From positions 81,049-145,048 of the forward strand of contig JAUSAZ010000012.1 of the NCBI GenBank assembly GCA_030652255.1: a stretch of DNA of 64,000 bases. Reading direction: 5' to 3'. The stretch comes from Myxococcales bacterium (GTDB taxonomy: Bacteria > Myxococcota_A > Polyangia > Polyangiales > Ga0077539). Made by a program: the position numbers and the translations under genes. The notes beneath the pieces are model-generated. The model had not been told where the DNA came from. It did not search any database and saw only the letters and a program-made list of their open reading frames with translations. Every line of letters begins with the position of its first letter. The first letter of the stretch is position 1. This document shows positions 1 through 64,000 of the stretch, piece by piece.

Positions 1-953
1 CCATCGCCTTCGAGCAGGTGCTGCGCTTCGACCTGCGCCAGGCGCTGCGGCTGCCGCGGGTGCTGCGCGGCGGCAGCGAGGCGGCGGGCCTCTTCGACGT
101 GCAGCCCATGATCGACCTGGTCACCCGGGAGATCAGCTGGAAGATGGTCGCGCGCTCGCTCAAGCGGGGGTTGCTGCGCGGGCTCTCGGTGAGCGCGACG
201 GAGATCGCCACCGGGCGCACCACGCTCTTCATGGACACCGCGCCGGAGGTGCCGCTGCCGGTCGGCCTCGGGGCGCGCGTGGTGGTCGAGCGGCAGACCA
301 TCGGGCCGCAGCACGCCCTCGCGAGCGCGGCCATCCCGCTGGTGTTCCCGCCGGTGCGCATCGGCTCGATGCTCTACTGCGACGGCGGCCTGCGGCAGAA
401 CACCCCCATCGCGCCGGCCATCCGCCTCGGGGCCGAGCGCATCCTGGTGATCGGGCTCTCGCGCGAGTCGCGCGGCGCGGTCGTCAACGAGTCGCCCACG
501 AGCCGGGTCAACGAGTCGCCCGGCGCGCTCTTCCTCCTGGGCAAGGTGCTCAACGCCTTCCTGCTCGACCACGTGCAGGCCGACGTCGAGCTGCTCGGGC
601 GCATCAACCAGATCCTCGAGGACGGCGAGCAGGTCGCGGGCCCGGGCTTCGCCGAACGCCTGAGCGCGCACGCCCTCGCGCGCGGCGGCGAGCCCTACCG
701 CAGGGTCGAGACGATGCTGGTGCGGCCCAGCCAGGACATCGGGCGGCTCGCGGCGCAGCACGTCCGGCGCGGCCGGCTCTCCGGGTCGCTGGTCGCGCGG
801 CAGCTCCTCACGCTGCTCGACAACAGCATGAACGACGAGAGCGACCTCGCGAGCTACCTGCTCTTCGACGGCGCCTTCGCCCGCAAGCTCATCGACCTCG
901 GGAGGGCGGACGCGGAGGCCCAGCGCGACCGGCTGCTGGCCTTCCTGGAGTAG
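1..953 (+). CDS. Patatin-like phospholipase, C-terminal part (5' end outside window)
   Basis: Frame is open from base 3 (IAFEQVLRF...). Contains the patatin catalytic-Asp block 'LYCDGGLRQNTPIAPAIRLGAERILVIGL'. Composition is protein-like, unlike the overlapping frames. Stop at 951-953. Confidence 0.75.
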   Translation, partial: IAFEQVLRFDLRQALRLPRVLRGGSEAAGLFDVQPMIDLVTREISWKMVARSLKRGLLRGLSVSATEIATGRTTLFMDTAPEVPLPVGLGARVVVERQTIGPQHALASAAIPLVFPPVRIGSMLYCDGGLRQNTPIAPAIRLGAERILVIGLSRESRGAVVNESPTSRVNESPGALFLLGKVLNAFLLDHVQADVELLGRINQILEDGEQVAGPGFAERLSAHALARGGEPYRRVETMLVRPSQDIGRLAAQHVRRGRLSGSLVARQLLTLLDNSMNDESDLASYLLFDGAFARKLIDLGRADAEAQRDRLLAFLE

Positions 954-964
954 CGGGCGGCGGG

Positions 965-1243
965 CCCATAGGCGCCAGGATAGGGGCGCAACCCGCTGTG
1001 GGACCGGGGTTTGGGCGTTGCCCCTACACCCCGGGCAAGCGATGGCGAGCGCCCCTCCGGGGCTTTCGGACCGACACTCGATGGACCTTCCGGAGAGACG
1101 AATCGGCCGTCTGGAAGGCCGATGAATTTCCTGTTCGACAGCCCGCGGAGCGGGCGCCTGCCTTCGCTTGCCCCGGGGTGTAGGGGCAACGCCCAAACCC
1201 CGGTCCCACAGCGGGTTGCGCTTCTATCCTGGCGCCTATGGGG
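965..1243. repeat. REPIN-like inverted-repeat doublet, same REP family as the RAYT flanks
   Basis: The left arm starts at 965 (cccataggcgccaggata...) and is the near-perfect reverse complement of the right arm ending at 1243 (...tatcctggcgcctatggg). About 75 nt match with 2 substitutions and 1 indel, then the arms become looser. They enclose about 80 nt that forms its own hairpin (ccttcc...ggaagg). The arms share 'gaccggggtt', 'caccccgggcaagcga' and 'gcgcccc' with the repeats flanking the RAYT gene at 3410-4076. Confidence 0.8.
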
Positions 1244-1498
1244 CTCCGGGCTCCAGGAAACTCCGTTGCCCGCTGCGACCTCAGCCACCCGTGCCGGCAC
1301 CCGTCCGGCCGCTGCACCACTGTCTCGCAGTCCGGCGTCGTGAGGTGCTCACCACGTTGCGCGCCGCGGTCTCGTCGTCCACCAGACAGTCCGCCCCGCG
1401 CGCCGCGAGTAGCGCCGCCTGCGCCAGCCACCGGGCGCTCCATCGCGACCCCCAGTACACGCGACGCCGATGACGGTCCCTCGTCGTGCGGTAGTGTC

Positions 1499-2104
1499 TC
1501 AGTTTGAGGTCCGGGTCGGGGACGGGGGCTGTGCGCCGGGCGTGTCGGGACACGCGTTGGCCTGAGACCCATCCCCGCAGATCCCGAGGCGTTGGCGCAG
1601 CGAGGCGTCGAACGCGTCGAAGGCCTCGAGCCGAAGGCGTTCTGCCCGCGGCCTCAGCAAGAGGCTACCCACCAGCTCGGCGACGAAGCCGACAAGCATG
1701 ACGACGGGCCCCGCCCAGAATTCGGCCTGCTCGATGGACTCGTCGCGCGCGCGAAGGAACACGACACCGCCTGCCGCGACGACCGCAACGCCGCCCCACG
1801 TGACGAGCCGTTCGGTGAGCCGCGCAGTGCGATAGCGATCCGTCGATCGCGCGGTGCGCGAGGTCGCATCGACGAGCGGACCCAGGTCTTCTGGATGAGC
1901 GACCTGCGTGCCATCGGCCAGCGTCATGTACAGCTCGGCGGGTATCGTGGAAGCTCGGCCGACGACGGGGTGCAGGCGCATATAGGTCGCCGCGCGCGCC
2001 GCGAATGGCGCTTGTCGATACGGGGCAGGCGAGAACCGAACGTGAGGGAAGCAACCCTCGGCGGCGAGCACGAACACCAGCGCGGCGGCGTCGGGTTTCC
2101 TCAC
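1499..2104 (-). CDS. Hypothetical membrane/lipoprotein-like protein
   Basis: 201-aa ORF. N-terminus 'AALVFVLAAEGC' is signal/lipobox-like, and there are two hydrophobic segments later (GGVAVVAAGGVVFL, GPVVMLVGFVAELVGSLLL). Composition is more protein-like than the overlapping frames. No family recognised. Confidence 0.5.
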   Translation of the reverse strand: MRKPDAAALVFVLAAEGCFPHVRFSPAPYRQAPFAARAATYMRLHPVVGRASTIPAELYMTLADGTQVAHPEDLGPLVDATSRTARSTDRYRTARLTERLVTWGGVAVVAAGGVVFLRARDESIEQAEFWAGPVVMLVGFVAELVGSLLLRPRAERLRLEAFDAFDASLRQRLGICGDGSQANACPDTPGAQPPSPTRTSN

Positions 2105-2217
2105 GGCCGCGCGAGTCTACCCGCTCGCCGTCGGCGGCGTCCCTCCGCGCTTCTTCGATCCCCACGCGGCGACCGCGGCGGCGGGATCAACGCGATGAGG
2201 TCGTTGAGGCCCCACAC

Positions 2218-2409
2218 CCGTGGCAACCATCCTCCGACGTCCCTGCCCCCACTCCGAGGTCATGGCGCCCACCCTCCGACCCGCCTGCCATGACCCCCTT
2301 GGTCGTGGCAGCCGCCCTCCGACCCGCCTGCCGTGACCCCCGTGGTCATGGCGGCCACCCTCCAACCCGCCTGCCATGAACTCCGTGGTCGTGGCAGCCA
2401 CCCCGACCC
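2218..2409 (+). repeat. 43-bp tandem hairpin repeat array (about 4.5 units)
   Basis: Exact-period units lie at 2258-2300, 2301-2343 and 2344-2386, with a degenerate unit before and a partial unit after. Each unit is ggtc(a/g)tggc-N21-gcc(a/g)tgacc, a 9-bp stem. The array sits in the divergent intergenic region upstream of the 2499 CDS. Confidence 0.85.
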
Positions 2410-2498
2410 ACGCGCGCATCCCCCGAAGGAAAATCTCACGCACCACGAAACCTCACGCGTGCGCTCCCCGATGACGTCGGCAGGAGGTCACGTTCATC

Positions 2499-3344
2499 AT
2501 GCCCAAGCCCACCAACACCGCGTCTAGTTCCCCCGCCCCCGTCGCCCCCTCGAAGAAGGCGGCCCCCGCCGACGGCGCTCCCGCCGTCCCCACCGTCCTC
2601 GGCTCCGCAGACGCCCTCGCGATCCACCGCGGCGCCGCGGGCACCCTCCGGCTCGCGGAGGTGATCCCGTTCCGCGCCGACGCCGACCTCGCGTACTACA
2701 ACGCGATGCGCGGCCGCGACGCCCTCCTCGCGGCCCGCCCGGCCGTCGAGGCCAGCGGGTTCCGCGCCGACTGGGCCCGCATCGATGCGCTGGGCTCGCT
2801 CGGCCTCGCGATGGCCTACACCGCGAGCCGCGTCGAGGCCCTGCCCCGCGAGTCCAACGAGGTGCTCGACCTGCTCCGCGAGGCGCGCCCCCTCCGCCGC
2901 GTGCTCCTCTCCCACGCGCGCACCCTGTCCCTCCTCGATCGCTGCCCCGCCAAAGAGGTCGCGCGCATCGAGAAGGGCACCGGGGCCCGCGACGTCGCCA
3001 ACGACCTCGCCGACCTCGCCGCGCTCTACCTCGCGCACGACCTCGTCATCGCTGGCGGTACGGTCCAGACCGAGCAGGTCCGGCGCGCGGAGGTCCTCGG
3101 GGCCGCCCTGATCGAGAAGATCCGCCCCGCGTCGGCGGTCCGCCCGAGCCGCCGGACGGCCGACCAGCAGAGCGCGATGGCCCTGCGCGACCGCGTCTGG
3201 ACACTGTTCGTCCGCGCCTACGAGCACATCGAGCTCGCCGCGGGCGCCGTCTGGGGGCGCCACGTAAACAAGCACCTCCCGTCGCTCCAGGCTCGGGCCG
3301 TCGCACGCAAGCCGGCAACGAAGACCGCGGCCCCGACGGGCTGA
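2499..3344 (+). CDS. Hypothetical protein (Pro/Ala-rich N-terminus, helical body)
   Basis: 281-aa ORF with a GGAGG about 11 nt upstream of the ATG. Amino-acid composition is balanced (D, E, L, Y, W, H present). No family recognised. Confidence 0.55.
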   Translation: MPKPTNTASSSPAPVAPSKKAAPADGAPAVPTVLGSADALAIHRGAAGTLRLAEVIPFRADADLAYYNAMRGRDALLAARPAVEASGFRADWARIDALGSLGLAMAYTASRVEALPRESNEVLDLLREARPLRRVLLSHARTLSLLDRCPAKEVARIEKGTGARDVANDLADLAALYLAHDLVIAGGTVQTEQVRRAEVLGAALIEKIRPASAVRPSRRTADQQSAMALRDRVWTLFVRAYEHIELAAGAVWGRHVNKHLPSLQARAVARKPATKTAAPTG

Positions 3345-3409
3345 CCGAGCCACCCACATCATCGCTCAACAGACGCCCCGACGTACGGGCCTCATCGTCG
3401 ATGCCCGTT

Positions 3410-4076
3410 CGACCCGCCACCAGACCGGGGTTGGTCGCGTCCCGCGCCTGCACCCCGGGCAAGCGAAGGCACGCGCCCCTGATGGGGCTGCCGGAATGAC
3501 CTCACGCGGGTCCGCGGTGCAGCGGGCCAAGGGAAGATTGGCAAAGGCGATGTCGTCCTCGTACACAAAGCTCTTCGTGCACTTCGTGTGGGCGACGAGG
3601 TTCAGGGAGCACTCCATCACGCCCGTGCTCGCTCCGCGCATCCACGGGTACCTCTCGTCGCGCTGTCGCGCCATGAACTGCATCCCGCTCGCCGTGGGCG
3701 GTGTTTCCGACCACGCGCACGTGTTGGTCTGGATGTCACCCGAGGTTGGCGTGGCCCAGCTTGCCCGCGAGCTCAAGGCGCCCACGACCCGCTTCATCCA
3801 CCGCGAACTCAATCTCCCGGAGTTCGCATGGCAGGAGGGGTACGGCGCGTTCACGTTGCGGGAGTCGGAGATCGAAGTCGTACGGCGCTACGTCGACAAC
3901 CAGCCTCGCCATCACGCCGAAGGCTCCGTCGTCGAGGAGTGGGAACAATCCCAACCTCTGCCCGTGGGGGAGACGCAATAGAGTTCCTGCCGAAAGCCCC
4001 CGTTGCGGGGGCGCCTGCATTCGCTTGCCCGGGGTGCAGGCGCGGGACGCGACCAACCCCGGTCTGGTGGCGGGTC
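3410..4076 (+). mobile_element. RAYT cassette: REP-associated tyrosine transposase gene bracketed by inverted REP arms
   Basis: 3411-3467 is identical over 57 consecutive nt to the reverse complement of 4020-4076, and 10 of the next 12 nt also match. The only ORF between the arms is an IS200/IS605-type Y1 (HUH) transposase homologue. Confidence 0.75.
3496..3981 (+). CDS. IS200/IS605-family Y1 (HUH) transposase-like protein, REP-associated (RAYT)
   Basis: Motifs are 'KLFVHFVWATRFRE' at the N-terminus, the HUH motif 'SDHAHVLVWM', and a catalytic-Tyr motif Y-x3-Q in 'VVRRYVDNQPRHH'. Length is about 145-160 aa. The true start is possibly the ATG at 3550 (MSSSYTKLF...). Confidence 0.85.
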   Translation: MTSRGSAVQRAKGRLAKAMSSSYTKLFVHFVWATRFREHSITPVLAPRIHGYLSSRCRAMNCIPLAVGGVSDHAHVLVWMSPEVGVAQLARELKAPTTRFIHRELNLPEFAWQEGYGAFTLRESEIEVVRRYVDNQPRHHAEGSVVEEWEQSQPLPVGETQ

Positions 4077-4105
4077 CCGACGAACCTCCAGCCCGCGATC
4101 CCCGC

Positions 4106-4744
4106 TCAGATCCGCAGCGCGGCGTGGAGCCCGAGGGTCACCTGGAGCCCGACGCTGTCACCCGTGTTGGTGAACATCACGCTGGCCGGCGAGGCCGCGC
4201 GGGTGAGGTTGAGGAAGGTCACGTCGAGGTTGGCGCCGAGGGTGAAGTGGCTGCTGATGGCGAGGTCGATGCCGCCGCCCACCGAGCCGAACCAGCCCGA
4301 CACCTTCGGGCACGACGCCCCGCTGCCGCTGGCGCCGCAGGCGAGGTAGCGCGGGTCGGGGTTGAGGTCGCCGAGCCACGCGTACCCGACGCCCACGCGC
4401 CCGAAGGGCTGGATGAAGGGCACCGGGATGCGCAGCTCGATGAAGAGCCCCGCGTTGCCGATGTCGTAGGCGGCGTAGCGCGCGAGGTCGACCCGGGCGC
4501 CGCCGGTGACGGGCCCGAAGCGCATGCCCGCGAGCAGGCCGAAGCGCGGACCGAAGCCGGTGGTGCTCGACGCCGAGGGGAAGAGCCCGTCGTTGCTGAC
4601 GGCGACGACGTTGGCGTACGAGACCCCGACCTCGGGCTGGAGCACCAGCCAGTCGTGCGAGAGCAGGCTCTGCGCGGAGGCCTCGGCGCCCGCGAGCGCG
4701 GAGGCCACGGCGAGCGCGGCGGAGAGGCGGCGGGCGCGGGTCAC
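4106..4744 (-). CDS. Outer-membrane beta-barrel protein (OmpA-like/porin-family)
   Basis: Signal peptide '[20 protein letters not shown]'. Alternating Gly/aromatic beta-strand pattern, with terminal '[14 protein letters not shown]'. Its start overlaps the yacG stop by 4 nt. Confidence 0.7.
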
Positions 4745-4953
4745 GAGACCCGCCGGGGGTCGGGGTTGCGCACCGACGCGAGGGCGAGCTCCTCCTCGGA
4801 GGGGAGCTCGTCACGCACCGGGATGCTGTACGCGCCGTCGAGCCATCGACCGAGGTCGACGTCCCGGCAGCGCGACGAGCAGAACGGTGCGGAGGGGTTC
4901 TCCGGGCGACCGGCCCGGACGACGGCCTTGCAGATGGGACAGCGGCTCTCCAT
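4741..4953 (-). CDS. yacG: DNA gyrase inhibitor YacG (zinc finger)
   Basis: 70 aa. 'CPICK...[22 protein letters not shown]' matches the YacG CxxC...PFCSxRCxxxDLGxW signature. Confidence 0.85.
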
Positions 4954-4980
4954 GGCCGCGGAGTGTACCGCGGCGGGGGC

Positions 4981-7782
4981 CTACAGGAAGTCGACCGCCA
5001 TCGTCTGCGACGGCGCGGCGCAGGTGGCCGAGTTGACCCCGCCCCAGTTGGAGCCCTGGCACGGGCGCACGATGTACCCGGTGGGGCAGTTGGACGGGCT
5101 GCAGGTCGCGGGCGGGTCGATCCACAGCTCGCCGTTGTAGCGGCTGCCGCAGAGCGACCAGACGCGGCCGTCGCAGCTCATGCTGAAGTTGGTCCCGGTG
5201 CGCAGCGCCGTCGCGAGCCCGTTGACCACCACGGGGTTGGTGCACGAGATGCCCGTGGGGTTGAAGGTCCCGCGGATGGTCACCCGCGAGTAGGTCGTCC
5301 CGAGGCCCGCGCGCCAGGTGTTCCAGTCCGTGCACGCCGAGGGGGGCGGGTCGACGTTGGTCACGAACGACCCGCTGTACGTGCGCGCGCCGCTCGCGCA
5401 CACGCCCGCCGTGCACACGCCGCTCGCGCAGCGGTTGCCGCAGGCGCCGCAGTTCGAGGCGCTCGTGCGCAGGTCGACCTCGCAGCCGTTGGCCGCGCTG
5501 CCGTCGCAGTTGCCGAAGCCCGCGTTGCAGGCCGCCACGGCGCACGTGCCCGCAGCGCAGGCCGCGGTGCCGTTGGCCACGACGCAGCGGTTGCCGCACG
5601 CGCCGCAGTGGCTGACGTTCGTGGCGCTGTTGACCTCGCAGCCGTCGCCACCCGTGCCGTTGCAGTCGCGGAAGGCGCCCGTGCACGCCGCGATGGAGCA
5701 CGCCCCGCCCACGCAGGCCGCGGTGGCGTTGACGAAGCTGCACGCCCGGCCGCACGAGCCGCAGTTGGCGACGTCCGAGGCGATGCCCGCCTCGCAGCCG
5801 TTGCCCGCGGCGGCGTCGCAGTCGCGGAAGCCCGCGTTGCAGGCGTAGTTGCACGCGCCCGACGCGCACACCGCCGCGGCGTTGGGCCGCGCGGCGCAGC
5901 GCAGGCCGCAGGCGCTGCAGTTGTTGGGGTCGGTCTGCGTGCTGGTGCACGCGCCGCTGCACTCGGTCTGCCCCGCCGCGCAGCTCGCCCGGCACGCCCC
6001 GCCGGAGCACACCTGCCCCGCCGCGCAGCGCACCCCGCAGCCGCCGCAGGCCGCCGGGTCGGTCTGGGTGTTGGTCTCGCAGCCGTTGGCCGCGTCGCCG
6101 TCGCAGTTGACGAAGCCCGCGGCGCAGGCGCCGATCGCGCAGCGCCCCGCGGTGCACGCCGCCGCGGCGTTGGCGAAGCGGCACTGGAGCCCGCACGCGC
6201 CGCAGTTGGTGAGCGAGTTGAGCGCCGTCTCGCAGCCGTTGCCCGCGTTGCCGTCGCAGTCGCCGAAGCCCGCGTTGCACGCGTAGCCGCAGCGCCCCGC
6301 GCAGAACACCGTCGCGTTGGCCGGCCGCGCGCAGCGGTTGCCGCAGCTGGTGCAGTTGTCCGGGTCGTTGGCCACGTTGCGGCACGCGCCCGCGCAGTCC
6401 GTGAGCCCCGCGCCGCAGTTGGGCTGGCACGCCCCCGCGACGCAGCCCTCGCCCGCCGCGCAGCGCACCCCGCACGCGCCGCAGTTGGCGCCGTCGGTGC
6501 GGGTGTTGGTCTCGCAGCCGTCCACGTCCATGGCGTTGCAGTTGTCGAAGCCCGCCGCGCAGGCCCCGCGCGCGCAGCCCGAGCTCGTGCAGCTCGCGCC
6601 CGCGTTGGGGTACCGGCACGCCACGCCGCAGCCGCCGCAGTTGGCGACGTCGTCGAGCGCGGCCTCGCAGCCGTTGCTCGCGTCCCCGTCGCAGTCGCCG
6701 AAGCCGCGGGCGCACTCCACCCCGCAGCGCCCCGCCGTGCAGAACGCCGCGCCGTTGGCCGGCGCCGGGCACACCGTCCCGCAGGCGCCGCAGCCCGCCG
6801 GGTCGGTCTGGAGGTTGCGGCACGCGCCCGAGCAGTTGCTCAATCCGCCGCCGCAGGTCGCGACGCACGCACCCATCGAGCACACCTCGCCCTCCGCGCA
6901 GGCGAGCCCGCAGAGGCCGCAGTTGGCCCGGTCGGTCTGCAGGTCGCGGCACACGCCCGAGCACTCCGTCGTGCCGGCGCCGCAGCTCACCTGGCAGGCC
7001 CCGCGCACGCACACCTCGCCGGCGGCGCACGCCGTCCCGCACGCGCCGCAGTGGGCGCGGTCGCCCTGGAGGTCGCGGCACACGCCCGCGCACTCGGTGG
7101 TCCCGGTCGCGCACGACGCCCCGCACAGGCCCATCGAGCAGAGCTGGCCCGCGTCGCACGCCCGGCCGCAGGCGCCGCAGTTGGCGCGGTCGTTCTGGAG
7201 GTCACGGCACGCGTCGCCGCACGCCGTCGTGCCGCCGCCGCAGGTGGTCACGCAGGCCCCCGCCGCGCAGATCTGCCCGGGTCCGCAGGCCACGCCGCAC
7301 GCGCCGCAGTTGTCCCGGTCGGTGCGGGTGTTGGCGCAGTAGCGCGCCGCGCCCGCCCCCGCGTCGCCGCCGCCGGCGCACTGCGCGAGCATCGGGCCGC
7401 ACTCCAGGGCGCACTGGCCCATGGCGCACACCAGCCCGGCGGAGCACGCCGCGCCGCAGGCGCCGCAGTGGGCGCGGTCGGTGTCCGTCGAGACGCAGCG
7501 GTCGCCGCAGAGCACCTGCCCCGCGGGGCACGAGGGGCGGCACTGCCCCGCCGCGCAGACCTGCGTGCGCGGGCACGCCGTGCCGCAAGCGCCGCAGTGG
7601 AGGGGGTCGTCGGCGAGGGTGACGCAGGCGCCGCCGCAGGCCACCTGGCCCGCAGCGCAGGTCACGTCCGCGGGGACGTCGAGCCCGCCGCCGTCGACCA
7701 CGGCGGGCGCCGGGTCGCTGGTACAGCCGAAGAGGGTGAGCGCGAACGCGAACCAGAGCAGGTGGCGATGGGAGGTCTGCAT
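4981..7782 (-). CDS. Cys-rich repeat lipoprotein (myxobacterial disulfide-repeat type)
   Basis: Lipoprotein signal 'FAFALTLFGC'. It is followed by more than 20 copies of C-x2-C-G-x-x-C-x(5-8)-C-x2-G-x-C modules (for example 'HCGACGTACPRTQVCAAGQC') and a non-repetitive C-terminal domain of about 170 aa. Confidence 0.85.
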   Translation of the reverse strand: MQTSHRHLLWFAFALTLFGCTSDPAPAVVDGGGLDVPADVTCAAGQVACGGACVTLADDPLHCGACGTACPRTQVCAAGQCRPSCPAGQVLCGDRCVSTDTDRAHCGACGAACSAGLVCAMGQCALECGPMLAQCAGGGDAGAGAARYCANTRTDRDNCGACGVACGPGQICAAGACVTTCGGGTTACGDACRDLQNDRANCGACGRACDAGQLCSMGLCGASCATGTTECAGVCRDLQGDRAHCGACGTACAAGEVCVRGACQVSCGAGTTECSGVCRDLQTDRANCGLCGLACAEGEVCSMGACVATCGGGLSNCSGACRNLQTDPAGCGACGTVCPAPANGAAFCTAGRCGVECARGFGDCDGDASNGCEAALDDVANCGGCGVACRYPNAGASCTSSGCARGACAAGFDNCNAMDVDGCETNTRTDGANCGACGVRCAAGEGCVAGACQPNCGAGLTDCAGACRNVANDPDNCTSCGNRCARPANATVFCAGRCGYACNAGFGDCDGNAGNGCETALNSLTNCGACGLQCRFANAAAACTAGRCAIGACAAGFVNCDGDAANGCETNTQTDPAACGGCGVRCAAGQVCSGGACRASCAAGQTECSGACTSTQTDPNNCSACGLRCAARPNAAAVCASGACNYACNAGFRDCDAAAGNGCEAGIASDVANCGSCGRACSFVNATAACVGGACSIAACTGAFRDCNGTGGDGCEVNSATNVSHCGACGNRCVVANGTAACAAGTCAVAACNAGFGNCDGSAANGCEVDLRTSASNCGACGNRCASGVCTAGVCASGARTYSGSFVTNVDPPPSACTDWNTWRAGLGTTYSRVTIRGTFNPTGISCTNPVVVNGLATALRTGTNFSMSCDGRVWSLCGSRYNGELWIDPPATCSPSNCPTGYIVRPCQGSNWGGVNSATCAAPSQTMAVDFL

Positions 7783-7845
7783 GTACCCCGCAGAGCTACC
7801 GGAACCCGCCGCGGGCGTCGAGCGCCACGCGCCCCGGGGATGTCC

Positions 7846-10071
7846 TCAGTGCCCGCCGTGGTTGAGCCGGCGCTGGATGCGCTGGATGAACGCGGGGGCC
7901 CACCAGTTCCAGTCGCCGAGGAGGCGCATGGTGGCGGGCACCACGAGGATGCGCACGATGGTCGCGTCGAGGGCGACCGCGAGCGCCATGCCCACGCCCA
8001 TGGCCTTCAAGAGGATGACGTCGGCCATGGCGAAGGCCGCGAACACCGCCACCATGATGGCCGCGGCGCTGGTGACGAGGCGCCCGGAGCGCTCGAGGCC
8101 CTCGGCCACGGCCCGGGTGTTGTCCCCGTGCCGGGCGTACTCCTCCTGCATCCGGGTGAGCATCAGCACCTCGTAGTCCATCGAGAGCCCGAAGGTGGCG
8201 CAGAACATCAGGATGGGCAGCGACGGGTCGATGGGGCCGGGCGTGAAGCGCAGCACGCCCGCGAGGTGGCCCTTCTGAAAGATCCAGATGAGCGCGCCGA
8301 AGGAGCCGGTGATGGACAGGAGGTTCATCAGCACGGCCTTGATGGGCAGGGCCACGCTCCCGAGCAGCGCGAGCAGCACCAGCATGGTCATCACGACCAC
8401 GAAGCCCAGCGCCGGGCCCACCCGAGCGCGCAGGTAGGCCGCGGTGTCGAGGTCCATGGCGCTCTGGCCCGTCACGAGCAGCTCGCCGTCGGCCACGCGC
8501 CGCTGCGAGCGCACCGCGCGCACGATGGAGCGCGCCGCCTCCGAGGCGGGCGCGGCCTCGGTGAGGGCCGAGAGCACCACGACGTTGGGCCCGACGGTGT
8601 CGCGCACGAAGAGCTGGTGCCCCTCGGTGTGCTGCCCGGGGTCCATCAGCACGTCGGCGAGGGCGTCGGGCTCCAGCGTCGGGTCGAGGTCGACGACGCT
8701 CTCCACCCGCTCGACCCCCGGGATCGCCGCCACCCGCGCGCTCAGCGCCCGCAGCGCGAGCACCCGATCGCGGCGCTGGAGGGGTCCGCCGGGGAAGCGC
8801 GCCACCATCACCACCCGGGTCGCCGCGCGCTCGGTGAAGTGCTCCACGAGGAGCCCGTGGCCCCGGCGGGTCTCGGTGCTCGCGGGCAGCACGCCCATGT
8901 CGGGGATGGCGACCTTCATGTCGAGGAAGGGCCGCCCGAGCACGAGCAGCAGGGTCAGCGTGGGGAGCAGCACCAGCAGCGGGCGGCGCATCACCCAGGT
9001 CGCGTGGCGGTGCCAGAACCCGCCGCTGTGGGTCTTCGCCCCGCCGCCGATGCGCCAGCGGTTGACGTTGGGCCCCAGCACCGAGAGCAGGGCGGGGAGG
9101 AAGGTGAGCGCGTAGAGGGCCGCGAAGGTGACCACCAGGGTGCCGCCGAGGCCGAGGGACACGAGGTACGAGCCGCGGAAGAAGAAGAGCCCGGAGAGCC
9201 CGATGACGACGGCGAGGCCCGAGAAGGCCACGGCGCGCCCGGCGGTGGCGACGGTGCGGGCGACGGCGTCCTCGACGGAGAGCCCCGCCGCGAGCTCCTC
9301 GCGGAAGCGGTTGACCATGAAGAGCGAGTAGTCGATGGCCACGCCGAGGCCGACCAGCGAGACGATGTTGATCGCGTACTGCGCGACCTCCATGCGCCAC
9401 GAGAGCAGCATCACCGCCGCGACGCCCGCGGCCACCGCGAGCGCGCCGATGCCCGCCGGGAGCAGCGCCGCGACCACCGAGCCGAACACCGCGAGCAGCA
9501 CCACGAGGGTGAGCGGCGCGGAGAGCAGTTCGGCGCGCTGGAGGTCGCGCTCGAGCACGGCGTCGAGGTCGGCGCGGAAGGCCCCGAGGCCGGTGACGGT
9601 GACCGTGAGCGGCCCCCCAACGATGCGCCGCCGGAGGGCGGGGTAGCCGCGGGTGTCGACGGTCGCGGCGTGGCGCAGGGCGACCGTGGCGATGGCGTGG
9701 TGCGTGTCGAGGGACTGCATCGTGGAGGCCTCGACGGCGGAGACGTCCTCGTCGAAGGGCGAGCGCACGCGGAGCACCGACGGGTCGCGGCGCAGGGGCG
9801 CGAGCGCGCGCAGGGCGGCCTCCTGGAAGCGCGGCTCGTCGGTGGTCCACTCGGCGTGGCTGAGGACGATGGTGAGGCCCGAGGCGCCCGCCTGCGGGAG
9901 CTCGCGGTCGATGAGCTCGGCGGCGGTGTCGGCCTCGATGCCGTGGATGCGCCCGGACGTGAGCCGGCCCCCGACGAGCAGCGACGCCAGCGAGGCCAGC
10001 AGGAAGGCCGCGCTCACCGCGAGCACGGCGCGGCGGTGCGCGAAGACCCATCGACCCCAGGCAGCGAACAT
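7846..10071 (-). CDS. MMPL/RND-superfamily transporter
   Basis: 741 aa. Two homologous halves, each a large loop followed by a cluster of about 5 TM helices (for example 'GLGVAIDYSLFMVNRFREE' and 'TFGLSMDYEVLMLTRMQEE'), as is typical of MMPL proteins. Confidence 0.85.
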   Translation of the reverse strand: MFAAWGRWVFAHRRAVLAVSAAFLLASLASLLVGGRLTSGRIHGIEADTAAELIDRELPQAGASGLTIVLSHAEWTTDEPRFQEAALRALAPLRRDPSVLRVRSPFDEDVSAVEASTMQSLDTHHAIATVALRHAATVDTRGYPALRRRIVGGPLTVTVTGLGAFRADLDAVLERDLQRAELLSAPLTLVVLLAVFGSVVAALLPAGIGALAVAAGVAAVMLLSWRMEVAQYAINIVSLVGLGVAIDYSLFMVNRFREELAAGLSVEDAVARTVATAGRAVAFSGLAVVIGLSGLFFFRGSYLVSLGLGGTLVVTFAALYALTFLPALLSVLGPNVNRWRIGGGAKTHSGGFWHRHATWVMRRPLLVLLPTLTLLLVLGRPFLDMKVAIPDMGVLPASTETRRGHGLLVEHFTERAATRVVMVARFPGGPLQRRDRVLALRALSARVAAIPGVERVESVVDLDPTLEPDALADVLMDPGQHTEGHQLFVRDTVGPNVVVLSALTEAAPASEAARSIVRAVRSQRRVADGELLVTGQSAMDLDTAAYLRARVGPALGFVVVMTMLVLLALLGSVALPIKAVLMNLLSITGSFGALIWIFQKGHLAGVLRFTPGPIDPSLPILMFCATFGLSMDYEVLMLTRMQEEYARHGDNTRAVAEGLERSGRLVTSAAAIMVAVFAAFAMADVILLKAMGVGMALAVALDATIVRILVVPATMRLLGDWNWWAPAFIQRIQRRLNHGGH

Positions 10072-10092
10072 CCGTGTCTCCCGTCTCCTCGG

Positions 10093-10878
10093 TCAGCGCG
10101 TGAGCGCGCGGGCCACCGACGCGGCCAGCAACCCCGCGGCGAGCGCCGTCGCCCGCCGATCACCGGGCGGAACATCGCGCGCCATGGGCTGGCTCGCCAG
10201 TACCATGAGGCCGATGGTGGGGAGGGCAGGCACTGCGCGCTCCAGGGCGATCGCGAGCACCCCGGCGCCGACGATGCCCAGCCAGAGGGCCGCCCCCATG
10301 CGGGCGCGGGGCATGCTGAAGCGCGCCGCGGCGGCGAGGTAGAGCGCCACGAACACCGCGTCGCCGAAGCCGATGGCGGGCCGCGGCTCGCGGTGCGGCG
10401 GGATCGCCACGCTCAGCGTGAGCACCCGCAGGAGGGCGGGCGACTGCACGATGCGGTGCGTTGGCCCCGCGGGGGACGTGACGCTCCAGAGGTCGACCGC
10501 GGCGGAGACGAGGGCCACGGCGGCGAGGTGGCCGGCGGACTCCATGCGCGACCCGATGGCCGCGCCCACGAGGGCCGCGACGGTGAGCAGCCCGAGCGCC
10601 CCGGCGAGCCCGGAGGCGACCGGCGGGAGGCGCAGGGCCAGGGCGACGAGGGCGACGCCGACGAGCGCGGCGGGCACCACGACGCGCGCCGGGAGGGCCG
10701 CGGAGGGGGCGAGCGCGACGCCACCGACGATGGCGAGGGCCACGACGCCGAGGGCCAGGAGGGTGGCGGCGAGCGGGCCCAGCGGCAGCCAAGGGGCGAC
10801 GGCGGCGAGCAGGCCCAGCGGGAGCAGCGCGGCGAGGGCGGGTCGGGCGACGATGCGGGCGAGCGGGGGGAGTGCCAT
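10093..10878 (-). CDS. Polytopic membrane protein with presenilin/signal-peptide-peptidase-like D...GxGD...PAL motifs
   Basis: 261 aa with about 9 hydrophobic segments. Intramembrane 'AAVDLWSVTSPAGP' (D129), 'IGFGDAVFV' (D173) and 'VPALPTIG' (217-219) occur in the order found in the A22 family. The gene lies 21 nt upstream of the MMPL gene on the same strand. Confidence 0.6.
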   Translation of the reverse strand: MALPPLARIVARPALAALLPLGLLAAVAPWLPLGPLAATLLALGVVALAIVGGVALAPSAALPARVVVPAALVGVALVALALRLPPVASGLAGALGLLTVAALVGAAIGSRMESAGHLAAVALVSAAVDLWSVTSPAGPTHRIVQSPALLRVLTLSVAIPPHREPRPAIGFGDAVFVALYLAAAARFSMPRARMGAALWLGIVGAGVLAIALERAVPALPTIGLMVLASQPMARDVPPGDRRATALAAGLLAASVARALTR

Positions 10879-10931
10879 CCGGTGCGCGGAGGATAGTCAA
10901 TCGGTGGGGTCTTGCGGCATGTTGCGCCGCG

Positions 10932-11672
10932 TTGCGCGGACGAGGACGACAGCGGATCGGTTGGGCGGTGCTGGCCGCGGCGCTCGCGGGGCACTGCCGC
11001 AGGGCGGAGGCGCCGCGGGCGAGCGCGCCGCCGCGGGGGCCGTCGCTGGCGGGGCTGTACTGGGGTCGCTGGCCGGAGGTGCCCGAGGGGATGCGCGTCG
11101 CCGTGTGGCTGCACGAGGACGGCGCGGTGCTGCGCGGGAGCTGGGACCTGCCGCCGTGGCACGGCGAGCTCGCCGCGGTGCGCGGGGAGAGCGGGTACGC
11201 GGGTCTCTGGCGCGAGGAGGGCACCATCGCCATCCAGCAGGGTCGAGAGCGCCCGGTGGTGCTCTCGCTGGACGCGCGCGACGGCACGCTCCGGGAGGCG
11301 GGCGTGGGCCACGAGGCGATCGAGCTGCGGCGCGCGGGGCGGCCGACCAGCGAGCTGCGCGCGGGGCTTTGGCTGGGTCGATGGACGGGGCTGCCGACGG
11401 GCGTCGCGGTGGAGACGCTGCTCACGCCGCTGAGCGAGCGGCGGTGGCGCGCGACCTACCACTACCAGGAGCGCGAGGGCACCTTCGATGGGGACGCGCT
11501 GCCCGGCGGTGGTCTGGCCATCCGATGGCGCGAGGTATCCCCGCGCGACGCGGTGGCGACGGGCCGGGGGAGGCTGCTGCCCGACACGCTGGGCCTCCGG
11601 GGCACCTACGGGGTCGACGAGCGCGAGTCGGGGACCGGGCTGTGGACGCTCGAAGCGTGGAGGGTGCCGTGA
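10932..11672 (+). CDS. Hypothetical secreted protein (start uncertain)
   Basis: This frame is W/Y/E-containing and protein-like, whereas the overlapping frames are R/G/A junk. The ORF-track start at 10872 would overlap the divergent gene, so I chose the TTG at 10932, which gives 'MRGRGRQRIGWAVLAAALAGHC' (signal-like). Its stop overlaps the next start (GTGA). Confidence 0.45.
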   Translation: MRGRGRQRIGWAVLAAALAGHCRRAEAPRASAPPRGPSLAGLYWGRWPEVPEGMRVAVWLHEDGAVLRGSWDLPPWHGELAAVRGESGYAGLWREEGTIAIQQGRERPVVLSLDARDGTLREAGVGHEAIELRRAGRPTSELRAGLWLGRWTGLPTGVAVETLLTPLSERRWRATYHYQEREGTFDGDALPGGGLAIRWREVSPRDAVATGRGRLLPDTLGLRGTYGVDERESGTGLWTLEAWRVP

Positions 11673-11971
11673 GCGACGAGGCCGCAGCGCTGCTGCGGGT
11701 GCTGGTCGAGGGAGACACGAGCGCGGTGGCCGAGGCGCTGCACGCCGACGTGGTGTTCGTGCAGGGCGACGGCACCGAGCACCGCGGGGCCGAGGCGGTG
11801 GTGGCGATGTTCACCCGGGCCGACGGCTCGGTGCGCTACGCGGTGGTGGCGGTCGAGGCCGCGGCGGTGCGGGTGGAGCTCACCGTGCCGGGCATGCCGG
11901 GGGCGGTGCGGTTTACCTTGTGTGGAATGAGCGAGGCGGGGCGGCTGGTGCGGGTGCGGGTCGAGGCGTGA
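11669..11971 (+). CDS. Small SnoaL/NTF2-like protein
   Basis: The GTG at 11669 overlaps the upstream stop (GTGA). The 100-aa 'VSDEAAALLRVLVEGDTSAVAEALHADVVFVQGDGTEHRGAEAVVAMF...' resembles SnoaL-like cone-fold proteins. It is the 3' tail of the otherwise implausible 532-aa ORF 10373..11971. Confidence 0.5.
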   Translation: MSDEAAALLRVLVEGDTSAVAEALHADVVFVQGDGTEHRGAEAVVAMFTRADGSVRYAVVAVEAAAVRVELTVPGMPGAVRFTLCGMSEAGRLVRVRVEA

Positions 11972-12217
11972 TCAGCGCCGGCCGGCGACGCGGGCCAGCG
12001 GGACCACCACGTCACGATGCTCGGCGGGGCGCACCGCGGTGACCGTCGCAGAGGCGCGGGCGACCGACAGGACCTTCATCTCGGGATACTGCGTGACAGC
12101 GTCTCGGGCAGCCTGCGCGGCGGTGCGTGTCTCGATATAGACCGTCGTCGGCGCCGCGCCGAGATCGCGCAGTGGGCGCATCACGACCTCGAATCGGTGG
12201 GACCAGATAGATGTCAC
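11972..12217 (-). CDS. Small hypothetical protein (81 aa)
   Basis: GTG at 12217 is preceded by AAGGA with 8-nt spacing (ctaaaaAGGAtaaaacccGTG). The protein-like part is 'MRPLRDLGAAPTTVYIETRTAAQAARDAVTQYPEMKVLSV...'. An alternative ATG start lies at 12181. Confidence 0.45.
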   Translation of the reverse strand: MTSIWSHRFEVVMRPLRDLGAAPTTVYIETRTAAQAARDAVTQYPEMKVLSVARASATVTAVRPAEHRDVVVPLARVAGRR

Positions 12218-12235
12218 GGGTTTTATCCTTTTTAG

Positions 12236-12558
12236 ATGGTGGGTATCTCGACCATGCACGAGGAAGACGCGCCCTGGCAAGTGGGGGACGCGCCGCGTCA
12301 TACGCCGTGGCCAAATAGGGAAAGGCGATGATCCTGCTGGGATCATCGCCCTTCGAAGGTGTCCGTACCGCGTGGACCGTGGGACCGTAGCGAACCCCTT
12401 GGACACGCCAAGGTGGGAGTCGGGTATCGCGATTTAAGGCTTCCCGGTGAAAGGTCCGGGCCTGCACACCACCACGAGGTTGACCCCCGGATTCGTGTAG
12501 ATAAAGCGGGATTCTATACGCATCCAGCACCTGTCCGGCAGAGGGACGAACCCACCAT
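12236..12558. ncRNA. Candidate structured RNA or long 5' leader (unclassified)
   Basis: No protein-like ORF in any frame. G+C is locally depressed (33/60 in 12481-12540 and 37/60 in 12421-12480, counted by hand). A 9-bp long-range pairing joins atggtgggt (12236-12244) and acccaccat (12550-12558). Several perfect local hairpins are present (ggcgatgatcc/ggatcatcgcc at 12324-12350, ccttgg/ccaagg at 12397-12413, cccgg/ccggg at 12443-12460). Class and strand are not determined. Confidence 0.25.
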
Positions 12559-12631
12559 GACGCTCCCCGGGGCATTCTTCAAGGCTCACGCGTGAAGATC
12601 CTCGTGCGCCTTCCACTCCGCGGGCGCGCGC

Positions 12632-13660
12632 TCAGGGCGCAGGCGGGGGCTGGTGCACGACCTCGGGCGACCACTCGCGCTCGCGGGCGGTGGTGAGGTC
12701 GGCGTCGCGGTCGTTGACCATCCACTCGACCTCGGAGCGCACGTCCTGGTCGGTGGGCGGCCAGTGCCCATAGCGCGGCGCCTCGCCGGGGCCCGAGAAG
12801 TCCGTCCAGAAGGCCCCGCCCTCCTGCGCGTCGCGGGTGTCGAGGTGCACGAACACGCTGTTGGGGTAGTACCCGACGCCCGCGTCGGGGAGCGTGCGCG
12901 CGTAGTCCCGCACGTCCTCGTGGCGCACCCCGCGCAGGCGCAGGTCGAGCGCGCGGGCGTGGGCGTGCCGGCTGCGCCCCTCCCCCGGACGGTAGCCCGA
13001 CACGATCTCCGCGACCCTGCCCGGGAAGCGATCGAAGAGCCCCTGCATCAGCTGGATGACCCGCGGGTGCAGCACGCGCGCGTTGCGGGTGAGCATGATG
13101 AGCGGGTCGTGCGTGAGCCGGTCGCGCTCGACGGCGGGCGCCGACGAGCGGGCGCGGAGGCGGGCGCGGGCGCGGGGCGCCGTCTCGTCGGCGAGGCTGA
13201 GGCCCGCGGCGGGCGCGACCCGGCGGAGCATCGCGACGGCGGCGTCGACGTCGAAGTCCGTGAAGCGACCGGGCTGGGCGAGCAACGACACGGCGGCGAG
13301 CGCGGCGATGGTGGGGCGCCCGGTGCAGTCGGTGAGCGGCCCCGTCCAGGTGGGCATCTCGCCGTTGCGCAGGCGGCGCACGGTGACCACCGGGCGCAGG
13401 CACAGCCGGGCGTTGCGGGCGCCGCGGACGGACGCGTCGGCCACCGCCGGGGCGCCGCGGCGGGCGCGCACCTCGATGCGCGGCAGGATGACCTCGTCGA
13501 CCGCGCTCTGCGCCGCCGCGAGGGCGAGGCGACCGGGCCCGACCGGCCGGGCCGCGCGGACGTCCGCGGCGGCGGGCGCCGGGCGGGGCTGGGCCGCCGC
13601 GAGCGATGGCGCGCAGAGCGCGATGGCGGCGAACACGCAACGGAGCAGCGCGCGGGGCAT
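12632..13660 (-). CDS. Peptidase M15A / DUF882 (YcbK-like) cell-wall peptidase
   Basis: Signal peptide 'MPRALLRCVFAAIALCAPSLAAAQP' (start taken at the internal ATG at 13660). C-terminal 'VSGYRPGEGRSRHAHARALDLRL...GVGYYPNSVFVHLDTRD' matches the DUF882 Zn-binding H/D pattern. Confidence 0.8.
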   Translation of the reverse strand: MPRALLRCVFAAIALCAPSLAAAQPRPAPAAADVRAARPVGPGRLALAAAQSAVDEVILPRIEVRARRGAPAVADASVRGARNARLCLRPVVTVRRLRNGEMPTWTGPLTDCTGRPTIAALAAVSLLAQPGRFTDFDVDAAVAMLRRVAPAAGLSLADETAPRARARLRARSSAPAVERDRLTHDPLIMLTRNARVLHPRVIQLMQGLFDRFPGRVAEIVSGYRPGEGRSRHAHARALDLRLRGVRHEDVRDYARTLPDAGVGYYPNSVFVHLDTRDAQEGGAFWTDFSGPGEAPRYGHWPPTDQDVRSEVEWMVNDRDADLTTAREREWSPEVVHQPPPAP

Positions 13661-13781
13661 AGGCCCTGATCGGTGGCAGAGATCGGGGCCCGCCGGCAAG
13701 TATCCGGCGCCGGGCGCGTCAGGTTCTGGGAGGGGGGAAGGCGGCGGAGGCGGAGGGCGGGGGGAGCGCGGAGGCGATCGG

Positions 13782-14123
13782 TCAGTGACCGCCGACCTTG
13801 CCCTGGAGGAAGTAGGCGATGAGGAGGGCGTAGAGCACCAGCGACTCGATGAGCGCGAGCCCGAGGATCATCGGGGTGCGGATCTTGGCGTCGGCGCCGG
13901 GGTTGCGGGCGATGCCCTCGAGGGCGGCCGCGGCGACGCGGCCCTGGGCGAGCGCGCCGCCGAGGGCGCCGACGCCGATGGCGATGCCGGCGCCGAGGGC
14001 GGCCATCATCTGGGCGTCGAAGGAGTTCGAGCCGGGGGCCACCGCAGCGGCCTCCTGGGCGAAGGCGGCGAGGGTGTAGAAGGTGACGAGCAGGGCGCTC
14101 GAGAGTGCGGTGATCTTCTTCAT
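13782..14123 (-). CDS. atpE: F0F1 ATP synthase subunit c, with N-terminal signal-like extension
   Basis: '[34 protein letters not shown]...[20 protein letters not shown]' is the c-subunit hairpin with the ion-binding Glu. AAGGA lies upstream of the ATG at 14123. Confidence 0.9.
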
Positions 14124-14195
14124 GGTGTGGGATTTCCTTCTTGGGTTCGAACTGATCAGTGCCCCAACAGCGGGGCGATGGAACATCTCAGTGGG

Positions 14196-15095
14196 TCACG
14201 CGTGCTCGTGGGCGGCGTGGCCCTGGTCGGCGTGGGCCTCGTGGCCGTGGTCGTCGCCGTGGTCGATGGCGAGCTGGAAGTAGATCGTCGCGAGCAGGCA
14301 GAACACGTAGGTCTGCAGGACGACCACCAGCACGCCGAGCACCATGATCGGCACCGGCACGAGGAGGAACGCGAGGCCGGTGAACACGCTCACGACCATG
14401 TGGTCGACGAAGAGGTTCACGCAGAGGCGGATGGCGAGGGAGAGCGGCCGCACGAGGTGCGAGATGATCTCCAGCGGGAGCATCAGCGGCGCGAGCGCGG
14501 GCATCGGGCCGACGAAGTGCTTGAGGTACGCGGCGCCCTGGTGCTTGAGGCCGTAGTAGTGGGTGGCGAAGAAGATCACCAGGCCGCACGCGAGGGTGAC
14601 GTTGAAGTTGCTCGTCGGCGGCGCGAAGCCGGGGATGAGCCCGAGGGCGTTGGAGAAGAAGATCAGCAGGGCGCAGGTGCCGATGATCGGGAGGAAGTGC
14701 CGCGCCTCCTTCTTGCCGAGGACGTCGGCGAGGAGGTCATAGAAGGTCTCGACGAAGCTCTCGGTGAACGAGGCGACGGTGAGCGAGCCTTCGGGCACGA
14801 CGGCCTCGGAGGTCTTGGTGATGCGCGCGCGGGTGACGACCACGAAGACCGCGATGAGCAGCACCACGAAGAGCGCGATGGTGGTGTACTCGAGCGTCAC
14901 CGGCGTGTTGGCGGGGTAGCTGAAGTGGTTCGGGAGCTCCTGCGCGGGAGAGCCGTCGGCGCAGACGCCACCGGCCATCATCTCCACCTGCTGGCCCTCG
15001 GCGTTGACGCAGCCGTAGTGGTTGAACATGGCCCAGAGCGCCCGGAAATTCGGCAGCGCCAGGAGGTACGTGAACCATGACGTGTGGTCGGGCAT
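14196..15095 (-). CDS. atpB: F0F1 ATP synthase subunit a, with His-rich C-terminal tail
   Basis: 'LSLAIRLCVNLFVDHMVV' contains the conserved essential Arg of subunit a within a polytopic profile. Start taken at the internal ATG at 15095 (MPDHTSWFTYLL...), which overlaps the atpI stop (TGATG). Confidence 0.9.
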   Translation of the reverse strand: MPDHTSWFTYLLALPNFRALWAMFNHYGCVNAEGQQVEMMAGGVCADGSPAQELPNHFSYPANTPVTLEYTTIALFVVLLIAVFVVVTRARITKTSEAVVPEGSLTVASFTESFVETFYDLLADVLGKKEARHFLPIIGTCALLIFFSNALGLIPGFAPPTSNFNVTLACGLVIFFATHYYGLKHQGAAYLKHFVGPMPALAPLMLPLEIISHLVRPLSLAIRLCVNLFVDHMVVSVFTGLAFLLVPVPIMVLGVLVVVLQTYVFCLLATIYFQLAIDHGDDHGHEAHADQGHAAHEHA

Positions 15096-15556
15096 CAGCG
15101 CTTTCCTTCGTCGGAGTCGGAGGAGACAGAATCTTCGGCGGGCTTCGGGCTGACGGCGTCCCAGAGGCCGCCGCCGGCGATGGCCACGACCACCGCGGTG
15201 ATGCCCGCCATGAAGCTCCCGCCGTGGACCCACGATCGCGAGATCAGCAGGCCCACACCCAGGAACAGTGCGGCGGTCTTCGCCAGGAGCAAGGCCATCG
15301 CGAGGCCTTTGCCCGCGGCGACCTTCGGATCGATGAGCCGGGTCACGACGCGGGCCAGCACGTAGAGGTTGAGCAGCCCGACGGCGGTGCCGATGACCGA
15401 GGACAGCGCGCCCTTCGCGCCGAACTCGTGCTCCATGGCCACCGCGCTCACGAGGCCCGCCGCGAGCGCCACGACTCCGATGCGGCGCGCGAGGTCGCCG
15501 TCGGGTCCGTTGGACTCCTCCGGGGCGGCGCGGTTCTCGGTGTCGGGGTGGCTCAC
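15095..15556 (-). CDS. atpI: ATP synthase protein I (AtpI)-like membrane protein
   Basis: 153 aa with 4 hydrophobic helices, placed immediately upstream of atpB and overlapping its start. The call rests on position and topology. Confidence 0.6.
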   Translation of the reverse strand: MSHPDTENRAAPEESNGPDGDLARRIGVVALAAGLVSAVAMEHEFGAKGALSSVIGTAVGLLNLYVLARVVTRLIDPKVAAGKGLAMALLLAKTAALFLGVGLLISRSWVHGGSFMAGITAVVVAIAGGGLWDAVSPKPAEDSVSSDSDEGKR

Positions 15557-15571
15557 GGGGTGCTCGGGGGC

Positions 15572-15802
15572 TTACGGGTCGTTGTCTCTGGGGGGGCCGG
15601 GCTTCGGGTCGTCGCGGGTGGCGAAGCGGTACATCGATCGAAACCCCGCCGCCGCCCCGATCGCAAAACCCACCAGCAGGAAGGTCTGCCCGGTGTGATA
15701 GCGGCTGTCGATCCAGCGACCGAGGGCCGCCATTACCACGATCGAGATGACGAACTCGAGTCCGAGCGAGAGGCCTGCCATGTCACGGAGGGGGAGCTTC
15801 AT
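15572..15802 (-). CDS. AtpZ/AtpR-like small F0F1-ATPase-associated membrane protein
   Basis: Two-TM protein 'GLSLGLEFVISIVVMAALGRWIDSRYHTGQTFLLVGFAIGAAAGF', typical of the 'ATPase gene 1' family. It is the first gene of the atp F0 cluster. Start taken at the internal ATG at 15802. Confidence 0.6.
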   Translation of the reverse strand: MKLPLRDMAGLSLGLEFVISIVVMAALGRWIDSRYHTGQTFLLVGFAIGAAAGFRSMYRFATRDDPKPGPPRDNDP

Positions 15803-15915
15803 AGGATCCGCTCGGCTCTCCTGTGGCGCGGCGACGGCCCGATCAAGGCGTCCAAATCGGCGCGCTTCTATCACCGCGCACTTTGCCGGGTCAAGGCGCG
15901 CTCAGCGTCGGCCGG

Positions 15916-17886
15916 TCAGTCCCACCAGATGCGGGGCCGGGTGGCCATGGGGTGCCCGTCGACGGAGACCTCGACGACGCACGATCCCCGCGCCGCCGGG
16001 GCCGTCACCTCGACGCTCGTCTCTCCCTCCCCGACGACCGCCGGCCCGAGCGAGCCATCGCCCGCCAGCAGCCGGAACGTCACCTGCGCACCCACCGCGG
16101 GGCTGCCGTCGGGGCCGCGCGGGGTGACCCGTAGCCGAACCGTCGATGCGCCGTCGGCCGGGCGCCGCCGCGCGGGGGGCTCCACCACGATGCTCGGCGG
16201 CTCGACCACGAGGTGGGTGCGCCCGGCCGCGACGTCCCGCAGCACCTGCACGGTGCCCGACGGCCAGCGGATGGTGACCTCCTCCGCCGCGTTGGCCTCG
16301 CCGACGCCGACGAACAGCAGCGGGTTCGTGAAGACCTGCGGCGGGGCCATCGCGCCTACCAGGTGGTGCTGCACCCGCGCCGACGCCGTGGCGCGCACCT
16401 CCACCCGCGCCCCGACGCCGAGCGCGTTGCTGGTCGTGCCGCGCAGCCGCAGGCCGAAGCCGTTGCGCCCGGGGCGGAGGTCGTTGCGGTAGACCCGCGC
16501 CGGCGCGCCCCGTCCGCCCACCACCAGGTCGGGGTCGCCGTCCGCGTCGAGGTCGCCCACCGACAGCGAGCGCCAGTCGCCCCCGCGGTCGAGCCCGAGC
16601 GCCCCGTCGACCTCGCCCATGCAGAAGTCGCCGTCGCCGTGGAGGTGCACCGAGGTCCACTGCGGTCCGATCGGGGCCTCGGTCGGGAGCGTGTTGTGGT
16701 TGCCGTGGGTGACGACGGTGTCCTGGCGCCCGTCCCGGTCGAGGTCGAGGTACGCGACGGCCCAGGGCTTCTGGGCCACGCCGAGCGACCCGAGGAGCGT
16801 GCCCATCCCGCCTGCGTCGGGCACCAGGGCGAGCGGGATCTGGTCGCCGCCGCGCCACAGATGGAAGCGGGGGTCGCCCGTGATCGCGAGCTCGAAGCGC
16901 CCGTCCTGGTCGAGGTCCGCGATGGCAGCCCCCATCGGCCCGCCGATGGACCCCGCGACCACGGGCATCGGCTGGAAGGTGGGGTAGGCCTCGCCGTCGA
17001 CGGGCCCCTCCGCGAAGAACACCGGCGCGTCGAGCTCGCAGCCGCCGTGGTTGCCCACCGCGCCTACCACGCGCCGCCCGCCGAGCGGCCCCATGAAGAG
17101 CGTCCCCTCGCCCACCCGCACGCGCGCGGGCACCAGCGCGGGTCGCTCCTCGAAGCGGCGCGGCGCGGTCTGCAGGAAGGCCCGCACCGTCGGCTGCGCC
17201 CCGCACGGGCTCCGCAGCTCGGCGCCCACCAGCACGTCGATCCAGCCGTCGTGATCGATGTCGTCGAGCCACATCGCGCCCGCGCCGATGGCGCCGGTTT
17301 CCAGCAGCGGCACGAAGGCCCCGGCCCCGCCCCACAGCACCGGCGGAACGCCCGAGCCAGGCCCCTCCCCCGTCCCGACGACGTCGTCGCGGCCGTCGCC
17401 GTCGAGGTCGACGATGCCCCGCGCCGGCGCCGCGAGCCACGGACCCTCGTGCCGCGCGAGCGTGCCCGACGCGGCGTCGTAGCGGTACCCGACGGAGCCC
17501 GTCGGGTCGCCCTGCGTCGCATACAAGATGTCCGGCGCCCCGTCGGCGTCGACGTCGCCGATGGTCGCGTGCGAGAGCACGGCGGACCCGAAGGGTGGGG
17601 CCGGCGGCACCGTCGGCAGCGTCGCCTCGACGGCCGCCGTGAGGTCCGTGAATCCCCCCGCGATCACCCCCGCCGCGATGACCTCCGCGCACGCGTTGGG
17701 CGCAGCGCCGCTGTCGGCCCCGCGGGCCTCGGGCCGATCGTCGGCCACCGGGACCCCGGCGTCGGAGGCCGCGCTCCGCTCCACCTCGCAGCCCACCGTG
17801 AGGGCCCAGGCCACCGGGCCCAGGCACCAGACGCCAACGCGGCAGGCTCCGCGGCGAGATCGCATCGCCCGCGGATCATAACCCAC
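15916..17886 (-). CDS. CRTAC1-family protein (FG-GAP/VCBS repeats + ASPIC/UnbV domain), lipoprotein
   Basis: Lipobox 'WALTVGC'. Repeated 'DxDxDGxxD' Ca-binding FG-GAP loops (DVDADGAPD, DLDGDGRDD, DIDHDGWID, DLDRDGRQD, DLDADGDPD). C-terminal 'NGFGLRLRGTTSNALGVGARVEV...IRWPSGTVQVL' matches ASPIC/UnbV. Confidence 0.8.
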   Translation of the reverse strand: MGYDPRAMRSRRGACRVGVWCLGPVAWALTVGCEVERSAASDAGVPVADDRPEARGADSGAAPNACAEVIAAGVIAGGFTDLTAAVEATLPTVPPAPPFGSAVLSHATIGDVDADGAPDILYATQGDPTGSVGYRYDAASGTLARHEGPWLAAPARGIVDLDGDGRDDVVGTGEGPGSGVPPVLWGGAGAFVPLLETGAIGAGAMWLDDIDHDGWIDVLVGAELRSPCGAQPTVRAFLQTAPRRFEERPALVPARVRVGEGTLFMGPLGGRRVVGAVGNHGGCELDAPVFFAEGPVDGEAYPTFQPMPVVAGSIGGPMGAAIADLDQDGRFELAITGDPRFHLWRGGDQIPLALVPDAGGMGTLLGSLGVAQKPWAVAYLDLDRDGRQDTVVTHGNHNTLPTEAPIGPQWTSVHLHGDGDFCMGEVDGALGLDRGGDWRSLSVGDLDADGDPDLVVGGRGAPARVYRNDLRPGRNGFGLRLRGTTSNALGVGARVEVRATASARVQHHLVGAMAPPQVFTNPLLFVGVGEANAAEEVTIRWPSGTVQVLRDVAAGRTHLVVEPPSIVVEPPARRRPADGASTVRLRVTPRGPDGSPAVGAQVTFRLLAGDGSLGPAVVGEGETSVEVTAPAARGSCVVEVSVDGHPMATRPRIWWD

Positions 17887-17895
17887 GACCTTCGC

Positions 17896-19776
17896 TCAGG
17901 GGTCGTCGTGCTCGGGGAGCTGCAACACCCCCGGGTGCAGGTGCTCGTACGCCGCCCTCGCGCGCATGGGCCCCACCTTCGGCACCGCGGCGATCTCCGC
18001 GTAGGTCGCCTCGGCCACGCCCGCCACGCTCCCGAACTTCCTCAGCAGCGCCCTCGCCGCCACCGGCCCGAGGCCCGGCAGCCCGTCGAGCTCGCTGCGC
18101 AGGCGCTTCTTGTGGTGCAGCGCCTCGCGGGTCTTGTTGGCGAAGCGGTGGGCCTCGTCGCGCGCCCGCGCCAGAAGCACCAGCGCGGGGCCGTTGTCCC
18201 GGATGGTCACCGGGTTCTTGCGACCCGGCTGGTACACCCGGTCGACCACCTTCTCGCCGAGCACGTTCTCGCGCTCCTTGGCGAGCGAGCACACGGGCAT
18301 GTCGGTGATCCCGAGCTCCTGGAGCACCGTCACGGCGATGTTGAGCTGCCCCCTCCCACCGTCGACCACGAAGAGGTCCGGCAGCTCCCAGCCCTGCTCC
18401 TTGTCCCTGCCTCGCCGGAAGCGCCGGGAGAGCACCTCATACATGGCCCGGTAATCGTCGCCGGTGTTCTCGGTGCGCACGTGGAAGCCCTTGTACCCGC
18501 GCTTGTAGGCCACGCCGTCGAGCAGGCACACCACCGCGCCGACGGTCTCGGCGCCCGCGTGGTGCGAGATGTCCACGCACTCGATGGTGCGCGGGGGCTC
18601 CTCCAGGTCGAGCGCGCGGGCCAGGGCCTCCGCCTGCCCCCCGGCGCTCGCCACCGCCATGCGCTTCTCGCGGAAGGCGTGGCGCGCGTTCTCCATGGCC
18701 ATGGCCAGCAGCGGCGCGGCGCTCCCCTCACCGGGCTCCGGCTTCACCAGGATGCGCACCTCCTTGCCGCGCAGCTCGCTCAGCCACTCGGCGACGCCCG
18801 CGCTGCCCTCGGGCTCGAGCGGCAGCACCACCTCGTCGGGGATGGTGGCTCCCTCGCCCGCGTAGCGCCCGGTGAGCACCTGCGAGACGAGCTCGTCGTC
18901 GGGCAGCTCGGCCCGGCCGAACACCAGCGATTGTGTGTCGCGCACGAAGCCGTTGCGCACCAGCAGCAGCGTGACGACCACCCCGTCGCCCTCGCGGTAG
19001 AGCCCCACGATGTCGCGGTCGACGTCGCTCACCTCCGCCACGCGCTGCGTCTCGGTGACCGCCGCCACCGCCGTGATCTGATCGCGCAGCCGCGCCGCGC
19101 GCTCGAACTCCATCGCCGCCGAGGCCGCGCGCATCTCCGCCTCGAGCGTCGCCACGAGCTCGCGCGTGCGCCCCCCGAGGAACATCTCCACGTACTCCAC
19201 CTGCGCCGCGTACTCCTCCGGGGCGACGGGCAGCACGCACGGCGCCGCGCAGCGCTTGATCTGGTACTCCAGGCAGGGCCGGGTGCGCGACGCGAACTCC
19301 TCGTTGTCGCAGGTGCGCAGCTGGAAGTGCCGGTTGATGGTCTTGAGCGTGCGCCGCGCCTCGGTCGCGCTGGGGTACGGCCCGAAGTACACGGCGCCGT
19401 CGGCCCGCGGGCGCCGCATCACCTCCAGCCGGGGCCACGCGGCGCGCTTGTCGAGCCGCACGGAGAGGTAGTCCTTGTCGTCCCGGAGGCGGACGTTGTA
19501 CCGCGGGCGGTGCTGCTTGATGAGGGAGTTCTCGAGCAGCACGGCCTCCTTCTCGGTGGCCGTGACGACGGTCTCGATGTCGCCGAGCACGCGGTCGAGC
19601 AGCGGGATGAAATAGCGGTAGTCCGAGCTGTTGGCCTGGAAGTACTGCCGCACACGCTGCCGCAGCGAGCGCGCCTTCCCGACGTACACCACCGCCCCCT
19701 TCTTGTTCTTGAACAGGTAGCAGCCGGGGGACGTGGGCAGCGTGTCGAGCCGCGCCCGGAGCTCTTCCTCTCGCAT
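17896..19776 (-). CDS. uvrC: Excinuclease ABC subunit C
   Basis: GIY-YIG N-terminus 'PGCYLFKNKKGAVVYVGKARSLRQRVRQYF', a UVR domain, and a C-terminal (HhH)2 'LDGLPGLGPVAARALLRKFGS'. 626 aa. Confidence 0.95.
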   Translation of the reverse strand: MREEELRARLDTLPTSPGCYLFKNKKGAVVYVGKARSLRQRVRQYFQANSSDYRYFIPLLDRVLGDIETVVTATEKEAVLLENSLIKQHRPRYNVRLRDDKDYLSVRLDKRAAWPRLEVMRRPRADGAVYFGPYPSATEARRTLKTINRHFQLRTCDNEEFASRTRPCLEYQIKRCAAPCVLPVAPEEYAAQVEYVEMFLGGRTRELVATLEAEMRAASAAMEFERAARLRDQITAVAAVTETQRVAEVSDVDRDIVGLYREGDGVVVTLLLVRNGFVRDTQSLVFGRAELPDDELVSQVLTGRYAGEGATIPDEVVLPLEPEGSAGVAEWLSELRGKEVRILVKPEPGEGSAAPLLAMAMENARHAFREKRMAVASAGGQAEALARALDLEEPPRTIECVDISHHAGAETVGAVVCLLDGVAYKRGYKGFHVRTENTGDDYRAMYEVLSRRFRRGRDKEQGWELPDLFVVDGGRGQLNIAVTVLQELGITDMPVCSLAKERENVLGEKVVDRVYQPGRKNPVTIRDNGPALVLLARARDEAHRFANKTREALHHKKRLRSELDGLPGLGPVAARALLRKFGSVAGVAEATYAEIAAVPKVGPMRARAAYEHLHPGVLQLPEHDDP

Positions 19777-19868
19777 CAGGCGCGGAGTCTACGGTCCGCG
19801 GCGGCCGCGGTCGATCGCGGGCGCGACGGGGTTTTATCGCCGCGGTGTCTCTGGCATCCTGCGCCGCA

Positions 19869-20843
19869 ATGTCCACCGCTCGCGCGTCGTCCCTCGTGTT
19901 GTCCCTGGCGCTCGTCGCCGCGTGCTCGTCGCGGCCGCCGCCCCGCCCCGTCACCCCGCTGCGACCCCCGGAGCCCATGGCGCTGACGCTCCCCGAGGTG
20001 CGCGTCTCCCACGCCGCGTGGGCGGCACCGACGCCGCCGACCTTCGCGGCCCCCACGTCGCGCCGCACCCCGCGCCGCAGCCCGATGACCATGGAGATGG
20101 CCCTGCCGGTGCTCGTGTCCACCAACGAGCCCGTGCGCGCCTGCTACAAGGCCTTCCTGGCGTTCTCGCCGCAGGCGGGCGGCTCCATCGTCACGCTCAT
20201 CACCGTCGGCGGCAACGGCGCCGTCAGCGACGTCGAGACCATCGGCACGCCCGACCCCTCCCTCGCCATCATGTCGCAGTGCGTGCTCACGGCGCTGCGC
20301 ACCCGGCGCTTCCCCGCGGTGGGCGCGCCGACGCTGATGTCCTTCCCCTTCAGCTTCCGCAGCGGCGAGATCAACGGCCAGACCCTCCCCTCCCCGGTGC
20401 TGCCGGCGCCTCGGCCCAACGAGATGCAGGTGCCCAACTCCGAGAACATCACCGTGCGCCCGTGGCGCCCGGCGCTCATCCCGGCGAGCAACCCGGCCCC
20501 GCGGATGACCCGCGAGCTCGTCGACGCCGTCGTGCCCGACGTGCAGTCCCTCGCCGACACCTGCTACGCCGCCACCCTCGTGATGAACCCCGCCGCGGCG
20601 GGCGATTTCACCCTGCGCGTGGCGGTCGAGCCCTCGGGCAACGTCAACCGCCTCGACATCACGCCCCCGGAGTTTCCGTCGCCGATGCGCGACTGCGTGG
20701 TCACCCTCGGGCGGCAGCTGCACTTCCACCCCAGCCTCACGGGCGCCATCGTGACGATCCCCGTCTCGCTCCGCCTGGTCGAGGGCGACGCCACGGCCAC
20801 CTCCGGCGCCACCGCCGGCGGCCTCATGCCCGTCGCCCGCTGA
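19869..20843 (+). CDS. Lipoprotein with two AgmX/PglI-C (TonB-C-like) domains
   Basis: Lipobox 'LSLALVAAC' (start at the internal ATG at 19869). Two copies of a 'C-Y...G.(I/F)T(L)...V...G.V..(V/L)...P....(M)..C(V)......(F)P...' module, at residues about 85-160 and 225-300. Confidence 0.6.
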   Translation: MSTARASSLVLSLALVAACSSRPPPRPVTPLRPPEPMALTLPEVRVSHAAWAAPTPPTFAAPTSRRTPRRSPMTMEMALPVLVSTNEPVRACYKAFLAFSPQAGGSIVTLITVGGNGAVSDVETIGTPDPSLAIMSQCVLTALRTRRFPAVGAPTLMSFPFSFRSGEINGQTLPSPVLPAPRPNEMQVPNSENITVRPWRPALIPASNPAPRMTRELVDAVVPDVQSLADTCYAATLVMNPAAAGDFTLRVAVEPSGNVNRLDITPPEFPSPMRDCVVTLGRQLHFHPSLTGAIVTIPVSLRLVEGDATATSGATAGGLMPVAR

Positions 20844-20857
20844 CCCTCCCTCCCGCT

Positions 20858-21535
20858 TCAGCCCCGCAGCAGGCGGTACGCCGCGATCACCGCGCGCAGC
20901 CGGTCGACCCGGGCGCGCGAGTCGTCGTGCGGGTGCCGGTCGGGGTGCAGCGCGAGCACGAGCTCCTGGAAGCGCCGACGCAGGGCCGCCGCCCCGGGGT
21001 CGCGCTCGAAGCCCAGCGCCGCGAGGGCCTCGACGCGCGCCGGGTCGACCGCGCTACGCCCATGGTCCCGCCGCCGCGGTCGTCCGTGGAAGGTCTCCGT
21101 CGCCCCGAGCGGCGCCTGCTCCGCGGCCCCCTCGGGCAGCGCCCGCGCGGAGCGAAACCGCAGCGCCGCGTCGCCCACGCGATAGAGCGAATCGAGGCGC
21201 GCGAGGCGCTGGGCGTCGAGCACCCGGTCGCGGGCCGCGGAGCTCACCACCCGGCGCCAGACCAGCGACTGGCCGATGCGAAACCCGCGGTCTCGCCCGA
21301 CGCCCCACGCGCCCTCGACGGCGGAGCGCGAGGCGAGGCCCGCGGCGACGGCGAGGTCGCCGAAGCGGCGCGCGTCGGCGCTCGACTCGACGGCCTGCAC
21401 GGCACCGGCGCGGAGGTGGACCCGGTGCACCTGGGCGGCCTCGATGAGCTCCAGGGTGCCGGTGGCGTGCGCGCGGCGCAGGTCGGCGAGGAGGTCGCCG
21501 AGGGTGGTGTCACCGAGCCTGGAGGGGAGCGTCAT
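20858..21535 (-). CDS. DUF4388 (PatA-like N-domain) + C-terminal J-domain protein
   Basis: Only the last 225 codons of the 1132-aa ORF 20858..24256 are protein-like. 'LGDTTLGDLLADLRRAHATGTLEL' is a DUF4388-like start. C-terminal 'LRRRFQELVLALHPDRHP' carries the J-domain HPD motif. Confidence 0.65.
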   Translation of the reverse strand: MTLPSRLGDTTLGDLLADLRRAHATGTLELIEAAQVHRVHLRAGAVQAVESSADARRFGDLAVAAGLASRSAVEGAWGVGRDRGFRIGQSLVWRRVVSSAARDRVLDAQRLARLDSLYRVGDAALRFRSARALPEGAAEQAPLGATETFHGRPRRRDHGRSAVDPARVEALAALGFERDPGAAALRRRFQELVLALHPDRHPHDDSRARVDRLRAVIAAYRLLRG

Positions 21536-21588
21536 CACGGCGCCCGCAGACGTAGCAGCGCGGCGGTCGCGACCCGAAGTTCGCGACG

Positions 21589-22350
21589 TCAGCCGCGGAG
21601 CAGGTCGACCGCAATCTTGACGACGAGGCAGATCACCACGGCGAGCACCACCCAGCGCACGAAGCGGTCGCCCCGGCGCACCGCGAGCCGCGCCCCGAAG
21701 GCCCCGCCCAGGAACTGCGCCGCCGCCATCGGGAGCGCGACCTCCCAGCGCACGACTCCCTGCGACGCGAAGATGGCGAGGGCGGCGAGGTTGGAGGCGA
21801 AGTTCACGACCTTGGCGTTGGCGCTCGCGCGGGCCATCGCCTCGCGCAGCCAGGTCACGTACGAGAGGATGAGGAAGGTCCCGGTGCCGGGCCCGAAGAA
21901 GCCGTCGTAGGTGCCGATGACGAGGGCGATGGCCATGGCGCGGCGCTGCGGCGAGGCGCCCGGGGGCAGCGGCTCGGTGGGCGCGGCGACGTCGCGCCGG
22001 AGGGTGAGCCGCACCGCGACCAGCACCAGCAGCACGAGCACCACGGGGCGCAGCAGGTCGCGCGGCACCTGGAGCACGAGCCACGCGCCGGCGAGGGACC
22101 CGACGAAGCCGAAGAGGAAGGAGGCGGCGACGCGGGTGCGGTCGATCACCCCGAGGCGCCAGTAGTTCACGAGGGCGCTGAAGCTGCCGAAGGTCGACTG
22201 GCCCTTGTTGGTGCCGAGCGCGAGCTGCGGGGGGAGGCCCGCGGCGAGCAGCGCCGGGAGGGTGATGAGCCCGCCGCCGCCCGCGATGGCGTCGACGACC
22301 CCTGCGGCGAAGGCGGCCGCGACGAGGGCGGCCGTGACCGGGAGGTCCAT
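21589..22350 (-). CDS. TSUP-family (TauE/SafE) anion exporter
   Basis: 'GVVDAIAGGGGLITLPALLAAGLPPQLALGTNK' and the internal repeat 'GFFGPGTGTFLIL' are hallmark TSUP motifs. About 8 TM segments. Confidence 0.85.
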   Translation of the reverse strand: MDLPVTAALVAAAFAAGVVDAIAGGGGLITLPALLAAGLPPQLALGTNKGQSTFGSFSALVNYWRLGVIDRTRVAASFLFGFVGSLAGAWLVLQVPRDLLRPVVLVLLVLVAVRLTLRRDVAAPTEPLPPGASPQRRAMAIALVIGTYDGFFGPGTGTFLILSYVTWLREAMARASANAKVVNFASNLAALAIFASQGVVRWEVALPMAAAQFLGGAFGARLAVRRGDRFVRWVVLAVVICLVVKIAVDLLRG

Positions 22351-22353
22351 CGA

Positions 22354-23889
22354 CTACGCGAGCGGCCCGACCGCGGCGAGGAGCGAGCCGTCGGCCAGGG
22401 CGGCGTCGGCGAGGCGGAAGTCGGGCGCGAGCGCGCGGTCGGCGACGAGCGTGGGGACGAGCCCGCGCAGGTGCGCGTGGGCGGCGGCGACGCCGCGACC
22501 GGGCTTGAGGGGGAGGCGCGAGTCGAGGCCCTGCGCGGCGGCGAGCATCTCGATGGCGACGGCCATGCGGGAGTTGCGCAGCACGCGCGCGGCCTTGAGG
22601 GCGGAGGTGGCGCCCATGGAGACGTGGTCCTCGCGGCCGGCCGACGAGGGGATGGAGTCGACGCTCGCGGGGTGGCAGAGGATCTTGTTCTCGGTGACGA
22701 GCGACGCCGCGGTGACCTGGGCGATCATGAAGCCCGAGTCGAGCCCCGTGTGCGGCGCGAGGAAGGGCGGCAGCCCCGACGAGAGGGCCGGGTTGACGAG
22801 CTGCTCCACGCGGCGCTCGGAGATGTTGGCGAGCTCGGCGCAGGCCATCGCGAGGAGGTCGAGCGCGAAGGCCAGCGGCTGCCCGTGGAAGTTGCCGCCG
22901 GAGACCACCTCCGCGCCGCCCTCGCCCACGAACACCAGCGGGTTGTCGGTGACGCTGTTCATCTCCCGGGCGAGCACCTCGCGCACCCAGCGCATGGCGT
23001 CGCGCGAGGCCCCGTGCACCTGCGGCATGCAGCGCAGGGAGTACGGGTCCTGCACCTTGCCGCAGTCGCGGTGGCTCTCGGCGATCTCGCTCTCCGCGAG
23101 CAGCCCGCGGAGGTTGCCCGCGACCTCCAGCGCGCCGGGGTGCGGGCGCACCGCGACCACCCGCTCCTCGAAGGGCCGCCCGCTGCCCTTGAGCGCCTCC
23201 AGGGACATCGCCCCGGCGACGTCGGCGCAGCGCGCGAGGGCCTCGGCGTCGTGCAGGGTGAGGGCCCCGTGCGCGAGCATGTACTGCGTGCCGTTGATGA
23301 GCGAGAGCCCCTCCTTGGCCTCGAGCGCGATGACCGCCACGCCCGCGCGCGCCATCGCCTCGGCCCCCGGGCTCGTCACGCCCTCGAACTCCGCGCTGCC
23401 CTCGCCGATGAGCACCGACGCGAGGTGCGCGAGCGGCGCGAGGTCGCCCGAGGCCCCGACGCTGCCCTGCGAGGGGATCACCGGGTGCACGCCCCGGTTG
23501 AGCATCGCGAGCAGGGTGTCGACCACGACGGGCCGCACGCCCGAGAAGCCCAGCGCGAGCACCTGCGCGCGCAGCAGCATCATCCCCCGCACGACCTCCT
23601 CGGGCAGCGGGTCGCCGACGCCGCACGAGTGGCTGCGCAGGAGGTTGTGCTGGAGCGTGCGGATGTCCCCGGGCGAGATGCGCGTCTCGGCGAGGGCGCC
23701 GAAGCCCGTGTTGACGCCGTAGACCCGCGGCGACTCGTCGCCCCCGGCCGCGATGGCGTCGATGGCCCGGCGGGCGGCGACGACCCGCGCCCGCGCCTCG
23801 TCGTCGAACGCGACGGGGACGCGCCGGCGCGCCACGGCCACGAGATCTTCCAGCGACAGCACCGACCCGACCTGCACCAGCTCGTTCAT
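22354..23889 (-). CDS. hutH: Histidine ammonia-lyase
   Basis: '[11 protein letters not shown]' and the MIO-forming '[15 protein letters not shown]' (Ala-Ser-Gly). 511 aa. Confidence 0.9.
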
Positions 23890-23933
23890 AGGGAGTCACA
23901 CGGTCTACACCACCGCTTCGGGCGCGGCATAGG

Positions 23934-24800
23934 ATGGGGGCCGCGATGCGGACCCGAGGCTGGCTTGGACTGTCGGTGCTCGGGGCGTGCTCCGACCCGC
24001 TGCCCTCGCCCTCCACGGTGGACGTCCTGCGCATCCTGGCGCTCACCACCGAGACGCCGGAGGTGCGCCCCGGCGCGGCGATCTCGGCGCGAGCGGTGTG
24101 GGCCGACCCCGTAGGCGGACGCACCATCCATTGGCGCTGGCGGCTCTGCGACCCCGGCGCGGCCGACGACCCGCGGGTCTGCGCCCGGCCGGACGGGGCC
24201 ACGGAGCTGGCGTCCGGCGAGGTCGACCGCGTGGAGGTGCCCGCCGCGAACCTCACGCTGCGCCCGGCGGAGACGGAGCGAACGTGGGTGCTCTACGCGA
24301 TCGCGTGCCCCGGGGCCGACGCGGTGATCGACCCCGGCGAGGCGCGCCTGGTGTGCCCGCGGGGGGACGGCTCGGAGGCCTTCCGCCGGGTGACGGTGCG
24401 CGCGACGGCGCCGCTCAACCGACCGCCGCGCATCGCGGCATGGAGTATCGGGCGCGCGGGCGCATCGACTCCGCTGGAGGACGGCGCCTCGGTGTCCGTG
24501 GGGTCGCTCGCGGCCTGTGACGGGGACTGTCCCCCGCTGACCCTCACGCTGACGCCCGCCCCCGACGCGGCCGAGGCCTTCGACGGCGGCGCCGAGTCGC
24601 TGATGGCGTCCGTGTACGTCGGCTCCGGGACGGTCGCCCCGCCGCGGGTGGTGACCGACCCCGGCGCGGCGGCGCCGATGGTCGCGCGCTGGACGCCGGG
24701 ACGAGTAGTGCTGGGAGGGGAGGTTGCCCGGGTGTGGGCGGTGCTGCGGGATCAGCGGGGCGGAGAGGCGGTGCGCGCGGTGACGATCACGGCGCGCTGA
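23934..24800 (+). CDS. Hypothetical lipoprotein
   Basis: Lipobox 'LSVLGAC'. Composition is protein-like, with conserved-looking Cys pairs. No family recognised. Confidence 0.55.
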   Translation: MGAAMRTRGWLGLSVLGACSDPLPSPSTVDVLRILALTTETPEVRPGAAISARAVWADPVGGRTIHWRWRLCDPGAADDPRVCARPDGATELASGEVDRVEVPAANLTLRPAETERTWVLYAIACPGADAVIDPGEARLVCPRGDGSEAFRRVTVRATAPLNRPPRIAAWSIGRAGASTPLEDGASVSVGSLAACDGDCPPLTLTLTPAPDAAEAFDGGAESLMASVYVGSGTVAPPRVVTDPGAAAPMVARWTPGRVVLGGEVARVWAVLRDQRGGEAVRAVTITAR

Positions 24801-24803
24801 GGA

Positions 24804-25826
24804 TCACTGGCAGCGGGCGTTGACGCAGGTGCGGCCGGCGGCGCAGTTGGCGGAGCGGGCGCACTCGGGGCGCTGCTCGTTGGTGCTGGTGCAGAGCGAG
24901 CGGCCCATGGTGTCGGTCGCGCAGAGGTTGAACTGCACGTCGACGGTCATGCAGGCGCCGTCGGGCATCGTGGTCGGCATCGGGCAGAGCCGGCGGCACG
25001 CGCCGTTGTTGCAGACCGACTCCGCGTTGCACTGCGAGTCCATGGTGCAGAAGGGGCGCGGGCGGGTGTCGACCCGGCACACGCCGCCGAGGCAGATCTG
25101 GCCGCCGGCCGTGCACTGGGCGTCGGTGGTGCAGGTCGCGAGGCAGGTGCCGCTCACGCAGAGCTGGGCGCTGGTGCAGCGACCGCCGCAGTCGGTGGTG
25201 TTGTTCGTGGGGTAGGTGCAGCGGCCGCTGGTGCAGACCTGGCCCGCGGCGCAGACGGTGGCGACGTTGGCCGCGGTGCAGCCCCCGACGACGCACTGGC
25301 CGTCGACGCACGACTGGCCCGAGCCCGTGCACTGGTAGTCGAACCGGCACTGGTTGGCGGTGGGCTGGCAGGTGCCGCCGAGGCACACCGGGGTGGCGGG
25401 CGTCGCGGCGCACTGGGCGTCGGTGGTGCAGCCGCCGCCCGGCACGCAGCGACGCGCGGCGGCGTCGCAGACGAGGCCCGCGGAGACGCGGGCGCAGTCG
25501 GTGTTGGCGGTGCAGCCGGGGACGCAGGCGCCCCGGGAGGTCTCGCAGTAGGAGCCGCTGGGGCAGCTCGCGGTGGTGGTGCACGAGGGCGCCGGGGCGC
25601 AGCGGCCGCTGGCGCAGTAGCCGCTGGGACAGTCGCGGTCGACCATGCAGGCCCGGGGGCCGGTGTCGGTGACGATCGGGGGGTTGTCGGTCGGGGTCCC
25701 GGCGTCGGTGACCGGGATGGCGTTGGGGCCGTCGCCGTCTTCGCTCCAGACCGGGCAACCGAGCAGCCACGCGCCGAGGGAGCCGACGATCATGAAGGAT
25801 TGAATAGTGATGGGGTGCTTGCGCAT
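24804..25826 (-). CDS. Cys-rich secreted lipoprotein
   Basis: Start at the internal ATG at 25826: 'MRKHPITIQSFMIVGSLGAWLLGC' (lipobox). The body is made of repeated 'C...D..C..G..C..G.C' modules. Confidence 0.7.
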   Translation of the reverse strand: MRKHPITIQSFMIVGSLGAWLLGCPVWSEDGDGPNAIPVTDAGTPTDNPPIVTDTGPRACMVDRDCPSGYCASGRCAPAPSCTTTASCPSGSYCETSRGACVPGCTANTDCARVSAGLVCDAAARRCVPGGGCTTDAQCAATPATPVCLGGTCQPTANQCRFDYQCTGSGQSCVDGQCVVGGCTAANVATVCAAGQVCTSGRCTYPTNNTTDCGGRCTSAQLCVSGTCLATCTTDAQCTAGGQICLGGVCRVDTRPRPFCTMDSQCNAESVCNNGACRRLCPMPTTMPDGACMTVDVQFNLCATDTMGRSLCTSTNEQRPECARSANCAAGRTCVNARCQ

Positions 25827-26145
25827 GGCGACGCCTCCAGGACGGTTCAGCCCTCGGAACGGGCTCAAAGGGGTAGCGGTGAGGTTGCTGGGCTGCTTCG
25901 ACGGACCGTTTCAGCATCTCCCATGCCGTCGCTCAAGTCCCGCCAATCGTTCGCGCGGGTCGGAGCATCATCGACGGCGTGAATGGACGTTCATAGCGCC
26001 CCCGTGAACGATCGCCCAACGGTCGTGCCCGCTGGAGGTCGCGTGGCGGTACGCGCCGTCCGAGGGATCGCTGCTGTTGTTTCGCCACCGCGGAGGGCAG
26101 TCTGTTATCGTCCACGCCGCCGCGAGAAGAGGGCAGACCAAGCGC

Positions 26146-28470
26146 ATGGACGTCGTATGTGAACGCTGCAAGGCCGAGTACGAATTTGACGACGCGCTGG
26201 TCTCCGAGCGCGGAACGACCGTCAAGTGCACGAACTGCAGCCATCAATTCAAGATCTTCCGCCCCACGTCGGAGTCCGACGCCGCGAAGGTGTGGAACCT
26301 CCGTCGACCTGACGGGACGGTGATCCCCTTCGACTCGCTCGCGGTGCTCCAGAAATGGATCCTCGAGGGCAAGGTCAGCAAGATGGACGAGATCTCCCGG
26401 GCGGGCGAAGGCTGGAAGAGCCTCGGCGCCATCGCGGAGCTCGAGAGCTTCTTCGCCACGGCCGAACTGCGTGCGTCGCAGAACGCCCCGGGCCGCACGG
26501 GGCAGCGCTTCCCCAGCATGAGCGGCGTGCGGGCGCCGACGCCCGCGCCGGGCATAAGCCGCTCGAACCCTGCCCGCGCCTCCCGGCCGCCGCCCGCGAT
26601 GAGCTCGCCGACGATCCGCCCGGGCGGCGCGGCGCCGCCACCGCCGCCGGTCTCTCTGCGGGCCCCCTCCCACGGTGGCGCCTCGCCGCCGCCCGTGCCC
26701 AACGCCCTGCGGGGCCCGTCTGCCGTGAAGAGCGGGGGCGCCCCGGCCGCGCCCAACACGATGGTGCAGATTCCTCCGCCGCCCAAGATGCCCGCGGAGA
26801 TGGGCCCTTCCCCCTCGCCTCCCCCGATCGCCGACCGGCACGAGCCCCTGGCCGACGAGGTCGAGCGCGCCCGCTCGCGGCCCGCAAGCCTGCCGCCCAA
26901 GGTGCTGCTCCCGCCGTTGCCCGCGCTCTCCACCCCGCCCCGTGACCTCGTCGATGACCAGGCCCCGACCCGATCGATGGCCTCCGACCCGCGGGCCCTG
27001 CGCGGCGCGCCGGTCGCCGGTCGCCGGAGCGGCCTCGGGGTAGGGCTGGTGGTCGGCGCCCTCGTGGCGGGCGGCGTGCTGTTGTTCTCCTATCAGACGG
27101 GCGTCTTTGGCCCGGCCGTTCCCTCCGCGGGCGCCAACGCGACGCGCGACACCGCCCGCCGCGATCGGGTCATCACCGACGCGGTCGAGCGCTCCCGGCG
27201 GTACACCCCCGCGGCGATGGACGAAGCGCGGGAAGAACTCTCCGCGGCCATCGTGCTGCGCCCCGACGACGCCGCGCTCATCGCGACCCGCGCGGCCGTG
27301 CTCGCCGCGTGGTCGGAGATGTCCACGCAGCAGGCCGCCGACCTCGACGCGCAGTCGAGCCTGCCGGGCGCCGACGCGCCGCGCCTGCAGGCCTCGGCCG
27401 AGCTCGCCCGCCGCGAGGGCACGATGCGGAAGGATCGCGCCCGCACCGACCTCCGCGCCGCCGAGGCGGCCATCGAGACCGTGGCGCCCGCCGAGCGTGC
27501 CCTGGTTGAAGCGCGGCTCGCCGACGTGGCCCGGGTGGTCGGCGCGCCCACGCTGGCCAACCACCTCGAGGGCGCGCGACGCGGTGCGCCAACGAATGAG
27601 TCGTCGCTCTACCTGGCCCTCGCGACGCTGACCGACGATCCGATGTCCGCCACCGCGGGGCTGCGCGCCGCGATCGGCGCCGACCCGCAGAACCAGCGGG
27701 CCCGCGTGGCCCTCGCCCGGCTGCTCCAGCGCCAGGGCGACGTGCGGGGCGCGCAGGAGCTCCTCGCCGAGGCCCTGCGGGCAGAGCCCGAGCACGAGGC
27801 CCTGCTGGGCCTCTCCCGGGCGCTCGGCGCGACCACCGTCGTGGCGACCCCCACCGCGACCGATGCAGGGACGCCGGACGCCGGCGTGACCGTGGCCGCG
27901 GTGACCACGCCCGTCGCGCCGCCCACCGCCCCGGTCGTGCCCCCCGCCGCGCCGCCGACCGCCCCGGTCGCAGCGCCGACCGCGGCGCCGGTGGCGCCCC
28001 GGCACGGGAGCAGCGACCCCAACGGCAGCCTCGCGGCGGCGATGGCGCCGACCCGCGACTACGACCGCCTCGTGCGCGACGCCGACACCTTGCAGCACGC
28101 CGGCCGCACCAGCCTGGCCCGCGAGCGTTACCAGCAGGCGCTCGCGGTGCGCGCCACGGGCTCCGAGGCCCTCACCGGGCTCGGCTTCGTCGAGCTCGAC
28201 CAGAACGCCGTCGGCGCGGCGATCTCCCGCTTCCGCCAGGCGCTCGCGAGCAACCCGCGGTACTCCGAGGCCTACATCGGGCTCGGAGAGGCCTACAGCC
28301 AGCAGCGCAGCTACGGGCAGGCCGTGCAGGCCTACCAGCAGTACCTCACCATCAACCCCGGTGGCTCGCGCTCGGAGATGGCGCGTCGACAGATCGAGTC
28401 GCTGCAGGAGCGGATGAACGCGGCCCGGGCGCCCGAGGCTCCGGGCGACGACGCCGCGACCAGCCCCTGA
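26146..28470 (+). CDS. MJ0042-type zinc-ribbon + GYF-like + TM + TPR protein
   Basis: 'MDVVCERCKAEYEFDD...VKCTNCSHQFKIF' is the zinc ribbon. 'WNLRRPDGTVIPFDSLAVLQKWILEGKVSKMDEISRAGEGWKSLG' is GYF_2-like. A Pro-rich linker, one TM (GLGVGLVVGALVAGGVLLF) and C-terminal TPRs (...AYIGLGEAYSQQRSYGQAVQAYQQYL) follow. Confidence 0.8.
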   Translation: MDVVCERCKAEYEFDDALVSERGTTVKCTNCSHQFKIFRPTSESDAAKVWNLRRPDGTVIPFDSLAVLQKWILEGKVSKMDEISRAGEGWKSLGAIAELESFFATAELRASQNAPGRTGQRFPSMSGVRAPTPAPGISRSNPARASRPPPAMSSPTIRPGGAAPPPPPVSLRAPSHGGASPPPVPNALRGPSAVKSGGAPAAPNTMVQIPPPPKMPAEMGPSPSPPPIADRHEPLADEVERARSRPASLPPKVLLPPLPALSTPPRDLVDDQAPTRSMASDPRALRGAPVAGRRSGLGVGLVVGALVAGGVLLFSYQTGVFGPAVPSAGANATRDTARRDRVITDAVERSRRYTPAAMDEAREELSAAIVLRPDDAALIATRAAVLAAWSEMSTQQAADLDAQSSLPGADAPRLQASAELARREGTMRKDRARTDLRAAEAAIETVAPAERALVEARLADVARVVGAPTLANHLEGARRGAPTNESSLYLALATLTDDPMSATAGLRAAIGADPQNQRARVALARLLQRQGDVRGAQELLAEALRAEPEHEALLGLSRALGATTVVATPTATDAGTPDAGVTVAAVTTPVAPPTAPVVPPAAPPTAPVAAPTAAPVAPRHGSSDPNGSLAAAMAPTRDYDRLVRDADTLQHAGRTSLARERYQQALAVRATGSEALTGLGFVELDQNAVGAAISRFRQALASNPRYSEAYIGLGEAYSQQRSYGQAVQAYQQYLTINPGGSRSEMARRQIESLQERMNAARAPEAPGDDAATSP

Positions 28471-28472
28471 CG

Positions 28473-31400
28473 ATGACCCCGGCCGCGCTGGACGACGAGG
28501 CCTTTGCACCGCTCGGCCCGTTCGAGCTGGAGGGCGACGAGGGGGGCGGAGAGTACTCGCGGCTGGAGGTGCTCCGGCTGCTGGGGGTGAGCGCCCGCGG
28601 GCCCGACGCGGCCGTGGCCCAGGAGCTCGCCCTCGTCTGGGCGGCGAGCGGATCCGTCGGGCTGGAGCGCGACGCGCTGGCGGCCTCCGAGCCGACGCCC
28701 GCCTCGCTCCGGCGCCGCGCCCTGCTCGACGTCGAGACCGGCCGGTGGACCGACGCGGCCCGCGCGGCGGAGGCGCTCACGGGCTTCGACGACACCGCGG
28801 CGCGGCGGGCGACGGCCTGGCACCTCTGGGCCTCCGCCGGCTCGATGGACGACGCGCGGCGGATGACGCGGGAGGGTGATCCCGCGCGCGTGGCGATGGC
28901 GCACCTCGCGCGATCGGCCGCGAGCGCCGAGGTGCTGGCGTCCGCCGCCGAAGCGGCGCAGCGCGACGGCGCGACGGAGGCCTGGCGGTCGCTCGCGGTG
29001 GACGCGTGGATCGCGGCGCCGGGCGCGCGCGGCGCGGAGTGCCTGGTCGCCGCGCTGCGGGCCGCCGGGCGGGGACGCGCCGCGGTGAGCGTCGCGCTCG
29101 AGGCCGCCGCGGAGGCGTACCTGAACGGCGGCGAGGTGGCGCTCCCGCGCGGCGACGACCCCGACGCGGGCGAGGCCGAGTCGGTGGCGATCTGGACGCT
29201 CCGCGCGCTGCTCCCGGGGCCCGAGGCCGCCGCGGCGCGCGAGACCCTGCGCGACCTGCTGGCCGACCGCGGACGCGCCGCCGAGCTCGCGGTGCGACTC
29301 CGCGTCGACGCGTGGTCGGCCCCGGAGGGCGCCCGCGCCGCGGCGTGGAAGGGCGTCGCGGCGATGGAGCTGCCGCACGACCCGCTGCTCGCGACCCGCG
29401 CGCTGGTGGAGGGCCTGCGGGCGCAGCCCGACGACGCCGAGGCGCTCGCGCTGCTGCGCACCCTCGCGGCCGAGCCGACGGTGGAGGGCGCGACGCGGGA
29501 CGCCGTCTGGGGCCTCGTGCGTAGCCCCGAGCTCAGCGCCGACCGGCGCAACGAGCTGCTGCTCTGGCTGGGCTCCCTCGAGGAGGCCGCGGGCGATTTC
29601 GCCGCCGCGGAGGCCGCGTATGCGAGCGTGCAGGGGGCGGTCGCGGAGGCCTTCGAGGCGCTCGCGCGGGTGTACGAGGGCGCGGCGCGGCAGGCGGCGC
29701 AGGCCGAGGCGGAGTTCGGGGCGCTGGCCTCGGCGGAGCCGGAGCGGCGGGCGCAGGCCCTCGACGCGGCGGTCGCGCGCTGCGCTGCGGCCCCGGGCGC
29801 CCTGGCCGGTGCGGGCGCTGCGCTGGAGACGCTCGCCGGGTTCGCCCTCGAGCACGCCGGGGCGGCGGGTTTGTGGGTCCGGGCGGCGCGGCGGGCGGTC
29901 GATCCTGGCACCCTCGTCGCGGTGCTGCGCCGGCTCGCGACCCGCAGCGCGCTCGCCGCGGTGCGACGCGAGGCCGTGCTTGAGTGCCTCACGCTCCCGG
30001 AGCTGGCGGCGGGCGGCGGCTCCGACGCCCTGGAGCTCCTGCGAGTCTACGCCGACGACCTCCCGGGCGACGCCACCGTCGCCGCGGCCCTCGCGGCGCT
30101 CGCCGAGCAGCGGGGCGACGAGTCGCTCACGCGGGACGCGATCCGCGCCGTCGCGATGGCCAGCGAAGACCCGGCCGAGCGCGACGTGCTGCAGCGCTTC
30201 GTCGGCACGCGCAGCGGGGTCTTCGAGGCCCTCGGGGCTGCCACCGAGGAGCCGAGCGCCTCGGTCGAGCGCGGCGATCGCCTCCGTCGCCTGCACGTCC
30301 TCCTCGGCGACAGCGTGACGCTGCTCGCGCTGCGCACCCGCGCCCTGATGGCGTCGGCGGGCGACTCCGGCGAGGCCCTCGCGGTGGCCCGGCGCTTCGT
30401 CGAGGCCGCGCCGTGGTCCCCGGAGGCGGTGTTCGCGTTCGCCGGCCTCACCCGGCTCGGCCACGACGGCGACGACATCGTCGCGTCCATCCGCGCGGCG
30501 CTGCGCTCCTGCGCCCGCCTGCCCGAGCTCGCTGCGCTCGTGCGGGGCGGGGTCGCGCGGCTCACGGCGCTCGGCGACGAGTCCGGCGTGCACCACGCGC
30601 TCGACGCCGCGACGGACGCTGGGCTGCTCGCCGACCGGCCGCTCGCGGATCTCGCCCTCTCGCGCCCGCACGGCGATGCCGCGGTGCTCGTGCGCCGGCT
30701 CGAGCTCGCGGTCGCGGCGAGCGACGCGCCCGACCCTGGATGGATCGCGCAGCTCATCGCGCTGCGCGAGGCCGCGGGCGATCCGCTCGGGGCGCTCGGG
30801 GCGAAGCTGCGGGGCGCCGACCCGGCGCGGGTCCGCGCGGAGGAGCTCGACCTCCTCGCGGACGCCGCGACGGACGACGAGGCCCAGGGGCGCTGGGTGC
30901 GGTGCGCCCTCGCCAACGGGCTGCCGCAGGTGGGCCTCCGGTGGCTCGCGCGGTGGGCCTCGGCGCGCGGCCCCGATGCGGGCGCGGCCCTGCGGCTGCG
31001 GTGCGCGGCCCGGGTCGCGTGGGCGGTGCAGGGCGACGGCGAAGGGGCGCTGGAGTTTCTCCGGGACGCCATGCGGGCGGAGGGCGACGCCGAGGACGTG
31101 CTCCAGGACGCCGACCTCATCGGGCGCCGGTCGGGCCTGCTCGACGGGCTGCTGTCGATCTACGACGACGCCGCGGGGGTGGCCGCGGGGGTGCACGGGC
31201 GCCGCGCGCTGCACTACCGCCGCGCGCTGGCGCAGGAGCACGGCGGCCGCTTCGCCGACGCCCTCGAGGCGCAGCTCGCGACCTTCCGGGAGACCCGCAA
31301 CATCGGCGCTTCGCTCCGCGCGGTGGAGCGGCTCGCGGGCGCGACGGGGCGCTGGGCGCCGATGCTGGAGGCCTACGAGGTCCTCGCGGCGGAGGCGCCG

Positions 31401-33383
31401 TCGGCCGAGGCGAAGCTGCAGTTCCTGCTGCGGTGCGCGGAGATCGCGCAGGCGCAGCTCCGCTCGCCGGAGCGGGCGCTCGCCTTCGAGGTGCAGGCCT
31501 GGCAGGTGAGCCGCTCGCGCTCGCTCTGGGACCTCGTCATCGAGCGCGCCCACGCGCTGCGCGCGAGCCACCCCGCGGCGGCGACGGCGGCGCTCAACAC
31601 CCTCGTCGACAGCGAGCTCGCCGCCGCGCAGCAGGCCTGGGACGACTCGCTCCGCGGGCTCCACTCGCTGCAGGCCCTCGACTGCGCGCTCACCGAGGCG
31701 CACGACCTCGATCGGGCGCTCGCCGCGATCGGGCTCTACCTGCGCCAGCACGAGGCGCCCCGGGTCGCGCGCAGCACCGTGCTCGAGATGATCGGCCGGC
31801 CGTCGGTGCCCGCGGATCTCCAGGCGGCGCTTCGGGGGTCCGAGGCGCTGGCGTCGACCCCGCCGCCGCCGGCGCCCGCGACCCATCCGCCGTCGCGCAT
31901 GGGCACCCTGGAGCTCGTCCTCGACGACGACCCGGTGTCGGACGCGGTCGAGGACGCGCCGTCGGCCGCGCCGACTCCGCCGCCGGTCGCGCTGCCCCAG
32001 TCGGGCCGCGAGGGCCAGGAGTGGATCTCCTTCGTCGCGGAGCCCCGGCCGGTCACCCCCGCGCCGACCCGCCCGGGGGCCTCGGAGCCGCCGCCGCCGG
32101 TGGTGGTCGCGCGCACGGTGCAGCCGCGCTTGCAGGACGCGATCGACGACCCGGGGCGCGACGTCGACACCTTCCTGATCACGTCGGTCACCCCGGCCAG
32201 CGCGCGGCCCGCGAGCACCCCGAAGCCGCCCCCGCCGCCCCCGCCGCCTGCCCCGGCGGCGGTCGAGGCCGTCGAGGTGCTGCACGACCGCGCCGCCCGC
32301 GGCGACGACGAGGCCGCGGTCGCCCTCGCCCAGCGCCTCGCGGCGGACCCCGATCGCGCCCACGAGGCCGCGGTGATACAGCGCGCCCGCTTCGACGCCG
32401 ACCCGACCCGCCTCGACGCCCTCGACGCCCTCATCGAGCTCGCCCGCCGCGGCGACCTCCGCGGCGAGGCGCTCGGGCTCAGCCAGGTGCGGGCCGTCCT
32501 GCGCGGCGACGCCCTCGAGCTGCACCCCCTGCACCCGATCGAGATCGAAGACCCGCCGGACGGCGTCGCGCGGGTTCTCCTCCCCGCCCGCCTCGGCCCC
32601 TTCGCCGAGCTCGGCGCGATGCTCTGGGACAGCGTCGGCGTCACCTGGCGCCGCGAGCTCCAGCGCTCCGGCGCGCGCGACGAGGGCGTCCGGCTCGCGC
32701 CGAGCTCCGCGGTGCTGCGCCCCTTCCAGGCCGCCCTTCGGCTGCTGCAGATGCCCCGCTCGACGACGCTCCTGCTGCGCGACGGGCCCGCCGCGGCGCC
32801 CGCCATCATCGCAGCCACGTCGCCGGTGTCGCTGGTGATGTCGCTCGAGCAGGCGACGGACACCCCCGCCGGGCACTTCGCCCTCGGCCACCACCTGGAG
32901 GGCGCCCGCACGGGGCACCTCCCGATGACCGCGCTCTCGCCCGAGGTGGCCGACCGCATGGTGCGCGCGCTCACCTTCGCGTTCGGCGAAGCCCCGGCGG
33001 AGCGGGTCGATCCCGCGGTGGCGCAGGCCGCGGCGCAGCTCATGGACGCCACGCCGACGCGGCTCCACCGGCAGGTGCGCGCGTACGTCGAGGAGCTCGG
33101 CGGCTCGCTCACCCCGGCGCGGTGGCGCGCGGTCATCGACCAGGCGCGGGCCCGCGCGGGGCTGCTGGTGTCAGGGGACTTCTTCGAGTCGTCGCGGTGG
33201 CTGCTGGCCAGCGCGCCCGCGGAGGTGCCGCGCTCGCTCTCGTGGGCCTTCGTCGAGTGGGAGCCCCTGCGCGACCTCCTGCGCTTCGCCGTCAGCGAGG
33301 AGTACCTCATGCTGCGCTGGCCCAACTCCGACGGGCGGCGTCGGCGCGTGTCCAGCCGCCCCTCCCCGCCCAGCCCCCGCTGA
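28473..33383 (+). CDS. Giant (1636 aa) Ala/Leu-rich helical-repeat protein, no TM
   Basis: The ATG lies 2 nt after the upstream stop. The frame is uninterrupted for 4.9 kb, and its helical composition contrasts with the R/G-rich shadow ORF on the other strand. It has an internal poly-Pro hinge (KPPPPPPPPAP) and a distinct C-terminal domain. Confidence 0.75.
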   Translation: MTPAALDDEAFAPLGPFELEGDEGGGEYSRLEVLRLLGVSARGPDAAVAQELALVWAASGSVGLERDALAASEPTPASLRRRALLDVETGRWTDAARAAEALTGFDDTAARRATAWHLWASAGSMDDARRMTREGDPARVAMAHLARSAASAEVLASAAEAAQRDGATEAWRSLAVDAWIAAPGARGAECLVAALRAAGRGRAAVSVALEAAAEAYLNGGEVALPRGDDPDAGEAESVAIWTLRALLPGPEAAAARETLRDLLADRGRAAELAVRLRVDAWSAPEGARAAAWKGVAAMELPHDPLLATRALVEGLRAQPDDAEALALLRTLAAEPTVEGATRDAVWGLVRSPELSADRRNELLLWLGSLEEAAGDFAAAEAAYASVQGAVAEAFEALARVYEGAARQAAQAEAEFGALASAEPERRAQALDAAVARCAAAPGALAGAGAALETLAGFALEHAGAAGLWVRAARRAVDPGTLVAVLRRLATRSALAAVRREAVLECLTLPELAAGGGSDALELLRVYADDLPGDATVAAALAALAEQRGDESLTRDAIRAVAMASEDPAERDVLQRFVGTRSGVFEALGAATEEPSASVERGDRLRRLHVLLGDSVTLLALRTRALMASAGDSGEALAVARRFVEAAPWSPEAVFAFAGLTRLGHDGDDIVASIRAALRSCARLPELAALVRGGVARLTALGDESGVHHALDAATDAGLLADRPLADLALSRPHGDAAVLVRRLELAVAASDAPDPGWIAQLIALREAAGDPLGALGAKLRGADPARVRAEELDLLADAATDDEAQGRWVRCALANGLPQVGLRWLARWASARGPDAGAALRLRCAARVAWAVQGDGEGALEFLRDAMRAEGDAEDVLQDADLIGRRSGLLDGLLSIYDDAAGVAAGVHGRRALHYRRALAQEHGGRFADALEAQLATFRETRNIGASLRAVERLAGATGRWAPMLEAYEVLAAEAPSAEAKLQFLLRCAEIAQAQLRSPERALAFEVQAWQVSRSRSLWDLVIERAHALRASHPAAATAALNTLVDSELAAAQQAWDDSLRGLHSLQALDCALTEAHDLDRALAAIGLYLRQHEAPRVARSTVLEMIGRPSVPADLQAALRGSEALASTPPPPAPATHPPSRMGTLELVLDDDPVSDAVEDAPSAAPTPPPVALPQSGREGQEWISFVAEPRPVTPAPTRPGASEPPPPVVVARTVQPRLQDAIDDPGRDVDTFLITSVTPASARPASTPKPPPPPPPPAPAAVEAVEVLHDRAARGDDEAAVALAQRLAADPDRAHEAAVIQRARFDADPTRLDALDALIELARRGDLRGEALGLSQVRAVLRGDALELHPLHPIEIEDPPDGVARVLLPARLGPFAELGAMLWDSVGVTWRRELQRSGARDEGVRLAPSSAVLRPFQAALRLLQMPRSTTLLLRDGPAAAPAIIAATSPVSLVMSLEQATDTPAGHFALGHHLEGARTGHLPMTALSPEVADRMVRALTFAFGEAPAERVDPAVAQAAAQLMDATPTRLHRQVRAYVEELGGSLTPARWRAVIDQARARAGLLVSGDFFESSRWLLASAPAEVPRSLSWAFVEWEPLRDLLRFAVSEEYLMLRWPNSDGRRRRVSSRPSPPSPR

Positions 33384-33401
33384 CGGGACCGCGGAGCGGC
33401 A

Positions 33402-34352
33402 GTGCGCGCGCAGGTCGAACTCACCTCGGAGTGCCCCGAGTGCCACACCCGCGGGGTGTGGCTGGAGCTGTACGACCCGGCCGTCGCCGCGAGCGCCCTC
33501 GGGCTGCCCGCGGAGGCCCGCTGTCGGCTGTGCGCCGCGGCGCGGGTCGGGCAGGTGACGGCGGGATCGTCTGCGCTGCGAGCGGCGCCGTGGCCCGCCG
33601 GGGGATGCCCCTACTGCGCGCACCCGCTCGACGAGGGTGACCTCGCGGCGCACGGGTGCCGGGCGTGCGGAGCCCGCGCGGCGCTGGTGAGCACCCGGGC
33701 GGGCGACGGGCTGGGCGACGCCGAGGCGCTCGATCGCGCGCTGCGCAGGCTCATGGCGGACGAGGGCGACGACGACGTGGCGGGCTTCGTGCGTCGGACC
33801 TTCGGCAGCGACGACCTCGCGGCCCTCGCGGCGCGCTACGCGGAGGGCGCGGCGGTGGACACGGCCCTCGACGGGGGGACGGGGTTTCTCACGGGCGCGG
33901 TCGCGCGGGTGGCCTCCGAGGCGAAGCCGGGGAGGCCGAGCGACCCCGCGGCGCAGCCCGACGACCGCCGCGCGATGCTGCTCGCGCTGGTGAGCGTGCT
34001 GATGGCGGACGGGCTGCGCGACCCGCGGGAGATGCCGCTGGTGGAGGCCTTCCTGGCCGCGGAGGGCCTGGCGCCGCTGTCCGCCGAGGAGCTCCGGGTG
34101 CACCGGCCGGTGGAGATCGCCGCGCGGGTGCCGGTGGGGCGGCGCGAGGGGCTCGTGTCGCTGATGGCGCAGCTCGCGTACGCCGACGGCGTGGCCGACC
34201 CCAGCGAGGTGCGGGTGCTGCGGGCCTTCGCCGACGCCTGGACCGTGCCCCAGGAGGACGTCGACCGCTGGCTGGAGACCTACCGCGCGGCGCGGCGCTC
34301 GCGGCAGCAGCGCCTGCTCGACCGGCTGCGGGCGTTCTTCCTTTCGGGTTGA
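33402..34352 (+). CDS. Double zinc-ribbon + TerB-like domain protein
   Basis: Two ribbons: 'CPECH...CRLC' and 'CPYCAHP...CRACG'. C-terminal 'DDRRAMLLALVSVLMADGLRDPREMPLVEAFL...LVSLMAQLAYADGVADPSEVRVLRAFADAW' resembles the TerB / DjlA-N helical fold. Confidence 0.65.
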   Translation: MRAQVELTSECPECHTRGVWLELYDPAVAASALGLPAEARCRLCAAARVGQVTAGSSALRAAPWPAGGCPYCAHPLDEGDLAAHGCRACGARAALVSTRAGDGLGDAEALDRALRRLMADEGDDDVAGFVRRTFGSDDLAALAARYAEGAAVDTALDGGTGFLTGAVARVASEAKPGRPSDPAAQPDDRRAMLLALVSVLMADGLRDPREMPLVEAFLAAEGLAPLSAEELRVHRPVEIAARVPVGRREGLVSLMAQLAYADGVADPSEVRVLRAFADAWTVPQEDVDRWLETYRAARRSRQQRLLDRLRAFFLSG

Positions 34353-34374
34353 GCGCTATCATCGCGCCACGGCG

Positions 34375-35379
34375 ATGAGCGAGACCACGACGGGGACCGG
34401 TGGGGGGGCGCAGGCGCAGGCGCAGGAGGCGCAGCGCGACGGGGTGGCGCGCTCCATCGTGCGGGTGCAGCAGCAGTTCGACCTGGTGATGGACAACGTG
34501 CGCCGGGTGATCGTCGGCAAGGACGACGTCATCGCGCGGCTGCTCGTGGCGATGACCGCGCGGGGCCACGTGCTGCTGCGCGACGTGCCGGGCGTCGGAA
34601 AGACCATGCTGGCGCGCAGCGTCGCGGCGTCGATGGCGTGCGTGTTCAAGCGCATCCAGTTCACGCCCGACCTGCTGCCGATGGACGTCACCGGGTCGAA
34701 CGTGTTCGACATGCGCCGGCGGGTGTTCGAGTTCCAGCGGGGGCCGGTGTTCACCAACCTGCTGCTCGCCGACGAGATCAACCGCGCGCCGCCGAAGACC
34801 CAGAGCGCCCTGCTCGAGGTGATGGAGGAGCGGCAGGTCACCGTCGAGGGCGAGACCCACCCCCTCGACGAGCCCTTCCAGGTCATCGCCACCATGAACC
34901 CGCTCGACCACGAGGGCACCTACGCCCTCCCCGCGGCGCAGCTCGACCGCTTCATGGTGATGCTCTCCCTCGGCTACCCCGCCGAGGCCGCGGAGGTGCA
35001 CATGCTCAACGTGCACCTCCAGCCCGACGCGCCCCTCGCGCAGCTCCAGCCCGTCATCACCCGCGACGACTTCCTCGGCTGGCAGCGCACCGTCCCGATG
35101 ATCTTCCTCAGCGACGAGCTCAAGCGCTACGCCGTCGCCGTGGTGCAGTCGCTCCGCGGCGACCCGCGCAACCTCCAGTCCATCTCGCCGCGCTCGACCA
35201 TCCAGCTCGCGCGCGCGGCGCAGTCCCGCGCGATGCTGCGCGGCCGCGACTACGTCGTCGCCGAGGACATCCAGACCGTCGCCCCGGACGTGCTCGGGCA
35301 CCGGGTGCTGCTCGCCGACGGGCGCGCGGGCCGGGAGTTCGTCATCGAGGCGCTGCACCGGGTGGCCGTCCCGCGATGA
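34375..35379 (+). CDS. MoxR-family AAA+ ATPase
   Basis: Walker A 'LRDVPGVGKTMLA', Walker B 'LLADEINRAPPKTQSALLEVMEE', and 'ATMNPLDHEGTYALPAAQLDRF'. 334 aa. Confidence 0.92.
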   Translation: MSETTTGTGGGAQAQAQEAQRDGVARSIVRVQQQFDLVMDNVRRVIVGKDDVIARLLVAMTARGHVLLRDVPGVGKTMLARSVAASMACVFKRIQFTPDLLPMDVTGSNVFDMRRRVFEFQRGPVFTNLLLADEINRAPPKTQSALLEVMEERQVTVEGETHPLDEPFQVIATMNPLDHEGTYALPAAQLDRFMVMLSLGYPAEAAEVHMLNVHLQPDAPLAQLQPVITRDDFLGWQRTVPMIFLSDELKRYAVAVVQSLRGDPRNLQSISPRSTIQLARAAQSRAMLRGRDYVVAEDIQTVAPDVLGHRVLLADGRAGREFVIEALHRVAVPR

Positions 35380-37061
35380 GCCCGCCGCGCGCCGGGAGCG
35401 TGGTGCTGCTGGTCGCGCGGGTGCTCTTCCACACCGCCCTGCTCGCGGCGCTGCCCTTCATCGTCGGCGGCCTCGCGGGCTTCTTCGCCGAGGTGTCGCA
35501 GGTGAGCGAGACCCTGCCCCGGCTCATCGAGCGCGCCTCGGTGGTGCTGCTCCCGCTGCAGGTGACGCAGGGCGTCTGCGTCTTCGTGAAGGTGCGCCGC
35601 GAGCTCTCGCTCACCGACGCCGCCCCCACCGCGCGCGCCGTGCTCGAGAGCGCGCTGCGCCACACCCAGGTAATGACCGACAAGGGCCTCGGGCTCTTCT
35701 TCGGCGCCCTCGCCGCGGTCGTGCTCTCGCTCACGCTCAAGTTCGCCGAGCTCGGGATCATCGCCGTGCTCGGGCTCGCGACCCTCTACGCGGTGGTCAC
35801 CACGGGCGTGCTGCTGAGCACCGTCGTGGCGCAGCGCTTCGAGGAGCGCCTCGCGGCCCGGGGCGGGATCATCGGGCGGGAGTTCGTCCCCGTGGTGGTG
35901 GAGTCCGGCGAGAGCGTCGAGGAGCTCTTCCACTTCGAGCGCGTGCCGGTTCCCTGGGGCTTCGTGGTTCAGGTGCACCAGCGCCTCCCGGCGCGCCTCG
36001 CCACGGAGAGCCGCCACGTCGTCGGCGCCGCGGTCTCCATGCGACGGGTGACCCTCTCGCGCCCGGTGCACCGCACGCCGCGCGGGGACTACCGCATCCC
36101 CCCGGCGAGCGTGGCCTTCACCGACCTCTTCGGGCTCACCCGCGTCGCCATCGCGCAGGCCGCCGAGGCCCGGCTGCGGGTGCTCCCGCGGCTGCACCCC
36201 GTGGCCATGGCCGCCGCGCCGCGCTCGCCCGCGCCGCAGGAGGGCGCGCTCGCGGTGCTGCGCCGGGCCCCGACGGAGGACTGGTTTCGCGTGCGGGAGT
36301 ACCTGCCGGGCGACGACACCCGGCGCATCCACTGGAAGCTCAGCGTGAAGCTCGGGCACCTCCAGGTGCGGCAGCCAGAGACCGTGCCGGTGGTGCGTCG
36401 GCGGGTGCGCCTCGTGCTCGACAACCACCTCCCCCGAAGCTACGCGCACGGCGAGGAGGTCGACCTCGTGCTGGGCGACGTCCTCGACCGCCTCGTCGAG
36501 CTCTGGATCTCCCTCGCCCGCACGCTCTCCGAGCGCGGCGAGTCGGTGCAGATCGCCGTGGCGACGGGCGACCCGGCGCGGCCCGCGGAGACGCTCGAGC
36601 TCACCCGCGGGGCGCAGCCGCGGCTGCTCGAGCTGGGCTCGCGGGTGGAGTGGCAGTCGGAGACGGACTTCCACCAGGCGAGCGAGGGGTTGGAGAAGGG
36701 TCAGGCCGTCGTGGTGGTGACGGCGAGGTTCCTGCCGCTGCCCCCGCTGCCGCCGCCCGCGGCGGGCACCGTGACGTGGGTGTTCCTGCCGGTGGCCGAG
36801 GAGATCCCGACGGCGGTGCCGCGGCGCGCGGTGGAGAAGCTCCTGGCGTTCTTCACCCAGCCCTTCGCGCCCGGCGCCGAGGAGAACGCCCTGCTCGCGT
36901 CGGCGCGGCGCGGCAACGCCCGGCGGCGGCTGGAGACCGTGCGCGCCAACACCGCCCACCTCACGGCGGAGGGCTCGGCCGCCGCGGAGGCGACGCTCCG
37001 CGCGCGGGGGGAGCCCTTCTACCGGGTGTCCCGCAGCGGCGTGGCATACCTGCTCGGGTAA
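35376..37061 (+). CDS. DUF58 (VWA-like) protein with extended polytopic N-terminus
   Basis: The ATG overlaps the moxR stop (ATGA). It has 4-5 N-terminal TM helices, then the DUF58 signature 'FRVREYLPGDDTRRIHWKLSVKLGHLQVRQPE'. Confidence 0.85.
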   Translation: MSPPRAGSVVLLVARVLFHTALLAALPFIVGGLAGFFAEVSQVSETLPRLIERASVVLLPLQVTQGVCVFVKVRRELSLTDAAPTARAVLESALRHTQVMTDKGLGLFFGALAAVVLSLTLKFAELGIIAVLGLATLYAVVTTGVLLSTVVAQRFEERLAARGGIIGREFVPVVVESGESVEELFHFERVPVPWGFVVQVHQRLPARLATESRHVVGAAVSMRRVTLSRPVHRTPRGDYRIPPASVAFTDLFGLTRVAIAQAAEARLRVLPRLHPVAMAAAPRSPAPQEGALAVLRRAPTEDWFRVREYLPGDDTRRIHWKLSVKLGHLQVRQPETVPVVRRRVRLVLDNHLPRSYAHGEEVDLVLGDVLDRLVELWISLARTLSERGESVQIAVATGDPARPAETLELTRGAQPRLLELGSRVEWQSETDFHQASEGLEKGQAVVVVTARFLPLPPLPPPAAGTVTWVFLPVAEEIPTAVPRRAVEKLLAFFTQPFAPGAEENALLASARRGNARRRLETVRANTAHLTAEGSAAAEATLRARGEPFYRVSRSGVAYLLG

Positions 37062-37065
37062 GCGC

Positions 37066-38205
37066 TCAGGGCGAGGCGACGCAGCCGAGGCCGCCCCACT
37101 CCGCCGTCGTGCAGCGGTGCCGGGCGGGGCAGACGTTGTCGACGCCGTGCTCGTCGCAGGGCTGGCCCGCGCCCGCGATGACCGGCGGCGAGAGCGCCAC
37201 GCGGCGGGTCTCCGAGCGCAAGCCCCGCGCGTCGACGAGGGTCACCCGCAGCGCCTGCATCACCGCCGCGACCCGCGGGCCGACGTGCAGCACCGCGCGG
37301 CCGACGAAGCGGTCGCCCTCGTCGCGCGAGAGGTACGCGGTGGTGGTGGTGATCGACGCGTCGTCGGCGCCGAGCACCTCGACCTCGGCGCGGCTGGTGT
37401 CGCGGGAGGTGTCCGAGCCCTCCACCCGAAGGCGGACGGTCTCGTCCCACGCGAAGGCGCTCGCCGCTTCGAGCGCCGGGGCGGTGGCCTCGACGCACAC
37501 GCCCACGCCCGACGGCAGTCCCGCGCCGTCACGACAGAACCACCCGTCGCGGCACGCGCTCGCGGGCGCCGAGAGCGAGCAGCGGCCCTCCGCCGTGACG
37601 GGGGGCGCGATGTCGATGCTCCACGCGCAGCCGGTGGAGACGCAGCCCGAGGCGAGGAGGAAGGTGCTCTCGCCGGCCGCGAGCTCGAGGTCGAAGGAGA
37701 GCGGCCGCGTGAAGGGATTGGTCGAGTGGAAGTCGGTGAACTGCCGGCACGCGACCTCGGTGCCCGCGCCCTCGCAGGCGCGGTGCGCCGAGAAGCTCCA
37801 GAGGTTGGAGCCCTGCGCCGAGACGCGCCACAGGCCCGCGACCGGCGCCGTGAAGCGCATCCAGCGGTCGCCGCCGCCCTGCCAGGTCTGGCATGGGCCG
37901 ACGCCTGATCGGGCGCCCGCGGTCGCGCGCAGCGAGTAAGCCCCGGAGCGCGTGGCGTAGGCGTTGACGTCCACCGCGCGCGCCGCGCAGGCGGGGCCCG
38001 CGTCGGGGAGGTCCACCGGGTCGGGCGCGTCGACGATCGCGGGGACTACGTCGACCGCGGGCGCCTCCGCGTCGACCGCGGACGCCGCGTCGGCGGAGGC
38101 GTCCACCGCGCTCGCAGCGTCGGCGGGCGACGACGACGACGCCGTCTCCGCGCAGCCCGCCAACATCCACGCCATCCCAGGTACCAGCCAGCCGTGCTTC
38201 GTCAT
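37066..38205 (-). CDS. Hypothetical Cys-containing lipoprotein
   Basis: Lipobox 'MAWMLAGC', then an acidic Ala/Asp-rich linker with a short duplicated 'DAASAVDA' motif, then a Cys-paired globular region. No family recognised. Confidence 0.6.
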   Translation of the reverse strand: MTKHGWLVPGMAWMLAGCAETASSSSPADAASAVDASADAASAVDAEAPAVDVVPAIVDAPDPVDLPDAGPACAARAVDVNAYATRSGAYSLRATAGARSGVGPCQTWQGGGDRWMRFTAPVAGLWRVSAQGSNLWSFSAHRACEGAGTEVACRQFTDFHSTNPFTRPLSFDLELAAGESTFLLASGCVSTGCAWSIDIAPPVTAEGRCSLSAPASACRDGWFCRDGAGLPSGVGVCVEATAPALEAASAFAWDETVRLRVEGSDTSRDTSRAEVEVLGADDASITTTTAYLSRDEGDRFVGRAVLHVGPRVAAVMQALRVTLVDARGLRSETRRVALSPPVIAGAGQPCDEHGVDNVCPARHRCTTAEWGGLGCVASP

Positions 38206-38303
38206 CGCGGGTGTCTCCGTGGACAGCGCAGTGGCCGGGCCCCCTGCGATCCGTCACCCGATTCGGCCGACGCCCGGCGGAGACACCCGGTAGGCTCCGG
38301 CGC

Positions 38304-39272
38304 GTGCGGACACCGGGCGTTGTCGTCGCGCTCTCGCTCTGTTTCCTCCCGCGCCTCGCGGGGGCGCAGGACGCGCTCGCCTTCACCTGGACCGCCCCGC
38401 CCGGGTGCCCCTCGCGCGACGCCGTCGTGGCGGGCGTCGCCCGGCTGCGGCCCAACCTCACCCGCGCCGCCTCGGGGCTGCGCGCGACGGCCACGGTCAC
38501 GCCGACGCCGCGCGGTCGCTGGCGGGTGCGGGTGCACACCGAGGTGAACGGCGACGGCGGCGACCGGATGCTGGAGGGGCGCACCTGCGCGCTGGTCGCG
38601 GAGGCCGCGGCGGTGGTGCTGGCGCTCGCCTCGGACGCGCTCCCCGACGCGACGCCTGCGCTCGAGCGCCCGGCGCTCCCGGAGTCCGTGGTGCAGGTCG
38701 ACGACCCCGAGTCGGCCCTCCCCCGACCCGCGGTGCTGCCCCCTCCCCCGGCGCCTGTGCCGCGCTGGGTCGACCTCGGGCTCGATGCCGTCCTCGACGC
38801 GCTCGCCTTCGCCGGGCCGGCGGTGTCGCTCGGGGTGCACGGCGCCCTCGACCGCGGCGCCCTGCGGCTGGAGCTCGGCCTGGCCCAGCAGCTCCCCACC
38901 ACGCTCGACGGCGCGCGGCCAGGCACCGGGGCGGAGGTGCTCGCGACCACGCTCACCGCGCGGGCCTGCGCGATGCGGGTGCGGCCGGTGCTCGCCGTGG
39001 GTCTCTGTGCCGCGGCGACCGGGGGCGTGATGTGGGCGACGGCCTTCGGGCTCCAGCGCAACGACACCGCGGCGTGGCCCTGGGCGACGGCGGGCGCGGG
39101 CGCGGCGCTGCGGGTGGGCCCCGGGGGTGGGCGCTTCGCGGTGATCGCGCACGTCGAGGGGGTGGCCAACCTCACCCGGCCCCGCTTCGTGGTGGAGGGC
39201 GTCGGGGTCACCGGCGAGGTCGTGGCCTTCGGGCTCGTGACGAGCCTCGGGCTCGAAGCGCGATGGCCGTGA
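38304..39272 (+). CDS. Hypothetical secreted protein, first gene of the ECF operon
   Basis: The GTG at 38304 gives 'VRTPGVVVALSLCFLPRLAGAQD' (signal peptide). The C-terminal half is Gly/Ala/Leu-rich with beta-strand-like alternation. Its 3' end overlaps the sigma-factor start by 10 nt. Confidence 0.5.
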   Translation: MRTPGVVVALSLCFLPRLAGAQDALAFTWTAPPGCPSRDAVVAGVARLRPNLTRAASGLRATATVTPTPRGRWRVRVHTEVNGDGGDRMLEGRTCALVAEAAAVVLALASDALPDATPALERPALPESVVQVDDPESALPRPAVLPPPPAPVPRWVDLGLDAVLDALAFAGPAVSLGVHGALDRGALRLELGLAQQLPTTLDGARPGTGAEVLATTLTARACAMRVRPVLAVGLCAAATGGVMWATAFGLQRNDTAAWPWATAGAGAALRVGPGGGRFAVIAHVEGVANLTRPRFVVEGVGVTGEVVAFGLVTSLGLEARWP

Positions 39273-39856
39273 CGGATCGCCCGGACCCCGGCCACTCCCC
39301 CGGCACGATGGAGACCGCGCTCCCCGCGACTGCGCCCGGCGCGACCGACTTCGACGCGGTGTACCGCGAACATTTCCCTTTCGTGTGGCGCAACCTCCGG
39401 CGGCTCGGGGTCGCCGAGGCCTACGTCGAGGATGCCGCGCAGGAGGTCTGGGTGGTGGTGCATCGGCGGCTGAAGGACTTCGAGGGTCGGTCGTCGGTGC
39501 GCACCTGGCTCTTCGGCATCGCGATGCGCACCGCCAGCGACCACCGCCGGTGGCGCCGCCGCAAGGACCCGCGCGACCGCAGCGACGAGGTCGACGCCGT
39601 CGCCTCGACGGCCCCGTCCCCGGAGGCGATGACCGAGCGCGCGCAGGCGGGCCGGGTGCTCGACGCGCTGCTCGACGAGCTCCCCGAGGAGCGCAGGGTG
39701 GTGTTCATGCTGGCCGAGCTGGAGCAGATGTCCGCGCCCGAGATCGCCCTCGCCGTGGGCGCCCCGTTGAACACCGTGTACTCGCGGCTGCGCGTGGGGC
39801 GCGCCGAGTTCGAGGCCGCCGCGCAGCGCTACCGCAGCGCCAGGAGCCCGTCATGA
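39263..39856 (+). CDS. ECF-type RNA polymerase sigma-70 factor
   Basis: Region 2 'FDAVYREHFPFVWRNLRRLGVAEAYVEDAAQEVWVVVHRRL..F.G.SSVRTWLFGIA'. Region 4 'ERRVVFMLAELEQMSAPEIALAVGAPLNTVYSRLRVGR'. Confidence 0.88.
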   Translation: MAVTDRPDPGHSPGTMETALPATAPGATDFDAVYREHFPFVWRNLRRLGVAEAYVEDAAQEVWVVVHRRLKDFEGRSSVRTWLFGIAMRTASDHRRWRRRKDPRDRSDEVDAVASTAPSPEAMTERAQAGRVLDALLDELPEERRVVFMLAELEQMSAPEIALAVGAPLNTVYSRLRVGRAEFEAAAQRYRSARSPS

Positions 39857-40503
39857 ACGACCTCTCCCCCGAGACCCGCGGGCTCCTCGCGTCGCTCGCC
39901 CCGAGCCACGACCCGCCGCCCGACGTCGCCGCGCGGGTGCACGCCCGCGTCGCCGAGCGCATCGCCGCCGCGCCCCCGGCGACCCCCGCGCTCGCCTGGA
40001 AGCTCTGGGCGGGCGTCGGGGTCACCGTCCTCGCGCTCGGCTGGTGGGCGACCCGTCCGCCCTCCTCCGTCGCTCCGCCGCCCCCGCGCCCGGTGCCCGC
40101 CGTCGTGGCGCCCGCACCCCCGCCGCCGCCGCCCGTCGTGGTCGCACCGCTGGTCGTGGCCGCGCCGCTCGCGATGCCCGTGCCTGCGCCGGTCGCAGCG
40201 CCCGCACCCGCGGCGCCGCGGGTCGAGCGCGATGATCTGCCCGCCGAGCTTCGCTGGATCGAGCGCGCCCAGACCGCCCTCGCAGCGGGTGACCCGGGCG
40301 CGGCGCAGGCGGCGCTGCGGGGCCACGCGCGGGCCTTCCCACGAGGGCACCTCGCGGAGGAGCGCGAGGCCCTCTCGGTGCAGGCGCTCTGCGCGTCGGG
40401 TCGGGCGGAGGAGGCGCGCCGGGCGGCGGCGGCCTTCGTGGCGAGGCACCCCACGTCGCCGCAGTCGGCGAGGGTACGGCGGACATGCGTCGACGCGCCC
40501 TGA
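39853..40503 (+). CDS. Anti-sigma-factor-like single-pass membrane protein
   Basis: ATGA overlap with the sigma gene. Short cytoplasmic N-terminus, one TM (LWAGVGVTVLALGWWA), a Pro-rich spacer and a C-terminal TPR-like helix pair. The call rests on position and topology. Confidence 0.6.
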   Translation: MNDLSPETRGLLASLAPSHDPPPDVAARVHARVAERIAAAPPATPALAWKLWAGVGVTVLALGWWATRPPSSVAPPPPRPVPAVVAPAPPPPPPVVVAPLVVAAPLAMPVPAPVAAPAPAAPRVERDDLPAELRWIERAQTALAAGDPGAAQAALRGHARAFPRGHLAEEREALSVQALCASGRAEEARRAAAAFVARHPTSPQSARVRRTCVDAP

Positions 40504-41759
40504 TCGCCCTCGCGGCGCTGTGCGGGTGCCGGTGGGACGTGGTCCTCGGCGCCGACGGGATCGCCGTGCGCCCCGACGCCTCGACGGACGCGACGCCCGC
40601 GCTCGACGCGCCGCTCGTGCTGCCGAGGGACGTCCCGATGGTGCTCGACGCGGTCGCCGACGCCACCGTCGACGCGACGCAGGACGCCCCGCCGGACGTT
40701 CCCGAGACGCCGATGGGGACGATCCGCTCGCTGGCGCCCGGCGGCACCTTCACCTGCGTGGTGCGCACCGACGCTTCGGTCTGGTGCTGGGGCGACAACA
40801 CCCGCGGACAGCTCGGCGTCGGCTCCACCGCGCCCGTCACGGGGCCCGTGCGCGTCCGCGGACTCGGCCCGGTGACCTCGATGGTCTCCGGCGCCCGCCA
40901 CGCGTGCGCGCTGCTCACGGCCGGCGGGCTTCGCTGCTGGGGCGCCAACGAGCGCGGGCAGCTCGGCGACGGCACCACCGTCGACCGTCCGAGCCCCGTG
41001 GCGCCGACAGGTCTCGACGCCGTCGACGAGGTGAGCGCCGGGGCGGGGCACACCTGCGCGCGTCACGGGTCCGTCGTCCGCTGCGCGGGCGACAACCGCC
41101 GCGGGCAGCTCGGCGACGGGTCTACCATCGACCGCAACGTGTTCACCGCCGTCGCGGGGAGCTTTCGCCGCGTGCTCGCGGGGGGCGCGTTCACCGCCGC
41201 GGAGACCACCGACGGGGCCGTGCAGGCCTGGGGCGCCAACGACCGCGGGCAGCTCGGCGACGGCACCACCGTCGACCGCCCGACGCCCGGCCCGGTGCTC
41301 GGGCTCAGCGAGGGGCGCCTGCACGCGGTGGGCGACGCGCACTCGCTCGCGCGCACCGCCGATGGGACCACCTGGGCCTGGGGCGACGGCGCCCGCGGGG
41401 CCCTGGGCGACGGCGCGACGCTGGTGCGCACCACACCGCTGGCCGTCGAGTCGTGGCGGGGGCAGTCGTCCCTGGTCGCGGGCGACGGCTTCACCTGCGG
41501 CGCGCTGGGCACCGACGCGGTCTCCTGCGCGGGCGCCAACGACCGGGGCCAGATCGGCGACGGCACCAGCACCGACAACCCCGTCCCGCAGCGCATCATC
41601 GAGTTCGCGCGCAACCCGCCTCGCGCCCTCGCGGCGGGGGCGGGTCACGGCTGCGCGCTCGTCAACACCGAGCTCTGGTGCTGGGGTGACAACACCCTCG
41701 GGCAGATCGAGCCGGGCGGACCGCCGATGCTCATCCGCCCGATGCTGTTGCCGCGCTGA
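40485..41759 (+). CDS. RCC1-repeat (beta-propeller) lipoprotein
   Basis: Lipobox 'LAALCGC'. About 7 repeats of 'C(W/A)G.N..GQLGDG(T/S)'. Confidence 0.85.
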   Translation: MRRRALIALAALCGCRWDVVLGADGIAVRPDASTDATPALDAPLVLPRDVPMVLDAVADATVDATQDAPPDVPETPMGTIRSLAPGGTFTCVVRTDASVWCWGDNTRGQLGVGSTAPVTGPVRVRGLGPVTSMVSGARHACALLTAGGLRCWGANERGQLGDGTTVDRPSPVAPTGLDAVDEVSAGAGHTCARHGSVVRCAGDNRRGQLGDGSTIDRNVFTAVAGSFRRVLAGGAFTAAETTDGAVQAWGANDRGQLGDGTTVDRPTPGPVLGLSEGRLHAVGDAHSLARTADGTTWAWGDGARGALGDGATLVRTTPLAVESWRGQSSLVAGDGFTCGALGTDAVSCAGANDRGQIGDGTSTDNPVPQRIIEFARNPPRALAAGAGHGCALVNTELWCWGDNTLGQIEPGGPPMLIRPMLLPR

Positions 41760-41765
41760 GGGCCC

Positions 41766-43820
41766 TCAGGCGTCGTCGCCCACCGAGGCCGTCGAGCGCC
41801 ACCAGAGGCCCTCCAGCCGGTCGACCGCGCGGCGAACCAGCTCGCGCGGCGTCGCGGCGCTCGCGATGGTCTCGGTCACCCACGAGGCCCAGCGGGGATC
41901 GCTCGTCGGCGCCCGCACCCGTCGGTGGAGCGCCTGCACCTTGAACGCGAGCACCACCCGCTGTCCCTCGTCGAGGGTCGGCACGGCCATGGGCTTCGCC
42001 TGGTGGAGCCGGTGGCGAAGCATGGCGGCGTCCTCGCTGGGCAGCACGGTGCGCTGCTCGGCCACGTCGGCCAGCAGCGCGTCGGCCTCGCCCCGCAGCC
42101 GGTCGAGCGCGTCGGGGGTGATCGCCAGCACGACGCAGCTCCCGGGGAGCGTGCCGCCGCAGTAGTACGAGAGCGAGCGGAGCGCCGCGCGACGCTGCGG
42201 GGCCGTGAAGGCGCGGAAGAGGTTCTCGGCCTCGTCGACGAGGATCATCGGGCCGCGGCATCCGTCGACCCGCGCGAGCAGCTCGAGCCATAGCAGCAGG
42301 CGCTGGTAGGCGTCCTTGCGGTAGGTCGCCGACGCGGGCTTCACGCGCAGGTCGGAGGTCGACAGGAAGGCCTCCGCGACGGCCCCGGGTCGCTTGCTGC
42401 GCCGCATCCGTCCGAGGAGCTTCGTGGCCGACCCGGCCGCGTCGCCGGCCCCCTCCGCGATGGCCTCCAGGGTCGCGCGCAGGGACTCCACCGCTGCGGT
42501 GGTGCGGGTCCACGCGACGAGCCGGTCGAGGGCGCTCGGCCTGCCCGGCAGCGGGAGCACGGCCTGGTCGAGCATGCGGAAGAGGTGGCGCTGCGGGTGC
42601 CCGAGGTCGGCGTCGAGGTACTCCAGCGACAGGCGGAACACCGGCCGCCGCTCGGCCAGCGAGCGCGCCGTGAGGTGCATGAGCAGGTGCGACTTGCCCG
42701 AGCCGTACACCCCCGAGACGAGCGCGAAGACCGAGCTCTCCAGCGACGCGTGGCGGAAGAGCTCGTCGATGGTGGCGTCGATGTGCTCGTGGCCCACGCT
42801 GAGCCCCACGTCGGGGTCGACCGGCGGCAGGCCGTGCGCCGACCGCAGGATGGCGCGCAGCCCCGCGGCCTCGCTGCGCACCGCCGGGAGGGGGATGGGG
42901 AGCATCGCCGGGGCGCGCCACCCGGCGGGCGCGGAGAGGTCGACGAGCGGGCGGTGCGGCGGCGGGAGGTCGTCCGAGGCGGGCGCCGGGGCGAGCACCC
43001 GGGAGGCGAGCGGGCCGCTGAGGGAGATCCCCCGCGCGCCGTCGTAGAGCAGCGCCGTGGCGCCGACCCAGAGCTGCGCGGACACGAGCCCCCGCGCGCC
43101 GTCGGCGTTGTCGATGAGCTCGCGCAGCACGGTGAAGCCCCCGTCGCGGCGCGAGGCCGAGAGCCGCGTGAGCACCTCGGCGCCCTCGAAGACGAGCAGC
43201 AGCCCGCGGTGGCCGAGCGCGCGCACGAGCCGCGAGCACTCGCCGAGGGCGCGCAGGGCGGTGGGGGCGGAGAGCGCGGAGAGGGCGGCGCCGCGGGACT
43301 CGACGCGGGAGAGGTCGGTGCCCGCGAGCCAGGCGTCGATGCGCGAGGCGGGGCGCGCGGGGCGGCCGGCGGCGTCGAGGTACTCGCGGGTGAGCACCGC
43401 GAGGTCGCCGTGGGCGCCGAAGCGCGCGGCCTCGCGGTCGAAGGCGGCGAGCGCGGCGCCGGGCGAGGCGTGGGTGGCGAGGAAGGCGTCGAGCAGCGCG
43501 GTCCAGCCGCGGTCGCGCGAGGCGCCGGGCGCGCGGAGCGACTGCACCAGGTTGCGCACGAGGCCGTCGAGGGTGTCGAAGCAGCGGTCGGACAGCACGC
43601 CCACGCGGGCGACGCAGAGCCCGCGGGTCCACGCGGCGTCGGCGAGGGCGTCGAACCACGCGCTCGCCGCCGAGGCCCGCTTCGCCCGAAGGAAGAGCAC
43701 CTCCGCCGCGCCGGTGAGGGCGACGTCCTCCATCCCCTGCTGCGCCGCGCGCAGGAGGGCCGACTGCCACGCGTCCTCGGGCGAGTCTGGGGGGCTGGAG
43801 GTGCGCGGGGACAACGCCAC
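41766..43820 (-). CDS. BrxC/BrxD (DUF2791)-like P-loop ATPase with a degenerate N-terminal duplicate
   Basis: The C-terminal half has Walker A 'VSGVYGSGKSHLL' and Walker B 'PMILVDEAENLF'. The N-terminal half aligns to it (HRGLLLVFEGAEVL versus CRGPMILVDEAENL) but lacks a P-loop. The family call is from memory of the DUF2791 architecture. Confidence 0.55.
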   Translation of the reverse strand: MALSPRTSSPPDSPEDAWQSALLRAAQQGMEDVALTGAAEVLFLRAKRASAASAWFDALADAAWTRGLCVARVGVLSDRCFDTLDGLVRNLVQSLRAPGASRDRGWTALLDAFLATHASPGAALAAFDREAARFGAHGDLAVLTREYLDAAGRPARPASRIDAWLAGTDLSRVESRGAALSALSAPTALRALGECSRLVRALGHRGLLLVFEGAEVLTRLSASRRDGGFTVLRELIDNADGARGLVSAQLWVGATALLYDGARGISLSGPLASRVLAPAPASDDLPPPHRPLVDLSAPAGWRAPAMLPIPLPAVRSEAAGLRAILRSAHGLPPVDPDVGLSVGHEHIDATIDELFRHASLESSVFALVSGVYGSGKSHLLMHLTARSLAERRPVFRLSLEYLDADLGHPQRHLFRMLDQAVLPLPGRPSALDRLVAWTRTTAAVESLRATLEAIAEGAGDAAGSATKLLGRMRRSKRPGAVAEAFLSTSDLRVKPASATYRKDAYQRLLLWLELLARVDGCRGPMILVDEAENLFRAFTAPQRRAALRSLSYYCGGTLPGSCVVLAITPDALDRLRGEADALLADVAEQRTVLPSEDAAMLRHRLHQAKPMAVPTLDEGQRVVLAFKVQALHRRVRAPTSDPRWASWVTETIASAATPRELVRRAVDRLEGLWWRSTASVGDDA

Positions 43821-43885
43821 GCGCAGACTCTACGCCCGCTCGCGCCCGATCCGGGGACCGTTGCGCGGGCTCGTCGCGAAGGTGC

Positions 43886-44137
43886 CTACGGGATGAGGTC
43901 GTCGTCGTCGTCGGCCGCGCCGCGCGCGACCCCGACGGCCTCGCGGATGTCGTCGATCACGTCGCCGAAGGGGGCGCCGAGCCACACCTCCCACTCCTCC
44001 TCGAAGGACTCCAGCGAGCCCGTGAAGCCCTCGCGCCGGCCGTCGATGGCGAGCACCGACACGGCGATGCCCCGCCGGTCGACGGTGAGGGTGACGGTGT
44101 CGCCCACGGCGGTGTCGCGCGACCAGGTGCGGGTCAT
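43886..44137 (-). CDS. Small acidic hypothetical protein (83 aa)
   Basis: ORF 65 nt upstream of the ATPase gene on the same strand. Composition is protein-like and it ends in 'AADDDDDLIP'. No family recognised. Confidence 0.45.
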   Translation of the reverse strand: MTRTWSRDTAVGDTVTLTVDRRGIAVSVLAIDGRREGFTGSLESFEEEWEVWLGAPFGDVIDDIREAVGVARGAADDDDDLIP

Positions 44138-44220
44138 CGCCGGAGCGTATCGGGCATGTGGAGCGCCGCGGCCAGCACCACGTGTCGGCGCGCACGCGTC
44201 AGTCGTCTACCCGCACGAAG

Positions 44221-44269
44221 TAAGGAGGAACCCTTGACGGATTAAGGAAGATCCCTTATCTCACCATCC
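44221..44269 (+). promoter_or_regulatory. Putative sigma-70 promoter with twin operator repeats for the TetR gene (possibly leaderless)
   Basis: AT-richer island. TTGACG (44234-44239), 17-nt spacer, TATCTC (44257-44262). The GTG start at 44270 is about 7 nt downstream of the -10 box. Direct repeats TAAGGAgGAaCCCTT (44221-35) and TAAGGAaGAtCCCTT (44243-57) are each internally palindromic (AAGG..CCTT). Confidence 0.4.
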
Positions 44270-44905
44270 GTGCACGAAGCCGCCGTTCGGATGATCGATG
44301 CCGCCGAACGCCTCGTCGCCCAGCGTGGCCTTGCTGCCCTGACCGTGCAGGCCGTCCAGGAGGCCGCCGGGCAGCGGAACAAGTCGGCCGTGCAGTATCA
44401 CTTCGGTGGCCGTCAGGGCCTGGTCGACGCGCTGCTCGCCACCCGGATGGCGTCGGCGAGCGCGCGGCGTACGTCGATGCTCCTCGCGCTCGGGGGCGCC
44501 CCGAGCACCCGCGAGCTGGTCGAGGTGCTGGTCGTGCCGCTGATCGAGTCGGTGCTCTCTCGGCGGCCGAGCTACTGGGCCCGGTTCCTGATCCAGGCCA
44601 TCGGCGACCCGCAGACGGGACTGGCCGCGCTTGCCTCGGTCGACAACCAGGCGCTCCAGGCCGCGCAGTCCCGGCTCGAGGCGCACCTCGTCCGGCTTCC
44701 GCCCGGGGTCCGCAGCCTCCGGGTGCGGTCGATCTTCGGGTACGCCTGCGTCGTCCTCGCGGCCTACGAGGTCGGCGCGCTCCCTGCCGATCTCACCGAC
44801 AGCGCGCTGGTGACCGAGATCGTCGACGCGTGCTGCGGCCTCGTCGACGCCCCGCAGCTCCGACCGCCCACTCCGCCGTTCACCCCAATGAAGGACCGAC
44901 CATGA
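44270..44905 (+). CDS. TetR-family transcriptional regulator
   Basis: N-terminal HTH 'GLAALTVQAVQEAAGQRNKSAVQYHFGGRQGLVDALL'. Confidence 0.85.
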   Translation: MHEAAVRMIDAAERLVAQRGLAALTVQAVQEAAGQRNKSAVQYHFGGRQGLVDALLATRMASASARRTSMLLALGGAPSTRELVEVLVVPLIESVLSRRPSYWARFLIQAIGDPQTGLAALASVDNQALQAAQSRLEAHLVRLPPGVRSLRVRSIFGYACVVLAAYEVGALPADLTDSALVTEIVDACCGLVDAPQLRPPTPPFTPMKDRP

Positions 44906-45753
44906 ACACCATGACCGCCACGCCGCACGAAGGCGCCGGGATCGAGATCCGCGGCGTCGACCTCCGCACCGCCGACGAGGCCACCTTCAGCGAGATCCGC
45001 GACCTCTTCCACAAGCACGGGCTGGTGTTCCTCCGCGACCAGCGGCTGTCCGAGACCGACCACATCGCCCTCGCCCGGCGGCTCGGCACCATCAACCTCA
45101 ACCGCTTCTTCGTGAAGAACTCCGGGCACCCCGAGATCGCCATGGTCACCAAGGAGGCCGACCAGCGCCTCAACATCGGCGGCTTCTGGCACACCGACCA
45201 CAGCTACGACGTCGAGCCCGCGCTCGGCTCGATCCTCGTCGCTCGCGAGCTGCCGACCCGCGGCGGCGACACCCAGTTCATCAGCACCTACGACGCCTTC
45301 GCGGCCCTGCCCCCCAAGCTCCAGGACCGCCTCCGGGGCATGCGCGCCGTCCACTCCGCGAAGCACGCCTTCGGCACCACGGCCTCCAGGATCCGCGAGT
45401 GGATCGACCCCCAGGCGCGAACGGAGAACACCCAGGAAGCCGACGCGCTGGGCACGGTCACCCACCCGGTCGTGATCCGTCACCCGCTGTCGGGCCGGGA
45501 GGCGCTGTTCGTGAACCCGAGCTTCACCGTCCGCTTCGAGGGCTGGTCGGTGCTGCGCTCCGCCCCGCTGCTCGCGGAAATCTACGCCCGCGTCCTGCTC
45601 GGCGTGCGCGTCGCGAACTTCCGCTGGAGCTCAGGGTCCGTCGCGATCTGGGACAACCGGGCCACCTGGCACAACGCGAAGAACGACTACCGCGGGCAGC
45701 GTCGCGAGATGCACCGGATCACCCTCGACGGCTGTCCCCTCGACGCAGCCTGA
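44902..45753 (+). CDS. TauD/TfdA-family Fe(II)/2-oxoglutarate dioxygenase
   Basis: ATGA overlap with tetR. 'GGFWHTDHSYDVEPALGSIL' carries the HxD of the facial triad, followed by 'TRGGDTQF' and a distal His/Arg block 'WDNRATWHNA..DY'. Confidence 0.88.
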   Translation: MNTMTATPHEGAGIEIRGVDLRTADEATFSEIRDLFHKHGLVFLRDQRLSETDHIALARRLGTINLNRFFVKNSGHPEIAMVTKEADQRLNIGGFWHTDHSYDVEPALGSILVARELPTRGGDTQFISTYDAFAALPPKLQDRLRGMRAVHSAKHAFGTTASRIREWIDPQARTENTQEADALGTVTHPVVIRHPLSGREALFVNPSFTVRFEGWSVLRSAPLLAEIYARVLLGVRVANFRWSSGSVAIWDNRATWHNAKNDYRGQRREMHRITLDGCPLDAA

Positions 45754-45769
45754 CGCGCGGCGCGGGGGC

Positions 45770-46765
45770 TCAGGGGCTCCGGAGCTTGCGCCAGAGCGTG
45801 TTGCGCGCGACCCCGAGCACGCGCGCGGCCTCGGACTGCGATCCCCCGCAGGCGTCGAGCACCCGAAGGATGTGCTCGCGCTCCACCTCCGCCAGGGTCT
45901 TGTGGGCCTCGGTGCCCGGCGCCACGCAGTGGGGTGCCGGCGGGCGCGTGAGCCCGTCGGGCAGGTCGCACGCGTCGACCGCGGGGCCCGTCGCGAGCGC
46001 GGCGCCGTGCTTCACCACGTTTTGCAGTTCGCGGACGTTGCCGGGCCAGGGGTGTTGCTGGAGGCGGGCCTTCGCCGCGTCGGTGAAGCCCACCACGGGG
46101 GCGCGCTCGTCGGCGAGGAAGTGTTCGGCCAGGGCGAGCACGTCCTCGGGGCGCTCGCGCAACGGCGGCACCTCCAGGGTGAGCACCCGCAGGCGGTAGT
46201 AGAGGTCCTCGCGGAAGAGCCCCGCGCGCACGCGCTCGGCGAGGTCGCGGTGCGTCGCGCAGACCACGCGCACGTCCACCACGAAGGGGGCGTTCTCGCC
46301 GACGCGCCGGATCTCCCCGTCCTGGAGGGCGCGCAGCAGCTTGGCCTGGAACCCGTGGGGCATCTCGCCGATCTCGTCGAGGAAGAGGGTGCCGCCGTCG
46401 GCGGCCTCGAAGAGCCCGGGGCGGGCTGCCGAGGCGCCGGTGAAGGAGCCCTTGCCGTGGCCGAAGAGCTCGGACTCGAGGAGTTCTGCGGGGAGCGCGG
46501 CCACGTTGACCGCCACGAAGGCCTGGCGCGAGCGCGCGGAGTTGGCGTGCAGCACCCGGGCGACGACCTCCTTGCCCGTGCCGGTCTCGCCGAGCACGAC
46601 CACCGGGGCGTCGCTCGCCGCGAAGCGCGCCGCCCGCTTGAGGAGCGACTGCATCGCAGCGCTTCGGGCCACCACACGGGTGGTGCCCTTCAGGCGGGTG
46701 ATGAGGGGGACGAGGCCGCAGACGGCGCAGGTCGGATCACAGGTGGGGCGCACCCTCGGGGTCAT
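45770..46765 (-). CDS. Sigma-54-dependent transcriptional activator (EBP) lacking a classical sensor domain
   Basis: Walker A 'VLGETGTGKE', 'ESELFGHGKGSFTGA' (GAFTGA variant) and a C-terminal Fis-type HTH 'SQSEAARVLGVARNTLWRKL'. Only about 35 aa precede the AAA+ core, and they contain C-x3-C-x2-C (CDPTCAVCG). Confidence 0.9.
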   Translation of the reverse strand: MTPRVRPTCDPTCAVCGLVPLITRLKGTTRVVARSAAMQSLLKRAARFAASDAPVVVLGETGTGKEVVARVLHANSARSRQAFVAVNVAALPAELLESELFGHGKGSFTGASAARPGLFEAADGGTLFLDEIGEMPHGFQAKLLRALQDGEIRRVGENAPFVVDVRVVCATHRDLAERVRAGLFREDLYYRLRVLTLEVPPLRERPEDVLALAEHFLADERAPVVGFTDAAKARLQQHPWPGNVRELQNVVKHGAALATGPAVDACDLPDGLTRPPAPHCVAPGTEAHKTLAEVEREHILRVLDACGGSQSEAARVLGVARNTLWRKLRSP

Positions 46766-49010
46766 GGGACACGACGGGCCCCGTGTCGAGCACTGGCCGA
46801 CGGCGCAGGAGCGTCGCGGCGAAGTACACGAACGCGACCGCCCCGGCGCCGAACACGGTGTCCCCGATGGCCCGCAGCCAGCGCAGCGTGCTCATGGTGG
46901 GCGTCTGGAGAAACTCCGGGCTGCGCGCGTACCAGTACCCGACCTCGACCGAGGCGCGGGTCTGGAGCAGCCCGACGGGCAGCAGGCTGAGGAGCAGCAT
47001 CGCCATCAGGCCGCCGTTGAGGAGCCAGAAGGAGAGCGCGAGGGGCCGCTCGTTCCAGGGGCGGTCGGCGTCGGCGGCGCGGGCGCAGAAGAGCATCAGC
47101 GCGAGGCCGAGCATGCCGTAGACGCCGAAGAGCGCGGCGTGGCCGTGCAGGGGCGTGGTGTTGAGGCCCTGCATGAAATACAGCGCCACCGGGGGGTTGA
47201 TCATGAAGCCGAAGAGGCCGGCGCCGATGGCGTTCCAGAAGGCGACGGCGACGAAGAAGTAGATCGGGTAGCGGTACTTCTGCACCCACCCGTCCTGCTG
47301 CGCGAGCCGGAGGTTGTCCCAGGCCTCGTAGCCGATGAACACCAGCGGGACGACCTCGAGCGCGCTGAACACCGAGCCCAGCGAGGCCACCATCGCGGGC
47401 GTGCCGCTGAAGTAGAGGTGGTGCAGCGTCCCGATGATGCCGCCGGCGAGGAAGATGGTGACCGAGACCACCACCGCGCGCTCCGTGGACTTCGGCTCGA
47501 GCACCCCGAGGCGGGCGAAGAGGAAGGCGAACACCACCGTGGCGAAGACCTCGAAGAAGCCCTCGACCCAGAGGTGCACCACCCACCAGCGCCAGTACTC
47601 CGCGACGGAGAGGTGCGTGTGGTGGCCGTACCCGAGCGCCGCGCCGTAGAAGCCCGCGATCGCGAGCGCCGAGAGCACGAAGAGCAGCAGCAGCCCGCGG
47701 CTCTCGTCCTTGCGGCGCAGCGCCGGGAGCACCGCGCGCAGCACCAGCGTCACCCACAGGATGAGCCCCGCGAAGAGTCCGATCTGGAAGGCCCTGCCGA
47801 GGTCGATGTACTCGTACCCGCTGTGCCCGAAGTAGAAGCGGGTGCCGTCGTCCGAGAAGCGGTGCATCACGCTCAGCCACTGGCCCGCCATCGAGCCGAC
47901 GACCACCAGCACGAGCGCGCCGAGCAGCGCGTTGACCCCGAGCCGCTGGTACGGCGGGTCGCCGCCGCCGATGCTGGGCGCGACGAAGAGGCCCGCGGCG
48001 AGCCACGCGGTGGCGATCCAGAAGATGCCGAGCTGCGTGTGCCACGTGCGGCTGACGACGTAGGGGAGCCAGCGCGACAGGGGGATGCCGTAGAGGCCGT
48101 CGCCCTCGACGCCGAAGTGCGCGGTGACGATGCCCATCGCGATCTGCGCGAGGAAGAGCGCGGCGACCACGCCGAAGTACACGAGGGCCGAGCGCTGCGA
48201 GGGGGTGAGCTTCGTGCGCAGCAGGGGGTCGTCCGGGGGCGGCTCGGTCACCGTCGCCATGTGCGGCCGGGCGGCGCGCCACCAGACCATCGCGGAGATG
48301 CTGGCGAGCAGCACGATGATGCTCACGCCGGTCCAGAGCACGGCGTCGCCGGTGACGATGTTGCCGACGAGGGGCTCGTGCGGCCAGTTGTTGGTGTACG
48401 AGACGCCGGGCTGCGAGGGGCGGTCGGTGCTCGCGGCCCACGACGACCAGAAGAAGAAGCTGGTGAGCAGGTGCGCCTTGCGGGCGTCGGCTTGGGCCCC
48501 GCGCGGGATCGCGAACTCCGTGCGCCCGTCGCGGAAGAGCGCGGTGTAGTGGGCGCGCAGCGAGCGAAGGGCCTCGGCGCGCTCGGCGGTGAGCACCACC
48601 GTGCCGGTCGCCGGGTCGTAGGTGCTGGTGCGTATCGCGCGCTGGAGGCGTGAGCGGAAGGCGGCCTGGACCTCCGGGGGGGCGGCGTCGTAGGAGGCCG
48701 CGCCCGACCCTCGGGCGTACTGATCGAGGACGAGCATGGACTCGCGGTGCAGGTAGTCGGCGGTCCAGTCGGGGGCGACGTAGCTGCCGTGGCCCCAGAT
48801 GGAGCCGACCTGCATGCCCCCCATGGCCTGCCAGACGTTCTGACCCGACGAGATGTCGTCGGGGGCGATGAGCACCTCGCCGTCGGGCGAGATCACGCGG
48901 GACGGTATCGGCGGCGCCTCCTGCTGGATGCGGTGACCCGCATACAGGAGCACCGCGAACGAGCTGAGGACGACGAGCAGCAGGACCTTCCAAGGCGTGT
49001 TCCAGGACAT
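46737..49010 (-). CDS. norB: Quinol-dependent nitric-oxide reductase (qNor, fused NorB)
   Basis: 757 aa starting at the internal ATG at 49010 (MSWNTPWKVLLLVV...). An N-terminal TM and periplasmic domain precede a 12-TM heme-copper-oxidase core with conserved His (for example 'GHGSYVAPDW', 'WWVVHLWVEGFFE', 'TPLHGHAALFGVYGM'). Confidence 0.9.
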   Translation of the reverse strand: MSWNTPWKVLLLVVLSSFAVLLYAGHRIQQEAPPIPSRVISPDGEVLIAPDDISSGQNVWQAMGGMQVGSIWGHGSYVAPDWTADYLHRESMLVLDQYARGSGAASYDAAPPEVQAAFRSRLQRAIRTSTYDPATGTVVLTAERAEALRSLRAHYTALFRDGRTEFAIPRGAQADARKAHLLTSFFFWSSWAASTDRPSQPGVSYTNNWPHEPLVGNIVTGDAVLWTGVSIIVLLASISAMVWWRAARPHMATVTEPPPDDPLLRTKLTPSQRSALVYFGVVAALFLAQIAMGIVTAHFGVEGDGLYGIPLSRWLPYVVSRTWHTQLGIFWIATAWLAAGLFVAPSIGGGDPPYQRLGVNALLGALVLVVVGSMAGQWLSVMHRFSDDGTRFYFGHSGYEYIDLGRAFQIGLFAGLILWVTLVLRAVLPALRRKDESRGLLLLFVLSALAIAGFYGAALGYGHHTHLSVAEYWRWWVVHLWVEGFFEVFATVVFAFLFARLGVLEPKSTERAVVVSVTIFLAGGIIGTLHHLYFSGTPAMVASLGSVFSALEVVPLVFIGYEAWDNLRLAQQDGWVQKYRYPIYFFVAVAFWNAIGAGLFGFMINPPVALYFMQGLNTTPLHGHAALFGVYGMLGLALMLFCARAADADRPWNERPLALSFWLLNGGLMAMLLLSLLPVGLLQTRASVEVGYWYARSPEFLQTPTMSTLRWLRAIGDTVFGAGAVAFVYFAATLLRRRPVLDTGPVVSHDPEGAPHL

Positions 49011-49039
49011 GAAGAGAGAGCCTCCGGGCGGCCCCCGTC

Positions 49040-49056
49040 CGCAACGGCCATGCCGG
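49040..49056 (-). promoter_or_regulatory. Putative sigma-54 (-24/-12) promoter of norB
   Basis: The minus strand reads cCGGCATggccgTTGCg. GG and GC have the canonical spacing (TGGCAC-N5-TTGC). It lies about 30 nt upstream of the ATG, with GGAGG in between. Confidence 0.5.
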
Positions 49057-49098
49057 GTGATTCCGACGGAGTCCCGAGCACTTCGCGCCCTGTGTGGG

Positions 49099-49139
49099 GT
49101 GTTCCACCTGTTCCGTTGTGGAACACCCGCGCGGAACAC
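49099..49139. promoter_or_regulatory. Putative EBP upstream activating sequence (nested GTGTTCC/GGAACAC dyads)
   Basis: GTGTTCCAC (49099-107) and its perfect reverse complement GTGGAACAC (49118-126). Extra half-sites are TGTTCC (49109-114) and GGAACAC (49133-139). The block is centred between the two divergent sigma-54-like promoters. Confidence 0.45.
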
Positions 49140-49180
49140 CGGCGGGCCCCTGCGCAGGCGCGAAGGCCACCAGCGCCGCG

Positions 49181-49196
49181 TGGCGCGCGGCGTGCT
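49181..49196 (+). promoter_or_regulatory. Putative sigma-54 (-24/-12) promoter of the RIC/ytfE-like gene
   Basis: TGGCGCgcggcGTGCT with canonical GG/GC spacing, about 43 nt upstream of the ATG at 49239. Confidence 0.4.
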
Positions 49197-49238
49197 CCAC
49201 ACCTCTCCACGAACACCCCACCAGCGGAGCCTCACACC

Positions 49239-52234
<2,996 letters not shown>

Positions 52235-52387
52235 CGGCGCCCCCCGCAGACAACATTCATCCCCCGCACCGACGCTCGAGGGGGTACTCCGCTGCGACGG
52301 GGACGACGACCACATCCGCCTTTGCGCATTCCCGAAGGCGGGTGCGTCAGCCGTGATCGTCGTCCCGGTCGCAGCGCCCCCCTCCGC

Positions 52388-52981
52388 TCAACCCTCGTCG
52401 CGCTCGGCCACGGGCTTCCACCCGTGGCTGCGAAGGAAGCTCCGCACCTTCCCGAAGCGCTCCATGCACACGAACACCGGCGCGTACTGCTCGGTGAGCC
52501 GCACCCGCACATCCGCGCCGTCGCAGACCAACACGATGCGCGCCACGTCGAGGTCGCCGCTCAGCTCGGTGGTGGGCACCGCGTCGCCGTAGCCCTGGTG
52601 GTACGACACCCGCTGGATGGCCTTGCGCTCGATCTCCACGTCGCGCACCTCGGACAGCGCCACCACCACGGGCGCCGCCTCGCCCGCGCGCTGGACGGCG
52701 AGCGACCCGCCGGCCACGTCGAGCGTGAAGCCCGGCGCGACCTCCTGCCGCCGCCGGAACCACCAGTACCCGCCGCCCGCCGCGGCGCACGCGCCCGCCG
52801 CGTGGGGTGACACCGCGGCCACCGCCCCGACCCCCAGCGCCGCCGCGAGGAAGCCGTAGTACCCGCGGAGGAAGGCCTTCCACTTCGAGCGCTCGGCGTC
52901 GCTCCAGGCGACCACGAGCTGCGGGGCGGGCGCGCGCTCCTCGACCTCGATGGGCGCGCGGTAGGGGGTGTCCTTCGGCAT
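52388..52981 (-). CDS. Hypothetical membrane protein
   Basis: 197 aa. One or two central TM segments (YYGFLAAALGVGAVAAV) followed by a beta-rich C-terminal domain. No family recognised. Confidence 0.5.
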   Translation of the reverse strand: MPKDTPYRAPIEVEERAPAPQLVVAWSDAERSKWKAFLRGYYGFLAAALGVGAVAAVSPHAAGACAAAGGGYWWFRRRQEVAPGFTLDVAGGSLAVQRAGEAAPVVVALSEVRDVEIERKAIQRVSYHQGYGDAVPTTELSGDLDVARIVLVCDGADVRVRLTEQYAPVFVCMERFGKVRSFLRSHGWKPVAERDEG

Positions 52982-53005
52982 CGCCAGGCTCCTGCGGGGT
53001 GCGGG

Positions 53006-53797
53006 TCAGTCGTTGAGGGAGGTGCGCTCGACGCGGCGCTCCCGGCGCCGGCGGGTGACCGTGACGGCGCTCTCGATGAGGCCGAAGGCGAGGTAGCACC
53101 CGAGCAGCCACGGGAGCGCGAAGGCCGGGCCCAGCCGCGCGCCCACGAGCACGGTGCTGGAGACCCCCGCGGCGATGACCGCGAGCGGGCGCCACCCGGT
53201 GAGCCGCACGTCCTTGAAGGATCGGAAGTGCACCGTGCTGACCATCAGCGTCGAGAGCACCACCATGAGCAGGGCCACGGCGGAGGGGTGCGCGAAGAGC
53301 CGAGCCCCGACGGAGTGGTTGGCGAGCACGAGCGCGATGAGCATCCCCGCGGCGCCGGGGATGGGCAGGCCGACGATGTACTTGCCGGGCTTCGTGGTGG
53401 CGCCGGCCTCGCGGATGGCGATGACGTTGAAGCGCGCGAGGCGGATGGCGCCGCAGGCCACGTAGAGGAAGCACGCCGCGACGCCGAGGTCGCCGAGCGG
53501 CGCTAGGGACCAGCGCCACGCGAGCAGCGCCGGGGCGACGCCGAAGGAGATCACGTCGGCGAGGGAGTCGAACTGGAGCCCGAACGCGGACTGGGTGCGG
53601 GTGAGCCGGGCCACGCGGCCGTCGATGATGTCGAAGAACATCGCGAACACCAGCAGCAGCGCGGCGGCCTGGTAGCGCGCCGGGTCGACCGCCGGGGACC
53701 CCGCCGTCGAGAGCAGCCGGATGGCGTTGAAGCCACAGAAGATGCTCGAGACGGTGAAGAGGTTGGGGAGGATGAAGAGGCTCTTGCGGAGGTCCAT
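53006..53797 (-). CDS. pssA: CDP-diacylglycerol--serine O-phosphatidyltransferase
   Basis: CDP-alcohol phosphatidyltransferase motif 'DIIDGRVARLTRTQSAFGLQFDSLADVISFG'. Polytopic, 263 aa. Confidence 0.9.
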   Translation of the reverse strand: MDLRKSLFILPNLFTVSSIFCGFNAIRLLSTAGSPAVDPARYQAAALLLVFAMFFDIIDGRVARLTRTQSAFGLQFDSLADVISFGVAPALLAWRWSLAPLGDLGVAACFLYVACGAIRLARFNVIAIREAGATTKPGKYIVGLPIPGAAGMLIALVLANHSVGARLFAHPSAVALLMVVLSTLMVSTVHFRSFKDVRLTGWRPLAVIAAGVSSTVLVGARLGPAFALPWLLGCYLAFGLIESAVTVTRRRRERRVERTSLND

Positions 53798-53966
53798 GGC
53801 TTCGCGGGAGGCGTAGCATCGGACGGGGCCGGAGGTCGAAGTCGCGACCAGAGCGACGCACCGGGGGAGCGTGCGTAGCGCGCGACGCAGGCGCGATCAT
53901 TCTACGCGGTGATTGCAGTGTATTTCGCGCGTCGAGATCGCGTGACCCCCGCCGCCGCGCCGGGCT

Positions 53967-55805
53967 ATGTCCGCGTCCATGTCGCTGCAAGCCACCCCCG
54001 CGCCCGCGCCGCAGAGAGCGCGCGCCTCGAGCAAGCCCCACGAGTTCGTCGCCATCGAGGCGCCCCCGGCGGAGCAGCGCCGGGCGCGCGCGGCGACCTT
54101 CGCCCCGGCGGGCGAGAAGCGCACCCGGCACCACCTGCCCGAGCGCCTCGACTCGGCGTCGCCGGTGGGCTACCGCACCCGCGTCTCGCTCACCCGCGAC
54201 GAGGCCGCGACGATGCTCTCCGTGCTCGCGCTTCCGCGGCCCACGGGCTTCGTGCCGGGCCCTGCGCCGCGGGAGTCCGAGCTCTTCGAGGAGTGCTCGC
54301 TCGGGGTGCTCACCGCGCGCCAGTCGACCAACTTCCAGGGACACCGCGACGTGCTGCTGGGCTCCGACGACTCGGCCCGCGCCGCGGCCCTGCTGCGCCG
54401 CATCGGCACCCACGGCGTGCCGGTGCTCGACGGCGCGGCGTACACCCACCTGGTGCTCGCGCGGCCGTACCGCACGGCCTTCACGCTGCTGCTGACCTTC
54501 GTCGGGCACAAGACCCTCGCGAGCCTCGCGACGGTGCCGATGCGCGCGTGGGCCAAGCGCTTCCGCCACGCCGACGACATCCCGACCATCGGGTACCTCA
54601 CCGAGCTGCACCTGGGCGTGCTCGCCGACGCGATGGAGCGCGCCGCGGTCGTGGCGTCGGCGGGGCAGCGGCGGGCGCAGGTGTTCCTCCGGCCGATGGA
54701 CGCGCCGGACGACCCCGCGGCGCTGCGCGAGCTGGAGGCCCTCGCGGGACTCGGCCCGAAGGAGCGGGCCCAGGGCTGGCGCATCGGCCTCGTGGCGCAG
54801 GTGGGGTACGCGCGACCGGGAGAGGGCGTGGCCATCGCGCCCGCGTCGGCGCGGCGCCTGGGCGCGGCGCTGCTGGCCCTGCGCAGCGAGCGCATCCAGC
54901 CGGGGGTCAACGCCGACGAGGGCGCCCCCGCGGCCTACCAGGCCCGGCAGGACATGAACGTCTCCGACGCGCTCGCCGAGCAGGCGGGCCGCGCGGCCTA
55001 CAACGCCTTCGCGCACTTCACCGGCGTCGAGCGCGACCGGGCGCGCGAGCTGCTTCTGCTGGAGCGCATCGACGTGCTTACCCCGGACGGTAAAGACCGG
55101 CTCCGGGCGGTGCGCGAGCAGCTGGCGGAGGTCACCGACCGGGTGGTGCGGGAGATCCCGCTGTGGGCCGACCTGCCCATCGGGCGGGCGCTGAGCCGCA
55201 ACGCCGCCCGCGGGCGCAAGGCCTTCGCGCTCGCGGGGCAGCGCATCTACGTGGGCGGGCTCTCGCGCCGGGACGTGGAGTCGGCGGGGCTGCCCTTCGG
55301 CTTCGCGGTGCGGGCCTTCGGTGCGGCGGCGGCGCGCAGCGCGCTGGTGGCGGAGGTGTCGGGGACGACGGAGGTCCCGGCGGGGTGCGACCTGCTCGCG
55401 GGCGTGTGCCTCATGGCGGGCCCGGTGAACCAGAACGACATCGGCAAGCAGTTTCACGGCGCGCCCGACCTGCTCGCGGAGGCCTTCCCCGACCGCGACC
55501 CGACGAGCCTCCTGGTCTGGACCCTCAAGGCCAAGACCGTCGCCGACCCCATCGGCAACGAGCAGCAGCTCCTCGACGCCGCGCGCCAGGGCGCCCTCGT
55601 CGACCTTCGCCCGGGGCCCCACGAGGTGGTCTCGCTGCGCCGGGGGGTGAGCCTCGCGCCGATGCGATCGCGCGACGGCCGCGTCAACGCCGAGCGGGCC
55701 TTCGGCGACGTGGGCAACTTCGTCACGGCGCCCGACGGCCGGGAGATCGCGGGCAACCGCGGCTCGGCCTGGCCCGCGGCCTGGTCGAAGGAGGTGCCCT
55801 GGTGA
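53967..55805 (+). CDS. Hypothetical protein (612 aa), no recognisable domain
   Basis: Long ORF with balanced composition. Its stop overlaps the GTG of the downstream MaoC-like gene (GTGA). The opposite-strand 1091-aa ORF is R/G/A/P shadow. Confidence 0.55.
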   Translation: MSASMSLQATPAPAPQRARASSKPHEFVAIEAPPAEQRRARAATFAPAGEKRTRHHLPERLDSASPVGYRTRVSLTRDEAATMLSVLALPRPTGFVPGPAPRESELFEECSLGVLTARQSTNFQGHRDVLLGSDDSARAAALLRRIGTHGVPVLDGAAYTHLVLARPYRTAFTLLLTFVGHKTLASLATVPMRAWAKRFRHADDIPTIGYLTELHLGVLADAMERAAVVASAGQRRAQVFLRPMDAPDDPAALRELEALAGLGPKERAQGWRIGLVAQVGYARPGEGVAIAPASARRLGAALLALRSERIQPGVNADEGAPAAYQARQDMNVSDALAEQAGRAAYNAFAHFTGVERDRARELLLLERIDVLTPDGKDRLRAVREQLAEVTDRVVREIPLWADLPIGRALSRNAARGRKAFALAGQRIYVGGLSRRDVESAGLPFGFAVRAFGAAAARSALVAEVSGTTEVPAGCDLLAGVCLMAGPVNQNDIGKQFHGAPDLLAEAFPDRDPTSLLVWTLKAKTVADPIGNEQQLLDAARQGALVDLRPGPHEVVSLRRGVSLAPMRSRDGRVNAERAFGDVGNFVTAPDGREIAGNRGSAWPAAWSKEVPW

Positions 55806-56674
55806 GCGGCGCGGGCTTCCCCTCGCTGCTGCTGGCCCACGCGAAGCTGCTGGCCGCGCGGCGGCCGGGCCTCCGCCCGGGCGCGACGCTCCCGCGGCTG
55901 GAGCGCAGCGCCCGCGGGGTGGTGGCGGACCCGTCGTGGCTCGCGCGCTACCGCCGGGTTTGCGGCCTCGCCGACGACGGCGCGCTCCCGACGCTGGCGC
56001 CGCAGCTCATGGCCGCGCCGCTGCACCTCGCGCTGCTGGCCGACCGGGAGTTCCCCATCGCGGCGATGGGGATCGTGCACGTCGCCAACCGCACCGAGGA
56101 GCGCACCCGCCTCCCCGCGGGCGCTGCGCTCGACCTGGTTGCGCGCGTCGCCGGGAGCCGCGAGGCCGCGCTCGGGGTGGAGTTCGACCTGGTGACCGAG
56201 GCCACCCTCGAGGGCGCGATCGTGTGGCGCACCACGACGACGGCGCTGGCCCGCCGACGCGGGGAGAAGGGCGGCGCGCGCTCGAAGCGCGAAGAGACCG
56301 CGGCGGGCGTCGAGGGCGGGGCGCTGCGCTCGGCGATCGTGCGGGTGGCGGAGGACACCGGTCGCCGCTACGCGCGCATCGCGGGCGACCTCAACCCCAT
56401 CCACCAGCGGGCCTGGATGGCGCGGCCCTTCGGGTTTCGCACGGCCATCGTGCACGGCACCTGGACGGTCGCGCGCGCCCTCGCGGAGTGCGCGGACGAC
56501 CTCCCTGCGTGGCCGCGGGTGGCGGAGGTGCGCTTCCGCAAGCCGGTTCCGCTGCCGTCGTCGGTGGTGGTGTCGGCGTGGAGGCGCGATGACGGCGCGC
56601 TGGACATCACCGTGAGCCCGCCGAAGGGCGGCACGGCCCACGTGGAGATCCGCGTGGCGCCGCTCCGGGCCTAG
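55802..56674 (+). CDS. MaoC-like (double hot-dog) dehydratase
   Basis: C-terminal hydratase motif 'YARIAGDLNPIHQRAWMARPFGFRTAIVHG', plus an N-terminal degenerate hot-dog half. This is the 3' part of ORF 55163..56674. Confidence 0.75.
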   Translation: MSGAGFPSLLLAHAKLLAARRPGLRPGATLPRLERSARGVVADPSWLARYRRVCGLADDGALPTLAPQLMAAPLHLALLADREFPIAAMGIVHVANRTEERTRLPAGAALDLVARVAGSREAALGVEFDLVTEATLEGAIVWRTTTTALARRRGEKGGARSKREETAAGVEGGALRSAIVRVAEDTGRRYARIAGDLNPIHQRAWMARPFGFRTAIVHGTWTVARALAECADDLPAWPRVAEVRFRKPVPLPSSVVVSAWRRDDGALDITVSPPKGGTAHVEIRVAPLRA

Positions 56675-56884
56675 CGCCGCGTCCCAGAGAATGGGACCGG
56701 TCGGGCTGAGCACCCGCCCACGCCTGCGAGCACCGGCCTCGCCCTCCGAGGGGAGCACCCGCCCACGCCTGCGGTCACCGTCCTCGCCGATCGAGGGGAG
56801 CACCCGCCCGCGCCCTCGGTCACCGTCCTCGCCGATCGAGGGGAGCACCCGCCCGCGCCTGCGAGCACCGGCCTCACCTTCGCG

Positions 56885-57009
56885 CTGATGGTTGACCTCA
56901 TCTCGGCCGAAGCGAAAGTGGCGCAAACCGCTGGATCGCTGGGGTTCCGCGCGATGGCGCGTCACCCCAGGCAATAACAGGATGGACGCCCCGGGCACTG
57001 CCCGGGGCT
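56885..57009. repeat. Left arm of the perfect 125-bp inverted repeat
   Basis: I checked it block by block: it is the exact reverse complement of 57122-57246. The inner tip is itself a hairpin (ccccgggcaCtgcccgggg). Confidence 0.95.
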
Positions 57010-57121
57010 GCGGTCGGACGTCGCTTGCGCACCACAGAGCGACGCCCATCGGCGTGACAACGCCTCTGTTTCCGGACCGCATCGTGTCCCGATCGGCCTG
57101 ATGCCAGCGGCGGCCGTTCGG

Positions 57122-57246
57122 AGCCCCGGGCAGTGCCCGGGGCGTCCATCCTGTTATTGCCTGGGGTGACGCGCCATCGCGCGGAACCCCAGCGATCCAG
57201 CGGTTTGCGCCACTTTCGCTTCGGCCGAGATGAGGTCAACCATCAG
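57122..57246. repeat. Right arm of the perfect 125-bp inverted repeat
   Basis: Exact reverse complement of 56885-57009. This explains the two mirrored ORFs in the track that share 'MTSSRPKRKWRKPLDRWGSARWRVTPGNNRMDAPGTARG'. Confidence 0.95.
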
Positions 57247-57418
57247 ACCTTCGCGGGAGTGAGGTGCCGGTGGCTGAGGGCATGGGCGGGCGCTCCCCTC
57301 GATCGGCGAGGACGGTGCTCGCAGGCGTGGGCGGATGCTCCCCTCGATCGGCGAGGACGGTGACCGAGGGCGTGGGCGGGTGCTCTGCTCAACCCGTCAG
57401 AACTCCTGCGGGGAGGCC

Positions 57419-59077
<1,659 letters not shown>

Positions 59078-59155
59078 CGTTGCCACAGACGTAGGGCCGC
59101 GGCCGAACATTCGCCACCTGCCGCCTGGAGGGCGCGGCACCCATGTTCTCCCCTA

Positions 59156-60004
59156 ATGCCTCCGCCGCACCTCCCCGCCCTGCTCGCGCTCGCGCTCTCG
59201 CTGGGCTGCGACGCCCTGTTCGCGCAGACGCTTGGCCCCGCTCCGTGGCGCGGCCCGGTCGCCGCGCTCATGGCCCGCCGCGGAGCCCCGCTGGCGGTGC
59301 CGGGCTTCGGCGACGCGGTGGTGGTCGCGCCCGACAGCGGCGAGGCGCGCGTCGTGGTGGTCGCCGCGCACGGCAACTACGACCGCCCGGAGTGGCAGTG
59401 CGACGTGTGGCGCACCCTCGTCGCGGGGCGCGCGTGGATCCTCTGCCCCCGCGGCGTGGCGCGGCGCGACTCGCCCTCGGCCGACGACGTGCGCTTCACC
59501 TACGCGTCGCAGGCGGCGCTCAACCGCGAGGTGGCCGCGGGCCTCGCGGCGCTGCGCCTCGCCCACGGCGCGCGCGTCGCCGGCAGGCCCATCGTGTACG
59601 CGGGCTTCTCGCTGGGCGCCATCCTCGGGGTGGGCTACCTCCGCAGCACCACCGAGCCGGTGGCCGCGGCGGTGCTGGTCGAGGGCGGGCACTCGGCGTG
59701 GTCCGTCGAGGTGGCGCGCGGCTTCGGGCGACGCGGCGGCGGGGCCGTGCTCTTCGCCTGCGGGCAGGCGGGGTGCGCGCGCGACGCCCGGCGGGTGCAG
59801 CCCCGGCTCCAGGCGGCCGGGGTCGCCGCGGACGTGGCGCTGGCGCGCGGCGCGGGCCACTCGTACGGCGGCGCGGTGGCCGAGGCGATGCGCCCGGCCT
59901 TCGAGCGGCTCATCGCCCCGGCGCTCAGCCCGAGCGCAGCAGCGCCTCGGCCCGCTGCGCCCGGCGCGCGCGCTGCGCCACCGTCGCCCGCGCCACGCCC
60001 TTGA
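59156..60004 (+). CDS. Alpha/beta-hydrolase-like lipoprotein
   Basis: Lipobox 'LALALSLGC' and nucleophile elbow 'YAGFSLGAILG'. This is the 3' part of ORF 57335..60004. The 3' end is uncertain: the Pro/Ala tail overlaps convergent gmk by 80 nt. Confidence 0.6.
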   Translation: MPPPHLPALLALALSLGCDALFAQTLGPAPWRGPVAALMARRGAPLAVPGFGDAVVVAPDSGEARVVVVAAHGNYDRPEWQCDVWRTLVAGRAWILCPRGVARRDSPSADDVRFTYASQAALNREVAAGLAALRLAHGARVAGRPIVYAGFSLGAILGVGYLRSTTEPVAAAVLVEGGHSAWSVEVARGFGRRGGGAVLFACGQAGCARDARRVQPRLQAAGVAADVALARGAGHSYGGAVAEAMRPAFERLIAPALSPSAAAPRPAAPGARAAPPSPAPRP

Positions 60005-60533
60005 GCTCCTCGATGGCCGTCGCGAGGTCGTCGTTGATGATCAGGTAGTCGAAGAGCCCGTACATCGCGACCTCGTCGCGGGCGTTCTTCAGGCGCCGCT
60101 GGATGACCTCCTCGCGCTCGGTCCCTCTGCCCCGCAGGCGCTGCTCCAGCACCTCCCACGAGGGCGGCAGCACGAACACCGCCACCGCGTCGGGGATGGC
60201 CGCCTTCACCTGCCGCGCGCCCTGCACGTCGATGACGAACACCACCCCGCGGTGGGTCTCCCGGGCGAGCCGCACCCGCGACATCGACGTGCCGTAGCGG
60301 TGCCCGTGCACCTCGGCCCACTCGCAGAGGTCGCCCTCGGCCACCATCTCGTCGAAGCGCGCGTGCTCGACGAAGTGGTAGTCGCGCCCGTCGACCTCCC
60401 CCGGCCGGGGCGCCCGCGTGGTGTTCGACACGCTCTGCACCAGCTGGGGAAAGGCCTCCAGCAGCGCGCGCACCATCGTCGTCTTCCCCGCGCCCGACGG
60501 GGACGTGACGATCAGGTGGAGAAAGCCGTCCAT
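59925..60533 (-). CDS. gmk: Guanylate kinase
   Basis: P-loop 'VTSPSGAGKTT' and 'SVSNTTRAPRPGEVDGRDYHFV'. Confidence 0.93.
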   Translation of the reverse strand: MDGFLHLIVTSPSGAGKTTMVRALLEAFPQLVQSVSNTTRAPRPGEVDGRDYHFVEHARFDEMVAEGDLCEWAEVHGHRYGTSMSRVRLARETHRGVVFVIDVQGARQVKAAIPDAVAVFVLPPSWEVLEQRLRGRGTEREEVIQRRLKNARDEVAMYGLFDYLIINDDLATAIEELKGVARATVAQRARRAQRAEALLRSG

Positions 60534-60537
60534 CCGC

Positions 60538-61404
60538 TCACTCGACGTTCTGCGCCTGCTCGCGCATGCGCTCCAGGTCTGCCTTGAGGGCCACCACCCC
60601 GGTGGTCACCGCCGCGTCCGTCGCCTTCGCGCCCAGCGTGTTGGCCTCCCGCGCCATCTCCTGGAGCAGGAAGTCCATCCGCCGCCCGACGGCGCCCTCC
60701 TGCGCCAGCAGCGACCCCATCGCGTCGGCGTGCGCCCGCAGCCGCGTGAGCTCCTCGCTCACGTCCGAGCGCTCGCTCCACAGCACCAGCTCCTGCGTCA
60801 GCCGAGCCTCGTCGAGGCTGAGCTCGCCGAGGGCGCCCAGCACCCGCTGCCGGGCCCGCTGCCGCAGCCGCGCGGTCATCCCCGCGGCCTGCGCCGACAC
60901 CGCCTCCACGGCCTCGCTCACCGCCGCCAGCAGCGCCGCCAGCGCCACCCGCAGGTGACGCCCCTCCGCCGCGCGGCTCTCCTCGAAGCGCGCCACCGCC
61001 GTCGCCAGCGCGGCCTCCAGGGCCTCGCGCGCCGCCGCCGGCTCGTGCCCGCCGGAGCCCGTGAAGAGCTCGGGCATCGCGCCCAGCACCCCCAGCGGGA
61101 CCCGCTCGGTGTAGCCCAGCGCGTCGGCCATGCGCTGCATCGAGGCCAGCACCGCGCGCGCCCGCTCCTCGTCGAAGCCGTGGCCGCTCGCGAGCGCCCC
61201 CTCGAGGTGGCCGCTCACGTCCACCCTCCCCCGCGAGAGCTGCGCGCGCACCCGCTGCTCCAGGAAGACGCCGTGATCGGCGAGCTCGCGCGGGAGCCGC
61301 ACCCGCACCTCCAGGTAGCGGTGGTTCACCGAGCGCAGCTCCAGCGAGAGCCTGAGCCCCCCGAGGTGCGCCTCGCCCGCGCCGAAGCCCGTCATGCTCC
61401 GCAC
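60538..61404 (-). CDS. yicC: YicC-family stress-induced protein
   Basis: 'MRSMTGFG...SVNHRYLEVRVRLP' at the N-terminus and 'REANTLGAK' (DUF1732) at the C-terminus. Confidence 0.88.
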   Translation of the reverse strand: MRSMTGFGAGEAHLGGLRLSLELRSVNHRYLEVRVRLPRELADHGVFLEQRVRAQLSRGRVDVSGHLEGALASGHGFDEERARAVLASMQRMADALGYTERVPLGVLGAMPELFTGSGGHEPAAAREALEAALATAVARFEESRAAEGRHLRVALAALLAAVSEAVEAVSAQAAGMTARLRQRARQRVLGALGELSLDEARLTQELVLWSERSDVSEELTRLRAHADAMGSLLAQEGAVGRRMDFLLQEMAREANTLGAKATDAAVTTGVVALKADLERMREQAQNVE

Positions 61405-61422
61405 GGGTGCGCCGCCTCTCCG

Positions 61423-62361
61423 CTACGCGCCGACGGGGTTCGCGCGGTACCAGTCGATGGCCCTCTTCAGGCCCGCCCGCAGGTCGTACAGCACCTCGTA
61501 GCCGAGGAGCTTCTGCGCCGCGGAGATGTCCGCGAGGGAGTCGCGCACGTCGCCCGCGCGGCCCGCCTGGTACTCGGGCTTCACGTCGGTGCCGAGCTCC
61601 TCGTTGATGAGCGCGATGAGCGCGTTGAGGGACACCCGCGCGCCGCAGGCCACGTTGACCACCTCGCCCCGGGTGGTGGCCTTCGCCGCCAGGAGGTTGG
61701 CGCTCACGGTGTTGTCGATGAAGCAGAAGTCCCGCGTCTGCTCGCCGTCGCCGAAGATGATCGGCCGACCGCCGTTGAGGATGGTCGTCACGAAGCGGGG
61801 GATCACCGCGGCGTACTCGCTCTTCGGGTCCTGCCGCGGGCCGAAGACGTTGAAGTACCGCAGCGAGACGGTCTCGAAGCCGTACAGCTTGCCGAACACC
61901 GACACGTACTGCTCGCCCGCCAGCTTGCTGATGGCGTAGGGGCTCATCGGCCGCGGGGTCATCGTCTCGACCTTCGGGAGCGTCGGCGTGTCGCCGTAGG
62001 CGCTCGAGCTCGCGGCGTAGACCAGCTTGCGCACGCCCGCGAGGCGGGCGGCGTTGAGCACCGACACCGTGCCGCCCACGTTCGCCTGGTTGCTCGCCAC
62101 CGGGTCGGCCACGCTGCGCGACACGCTCGGGATGGCCGCCTCGTGGAACACCAGCTCGACCCCGTGCACCGCCCGCGCGATGGCCTCCGGGTCGCAGATG
62201 TCGGCCTCGATGAAGTCGACCCGGTTGCGCACGCGGTCGATGTTCTCCCGCTTGCCCGTCGACAGGTTGTCGATGACCCGCACCTCGGCGTTCTGCGCGA
62301 GCAGCGCGTCGATGATGTGCCCGCCGATGAAGCCCGCTCCCCCCGTCACCAGGACCTTCAC
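61423..62361 (-). CDS. NAD-dependent sugar-nucleotide epimerase/dehydratase (extended SDR)
   Basis: 'MKVLVTGGAGFIGGH' Rossmann motif and catalytic 'SPYAISKLAGE' (YxxxK). 312 aa. Confidence 0.88.
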   Translation of the reverse strand: MKVLVTGGAGFIGGHIIDALLAQNAEVRVIDNLSTGKRENIDRVRNRVDFIEADICDPEAIARAVHGVELVFHEAAIPSVSRSVADPVASNQANVGGTVSVLNAARLAGVRKLVYAASSSAYGDTPTLPKVETMTPRPMSPYAISKLAGEQYVSVFGKLYGFETVSLRYFNVFGPRQDPKSEYAAVIPRFVTTILNGGRPIIFGDGEQTRDFCFIDNTVSANLLAAKATTRGEVVNVACGARVSLNALIALINEELGTDVKPEYQAGRAGDVRDSLADISAAQKLLGYEVLYDLRAGLKRAIDWYRANPVGA

Positions 62362-62374
62362 GCGATCGCCCCCT

Positions 62375-62689
62375 TCACTTCTTGGGCGCGAAGAGCGCCG
62401 CCAGCTTCGACTTGGCCTTGAGCTCGCCCTCGTTGCTGCCGGGCTCGCCGTTCTTGAACGTGAAGAACGAACAGAAGTTCGCCGCCTCGCGGTCGGGGAT
62501 GTACTCGGTGATCTTCTCGCGGCACTGGTTGTGCGCGCTCACGTCCCAGAACTCGCAGTTCTTGCAGCACTGGAGGTCGGCGCCGCAGTGCGGGCACTGG
62601 TCGCGCCGGCCCATCTTCACCTCGAAGACCAGCTCGTTCTTGCACTTGTGGCAGAAGTGCTTCTTCTCTTCGACCTTCGGGATCCACAT
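62375..62689 (-). CDS. Small Cys-rich zinc-ribbon protein
   Basis: 104 aa with 'CHKCK...CPHCGADLQCCKNCEF'. G+C is lower and Lys content higher than in neighbouring genes, as expected for a conserved core gene. Confidence 0.65.
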   Translation of the reverse strand: MWIPKVEEKKHFCHKCKNELVFEVKMGRRDQCPHCGADLQCCKNCEFWDVSAHNQCREKITEYIPDREAANFCSFFTFKNGEPGSNEGELKAKSKLAALFAPKK

Positions 62690-62711
62690 GGCTGGGTTGT
62701 AGCCCTTCGCT

Positions 62712-63224
62712 TCAGGTGATGCCGCGACGGCGCTTCACCTGCTCCGTCACGCGTTGGTACTCGACCTCCCAGGTGCGGGTGCCCTCCTGGAAGTTCTTGA
62801 TCTGGTCGCGAACCTCGCGGTCGAGCTCCTCGTCGGCGGCCATGTGGCGCTCGAGCACCTTCTTGGCCTTGCGACGGATGACGTCGTCCTCGGAGAACAC
62901 CTCGTCGACGTGCGGCGAGCGCATGAGCATCACGATGATCTGGTTGAGGATGAACGAGATCGCATCCCCCCCGAGGCCGATGTTCTTCGCCTCGGCCATG
63001 GTCTTCTTGACCCGGGCGATGTCTTCCCGCCCGCCGCCCACCTGCTCGACCCGGTCTTTGGCCTTCTCGGTGAGGTCGCGCTCCATGCGCAGGTACTCGC
63101 GCAGCACGGCCTCGATGTCGGCCTCGACCTCGCGCGCGCTGGTCACCTCGATGTCCTTGTCGGCGGTGAGCACCCGCACGATGTCCATCGCGATGACCGG
63201 TACCTTGCTGGAATAGAGCTTCAT
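62712..63224 (-). CDS. DUF507-family protein
   Basis: Start at the internal ATG at 63224: 'MKLYSSKVPVIAMDIVRVLTADKDIEV...'. The charged helical protein resembles DUF507. Confidence 0.65.
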   Translation of the reverse strand: MKLYSSKVPVIAMDIVRVLTADKDIEVTSAREVEADIEAVLREYLRMERDLTEKAKDRVEQVGGGREDIARVKKTMAEAKNIGLGGDAISFILNQIIVMLMRSPHVDEVFSEDDVIRRKAKKVLERHMAADEELDREVRDQIKNFQEGTRTWEVEYQRVTEQVKRRRGIT

Positions 63225-63294
63225 GCAGCCGAAATCGTATGCCCCGCGGCCCCGCCGGGTGTCAACGCACGAGTGCACCCTCCCGGCCGACGGG

Positions 63295-63954
63295 TCACGG
63301 ATTCACCGCCGCCCCGGTGCCGAGCGCCGCCACCCGCTGCCGCAGCCGCCGGAGCAGCTCCGGGAAGCCCCGGTCGCGCACGATGCGGGTGTACCCGTCG
63401 CGGTACGACTGCACCAGCGACGAGCGGTTGGTCACGATGTCGTAGACGATCCAGTCGTTGGCCCGGCGGCGCAGGTGGTAGTCGATGGTCACCGGCTCGG
63501 TGCGGGTGTTGGTGCGCGACCGCGCCGTGGTGGGCACGACCACGGTCCCGTCGGCCGCCGTCGTGCCGGCGCCGTAGGTCACCGCCCAGCTGAGCGTGGA
63601 CTCCAGGTTGTTGCGGTAGTTGCGCTCGATGAGCTGCCGGAGCAGCGAGACGAAGGCCGCCTGGTCGGCCGCGGACTGCTGCCCGAAGTAGGGGTCGAGC
63701 GCGCGGCGGCCGAGCTCTTCGATGTCGAGCATGCCGTTGAGGATGCGCGCCACCTGGGCGTCGCGCGCCGCCGTGGCCGCGCCCGCGTCGCCGCTCTGGG
63801 CGAGCAGCCGGGTCACCGCGCCGAGGCGCCCCTCGACCCACCGCCGCGGGTCGGGGCCCGCGGGGCCCGGCTGCGCCAGCGCCGGAGCGGTCGCCAGCGA
63901 CGCCGCGGCCGCGAGCAGGAGAGCGCTGAAACCACGTCGATCAAGGATCATCAT
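63295..63954 (-). CDS. MlaC/Ttg2D-like phospholipid-binding periplasmic protein
   Basis: Signal peptide 'ALLLAAAASLATAPALAQ'. 'LDIEELGRRALDPYF...FVSLLRQLIERNYRN' and 'WIVYDIVTNRSSLVQSYRDGY' are typical of the toluene-tolerance Ttg2D family. Confidence 0.75.
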   Translation of the reverse strand: MMILDRRGFSALLLAAAASLATAPALAQPGPAGPDPRRWVEGRLGAVTRLLAQSGDAGAATAARDAQVARILNGMLDIEELGRRALDPYFGQQSAADQAAFVSLLRQLIERNYRNNLESTLSWAVTYGAGTTAADGTVVVPTTARSRTNTRTEPVTIDYHLRRRANDWIVYDIVTNRSSLVQSYRDGYTRIVRDRGFPELLRRLRQRVAALGTGAAVNP

Positions 63955-64000
63955 CGGCTTGTACCTCCGAACGCCATCGTGTCCACAGACGTGCTCGGGT

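Follow-up and report, generated by a model that had tools for sequence, protein, structure and literature searches.

What kind of element is a Y1/HUH endonuclease gene that lies between two long inverted repeats: a transposase retained by the host together with repeats that it spreads, an ordinary insertion sequence, or a gene that landed in a host palindrome? The question is raised by positions 3411–4076 of the window, by which we mean the whole 64,000-nucleotide stretch of DNA analysed here, from a Myxococcales bacterium. The REP/RAYT partnership is the main example of a transposase turned into a resident, vertically inherited partner of short mobile repeats. To our knowledge, the cases studied in depth all pair a class 2 (Y---NP) enzyme with short palindromes bearing a GTAG tag, and most come from gamma-proteobacteria.

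We think that the locus is best explained as a REPtron/TIRtron-like system built on an IS200-like (subclass 1.2-type) HUH/Y1 endonuclease, with the gene placed in the spacer of its own composite inverted repeat, and we give this reading a probability of roughly 0.6. The original prediction, made from the DNA letters, was a RAYT–REPIN system in a myxobacterial-type genome. Its view of the genome agrees with the closest relatives, which are Polyangiales/Myxococcota MAGs; of its interpretation, the REPtron/TIRtron-like layout and the dispersed repeat are retained, whereas the enzyme class and the simple-REP nature of the arms are not.

A gene between its own inverted arms

A repeat search places the inverted arms at 3411–3479 and 4008–4076, each of 69 nt, 97% complementary and separated by 528 nt. 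Reading the sequence directly gives 57 identical nucleotides followed by 10 of the next 12, exactly the reverse-complement pairing that had been predicted, and the gene is indeed bracketed by its own inverted repeat. In full, the left arm covers 3411–3495 on the forward strand (inverted repeat, pattern match, alignment with pair counts, and DNA fold) and the right arm, its reverse complement, covers 3990–4076 on the reverse strand (sequence, inverted repeat, pattern match, alignment and DNA fold). Between them, at 3550–3981 on the forward strand, lies the Y1/HUH endonuclease gene of 143 aa, identified by Pfam, NCBIfam, homologue alignment and dN/dS; it is the only Y1 gene in the 64-kb window. 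Translation most probably starts from the ATG at 3550 (MSSSYTKLF...) and not from position 3496, because all homologues begin at 3550.

In the whole window, just 12 inverted pairs reach 35 nt with partners no more than 1.5 kb apart, and the top pairs correspond to three elements: the gene-bearing unit, 965–1035/1172–1242 and 56885–57028/57103–57246. A gapped pattern of the arm core matches the window four times, against 0.00 matches expected.

An enzyme from the IS200 side of the family

The ORF matches Pfam Y1_Tnp (PF01797) across the full profile with an E value of 2.5e-20, its sole Pfam match. The predicted HUH motif DHAHVLV and the tyrosine motif, YVDNQPRHH in its RYVDNQ context, are both present in the intact ORF, together with FAWQEGYGAF; the protein has no HTH, and the element has no tnpB. 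The proposed RAYT identity of this protein does not hold up. It scores 24.3 bits against the NCBIfam model REP_Tyr_transpos (NF047646), whose cut-off is 80, and 64.9 bits against transpos_IS200 (NF033573), whose cut-off is 55, so that it fails the RAYT model and passes the IS200 equivalog model. Its PDB matches are TnpA proteins of the IS200/IS608 type (2f4f, 2a6m, 2xm3), and no REP-associated transposase was matched in the PDB search at E<=1.

The tyrosine motif is Y---Q--HH and not the Y---NP that defines class 2 TnpA-REP (PMC6006769, Table 1), and its Q and HH are kept in 20 of 20 aligned homologues. By motifs and model scores, the protein is outside the RAYT/TnpA-REP clade in the strict sense. 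Neither does it carry the marks of IS200 subclass 1.1, W[TS] and Y[IV]ENQ, having WQ and Y---Q--HH instead. The published signature of subclass 1.2 is DH[IV]H, WQ and Y---Q--HH in about 148 aa (PMC6006769, Table 1), and, judged by this signature only, the window protein is of the TnpA-Y1 subclass 1.2 type. The HUH motif reads DHAH in the window and the sister genome, and DHVH, DHIH or DHMH in the other aligned homologues except for two with EHVH. At the C terminus, the wider clade ends in ...EYDE.YLW, whereas the myxobacterial proteins have a short ...EWER tail there.

Three hairpins per arm

The arms were expected to be simple REPs, a description that alignment and folding contradict: each is a composite module of about 75 nt with three hairpins and variable outer extensions. 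In the left arm, the outer 13 nt read GACCCGCCACCAG and are followed by HP1 at 3425–3458, in which CCGGGGT and ACCCCGG enclose the inner hairpin CGCG-TCC-CGCG, by a mini-hairpin at 3459–3474 (GC..GC-GAAG-GC..GC) and by HP2 at 3475–3488 (GCCCC-TGAT-GGGGC). The right arm mirrors this order, with HP2' at 3996–4012 (GCCCCCG-TTG-CGGGGGC), then the mini-hairpin, HP1 and the outer 13 nt. Each arm thus combines three conserved single-strand hairpins: one bipartite (GGGGT...ACCCC), one small and GC/GNRA-like, and one rich in GC. A REP or REPIN is built from 20–40 nt palindromes with a GT[AG]G foot; here the inverted-doublet arrangement is present, but the arms are at least 70 nt long, with three hairpins and no GTAG foot.

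Over 37 distinct arms, the hairpin model pairs 98.3% of the cells, and none of 500 shuffles reaches the observed score. Compensatory changes affect two pairs among these 37 arms, and the arms of P0003 add a further swap, from CCGGGGT/ACCCCGG to CTGGGGT/ACCCCAG; covariation in the arms is limited to few pairs. Folding energy alone was set aside as evidence because single-sequence energies of the family A and D arms are no better than those of shuffles (z about -1) in this 74% GC DNA; only the family B arms are significant (z -2.3 to -4.1). An alternative 8-bp stem, GCGCCTGC/GCAGGCGC enclosing a GGGCAAGCGA loop, was also considered. It is 90% paired, no better than shuffles, and fails in subfamily D, and the three-hairpin model was preferred.

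Gene-less doublets and their dispersal

Two further elements of the window have arms and no gene. The first, at 965–1242, is a convergent doublet with arms at 965–1072 (+) and 1138–1242 (-) around a short spacer, recognized by repeat search, pattern, alignment and empty-site comparison; its 71-nt inverted repeats at 965–1035 and 1172–1242 are 97% complementary. It had been proposed as a relative of the gene's arms, and the relationship is real, since the core CACCCCGGGCAAGCGA and the hairpins are in common, but its arms form a distinct subfamily, D. The doublet is missing at the orthologous site in the sister genome (L054), where the break points are the repeat ends. Further MAGs and metagenomes also contain related D doublets. 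The search for a Y1 gene flanked by D-type arms gave none; the arms of P0003 and P0007 are A-like.

The second element, at 56885–57246, was assigned to arm family B from its inverted repeat, its fold and its match to the arms of locus L005. It has arms of 144 nt (56885–57028/57103–57246, 96% complementary) around a 74-nt spacer and the same three-part architecture as the gene-bearing arms, and it matches the 146-nt arms around a paralogous Y1 gene (P0014, 53% identical) in L005. Tandem repeats of about 45 nt lie to its left at 56695–56884, and their mirror image lies to its right at 57253–57403, both found by repeat search. Similar mirrored tandem repeats of partial arms surround other Y1 genes (L045/L046 and L085).

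Dispersal of the repeat as gene-less doublets, which had been anticipated, is confirmed in closely related Myxococcota genomes. Exact matches to the arm core cluster in MAGs of Myxococcota: the sister MAG Loclat_bin-08890 has 14 such loci and a Polyangiales MAG has seven. The metagenome Ga0247843 represents the same population as the sister MAG (eight MAG contigs match it at about 99%), and it holds 27 distinct arm loci, one with the Y1 gene and about 26 without it; these arm counts and the single-copy status of the gene refer to the sister population and fragmented assemblies, not to the source genome. As measured in relatives, the gene is flanked by inverted copies of an over-represented repeat. 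The paired arm loci of Ga0247843 are convergent doublets with spacers of 49–80 nt. The ends of the doublet spacers are conserved between genomes, which argues that the doublet is the unit that is copied, and doublets show presence/absence polymorphism. Arm copies number in the tens, whereas typical REPINs of Pseudomonas or E. coli number in the hundreds. Single pattern matches in Ilumatobacter, Longimicrobiales, Thermoleophilia, Actinomycetota, Sphingomonas, Gemmatimonadetes and one Polyangiaceae MAG were treated as chance because nhmmer did not confirm them.

A conserved site and the insertion-sequence alternative

Positions 2219–4975 of the window align with L025 and L054 at 92% nucleotide identity, and gene and arms occupy the same site in the sister genome. 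The Y1 ORF is 94.4% identical to its sister ortholog with a dN/dS of 0.25, and both neighbour genes give 0.20; dS between the two genomes is about 0.1–0.14. The arms are 88–94% identical to those of the sister, and the adjacent intergenic DNA is unalignable. Judged from this comparison, the Y1 gene is intact, at a conserved site and under purifying selection. A locus in another genome (L002) was rejected as orthologous because its 281-aa neighbour equals the upstream ORF of the window in length but is unrelated to it.

Could the whole unit be an ordinary autonomous element of the IS200 family that acquired long terminal inverted repeats, transposes as a whole with nothing domesticated, and leaves the doublets as MITE-like internal-deletion derivatives? 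We consider this unlikely, although several observations do look like the behaviour of an insertion sequence and also count against our preferred reading: the gene-plus-arms unit has different genomic surroundings elsewhere (L001, L002–L004, L084, L041–L043), those in L001, L002 and L084 being unrelated, an identical gene variant with a 33-nt internal deletion is found in two contexts (P0007), and the Y1 copy in L001 is frameshifted. The copy numbers in the tens, the missing Y1 gene for D-type arms, the unremarkable folding energies of the family A and D arms and the limited covariation weigh against our reading as well. The score above the IS200 equivalog cut-off and the inner-arm and spacer ends common to doublets and gene-bearing unit also suit an insertion sequence, whereas the single gene-bearing locus against about 26 gene-less ones in the metagenome of the sister population does not, nor does retention of the site at this divergence with dN/dS as in the neighbour genes. 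The signature is moreover that of the low-copy, non-IS subclass 1.2 and not of IS200 subclass 1.1, tnpB is absent, and terminal inverted repeats are foreign to classical IS200/IS605 elements.

Cognate pairs of enzyme and arm

Arm families go with particular proteins: family A with the window protein, P0001, P0002 and P0005, family B with P0014, family C with P0010, and another family with P0011. Five Y1 lineages each have their own arm sequence on a common plan of GGGGT...ACCCC bipartite hairpin, linker and GC hairpin. In the complete genome of Oceaniferula spumae (Verrucomicrobiota), a 42%-identical homologue is flanked by an inverted repeat with GGGGT...ACCCC and a second hairpin, and Verrucomicrobiota and Acidobacteriota homologues have structured repeats flanking or adjacent to them. 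Distinct Y1 lineages carry distinct, co-diverged arms of one architecture.

These pairs bear on another explanation, in which the doublets are structural or regulatory palindromes of the host, or insertion hot spots, and the Y1 gene landed in one of them with no role in their spread. Doublets do receive other mobile elements at the mini-hairpin, among them a group II intron in three doublets of a Polyangiales MAG and a separate palindromic element in L056, L028 and L022 (in the last, no Y1 remnant was found between arms 660 nt apart). Chance landings, however, would not yield Y1 genes centred in cognate arms, and at least five Y1 lineages, one of them in another phylum, are each centred between their own co-diverged arms of common architecture. 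The arms also have no Rfam match (E<=1 over 800–4300), and there is no sigma-70-like promoter or intrinsic terminator at 3300–4200. We regard this explanation as quite improbable.

How the system may work

For the preferred REPtron/TIRtron-like reading, a mechanism can be sketched by analogy with IS608 TnpA and the TnpA-REP of E. coli. The Y1 enzyme would act on the arm hairpins, binding them on single-stranded DNA such as the lagging-strand template and cleaving and rejoining the DNA beside them, and in this way the doublets could be mobilised in trans. The gene-bearing copy would then serve as a master that mostly stays in place and is inherited vertically, moving or flipping on occasion.

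Relation to known systems

There is a close likeness with the REPtron/RAYT–REPIN systems of E. coli (TnpA-REP) and Pseudomonas fluorescens SBW25 (PMC3333891, PMC3116915, PMC5581495), in which a Y1/HUH gene also lies between inverted hairpin-forming repeats, the repeat is dispersed as intergenic inverted doublets, and each gene lineage has its own repeat family; the single copy and vertical retention of the gene in those systems may be shared too. The differences are the enzyme, which is class 1 (IS200-like, Y---Q--HH) here and class 2 (Y---NP) there, the arms, which measure 70–146 nt, have three hairpins and lack the GT[AG]G foot where a REP has 20–40 nt, and the myxobacterial copy numbers of tens, not hundreds. 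The statement that such systems are described mainly in gamma-proteobacteria is right for the REPIN-rich RAYT groups 2 and 3 only, but TnpA-REP-like genes and TIRtrons occur in many phyla (PMC6006769, PMC3733652). A literature search of incomplete coverage found no report of RAYT or REPIN in myxobacteria.

TIRtrons with their TIRYT proteins (Di Nocera et al. 2013, PMC3733652) also have a Y1 gene flanked by terminal inverted repeats that are longer and not canonical REPs, some of them moderately abundant families arranged as dimers, and the flanking repeats seen here are of this kind. They share a GGGG-containing motif (GGGGWSAS) with family B, whose arm reads GGGGTGAC on the opposite strand, whereas family A arms read GGGGTGCA, outside that consensus. 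TIRYT proteins are mostly of subclass 2.1, with about 238 aa, a C-terminal HTH and a YIELNP-type motif; the window protein has 143 aa, no HTH and Y---Q--HH.

Subclass 1.2 (Quentin et al. 2018, PMC6006769) resembles the window protein in DHuH, WQ, Y---Q--HH, its size of about 148 aa, its low copy number and its lack of IS200-type features. It was described mostly from Cyanobacteria and Bacteroidetes, with no associated REP; in contrast, structured repeats flank the window gene, and the conserved C-terminal tail ...EYDE.YLW is absent from the myxobacterial clade. With IS200/IS605 elements (IS608, ISDra2), the protein shares the catalytic domain PF01797, and recognition of subterminal hairpins on single-stranded DNA would be expected here too. 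The hairpins are in mirror arrangement, and therefore the cleavage site could sit 5' of one end and 3' of the other. Unlike the 69-nt inverted repeat of the window element, those insertion sequences have no terminal inverted repeats, and they are usually multicopy and near-identical, often with tnpB. Finally, TnpA-Y1 class 3, regarded as intermediate between IS and REPtron (PMC6006769), includes Y...Q-type proteins with atypical non-GTAG structures that are sometimes numerous, such as the ~600 atypical hairpins of Solibacter usitatus. Class 3 proteins have about 178 aa, NHVH, W[TA], YV..EQ and an extended N-terminal core, against DHAH, WQ, YVDNQPRHH and 143 aa in the window.

Significance

The locus presents a REPtron-like organisation among IS200-side enzymes, in Myxococcota of very high GC content, and contradicts the published 'no REP' description of subclass 1.2. 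Its three-hairpin arms are much longer, and its copy numbers are low enough to track every element. The cognate enzyme/hairpin pairs (families A, B, C and others) could be used for studying how Y1 enzymes read DNA hairpins. As a tentative and rather doubtful extension, subclass 1.2-type proteins in general might be the enzymes cognate to long composite inverted-repeat elements that form a class not recognised so far. If so, such elements, in which a linker joins a GGGGT...ACCCC bipartite hairpin to a GC hairpin and mirrored tandem repeats often lie outside, would extend over Myxococcota, Verrucomicrobiota, Acidobacteriota and other phyla. They would mean that a REPIN-like host-resident replicator arose separately on the IS200 side, and their small central hairpin would double as the place where group II introns and other palindromic elements insert.

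The arm repeats also have a practical side. Many of the matches sit at contig ends, which indicates that the repeats break short-read assemblies of myxobacterial MAGs, and they seem to let the gene between them invert, as in L041/L044 against L042.

The Y1 gene and the class of its protein

The arms at 3411–3479 and 4008–4076 were found, both by an inverted-repeat search and by direct reading, to be reverse complements over 69 nt (97% complementary, spacing 528 nt), and the original prediction of 57 identical nt followed by 10 of 12 matching was borne out exactly. Such repeats are rare in the window, whose G+C content is about 74%: only 12 inverted pairs of at least 35 nt within 1.5 kb occur in the whole 64 kb, the best of them falling in three elements, which are the gene-bearing unit and the gene-less convergent arm pairs (doublets) at 965–1242 and 56885–57246. 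Between the arms lies a single long ORF on the + strand, with a full-length match to Pfam Y1_Tnp (PF01797, E 2.5e-20) and the motifs DHAHVLV and RYVDNQ. Its likely start is the ATG at 3550 (3550–3981, 143 aa) rather than 3496, because every homologue begins with MSSSYTKL or a near variant. An exact-match look-up of the protein returned no record. At the middle position of the HUH motif DHAH (3709–3720), the window protein and its ortholog in the sister genome have Ala, where the other aligned homologues have Val, Ile or Met.

The transposase had been predicted to be a REP-associated one (RAYT), and this identity did not hold. The protein passes the NCBIfam IS200 equivalog (64.9 bits, cut-off 55) and stays far short of the RAYT model (24.3 bits, cut-off 80), and it shows Y---Q--HH instead of the Y---NP motif of class 2 RAYTs (PMC6006769). 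The PDB sequences that it matches are IS200-type TnpA of Sulfolobus, IS608 and ISDra2, with no REP-associated transposase among the PDB sequences matched at E<=1. It also lacks W[TS] and Y[IV]ENQ, the motifs of IS200 proper (PMC6006769). By the membership criteria it falls outside both the RAYT proteins and the IS200 insertion sequences. The invariant or near-invariant residues of a 20-member family alignment (DHuH ... FAWQEGYGAF ... Y---Q--HH) instead fit the signature of TnpA-Y1 subclass 1.2 of Quentin et al. 2018 (DH[IV]H, WQ, YIKNQKEHH; median 148 aa; low copy; PMC6006769, Table 1), a motif-based assignment. In the same alignment the myxobacterial proteins group as a subclade whose tail, ...EWER, is short; the wider clade (Verrucomicrobiota, Acidobacteriota, others) has a conserved ...EYDE.YLW tail. 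Several homologues carry the JGI name 'REP element-mobilizing transposase RayT', a label given by the source that was discounted as evidence.

Hairpin anatomy of the arms

Alignment of 37 distinct arms of about 75 nt gives three hairpins per arm, on which RNAalifold and manual reading agree. HP1 is CCGGGGT ... ACCCCGG around a small inner hairpin, CGCG-TCC-CGCG in the gene's own arms (type A) and GGGC-GTT-GCCC or GGCG-TT-CGCC in arms like those of 965–1242 (type D); it is followed by a mini-hairpin, GC-AA-GC-GAAA-GC-AG-GC, and by HP2, GCCCC-loop-GGGGC, or GCCCGC-loop-GCGGGC in many D arms. Across the 37 arms 98.3% of the cells are paired, with two-sided changes at two pairs (U-A to C-G once, C-G to G-C six times); none of 500 shuffles equalled the arms in pairing or in covariation score, and pairing dropped to about 45% in slid controls. 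A third compensatory swap, CTGGGGT/ACCCCAG, is found in the arms of the homologue P0003. The similarity of the copies keeps covariation modest, and the folding energy of A and D arms is not significant in the GC-rich background. In our opinion, the comparison across arm families is a stronger argument for the hairpin plan than either: the arms of family B (like 56885–57246), of family C and of the homologue P0011 differ in sequence, yet each has GGGGT-inner hairpin-ACCCC and a GC hairpin, with a linker that starts with (A/G)GGC(A/T)A or GGCCAA between them. An alternative 8-bp stem did not outperform shuffles and was rejected.

Cognate enzyme and arm pairs

Several homologues are paired with arms of their own. 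Type A arms accompany P0002 (85% identical to the window protein; loci L002–L004, 111 nt) and P0005 (82%; L001, about 75 nt), while P0014 (53%; L005) has family B arms of 146 nt, P0010 (59%; L038) a third arm family with extra partial copies, and P0011 (62%; L040) an adjacent doublet of a fourth family. In the complete genome of Oceaniferula spumae (Verrucomicrobiota; L085), the gene of P0031 (42%) has an inverted repeat of about 95 nt with CGGGGT-GCAA-ACCCCG and GTCCC-GGA-GGGAC hairpins, and mirrored 7-nt tandem repeats outside (L085:9715–9812, 10549–10625). The L005 arms have the same sequence as the window doublet 56885–57246, and therefore the window also holds a gene-less copy of the arms of another Y1 lineage. 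On either side this doublet is flanked by tandem repeats, about 45 nt long and in mirror image (56695–56884 and 57253–57403), and comparable mirrored tandem partial-arm repeats stand alongside the P0003 gene (L045/L046).

At the locus of a Pyrinomonadaceae homologue, hairpins of the GTCCC-GGA-GGGAC type are clustered and a doublet lies downstream, with no bracket around the Y1 gene, and beside a 46% homologue (L006) the flanking hairpin-pair repeats are direct, not inverted. Together with the bracketed loci, these cases argue that structured flanking repeats go generally with this Y1 clade and that the strict bracket is not universal. Identical small GTCCC-GGA-GGGAC hairpins beside subclass-1.2-like genes were seen at L086:1950–2240 (an acidobacterial Pyrinomonadaceae MAG) and at L085:9910–9936 (O. 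spumae); their presence in both phyla hints at a recognition hairpin conserved across phyla.

Subclass 1.2 was described as lacking IS features and REPs and as chiefly cyanobacterial or Bacteroidetes (PMC6006769); the structured repeats flanking the window gene contradict the 'no REP' part. No report of such systems in myxobacteria was found in the literature searched. We regard this as an incremental but concrete step that carries the REP/RAYT concept into Myxococcota and to the IS200 side of the enzyme family, here with unusually long three-hairpin arms.

Dispersal of the doublets and proposed mechanism

A gapped arm-core pattern that fits all known arms, ACCGGGGTT-N24-32-AGCGANNGNNNGCGCCC, matches four times in the window against 0 expected. 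In the genome contig collection it found 30 stretches, including 14 in the sister genome (MAG 'uncultured delta proteobacterium Loclat_bin-08890'), 7 in a Polyangiales MAG, 3 in a Myxococcaceae MAG and 2 in another 'Deltaproteobacteria' MAG; lone matches in unrelated phyla were not confirmed by an nhmmer arm profile. In the fetched loci the arms are nearly always convergent pairs, + then -. The metagenome Ga0247843 represents the same population as the Loclat MAG, eight contigs of which match its contigs at about 99%. It holds 27 distinct arm-bearing loci (16 type A, 10 type D, 1 mixed), with spacers of 49–80 nt where both arms are on the contig; only L054 has a spacing of about 494 nt and a Y1 gene. 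All of this copy-number evidence comes from the sister population and from fragmented assemblies, and many arm matches in Ga0247843 lie at contig ends, as expected of assembly-breaking repeats.

Doublets aligned across genomes agree in the arms and also at both ends of the spacer, with ...CTTCCGGAGGCGATGAACAA... at one end and ...GCGGCTTGCACAxCGTCCTTCCGAAAGCCCC... at the other, and therefore the doublet is, on this alignment, an asymmetric unit copied whole. The D doublet 965–1242 is missing at the orthologous sister site (L054), the empty site reading ...TAGCGGGCGGCGGG|CTCAAGGGAACTCCG... and the filled one ...TAGCGGGCGGCGGG|CCCATAGG...CCTATGGG GCTCCGGG|CTCCAGGAAACTCCG...; the difference is a 278-nt inverted-repeat element plus 8 nt, which we read as a clean presence/absence polymorphism, whether by insertion or by deletion. 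The larger window block 973–2218 (the D doublet and an ORF at 1499–2104 on the - strand) is without counterpart in L054, where about 560 nt are unrelated save for a short stretch (window about 1250–1280) that is the right edge of the empty site.

Beyond the anatomy, conservation, dispersal, polymorphism and cognate pairing described here, we infer the action of the enzyme by analogy with IS608/ISDra2 TnpA and E. coli TnpA-REP (PMC3333891, PMC3479197). A dimeric Y1 enzyme would recognise the hairpins on single-stranded DNA and cleave beside them via a 5'-phosphotyrosine intermediate. As the stems are identical on both strands, an inverted doublet would show HP1 and HP2 in mirror order on either strand, with complementary linkers, and this geometry could permit a 5' cut at one end and a 3' cut at the other, comparable to the left and right ends of IS608. 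We give a probability of roughly 60% to this cutting beside hairpins with doublets mobilised in trans by the resident gene, a system that would work like a REPtron or TIRtron.

Retention and possible mobility of the gene-bearing unit

The window aligns collinearly, at 92–96% identity, with the Loclat contig L025 and with the 123-kb metagenome contig from which L054 comes. In both, the Y1 gene and arms have the neighbours that they have in the window: a 281-aa ORF on one side, an outer-membrane beta-barrel-like ORF on the other. The Y1 ORF is 94.4% identical in nucleotides and at 133 of 144 aligned amino acid positions (stop included), with dS 0.138 and dN/dS 0.25, against a dN/dS of 0.20 for each neighbour; the arms are 88–94% identical, and the short intergenic DNA directly outside them is unalignable. 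By these identities, dN/dS values and shared neighbours, gene and arms have been kept as a unit in this lineage, by vertical descent and under selection. The outer 13 nt, which bring the window repeat to 69 nt, are missing from the left arm in the sister genome; this points to arm-to-arm homogenisation in one lineage. Two other differences from the sister genome were noted. Upstream of the 281-aa ORF, a 43-nt repeat present in three tandem copies (2254–2403) is only 75% conserved, against 96% for the flanking genes, and block 5515–10023, most of a gene for a 933-aa Cys-rich repeat protein with 129-nt periodicity, has no counterpart in L054, which has 72 nt there.

The leading alternative, which we regard as rather unlikely, is a plain IS with MITE derivatives; it departs from the trans-mobilisation reading chiefly over whether the gene copy itself is an active transposon. 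On this point, the gene-bearing unit is found in unrelated genomic contexts (L001, L002, L084), the L001 gene having a frameshift just upstream of the catalytic Tyr. P0007, a variant with a 33-nt in-frame deletion, occurs as identical copies beside two different left flanks (L042 vs L043) and in both orientations relative to one flank, which adjoins the 3' arm in L041/L044 and the 5' arm in L042; the contig names point to MEGAHIT k-mers (k127, k141) that exceed the 111-nt arms in length. This suggests that the whole unit moves occasionally and that the gene segment inverts via its 111-nt arms, or else a misassembly.

The doublets are themselves hosts of other elements. In the Polyangiales MAG JBGARZ01, three type A doublets are split by one group II intron (L012:1430–3586, L015:3827–5995, L028:80–2699) with an identical 456-aa RT/maturase ORF (RVT_1 + GIIM; Rfam RF02001). 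In L012 and L015 the left arm stops at GCAAGCGA, inside the mini-hairpin, and in L028 a further element lies between arm and intron. The arm repeat family is apparently a homing target of the intron. Other palindromic elements are nested at L056:2040–2470, L028:136–476, L022:6894–6931 and L049:4320–4600. One has the ends CCACGTGATGCGCATCA...TGATGCGCATCACGTGG and is inserted directly after GCGAAAGC, at the mini-hairpin, and the L049 spacer holds a different long palindrome.

Follow-up and report, generated by a model that had tools for sequence, protein, structure and literature searches.

To our knowledge, intramembrane aspartyl proteases of the presenilin/SPP type have been described from eukaryotes and archaea. 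Presenilin-1 and presenilin-2 (PS1 and PS2), representatives of the Alzheimer-related protease type, act as the catalytic subunit of gamma-secretase and are classified as MEROPS A22A (Pfam PF01080), and SPP and SPPL2a as MEROPS A22B (PF04258). The archaeal enzyme PSH (MCMJR1; PF06550) is a cofactor-independent prokaryotic GxGD intramembrane protease that is active alone, and the bacterial proteins set against the presenilin/SPP group in the 2010 paper on the archaeal enzyme are the prepilin peptidases only (PMC2947513). In the full-text literature that we searched, presenilin homologues from bacteria, myxobacteria included, were not described; listings in MEROPS or InterPro are possible. Here we describe a gene, located in a 64,000-nucleotide stretch of DNA from a Myxococcales bacterium (the window), whose product is likely to be an intramembrane aspartyl protease of the presenilin/SPP type (GxGD, A22-like) that works alone and needs no cofactor.

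The gene occupies positions 10093 to 10878 of the minus strand, starts with ATG and encodes a polytopic membrane protein of 261 amino acids, the presenilin-like (GxGD-type) designation being based on family profiles and AlphaFold models. A preliminary description of this DNA had placed an open reading frame at the same coordinates and had given no strand. Because the GC content of the window is about 72-79%, long shadow open reading frames crowd every frame; one of 1977 amino acids, for example, runs across the same region on the plus strand. The 261-aa frame has a GC content of 83/59/95% at codon positions 1/2/3, as expected when a frame is truly coding and the genome has about 75% GC, and full-length 261-aa orthologues of the protein exist elsewhere.

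Three motifs are found along the protein in the order previously reported: an aspartate-containing AAVDLWSVTSPAGP motif at residues 126-139 (minus strand), GFGD at residues 170-173 and PALP at residues 217-220. The first holds D129 (codon at 10492-10494, minus strand), the putative first catalytic aspartate, which lies within helix 117-134 and is aligned with D257 of PS1. The second, G170-F-G172-D173 (10360-10371, minus strand), stands at the start of helix 171-186, would supply the second catalytic aspartate and is aligned with GLGD385 of PS1, while P217-A-L-P220 (10219-10230, minus strand) caps helix 218-234 and is aligned with P433-A-L-P of PS1. Two further elements separate the aspartates. 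Alignment and model point to a P136-x-G138-P139...P147 segment (10438-10473, minus strand) that forms the short helices 139-153 and is the counterpart of presenilin TM6a. Directly N-terminal to the GxGD, DSSP assigns a predicted beta hairpin (residues 154-158 and 165-170; 10369-10419, minus strand) in both AlphaFold models described below, and this hairpin may be analogous to the substrate-pairing strands of presenilin. The presenilin-1 motif strings quoted in the preliminary description proved correct against the 5a63_B sequence and the profile alignments.

The window protein is of low complexity and rich in Ala, Leu, Gly and Pro. A loose D...GxGD...PAL trio arises in about 0.5% of its shuffles, so that the motif trio of a single sequence is weak evidence alone. 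The decisive evidence against chance is, in our view, that the motifs stay invariant over 197 relatives whose identity falls to about 26%. In an alignment of 197 family members to the family HMM, with pairwise identities to the window protein going down to 26%, D129 and S132 were each kept in 197/197 relatives, G105 in 196/196, and G170 and D173 in 198/198, with G172 kept in 188/198. Conservation of the PAL motif was similarly high at P217 (193/194) and L219 (188/194) and extended to 171/194 for its Ala; G138 was kept in 187/198 and P136 in 154/198. Ala (120) or Val (56) precedes D129 in most of the 197 relatives, in place of the Tyr of the classical 'YD'.

The family to which these relatives belong is large, without annotation and, as seen so far, confined to Myxococcota. 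A word-indexed search identified 33 clusters (90% identity) related to the window protein, all of them without Pfam domains and the named ones listed as 'hypothetical protein'. An exhaustive hmmsearch with the family over 1.84 billion representatives returned 1020 clusters (50% identity) at E<=1e-3, of which 488 also passed E<=1e-10 and 153 E<=1e-30, with nearly all members about 260-280 amino acids long. Database names were again 'hypothetical protein', except for one 'MFS family permease', and no Pfam or NCBIfam model covering the family was found. Every record with a named organism came from a metagenome-assembled genome of the Myxococcota (Myxococcaceae, Polyangiales, Sandaracinaceae or 'Deltaproteobacteria bacterium'). 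A genome scan with a 25-member alignment amounted to one narrow peptide pattern, and is for this reason uninformative on absence from other phyla or cultured species.

Searched alone, and with the threshold as loose as E<=10, the window protein matched nothing in Pfam, NCBIfam or the PDB sequences. Profiles built from the family gave a different result. A 25-member profile run against all PDB chains retrieved nine sequences at E<=10, all of them A22 proteins (PS1, PS2 and SPPL2a), with PS1 the best at 7.4e-5, and a 60-member profile matched PS1-CTF at 3.5e-5, PS2 at 3.7e-5 and SPPL2a at 5e-4. In these family-profile searches of all PDB chain sequences, every chain up to E=10 was an A22 protein. 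The view of the preliminary description that this is a presenilin-like protein is therefore supported, by family profiles that match A22 only (PS1/PS2 at 3.5e-5 to 7e-5, SPPL2a at 5e-4) and not by the single protein. The residue correspondences given above come from two collinear segments in the 25-member profile search, which pair D129 with D257, the GxGD with GLGD385 and the PALP with PALP433. In the first segment, the family consensus 'alvsaavDlwSvtspsGpthaives' is aligned to the D257 segment of PS1, and in the second the family 'GvGDvvFvAL...PALP' is aligned to 'GLGDFIFYSV...PALP'. The PS1 alignment thus exceeds the motifs themselves, with a gapless D-L-x-x-V-x-x-P-x-G-P-x-x-x-x-V, and GxGD and PALP are spaced 44 residues apart in the window protein and 48 in PS1.

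The significant part of the A22 profile similarity runs from GxGD to PAL, the first-Asp segment adding only about 5 bits. Comparison of the family with a PS1 profile by hhalign gave an E-value of 4.5e-5 and a probability of 69% over GxGD to PALP; the PS1 profile was shallow, since the listing of PS1 homologues held vertebrate presenilins only. When 60 members were scanned singly against Pfam, Presenilin (PF01080) was the top weak match, found in 23 of the 60 (best 1.6e-4), Peptidase_A22B (PF04258) gave a weak match in four (best 4.5e-4), other Pfam families occurred as singletons and PF06550 gave no match. All of the Pfam matches of the relatives were weak, and the window protein itself fell under the Pfam thresholds for every A22 model. 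An NCBIfam scan of the same 60 members returned scattered noise and no consistent match, and when the 60-member alignment was used for a word-indexed profile search, no Pfam-annotated bridging proteins were gained. In a local hmmsearch, the N-terminal helices had no significant alignment with PS1, and the aligned pieces were mutually inconsistent. PS1 itself, used as a phmmer query in the PDB, finds neither SPPL2a nor PSH, which gives a measure of how far apart the A22 subfamilies lie in sequence. Overall, we consider the window protein to be very probably homologous to the A22 proteases.

An AlphaFold2 model of the window protein built with the family alignment had a pLDDT of 92.1 and a pTM of 0.89. 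Its elements are nine long helices, a pair of short ones and a beta hairpin. Four helices (6-30, 35-55, 64-81 and 86-110) precede the core, which is made up of helix 117-134 with D129, short helices 139-145 and 147-153, and strands 154-158 and 165-170. The C-terminal part follows with helices 171-186 (GFGD at its start), 191-212, 218-229 plus 231-234, and 238-260; helices 218-229 and 231-234 were counted as one, 218-234, with the PALP in front. The preliminary description had counted about nine transmembrane segments with each motif inside a hydrophobic one. The nine long helices and the position of D129 inside helix 117-134 agree with this, and the model places GFGD at a helix start and PALP as a helix cap. 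D129 and D173 are found in adjacent helices of the model. A distant member that is 30% identical (P0033), modelled independently, reached a pLDDT of 90.1 with the same order of elements, and in both models the catalytic Asp helices are the fifth and sixth of nine and PAL precedes the eighth.

In a Foldseek search of the PDB with the window protein model, PS1 and SPPL2a occupied the top 13 places, with probabilities of 0.95-1.00 for the first twelve and 0.87 for rank 13, E-values of about 1e-2 and TM-scores of up to 0.44; two of these alignments spanned 144 columns at 3.1-3.3 Å and 22% identity. With the P0033 model, nine of the eleven best places went to PS1 and SPPL2a, at probabilities of 0.90-0.98, and the range over its PS1 and SPPL2a matches was 0.84-0.98. 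Both models thus led to the same two proteins as top PDB matches, in a partial match: global TM-scores to the A22 matches were 0.30-0.44, under the usual same-fold mark of 0.5. The fold evidence from the models is consistent and specific, yet partial, in that the catalytic half superposes and the whole protein stays below a TM-score of 0.5. The archaeal PSH structure gave no match in the PDB profile searches or in Foldseek searches with either model. As for membrane orientation, Lys and Arg residues in the loops, taken as the mean per sequence and summed by side, came to 9.6 on the N-terminal side and 4.8 on the opposite side, and the loop that joins the two catalytic helices carries a net negative charge. 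By the positive-inside rule, the N-terminus would be cytoplasmic and the inter-catalytic loop periplasmic, which is the orientation of SPP and not that of presenilin.

The presenilin-like gene is followed on the same strand by a gene for an MMPL-family RND transporter of 741 amino acids (7846-10071, minus strand; Pfam PF03176). The PF03176 match is strong (E 1.4e-73; bit score 248, cut-off 20.5; two stretches). The substrate of the transporter is not assignable because its NCBIfam equivalog matches (MmpL3, HpnN and others) are all far under their cut-offs. The 21-nt spacer between the two genes (10072-10092, minus strand) carries a Shine-Dalgarno-like GAGGAG/GGGAGA, and no terminator-like site was found in it. 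The MMPL gene is probably co-transcribed with the presenilin-like gene, judging from this arrangement, as a local feature. At nine loci including the window an MMPL gene follows the presenilin-like gene, all of them carrying orthologues of at least 59% identity. It is missing beside a 74%-identical orthologue (L013) and beside all members at <=55% identity. In the latter group, the gene is flanked downstream by MaoC dehydratase/thiolase genes, upstream by a Crp-like regulator, or by unrelated genes. The linkage that the preliminary description had drawn attention to thus holds for the window, where the 21-nt gap, the shared strand and the MMPL identity (PF03176, 1.4e-73) are as described, and does not extend beyond the nearest clade. 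MMPL linkage as a trait of the whole family was rejected; it is kept in the closest clade only, and therefore offers no family-wide clue to function. In the survey of carriers and neighbours as a whole, the named carriers were all Myxococcota and the MMPL gene was found at the nine closest-clade loci only.

Downstream of the MMPL gene by 63 nt lies a gene for a Cys-rich repeat lipoprotein of 933 amino acids with Stig1-like repeats (4981-7782, minus strand). On the other side, a divergently transcribed pair (10932-11971, plus strand) encodes an unknown lipoprotein-like protein of about 246-266 amino acids, with a start between 10872 and 10968 (plus strand), and a SnoaL-like protein of 100 amino acids (11669-11971, plus strand). 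This pair persists beside the presenilin-like gene to about 50% identity and is then gone. The wider region looks like ordinary chromosome, with genes for UvrC, ATP synthase subunits a and c, an M15 peptidase and an FG-GAP protein. A family-wide conserved neighbour was sought among the loci compared and none was found, the MMPL, MaoC/thiolase and Crp-like regulator genes each being clade-specific. This lack of a conserved partner fits a stand-alone enzyme and gives no clue to substrate.

From the homology signal, the motif invariance and the predicted architecture, we infer a protease activity and a class of substrates. In the mechanism that we propose, D129 in helix 5 and D173 at the start of helix 6 would face one another within the membrane and activate a water molecule, and the PALP turn (217-220) together with helix 8 would finish the active-site pocket. 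The P-x-G-P short helix (139-153) and the hairpin (154-170) could grip a substrate transmembrane helix by its unwound end as it enters laterally from the lipid. Presenilin clamps the unwound helix end of its APP and Notch substrates in a like manner. Given the invariant residues, the putative protease is probably catalytically competent. Its orientation and the class of its substrates can be proposed only tentatively. The charge distribution suggests an SPP-type arrangement, with a cytoplasmic N-terminus and a periplasmic inter-catalytic loop, and with such an orientation the likely substrates would be N-in/C-out helices. Candidates would include signal-peptide remnants, signal-anchored proteins or anti-sigma factors.

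Several other explanations of these observations were considered. A cation leak channel role has been proposed for presenilin and PSH, and it is conceivable that the protein has a presenilin-like fold without a proteolytic job, functioning either as such a channel or as a subunit that assists or assembles the downstream MMPL transporter. The apparent operon, in which the MMPL gene lies only 21 nt downstream, and its recurrence at the nine closest-clade loci are what a transporter subunit would lead one to expect, but the absence of MMPL beside the 74%-identical orthologue and beside all members at <=55% identity argues against such a partnership. A channel function, on the other hand, finds some encouragement in a dual protease/channel role of GxGD proteases, for which PMC7997004 cites Kuo et al. 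2015 (its ref. 57). Invariant aspartates, GxGD and PAL are nevertheless predicted by a catalytic site and would be needless for a scaffold, and we judge a non-proteolytic role to be improbable.

That the likeness to presenilin in D, GxGD and PAL arose by convergence or chance in an unrelated nine-helix family seems more improbable still. The frequency of loose trios among shuffles of such an Ala/Leu/Gly/Pro-rich sequence, the global TM-scores to PS1 below 0.5 and the N-terminal helices without a significant PS1 alignment would all be in keeping with this explanation. It is countered by PDB-wide profile searches that give A22 exclusively up to E=10, by a PS1 match that goes further than the motifs (the gapless first-Asp segment and the 44 versus 48 spacing), and by structure searches in which two independent models pick the same proteins; the exclusive A22 matches and the fold matches on two models led us to reject it. 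The GxGD aspartyl proteases that are well known in bacteria belong to A24 (PMC2947513), which raises the question of whether the protein is a divergent type IV prepilin peptidase or FlaK-type enzyme. In A24 enzymes the aspartates reside in cytoplasmic loops several helices apart and cutting takes place outside the membrane (PMC2947513), whereas here they lie in adjacent helices, and A24 proteins have no PAL. Peptidase_A24 (PF01478) was matched by none of 25 members (E<=10) or 60 members (E<=1), so that the better A24 match contemplated in the preliminary description did not appear in Pfam for any family member scanned, and no A24 structure was present among the top 50 Foldseek matches listed for either model. 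Lacking a profile or fold match and differing in Asp placement, the A24 reading is effectively refuted. An A22-like protease accordingly continues to be our preferred reading of the gene.

A bacterial presenilin family would have several implications. It would add a fourth intramembrane-protease type, beside S2P, rhomboid and LspA, to membrane proteostasis and signalling, and it would bear on the origin of the presenilin core. An enzyme of 261 amino acids that probably stands alone would also serve mechanistic and structural study of gamma-secretase-like catalysis, and about 1000 'hypothetical protein' clusters would gain a testable annotation. A bolder proposal is that the Myxococcota carry ancient, phylum-wide, true presenilin-type proteases that are closer in sequence to eukaryotic presenilin than PSH is, since the family has the P-x-G-P segment and PALP in common with presenilin and its profile finds presenilin and not PSH. 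We hold this version to be doubtful at present. If it were true, the catalytic core of presenilin might have its relative or donor among bacteria (myxobacterial-like), and gamma-secretase-type catalysis could be studied in a small bacterial model that needs no cofactor.

Among the known systems, presenilin-1/2 is the best match of the window protein in both sequence and fold. The two have in common an Asp helix followed by L-x-x-V-x-x-P-x-G-P, a GxGD-x-(I/V)-F that starts the next helix, a PALP about 45 residues past the GxGD, and a short helix and beta strands between the catalytic helices. They differ in size (261 versus 467 amino acids), the window protein being without the long cytosolic loop, the N-terminal tail and the endoproteolysis loop of presenilin and having a 44-residue loop between its aspartates. 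Where presenilin has Tyr before the first Asp, the window family has Ala or Val. Counted through the first-Asp helix, there are five helices in the window protein and six in classical A22 proteins, and one extra helix is present at the C-terminus, giving a split of 5+4 at the catalytic pair in place of 6+3. The membrane orientation is predicted to be opposite to that of presenilin, and the family shows no sign of partners of the nicastrin/APH-1/PEN-2 type, as judged from the absence of conserved neighbours.

The human SPP aspartates are about 46 residues apart. SPP/SPPL2a is the second-best match (profile E 5e-4; Foldseek probability 0.95-0.97), and it is this group that the window protein resembles in standing alone, in its short inter-catalytic loop (44 residues from Asp to Asp) and in the predicted location of that loop on the outer face. 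Unlike SPP, it has the presenilin-like P-x-G-P after the first Asp, an N-terminus that is predicted to be inside and not outside, and helix numbers that are lower by one ahead of the first catalytic helix and higher by one beyond the post-PAL helix. The archaeal PSH is of similar size and provides a functional model for the activity proposed here; by the matches obtained and the common D-x6-P-x-G-P segment, the family appears nearer to eukaryotic presenilin than to PSH by these measures. With the A24 prepilin peptidases and FlaK the window protein shares a GxGD, two aspartates and the character of a polytopic bacterial membrane protein, and it is set apart from them by its PAL motif. Taken together, these comparisons support a description of the family as a bacterial, compact and re-wired presenilin type that differs from classical A22 proteases in its predicted helix order and orientation and in its loop.

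The MMPL gene, which encodes the MMPL-family transporter downstream of the presenilin-like gene, is itself followed after 63 nt by another gene on the same strand (4981-7782, minus strand). Its 933-aa product carries a signal of the lipoprotein type (…LTLFGC) together with numerous copies of a tandem Cys-rich repeat (CGACG…C), six stretches of which match the Pfam family Stig1 (E = 1.4e-39). A counterpart is also kept after the MMPL gene at four of the loci in other genomes that carry relatives of the presenilin-like gene (L010, L011, L012, and L014).

On its other side, the presenilin-like gene adjoins a divergently transcribed pair of plus-strand genes. The start codon of the first (10872/10932-11672) is uncertain, and its product is ∼246–266 aa long; a Pfam search with this protein returned no match, and a lipobox (e.g., LCVGGC) is found in its relatives. 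The second gene (11669-11971) encodes a 100-aa SnoaL_2-like protein, and its start overlaps the stop of the first by 4 nt. The pair adjoins the presenilin-like gene at loci where the identity of the relative to the window protein is as low as ∼50% (L003, L017, and L018).

At L013 (6001-7900), an orthologue that is 74% identical to the window protein is not followed by an MMPL gene; the place is taken by two others, one a beta-barrel-like ORF and one patatin-like. The operon partner at this locus has thus recently been lost or exchanged. The presenilin-like genes of the Sandaracinaceae/Polyangia clade repeatedly have a Crp/FNR-like cyclic-nucleotide-binding regulator directly upstream, ∼0.4–1 kb from the match (L024, L027, L032, L033, and L034). 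Genes for a MaoC dehydratase, a thiolase, and an HMGL-like protein recur downstream in another clade (L003, L017–L019, and L021).

Elsewhere in the window, a 656-aa FG-GAP/ASPIC-UnbV repeat protein with a C-terminal Ig-like domain (invasin/Big_1-type) is encoded between uvrC and the ATP synthase genes, the latter with a small upstream ORF (15916-17886, minus strand). Many very long ORFs of up to 1977 aa, such as 4963-10896 (plus strand), lie opposite real genes; these "shadow" ORFs were rejected as genes because they are an artefact of the ∼75% GC content.

In the family alignment, several residues of the window protein are invariant or nearly so: G105 and G109, which form a GxxxG in helix 4; H117 at the start of helix 5; S132, three residues past the first Asp; and R193, which follows helix 6. 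All of these are family-specific and lie outside the presenilin motif positions.

Follow-up and report, generated by a model that had tools for sequence, protein, structure and literature searches.

The five closely packed plus-strand genes (g1 to g5) called from open reading frames at positions 26146-37061 of the window, the 64,000-nucleotide stretch of DNA that was analysed, are best read as a lineage-specific head-to-tail junction of two modules that are conserved independently at the loci examined, and we put the probability of this at about 80%. Module A consists of g1, for a zinc-ribbon/GYF-like/TPR membrane protein, and g2, for a giant helical protein. Module B consists of g3, for a double-zinc-ribbon-TerB protein, g4, for a MoxR ATPase, and g5, for a membrane DUF58 protein. 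The best explanation overall joins this two-module composite to a receptor and scaffold role for module A and a chaperone-like role for module B, a combination that we consider reasonably likely.

The evidence comes from a comparison of 27 related loci, each of which belongs to a Polyangia-like MAG of uncultured Myxococcota. Six less closely related loci (L021, L022, L023, L024/25, L026 and L027) have module A but not g3-g5. Module B occurs without g1 or g2 in the 10 kb upstream in L014, L015, L016, L019 and L020, and each of these carries after g5 an extra gene for a membrane protein of ~440 aa that is absent from this window. Within module B, g3 and g4 are adjacent in 14/14 species-level loci and a g5-type gene lies directly downstream of MoxR in 12 of 14 genome loci; L017 has the g3-g4 pair without g5. 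All five genes adjoin only in loci where g3 identity is at least 60%, and among the loci compared the five-gene arrangement is limited to one lineage of uncultured myxobacteria. The earlier note had proposed one five-part system and had looked to synteny in related genomes to support or refute it. The tight packing and the synteny among close relatives stand, whereas across the 27 loci, and in the distant ones above all, the block comes apart into its two modules. Conservation among the close relatives carries little weight because unrelated flanks are equally syntenic: in five-gene loci that reach upstream of g1, a lyase gene, a 288-aa gene and a Cys-rich gene are also retained in order. The tight g2-g3 spacing of these relatives and the absence of the fourth module B gene would fit a functional merger and a chance adjacency equally well.

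Gene layout, junctions and flanks

All five genes show a coding-type codon pattern (GC3 0.92-0.99, GC1>GC2). Read directly, the junctions agree with those described earlier: g1 (26146-28470, 774 aa) and g2 (28473-33383, 1636 aa) are 2 nt apart (TGA-CG-ATG), g2 and g3 (33402-34352, 316 aa, GTG start) 18 nt apart, g3 and g4 (34375-35379, 334 aa) 22 nt apart, and g4 overlaps g5 (35376-37061, 561 aa) through an ATGA. The flanks are likewise as first described. The divergent minus-strand gene upstream has its start at 25826, which leaves a 319-bp intergenic region (25827-26145) in front of g1. This is the presumed promoter region for g1 onward; reading and scanning it revealed no σ70-like promoter, and therefore we only infer one there. 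Downstream, the end of a convergent gene (37066-38205) falls 4 nt past g5. A terminator scan returned one terminator-like hairpin, within the end of g3 and no more than shuffled sequences give, and no credible terminator between g2 and g3, where the gap is 9-25 nt in 9/9 close relatives. The short conserved gap and the missing terminator make co-transcription plausible, and g1-g5 are probably carried on one transcript in this lineage.

The divergent gene (24804-25826, minus strand) encodes a 340-aa protein: its translation contains repeats rich in Cys, and its signal peptide carries an LLGC lipobox. Homologues occupy the same divergent position beside g1-like genes in L022 (39% identity) and L026 (46% identity), and one is found there in all close relatives, suggesting that this lipoprotein is a possible accessory of module A. 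On the other side, a BrxC/BrxD-like ATPase gene lies 4.7 kb downstream of the block.

Module A: a membrane protein and a giant helical neighbour

The predicted cytoplasmic part of g1 begins with an MJ0042-type zinc ribbon (Zn_ribbon_4, aa 1-36; Pfam/NCBIfam, 7e-13), followed by a GYF-like segment (aa ~47-105) and a Pro-rich linker (aa ~110-290). A single TM helix (aa 294-320) leads to a putatively periplasmic TPR region (aa ~500-753, with TPRs at ~500-556 and 650-750). The first 115 residues are 66-99% identical among all orthologues, even where the accompanying giants share only ~32-35%. The earlier domain calls are largely recovered, namely the zinc ribbon, TM helix and TPRs here and the TerB, MoxR and TM-rich N-terminus in module B; the exceptions are the GYF-like segment, since Pfam GYF_2 matches 4/8 g1 orthologues, all sub-threshold (best E 0.0085), and the DUF58 domain of g5, which falls just short of its cutoff (see below).

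In its order of zinc ribbon, GYF-like segment, flexible Pro-rich linker and single TM helix, g1 resembles GltJ (AgmX) of the Myxococcus xanthus Agl-Glt machinery, and its zinc ribbon shows sequence similarity to that of GltJ (7zok), the best PDB match (E 5e-5). Unlike GltJ, which has a periplasmic TonB-C domain (PMC11135422), g1 has TPRs in this position: aa 500-753 match TPR families alone in Pfam, and no TonB_C match was found in g1. We also rejected g1 as a GltJ orthologue by score, since it reaches 16 bits on the NCBIfam GltJ model NF033761, where the cutoff is 450, and the match covers aa 1-41 (the zinc ribbon) only.

The neighbouring g2 is rich in Ala, Leu and Arg (22% Ala, 13% Leu), helical, TPR-like and predicted to be cytoplasmic, with no convincing TM helix on prediction and no Pfam domain above threshold. 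The N-terminal part of its family profile matches consensus TPR proteins in the PDB at 5e-11, and Pfam finds many TPRs in distant family members. A Pro-rich hinge (aa 1128-1263, nt 31854-32261, plus strand) separates this part from a mixed alpha/beta C-terminal domain (aa ~1267-1615, nt 32271-33317, plus strand); composition, hinge and separate domain agree with the earlier note. The C-terminal domain is the best-conserved portion among distant homologues and is modelled confidently by AlphaFold2 (pLDDT 86, pTM 0.84); it has no Pfam match, no PDB sequence match and no significant Foldseek match in the PDB. Its profile finds 873 cluster representatives at E<=1e-3, in which the domain is nearly always C-terminal in host proteins of 1400-2700 aa. 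By its profile the domain defines a family of its own, without an assigned fold family. The likeness of g2 to GltI (AgmK), which is also giant, cytoplasmic and TPR-type with a separate C-terminal domain, is one of architecture, and GltI is 3822 aa long compared to 1636 aa for g2.

Module B: a MoxR-DUF58 core with a TerB partner

The g4 product is a MoxR-type AAA+ ATPase of the AAA_3 class (Pfam 9e-63, 210 bits against a cutoff of 27) with an AAA_lid_2 domain (1.5e-15, 57 bits), intact P-loop (PGVGKT) and Walker B (LLADE) motifs, 2r44 as its best PDB match (1.2e-67) and 75-98% identity across all related loci. An assignment to bpMoxR, of the MoxR-vWA-beta-propeller ternary systems, was rejected, the bpMoxR score being 33.8 bits against 210 for AAA_3, with no vWA Pfam match; RCC1 propeller genes lie near module B in some loci only and never adjoin it.

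In g5, about four hydrophobic (TM) helices precede a DUF58 domain that scores 22.8 bits on PF01882, just below the 23.4 cutoff, and that is matched by 10/10 family members tested (best E 1.7e-5). The signature REYxPGDDxRRIHWK lies at aa ~305-325, and REYxxGDDxRRIxWK is invariant across the family. The VWA-like region is without a MIDAS, having LDNHLP in place of DxSxS.

The g3 product begins with a domain of two CxxC...CxxC zinc ribbons and three helices (aa 1-150), which a disordered linker (aa 157-182) joins to a TerB domain (aa 186-314; Pfam 4.4e-10) that exceeds the gathering score of PF05099 (40.3 bits against 24.4) and carries paired ADG..D/E motifs. Eight Cys ligands are conserved, of which C11 and C14 are near-invariant and C41, C44, C69, C72, C86 and C89 invariant. 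Foldseek on AlphaFold models was proposed in the earlier note, above all for the TerB domain and the g2 C-terminal domain; in the g3 AF2 model (pLDDT 78), the C-terminal domain has the TerB-like structure 2h5n (PG1108) as its top match (probability 0.96, E 0.05). Of the module B members g3 evolves fastest, and it constantly adjoins MoxR, a pairing seen only in 14 uncultured Myxococcota species of 185,579 searched.

Known MoxR-DUF58 pairs, such as those of the Bat-like operons of Bacteroides, Borrelia and Leptospira and of actinobacterial MoxR-DUF58-transglutaminase clusters, resemble g4-g5 in having MoxR followed by an overlapping DUF58 gene, and they resemble module B in being membrane-associated cores with lineage-specific partners. 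Module B differs from them in its double-zinc-ribbon-TerB gene upstream of MoxR, in lacking VWA/BatA-D and transglutaminase genes, and in the N-terminal helices and missing MIDAS of g5. Compared to known TerB proteins (tellurite-resistance TerB, the DjlA N-terminal domain, Shango/Bunzi), g3 shares the domain, the paired ADG...E motifs and the 2h5n-like fold, but its TerB is fused to a two-zinc-ribbon domain and its gene partner is MoxR rather than ter genes, J-domain genes or helicases. Both the TerB partner of a MoxR-DUF58 core and the N-terminal double-zinc-ribbon domain are new.

Proposed working of the modules and alternatives

We suggest that module A is a receptor and scaffold pair built like GltJ/GltI, perhaps together with the divergent Cys-rich lipoprotein. 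The g1 protein would cross the inner membrane, with its TPRs in the periplasm and its strongly conserved zinc-ribbon/GYF-like switch in the cytoplasm, and g2 would be a giant cytoplasmic helical/TPR platform ending in a conserved domain. Proline-rich sequences are the ligands of GYF domains, and ZnR-GYF proteins have been described as switch modules in membrane proteins of a receptor-like kind (PMC11135422). GltI, a giant TPR protein of the cytoplasm whose C-terminal domain is helical, is predicted to bind the GltJ GYF domain (PMC11761067). By analogy, the g1 GYF-like domain may dock on a proline-rich segment, most obviously the g2 hinge, and such docking would tether the platform to the membrane and link inputs from the periplasm to partners in the cytoplasm. 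Module B would be a MoxR-DUF58 chaperone-like unit; MoxR with DUF58, VWA and TPR neighbours is a recognised but functionally unresolved pattern (PMC5700661). As suggested by its family, the MoxR ring could drive ATP-dependent remodelling or maturation of a target that would be presented by g5, the membrane-anchored DUF58/VWA-like protein without a MIDAS, with g3 as a putative membrane-proximal adaptor or sensor, and in this lineage MoxR might conceivably work on the module A scaffold. The most likely biological role would be cell-envelope or membrane-complex assembly. Our confidence in the specific mechanisms (docking, remodelling, adaptor) is much lower than in the two-module composite.

An integrated five-component machine, in which TerB-MoxR-DUF58 is a dedicated assembly/disassembly engine for the g1-g2 scaffold and other lineages encode the halves apart, would account for the tight gaps and overlap, the g2-g3 spacing kept in close relatives and the missing terminator between modules, and the absence of the extra membrane gene after g5 where g1-g2 is attached could then reflect a partner replacement. 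We consider it unlikely, though worth keeping in view: the halves are separate in every more distant locus, the equally syntenic flanks leave the conservation among close relatives with little weight, and no g3-g5 domain points to g1 or g2. The earlier note's comparison with GltJ/GltI raises the prospect that module A is a paralogue of this part of the Agl-Glt (or Nfs) gliding/spore-coat machinery, with a role in motility or adhesion. The resemblance holds for architecture, for the 7zok match and for a giant neighbour whose C-terminal domain is set apart, as it is in GltI (PMC11761067), but it does not extend to the GltJ model score, to the periplasmic part of g1 or to the length of g2 (under half that of GltI). 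The neighbours scanned contained no further glt or agl genes, and the GltJ authors describe ZnR-GYF proteins as widespread with varied partners (PMC11135422), which leaves this prospect doubtful.

It appears very unlikely that the genes form a MoxR operon of Bat type (Bacteroides aerotolerance-like) in which g1 takes the TPR role of BatC. The block does combine a MoxR-DUF58 core and a TPR protein in one gene string, and g1 has a weak match to NCBIfam BatC (E 0.0067, 15.9 bits against a cutoff of 175). A Bat operon needs BatA/BatB membrane VWA proteins with MIDAS and BatD beside MoxR-DUF58 (PMC5700661); none is present in the five proteins or ten neighbours, which contradicts this reading, and in addition g5 is without a MIDAS and the TPR protein g1 belongs to the separable module A. 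Least probable of all, to the point of being barely credible, is a TerB-kind anti-phage defence (Shango- or Bunzi-like membrane surveillance), a lead of the earlier note that proved unsupported. TerB domains are present in both systems and a BrxC/BrxD-like ATPase is encoded downstream, but the block holds no helicase or nuclease effector, no relatives were found in viral contigs, the chromosomal context is stable across relatives with housekeeping flanks, and the strong conservation of MoxR is unlike that of fast-turnover defence genes. PADLOC gave no significant match for any of the five proteins, which together with the missing Bat-type VWA genes agrees with the earlier view that this is not a named system; its best results were g3 to an unnamed candidate (E 0.0011) and a P-loop-only match for g4.

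The five-gene block and its junctions

The G+C content of the window is ~75%, which made raw ORF lists noisy, and the genes of the block were chosen by codon-position G+C (GC3 0.92–0.99, with GC1 exceeding GC2). Read directly from the sequence, the five + strand genes g1 (26146–28470, 774 aa), g2 (28473–33383, 1636 aa), g3 (33402–34352, 316 aa), g4 (34375–35379, 334 aa) and g5 (35376–37061, 561 aa) are tightly coupled, with junctions of 2 nt, 18 nt and 22 nt followed by an ATGA overlap. A 319-bp divergent spacer lies 5′ of g1, the minus-strand gene beyond it starting at 25826, and a convergent, lipoprotein-like gene (37066–38205) ends 4 nt past g5. As an observation, the five-gene block described in the earlier note is confirmed. 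A consensus scan returned no promoter; the same scan gave one terminator-like hairpin, within the end of g3, a yield that does not exceed that of shuffled sequences. A contig of MAG GCA_030692645.1 carries a stretch identical to the window, starting in the 3′ part of g2 and ending past g5.

Conservation of the block in related loci

The family of g3, the TerB protein, is small, with 20 matches among 5.8 billion proteins. A g3 pattern scan of 185,579 species-representative genomes recovered 14 loci, all of them in uncultured Myxococcota MAGs labelled Polyangiales, Myxococcaceae or Deltaproteobacteria; more generally, the carriers of the g1–g5 modules are all uncultured bacteria. Loci were compared by tblastn with all window genes. 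Among close relatives (g3 identity 60–96%; L002, L003 and L007–L013) the order g2-g3-g4-g5 is the same throughout, and g1 is also present wherever the contig extends upstream of g2, in seven loci (L002 and L008–L013). In those seven the upstream genes for a 288-aa protein and a Cys-rich lipoprotein are syntenic too, as is an aromatic amino acid lyase gene in six. Since unrelated flanks are syntenic in the close relatives, conservation there is not specific to the five genes.

At greater distance (g3 identity 40–45%; L014–L016, L019 and L020), g3-g4-g5 are tightly linked and the genes upstream are unrelated (thioesterase, kinases). Here a further conserved gene, g6, follows g5 at a spacing of 0–4 nt (L014 13733–15049, L015 13734–15059, L016 13784–15115, L019 14337–15674 and L020 13727–15043). 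Its ~440-aa product has about six TM helices and is conserved towards the C-terminus; we found no Pfam or PDB match for it and no homologue in the window. The MoxR gene directly follows g3 in 14 of 14 loci, and in L017 (449–2415) the g3-g4 pair occurs alone, without g5, suggesting that within the g3 family the TerB-MoxR link is tighter than the MoxR-DUF58 link. The genes after this pair in L017 are unrelated to g5; judged by eye, their products resemble CcmE-like, fatty-acid hydroxylase-like and HIT-like proteins.

Distant members of the g2 family (32–47% identity; L021, L022, L023, L024/25, L026 and L027) all have a g1 homologue immediately upstream, and g3–g5 follow none of them; convergent OmpA, acetyltransferase or other genes lie downstream instead. 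The g1-g2 pair recurs as a stand-alone cassette (16 of 16 loci examined). Since distant loci hold g3–g5 without g1-g2 and g1-g2 without g3–g5, we conclude that the block very probably consists of two separately conserved cassettes, module A (g1-g2) and module B (g3-g4-g5), joined in one lineage. The interpretation of the five genes as one system is thus partly supported: the anatomy stands, but synteny splits the block in two. In the joined lineage the g2-g3 gap is always 9–25 nt, so that co-transcription of g1–g5 across this junction is likely.

Proteins of the two modules

The g1 protein combines a Zn_ribbon_4/MJ0042 ribbon (aa 1–36), one TM helix (aa 294–320) and TPRs (aa ~500–556 and 650–750). 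After the ribbon comes a segment with a weak match to Pfam GYF_2 (four of eight orthologues, best E 0.0085), and the best solved relative of the ribbon is that of the Myxococcus xanthus gliding protein GltJ (AgmX; 7zok), with E 3.8e-4 for the single sequence and 5e-5 for the profile. The N-terminal 115 residues are 66–99% identical across all orthologues, even where the linked giants are only ~32–35% identical, and conservation this strong suggests a cytoplasmic ligand that is itself conserved. Divergent from g1 is the gene for the Cys-rich lipoprotein (24804–25826, − strand; 340 aa, LLGC lipobox). Its homologues are also divergent from g1-like genes in the distant L022 (39% identity) and L026 (46% identity), and the g1-g2 module may include it as a third component. 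The 288-aa protein (23934–24800, + strand), without a Pfam match, is kept in every close relative whose contig reaches there; its L026 homologue (30% identity) lies beside the Cys-rich gene.

In the giant g2 no domain family passed the threshold, and no TM segment was convincing. The protein is rich in Ala (22%), Leu (13%) and Arg (10%), with a Pro-rich hinge at aa 1128–1263, and in its N-terminal part the family profile aligns with consensus TPR proteins (5e-11). Conservation is best in the last ~350 residues. This C-terminal domain was modelled from a 24-sequence alignment (pLDDT 86, pTM 0.84) and is predicted to be helical with a small three-stranded sheet; Foldseek found no significant match to it in the PDB. 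We rejected a zincin-like protease reading: the best PDB hits (MATCAP, ACE, M32, M3 and M48) all had E≥0.19 and TM≤0.2, neither HExxH nor any other metal-ligand motif is kept, and an LGxxxExxR motif of the close members is gone in distant ones. Homology of the domain to g6 was likewise discarded (hhalign probability 0.9%). Its profile matched 873 cluster representatives at E≤1e-3, 382 of them at 1e-10, among 1.84 billion, and the domain is almost always found at the C-terminus of proteins of 1400–2700 aa. Ten distant giants carrying it are labelled 'hypothetical' or 'TPR repeat protein'; wherever an organism is named, the source is a Polyangiaceae MAG. Among five distant members scanned with Pfam, one (P0161) proved strongly TPR-rich. 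The profile matches suggest that giants with this domain are common in Polyangia-type bacteria.

In module B, g3 scores 40.3 bits for a TerB domain (cutoff 24.4) and carries two ribbons with eight conserved Cys ligands. Its AlphaFold2 model (pLDDT 78) shows a beta-rich N-domain plus three helices (aa 1–150), a disordered linker and a helical TerB domain; for this last domain the TerB-like 2h5n is the best match in the PDB. It evolves fastest, at 40–96% identity compared with 75–98% for MoxR. The g4 protein is a standard AAA_3-class MoxR (9e-63; 2r44 at 1.2e-67) with P-loop and Walker B intact. In two relatives the MoxR gene is apparently frameshifted, giving two or three tblastn pieces (L002 10978–11969, called as two genes, and L009 10978–11965); as identity stays at 90–95%, the splits probably reflect errors of assembly and not pseudogenes. 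In g5 the DUF58 signature is preceded by about four hydrophobic helices at the N-terminus. The protein scores just below the Pfam cutoff for DUF58, which 10 of 10 orthologues match; its VWA-like region has LD(N/T)xxP in place of the MIDAS DxSxS.

Relation to known systems and possible mechanism

GltJ consists of a zinc ribbon, a GYF domain that binds a proline-rich sequence, a linker, a TM segment and a periplasmic TonB-C domain, and its authors see in ZnR-GYF proteins a widespread kind of switch module for receptor-like membrane proteins (PMC11135422). The cytoplasmic TPR protein GltI (AgmK; 3822 aa), whose C-terminal domain is large and helical, is a predicted binding partner of the GltJ GYF domain (PMC11761067). 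Module A has the same design, the likeness of g2 to GltI being one of described architecture. However, g1 failed the GltJ equivalog model (16 bits versus 450) and has TPRs where GltJ has TonB-C. In the mechanism proposed here, the ZnR/GYF-like head of g1 would tether the g2 platform to the inner membrane, with the Pro-rich hinge of g2 as the likely GYF ligand, and the connection to the outside would run via the periplasmic TPRs of g1, perhaps with the Cys-rich lipoprotein.

Module B has the MoxR-DUF58 core in common with Bat-like operons (PMC5700661) but is without VWA/BatA–D genes. A MoxR hexamer could here remodel or mature a membrane-associated client via the DUF58 anchor, with g3 as adaptor or sensor. 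That g3 is the fastest-evolving member fits a role in setting specificity, as such an adaptor might.

Two readings would tie the modules together. That MoxR acts on the g1-g2 scaffold in this lineage, giving an integrated machine, we consider unlikely. Still more speculative, and in our view a long shot, is a GltJ/GltI-like membrane-tethered platform wired to an AAA+ remodeller: g3 would recruit the MoxR ring and DUF58 anchor to the giant, ATP hydrolysis would assemble or disassemble a focal-adhesion-like envelope complex, and the g2 C-terminal domain would be a docking or regulatory head shared with GltI. The earlier note had also raised defence, and TerB domains are found in the Shango and Bunzi defence systems; this lead fell away, with no meaningful PADLOC match, no viral relatives in a viral-contig scan and a chromosomally stable locus.

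To our knowledge, few bacterial gene pairs that lack a defined function are as widespread as MoxR-DUF58. A variant whose obligate partner is a TerB/zinc-ribbon protein may offer a new handle on what MoxR ATPases recognise, and the design of a ZnR/GYF switch with a giant TPR platform is experimentally known from the Myxococcus gliding machinery only. What is new here is the TerB partner of the MoxR-DUF58 core and a GltJ/GltI-like pair with a C-terminal domain outside assigned fold families. The immediate value of g1–g5 lies in giving a defined target for predicting structures and interactions, rather than a solved mechanism.

Several neighbouring genes deserve mention. A qNOR-type nitric oxide reductase (NorB plus cytochrome c-like domain; 45770–49010, − strand) lies beside a sigma-54 activator ~10 kb from the MoxR gene. 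Its maturation in a NorQ/NorD-type manner was rejected: g4 is of the AAA_3 class, not the CbbQ/NorQ type, and the downstream region is not conserved in relatives. A BrxC/BrxD-like ATPase domain (Pfam 2e-22) is present in a 684-aa protein (41766–43820, − strand) whose neighbourhood has no other BREX genes, and in L002 the next called gene, ~0.9 kb downstream of g5, encodes 440 aa with faint BrxC_BrxD/NACHT matches. A four-gene string (38304–41759, + strand), encoding a 322-aa membrane protein, an ECF sigma factor, a 216-aa TPR-like protein and an RCC1-repeat propeller, is kept downstream of the block in L003 and L012. An RCC1 protein is also encoded just upstream of g3 in L004–L006/L018, a position where it is absent in other distant loci.

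Follow-up and report, generated by a model that had tools for sequence, protein, structure and literature searches.

Two convergent genes in the 64-kb window (the whole stretch of DNA analysed here, 64,000 nucleotides) are separated by a long nested palindrome, which raises the question of what such a structure is and how it came to lie there. An earlier note, made from the letters of the window, had proposed a foldback-type non-autonomous mobile element or a compound REP-like cluster; the proposal points to the right area, as the repeat family of the arms can be tied to a transposase. With a probability of roughly 0.7, the 362-bp centre of the palindrome consists of two inverted copies of a two-hairpin module, a REPIN- or MITE-like doublet that has lost its transposase gene and was most likely inserted at this site.

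Architecture of the site

The perfect arms, at 56885-57009 and 57122-57246, are exact reverse complements (125 of 125 positions), as the earlier note had claimed. The inverted repeat runs on inward to 144 nt at 96% (56885-57028 / 57103-57246), the extra inner 19 nt of the arms being complementary at just 13 of 19 positions. The 112-nt core between the perfect 125-bp arms contains the two small hairpins noticed previously, which are located at 57020-57025 / 57038-57043 (gtcgct/agcgac) and at 57051-57064 (ggcgt/acgcc). Arms and core together form a doublet of 362 bp (56885-57246). Folded as single-stranded DNA, the 362-nt doublet reaches -227.5 kcal/mol versus -83.6 for shuffles (z = -31.6). The same note had described 45-bp units outside the arms, four on the left and three inverted on the right, and this is borne out both by Tandem Repeats Finder (3.7 copies at 56708-56875 with 88% matches; 2.6 inverted copies at 57268-57385 with 82% matches) and by a count of the unit head GAGCACCCGCCCRCGCC, which occurs seven times in the window, always at this site, versus 0.65 expected. 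The location between convergent genes likewise holds: the palindrome occupies the 3'-3' intergenic space of a MaoC dehydratase (+) and a Ser/Thr kinase (-). The site comprises the following features:

55802..56674, + strand: MaoC-like dehydratase, 290 aa, left neighbour; 100% identical to P0001; PF01575; the stop codon ends at 56674
56690..56707, no strand: old palindrome, outer left end; mirrors 57386-57405; the same segment lies at the orthologous site of L004
56708..56884, + strand: four 45-bp units forming the left array, of which the last is degenerate; the doublet breaks the shared centre of both arrays just past the last unit
56876..56884, + strand: 9-bp repeat, left copy; possible target-site duplication
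56885..57028, + strand: left arm; matches the right arm exactly over 56885-57009 and continues inward as a diverged extension of L028/L031 type (57010-57028)
56939..56970, + strand: left module, hairpin 1; stems CTGGGGT/ACCCCAG (outer) and CGCGC/GCGCG (inner); mirror at 57161-57192
56970..56974, + strand: GGCAA directly 3' of hairpin 1; in the right arm, TTGCC at 57157-57161
56988..57008, + strand: left module, hairpin 2, GCCCCGGGC-ACT-GCCCGGGGC; mirror at 57123-57143
57029..57102, no strand: non-palindromic centre of the core, the position held by the transposase gene in intact relatives
57045..57077, - strand: relic of the transposase C-terminus, VRKQRRCHADG versus the family motif VRDQPRHHADG (8/11)
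57103..57246, - strand: right arm; matches the left arm exactly over 57122-57246 and continues inward as a diverged extension of L026 type (57103-57121)
57247..57255, + strand: 9-bp repeat, right copy, ACCTTCGCG
57251..57385, - strand: three inverted 45-bp units forming the right array, of which the innermost is degenerate
57386..57405, no strand: old palindrome, outer right end gctcaacccgtcagaactc; recurs in mirror image as the left end in L004
57419..59077, - strand: Ser/Thr protein kinase, 552 aa, right neighbour; PF00069 (Pkinase), 130 bits; the same gene is called in L001

Palindromes of this kind can arise as foldback chimeras during assembly, and the site is indeed a breakpoint in short-read assemblies: two short-read contigs (L002 and L003) end at 56748, within the 45-bp array. 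However, an independent assembly (GCA_030692645.1, locus L001) that differs from the window by 4 mismatches and 1 gap in 14 kb is identical to it over 900 of 900 bp across the palindrome, the genes to either side are unique and syntenic, and homologous modules occur in unrelated samples. Two assemblies that differ elsewhere thus agree here, the palindrome can be taken as real, and an artefact is barely credible.

The arms and the flanks of Y1 transposase genes

The origin of the arms is indicated by their relatives. A 22-mer from the arm matched two loci (L022 and L023), where a truncated Y1_Tnp gene is preceded, at a distance of 55 nt, by 113 nt of sequence with 91% identity to the arm. At three further Myxococcota loci (L026, L028 and L031) the arms are 89-93% identical to inverted repeats (about 137-170 nt) around Y1 (HUH) genes. 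In L026 and L028 the gene is intact (140 aa) and the flanking inverted repeats measure 146 nt (91% complementary) and 137 nt (90% complementary), respectively; L031 has the same arrangement around a frameshifted gene. The homology to Y1-gene flanks (L023, L026, L028 and L031) spans approximately the inner 95-113 nt of each arm, and the outermost ~30 nt have, by eye, only a short string in common with L031. Across the family, the inverted repeats at the element ends measure 69-170 nt; those of the doublet, at 125-144 bp, far exceed the usual ends of IS. In a Polyangiales MAG (L032) a Y1 gene is immediately preceded by four alternating modules, which are matched by a covariance model built from family B, that of the doublet, only (E = 7e-13 to 2e-5). 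The same locus contains module copies without a gene at 9589-9974, and it has doublets with only ~40-nt spacers; doublets therefore need not come from gene deletion. Two proteins were followed further: by cluster look-up, P0116, the truncated family-B transposase, belongs to another MAG series than the one the window is from, and P0125 is found on 21 contigs which all share one identical context and are therefore uninformative on mobility.

The core had been described in the earlier note as unique, which is not simply so, given that a relic of the transposase gene lies inside it. The relic is short; it scores E = 0.001-0.002 by tblastn, in a tiny search space, and is the sole match of at least 8/11 to the family motif among 127,936 six-frame positions of the window, besides the real gene at 3892. 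At the DNA level, comparison of the core with the interior of intact elements gave nothing significant beyond the arm extensions. Because the core keeps this 11-codon C-terminal relic, the 362-bp unit is read here as a transposase-less doublet.

Two related elements lie elsewhere in the window:

965..1242, no strand: family A gene-less doublet; 71-nt arms, 97% complementary, 136-nt spacer
3411..4076, + strand: family A gene-bearing element; 69-nt inverted repeats at 3411-3479 / 4008-4076 (97%); intact 143-aa Y1 gene at 3550-3981

The earlier note had suspected a link between the palindrome and these repeats from short shared strings, and the link proves real: trained on family-B arms alone, the covariance model matches 992-1076 (E = 8e-6), 1132-1215 (7e-5), 3987-4074 (9e-4) and 3413-3501 (0.05). 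A formal comparison thus recovers all four family-A arms, one pair of which encloses an intact Y1 gene, and apart from these four the model matches nothing else in the 64 kb. The window as a whole has one doublet each of families A and B and a single gene-bearing unit, of family A; a family-B transposase gene was not found in it. The protein encoded at 3550-3981, for whose 143-aa form an exact-sequence look-up returned no record, scores 73.6 bits with PF01797 and 64.6 bits with NF033573 (cutoff 55). The family proteins score 70-74 bits with PF01797 and 55-75 bits with NF033573 (IS200/IS605, cutoff 55), and 22-30 bits with NF047646 (REP_Tyr_transpos, cutoff 80), that is, below the RAYT threshold. 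They are 140-145 aa long, consist of the Y1 core only, and conserve HVH/HAH and RYV..Q.

Each arm contains a module of two hairpins. Across 16 modules, the helix of hairpin 1 is 96% paired and shows T:A to C:G covariation; that of hairpin 2 is also 96% paired, with a compensatory G:C to A:T change in L031 and further changes in families A and C. Counted on a model-guided alignment of the 16 modules, 90% of cells are paired and 6 pairs carry compensatory changes, versus 1.9 in shuffles (0/500 reach this value) and 1-2 in slid controls. RNAalifold on a plain MAFFT alignment recovered hairpin 1 alone, the other helices being missed because MAFFT misaligned the families. The GGCAA beside hairpin 1 hardly varies between the module families compared, one arm of L029 having GGCCA, and is, by analogy with known Y1 systems, a candidate recognition or cleavage "foot".

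A conserved hairpin pair could also belong to RNA, and the arms might be a convergent pair of identical sRNA genes, each with promoter, RNA and terminator hairpin. Their G+C content (60-68%) is below that of the window (74.5%), TTGACC stands at the outer arm end with a strong hairpin at the opposite, inner one, and the RNA fold has a z-score of ~-3. However, a sigma-70-like promoter was not found in the region, and the module occurs inverted on both sides of transposase genes and in alternating arrays, which fits a DNA repeat and not a gene. A search of 56500-57600 with Rfam 15, at both the gathering score and a permissive E-value, gave no family (best E-value 0.2, far below thresholds), and a search for tRNA or tmRNA genes in the region also gave none. 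The sRNA reading is thus very improbable. A sigma-54 promoter in the arm was considered and dropped, its spacing being wrong by eye. So was a small ORF that would begin with the ATG of AACAGGATGG, which has no plausible ribosome-binding spacing and whose sequence also lies on both sides of transposase genes. Wider scans added little: 18-mers gave 10 chance matches, in unrelated phyla only, among GTDB species representatives, and a viral contig scan and a plasmid BLAST gave nothing. Two metagenome loci (L024 and L025) share 25 nt in an unrelated ferredoxin-aminotransferase spacer, judged to be chance.

Position in an older palindrome

While the earlier note had treated the 45-bp arrays and the arms as one nested element, the two are set apart by an exact 9-bp direct repeat, ACCTTCGCG, that abuts both ends of the doublet. 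The chance of such a repeat is ~2e-5 from base composition, and empirically 3 of 63,600 positions. Moreover, locus L004, both flanks of which are 94-96% identical to the window, has mirrored 45-bp units and lacks the arms. Inverted repeats were found to extend outward to 56695 and 57403, and when the doublet and one 9-bp copy are taken out in silico, a single long array hairpin results with the 9-mer in its loop; the reconstructed empty site reads ...GGCCTCACCTTCGCGGGAGTGAGG... These observations imply that an older palindrome of mirrored 45-bp tandem units, peculiar to this locus, carries the doublet in its apical loop. From the loop position and the bracketing 9-bp repeat it follows that the doublet, or a gene-bearing parent, was most likely brought here by insertion.

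A 9-bp repeat would not be expected, because Y1 transposition (IS200/IS605 "peel-and-paste") is not known to make a target duplication. This, together with the perfect inverted ends and the abutting direct repeat, would suit a classical MITE moved by a DDE cut-and-paste transposase, with the likeness to Y1-gene flanks being secondary. However, the inner ~95-113 nt of the arms are homologous to those flanks, no DDE transposase is associated with the module at any locus examined, and a flanking direct repeat was sought at the other elements and module pairs examined and none was seen. A DDE-driven origin is accordingly unlikely. It is possible, though doubtful, that the doublet records true transposition into the single-stranded loop of another hairpin with a 9-bp target duplication, either by a route other than peel-and-paste or with a host or second enzyme making staggered cuts.

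Selection by the host offers another account of the perfect arms: the palindrome could be kept because it serves as a bidirectional terminator, stabilises mRNA 3' ends or acts as a barrier to replication or supercoiling. It fills the 3'-3' space of the MaoC and kinase genes, its fold is extremely stable, G+C-rich hairpins lie at the inner arm ends, and REP elements are known to have taken on such roles (PMC3733652). Close relatives do without it, however. The order MaoC then convergent kinase recurs in L015 and L021, but only 14 bp separate the two genes in L015/L016, a different, unrelated palindrome lies at the corresponding site in L021, and L004 is armless. Neither arm was found to hold a hairpin with a T run, the sole terminator-like site, a weak one, being the core hairpin at 57051-57064, and transposase genes elsewhere are flanked by the same module. 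Maintenance for a host function is thus quite improbable. Close relatives also vary around the site in that a kinase gene and an adjacent 266-aa ORF (no Pfam match) are lost and the array size has changed.

Relation to known mobile repeats

Sequence comparison suggests that the doublet is a gene-less REPIN-like relic or passenger of an element that, in related myxobacteria, carries a small IS200-like (Y1) transposase gene between such repeats. IS200/IS605 elements have ends that are unlike each other and carry subterminal hairpins, not inverted repeats; gene-less PATE derivatives exist, and hairpins by the gene are likely recognition elements. The proteins described here share their transposase fold family (PF01797), HUH motif and catalytic Tyr, whereas the ends here are inverted repeats and a 9-bp direct repeat abuts the doublet. 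With DDE MITEs the doublet shares a short non-coding unit, terminal inverted repeats, a flanking direct repeat and derivation from a gene-bearing parent by internal deletion, but the gene of the parent is here of Y1/HUH type instead of DDE type. If IS200/IS605 and REP/RAYT are a guide, a cognate Y1 transposase supplied in trans would bind the folded hairpins in single-stranded DNA and cut beside them, with GGCAA by hairpin 1 as the candidate site, and would thereby move or copy the doublet. The perfect identity of the arms may mean that they arose recently, or that strand-internal gene conversion took place in the hairpin.

The closest parallels are systems in which Y1 genes are accompanied by repeats, and the intact gene-bearing relatives (uncultured Myxococcota) resemble a REPtron or TIRtron. 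As in REPIN/RAYT (Bertels & Rainey, 2011, PMC3116915), two transposase-associated repeats are inverted with a spacer, extragenic and predicted to form a single long hairpin; the repeat flanks a single Y1/HUH gene in other organisms (L026, L028 and L031), as that of sister family A does in the window (3411-4076), and compensatory changes keep the pairing. However, REP sequences are 20-40 nt long, whereas the arm here is 95-145 nt with two internal hairpins; the GT[AG]G-type foot is absent and near-invariant GGCAA takes its place; the associated protein scores as IS200-like, not as RAYT; and a 9-bp direct repeat flanks the copy. TIRtrons (Di Nocera et al., 2013, PMC3733652) likewise have a Y1 gene bracketed by terminal inverted repeats (here L026, L028 and 3411-4076), while in the doublet at 56885-57246 only a gene relic is left between them. 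Some TIRYT repeats are self-complementary, make up small families and are found as gene-free dimers, and gene-less copies occur here too (965-1242, 56885-57246 and L032 9589-9974). The GGGGWSAS motif reported for many TIRYT repeats was not seen here by eye, the sequence being CTGGGGTTCC instead, and most TIRYT proteins are of class 2.1 with extra C-terminal domains (PMC6006769), unlike the 140-145-aa, Y1-core-only proteins found here. By motif comparison (Y...Q..HH), the Y1 proteins appear to match subclass 1.2 (Quentin et al., 2018, PMC6006769, Table 1): length (about 140-148 aa) and WQ agree, as do [DE]H[VA]H here with DH[IV]H, and YVRDQPRHH with YIKNQKEHH. Members of this subclass were surveyed as mostly cyanobacterial and Bacteroidetes and without REP-like flanks (PMC6006769); here, in contrast, Myxococcota genes have conspicuous inverted two-hairpin flanks and gene-less doublets.

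For annotators, no gene or sRNA calls are warranted in this region. For the transposase family, IS200-like subclass 1.2 proteins had been surveyed without associated repeats (PMC6006769), and in Myxococcota proteins like them sit in REPtron-like units with gene-less doublets. The spread of REP-like repeats is still deduced mainly from genome patterns, and a doublet whose empty site can be reconstructed, which is flanked by a duplication and whose arms a close relative lacks, is a natural record of one event. If that event was indeed transposition with a 9-bp duplication, an IS200-like subclass would mobilise long two-hairpin doublets by an unfamiliar route.

Architecture of the palindrome

The palindrome region fills the spacer between the convergent MaoC and kinase genes:

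Features of the palindrome and its neighbours
end 56674: MaoC-like dehydratase gene, left neighbour, convergent with the right-hand gene
56708-56875: left array of the 45-bp unit, 3.7 copies
56885-57009 and 57122-57246: arms, exact reverse complements (125/125)
57268-57385: right array of the 45-bp unit, inverted, 2.6 copies
stop at 57419: gene for a Pkinase-domain protein (Ser/Thr kinase), right neighbour, convergent with the MaoC-like gene

Both the perfect 125-bp arms and the mirrored 45-bp arrays described in the earlier note hold. A repeat finder returns a 144-nt inverted repeat at 96% (56885-57028 and 57103-57246), whose inner 19-nt extension of the arms is complementary at only 13/19 positions. 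The arms have 60-68% G+C versus 74.5% for the window, and the 362-nt unit of arms and core folds as single-stranded DNA at -227.5 kcal/mol (shuffles, -83.6). All seven copies of the 45-bp unit's head that the window contains are at the palindrome (0.65 expected). The kinase has a Cys-rich tail (CGPCTQGMVERCNGCDDNCNGMVDEGC; 57419-57500, minus strand), conserved in two loci from relatives, L015 and L021.

An assembly artefact, which the earlier note had considered, is rejected by comparison with a second assembly. Two short-read contigs do end at 56748, within the 45-bp array, and contig breaks are often caused by repeats. However, NCBI lists the MaoC protein under two accessions, each from a different MAG assembly, and L001, a contig of the second (GCA_030692645.1), matches the window without differences over 900 bp spanning the palindrome, while differing elsewhere (4 mismatches and 1 gap across 14 kb).

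Identity of the arms

No Rfam family, tRNA or promoter was found to explain the arms, and an 18-mer from them gave chance matches only among GTDB species representatives. Scanning JGI metagenomes with an arm 22-mer retrieved two contigs, L022 and L023. In these, an ORF starting MSSTYARLYVHLVWATKGREP is preceded, at a distance of 55 nt, by 113 nt with 91% identity to the arm; the ORF corresponds to the N-terminal half of a Y1_Tnp/IS200-like transposase. Intact 140-aa homologues, traced to their contigs, are encoded by genes bracketed on both sides by inverted repeats (146 nt, 91% complementary, in L026/L027; 137 nt, 90%, in L028), each 89-93% identical to the window arm. Another NCBI MAG (L031) has the same layout, with ~170-nt repeats around a frameshifted gene. 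The G+C-rich hairpin GCCCCGGGC...GCCCGGGGC is gene-proximal in all Y1-flanking repeats compared, and both window arms are directed inward, to the expected position of a gene. IS91-type (Y2) transposase genes or fragments adjoin the Y1 element with these repeats in two unrelated contigs (L023 5221-6180; L028 3505-4966). Two contigs of ~68% G+C (L024 2451-2475; L025 7968-7992) share 24 of 25 nt with the arm (ACCAGGCAATAACAGGATGGACG) in an unrelated ferredoxin-aminotransferase spacer; this was judged a chance match, yet is long for one.

Each repeat module consists of two hairpins ~17 nt apart; in the first, the outer stem is C(T/C)GGGGT/ACCCC(A/G)G and the inner stem varies. For 16 modules, drawn from four families and aligned with guidance from a model, 90% of cells are paired (86% in shuffles, 33-55% with slid partners) and six compensatory pairs are seen (1.9 in shuffles, 0/500; 1-2 in slid controls), figures that lean towards structure because the alignment was fitted to it. 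Compensatory change is also visible in the raw sequences, as GGGC/GCCC to GGAC/GTCC in L031 and in the differing inner stems of families A and C. Directly 3' of hairpin 1, GGCAA is near-invariant in all families (GGCCA in one L029 arm) and is proposed as a candidate counterpart of the REP 'foot'.

The truncated transposase finds a homologue in the window itself (tblastn, 3550-3729, 53% identity), whose 143-aa product passes the NCBIfam IS200/IS605 model (64.6 bits, cutoff 55). The relation of its flanking repeats (family A) to those of the palindrome (family B) was assessed with a covariance model built from family-B arms only, to avoid circularity:

Family-A elements and matches of the family-B model
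965-1035 and 1172-1242: gene-less pair of the repeat found around 3550-3981
992-1076: model match, E = 8e-6
1132-1215: model match, E = 7e-5
3411-3479 and 4008-4076: 69-nt inverted repeats bracketing the transposase gene
3413-3501: model match, E = 0.05
3550-3981: Y1 transposase gene, 143 aa (PF01797, 73.6 bits)
3987-4074: model match, E = 9e-4

The model matches nothing else in the whole window beyond the two arms, so that the link to these REP-like sites, earlier only suspected, is borne out at all four. In a Polyangiales MAG (GCA_046351535.1, L032 9589-9974), the model also matches four alternating modules (E = 7e-13 to 2e-5), which lie directly upstream of a gene for a 145-aa Y1 transposase, as two tandem doublets of ~192 bp with two module variants; a partial module overlaps the 3' end of the gene (10436-10460). 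The arrangement recalls a small BIME or REPIN cluster adjoining its transposase. All 21 contigs carrying the Y1 protein P0125 (among them L034-L043) begin 67-106 bp upstream of its gene, as would be seen if a repeat lying upstream interrupted the assemblies.

Other features were noted in the window. Between the two family-A elements lies a 43-bp tandem repeat (2254-2403; 3.5 copies, 84% matches) with internal inverted repeats, which resembles neither the 45-bp unit nor other loci. Long tandem repeats at 5427-7323 (periods 129-435 nt) probably belong to the coding sequence of a large protein. A 6S RNA (RF00013) lies at 12361-12547, minus strand (51.3 bits; gathering score 46.4).

The probable insertion site

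The spacer varies among relatives:

Sequence after the MaoC gene in other loci
L015/L016: MaoC identity 81%; kinase gene ends just 14 bp past the MaoC stop
L019: MaoC identity 78%; 72 bp, then guanylate kinase
L021 (GCA_028287085.1): MaoC identity 85%; 188-bp spacer (3098-3285) with a different, unrelated palindromic element (cctcacccccagcccctctccatgaatggagagggg ... inverted copy)

Palindromic repeats appear to have settled in this spacer repeatedly. The closest relative, L004, has 94-96% nucleotide identity on both flanks (window 52386-56755 and 59914-63999) and lacks the arms, core, kinase gene and neighbouring 266-aa ORF; 284 bp (10958-11241), including a called 80-aa ORF, replace window 56756-59913. 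There is thus structural variation beside the palindrome. L004 keeps one 45-58-bp unit opposite an inverted one (10900-10957 and 10972-11029), and since these stand there without arms, the mirrored units are a feature of the site independent of the arms. The 45-bp unit was not found in the rest of the window or in other fetched loci.

The nine bases abutting the left arm equal those abutting the right (ACCTTCGCG; exactly 9 bp), with a chance of ~2e-5 by base composition; identical 9-mers at the same spacing occur at 3 of 63,600 window positions. Removal of the unit with one repeat copy gives ...GGCCTCACCTTCGCGGGAGTGAGG..., a site where the 45-bp arrays form one long hairpin and the 9-mer makes up the stem end and most of the loop. 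The repeat looks like a target-site duplication, as would be left by insertion into the hairpin loop. However, Y1 transposition (IS200/IS605) is not known to make a target duplication, and none flanks the other module pairs examined, which leaves the 9-bp repeat as the feature hardest to account for.

Origin and classification of the element

The core encodes, at 57045-57077 on the minus strand, VRKQRRCHADG, an 8/11 match to the family C-terminal motif VRDQPRHHADG. Among 127,936 six-frame eleven-residue windows (64 kb), only this segment and the real gene, at 3892, match at 8/11 or better. DNA alignment of the core with intact elements gave nothing significant beyond the arm extensions, so a relic of the transposase C-terminus is likely but not certain. 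The left inner extension (GCGGTCGGACGTCGC) is of the subtype of L028, L031 and L023 and the right one (CCGAACGGCCGCC) of that of L026, in sharp contrast to the identical outer 125 nt. This abrupt change, together with the 90-91% arm complementarity in intact relatives, suggests that the arms were homogenised recently, gene conversion within the hairpin being one possible route.

The transposase family carries the motifs [DE]H[VA]H, WQ and YVRDQPRHH. It fits the key motifs of Y1 HUH subclass 1.2 (DH[IV]H, WQ, YIKNQKEHH; median 148 aa), which is listed without REP-like flanks and is mostly cyanobacterial and from Bacteroidetes (PMC6006769); the proteins fail the NCBIfam RAYT model. The layout of gene and inverted repeats is like that of REPtrons and TIRtrons (PMC6006769; PMC3733652). 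The gene-less inverted doublet resembles a REPIN in architecture (PMC3116915) but differs in module size, foot sequence and protein class. It is therefore regarded as functioning in the manner of a REPIN or MITE belonging to a Y1 element, outside the REP/RAYT family proper. What the element is can be considered largely answered: it is a doublet, lacking a transposase, that is made of the end repeats of an IS200-like Y1 element and is set in an older local palindrome.
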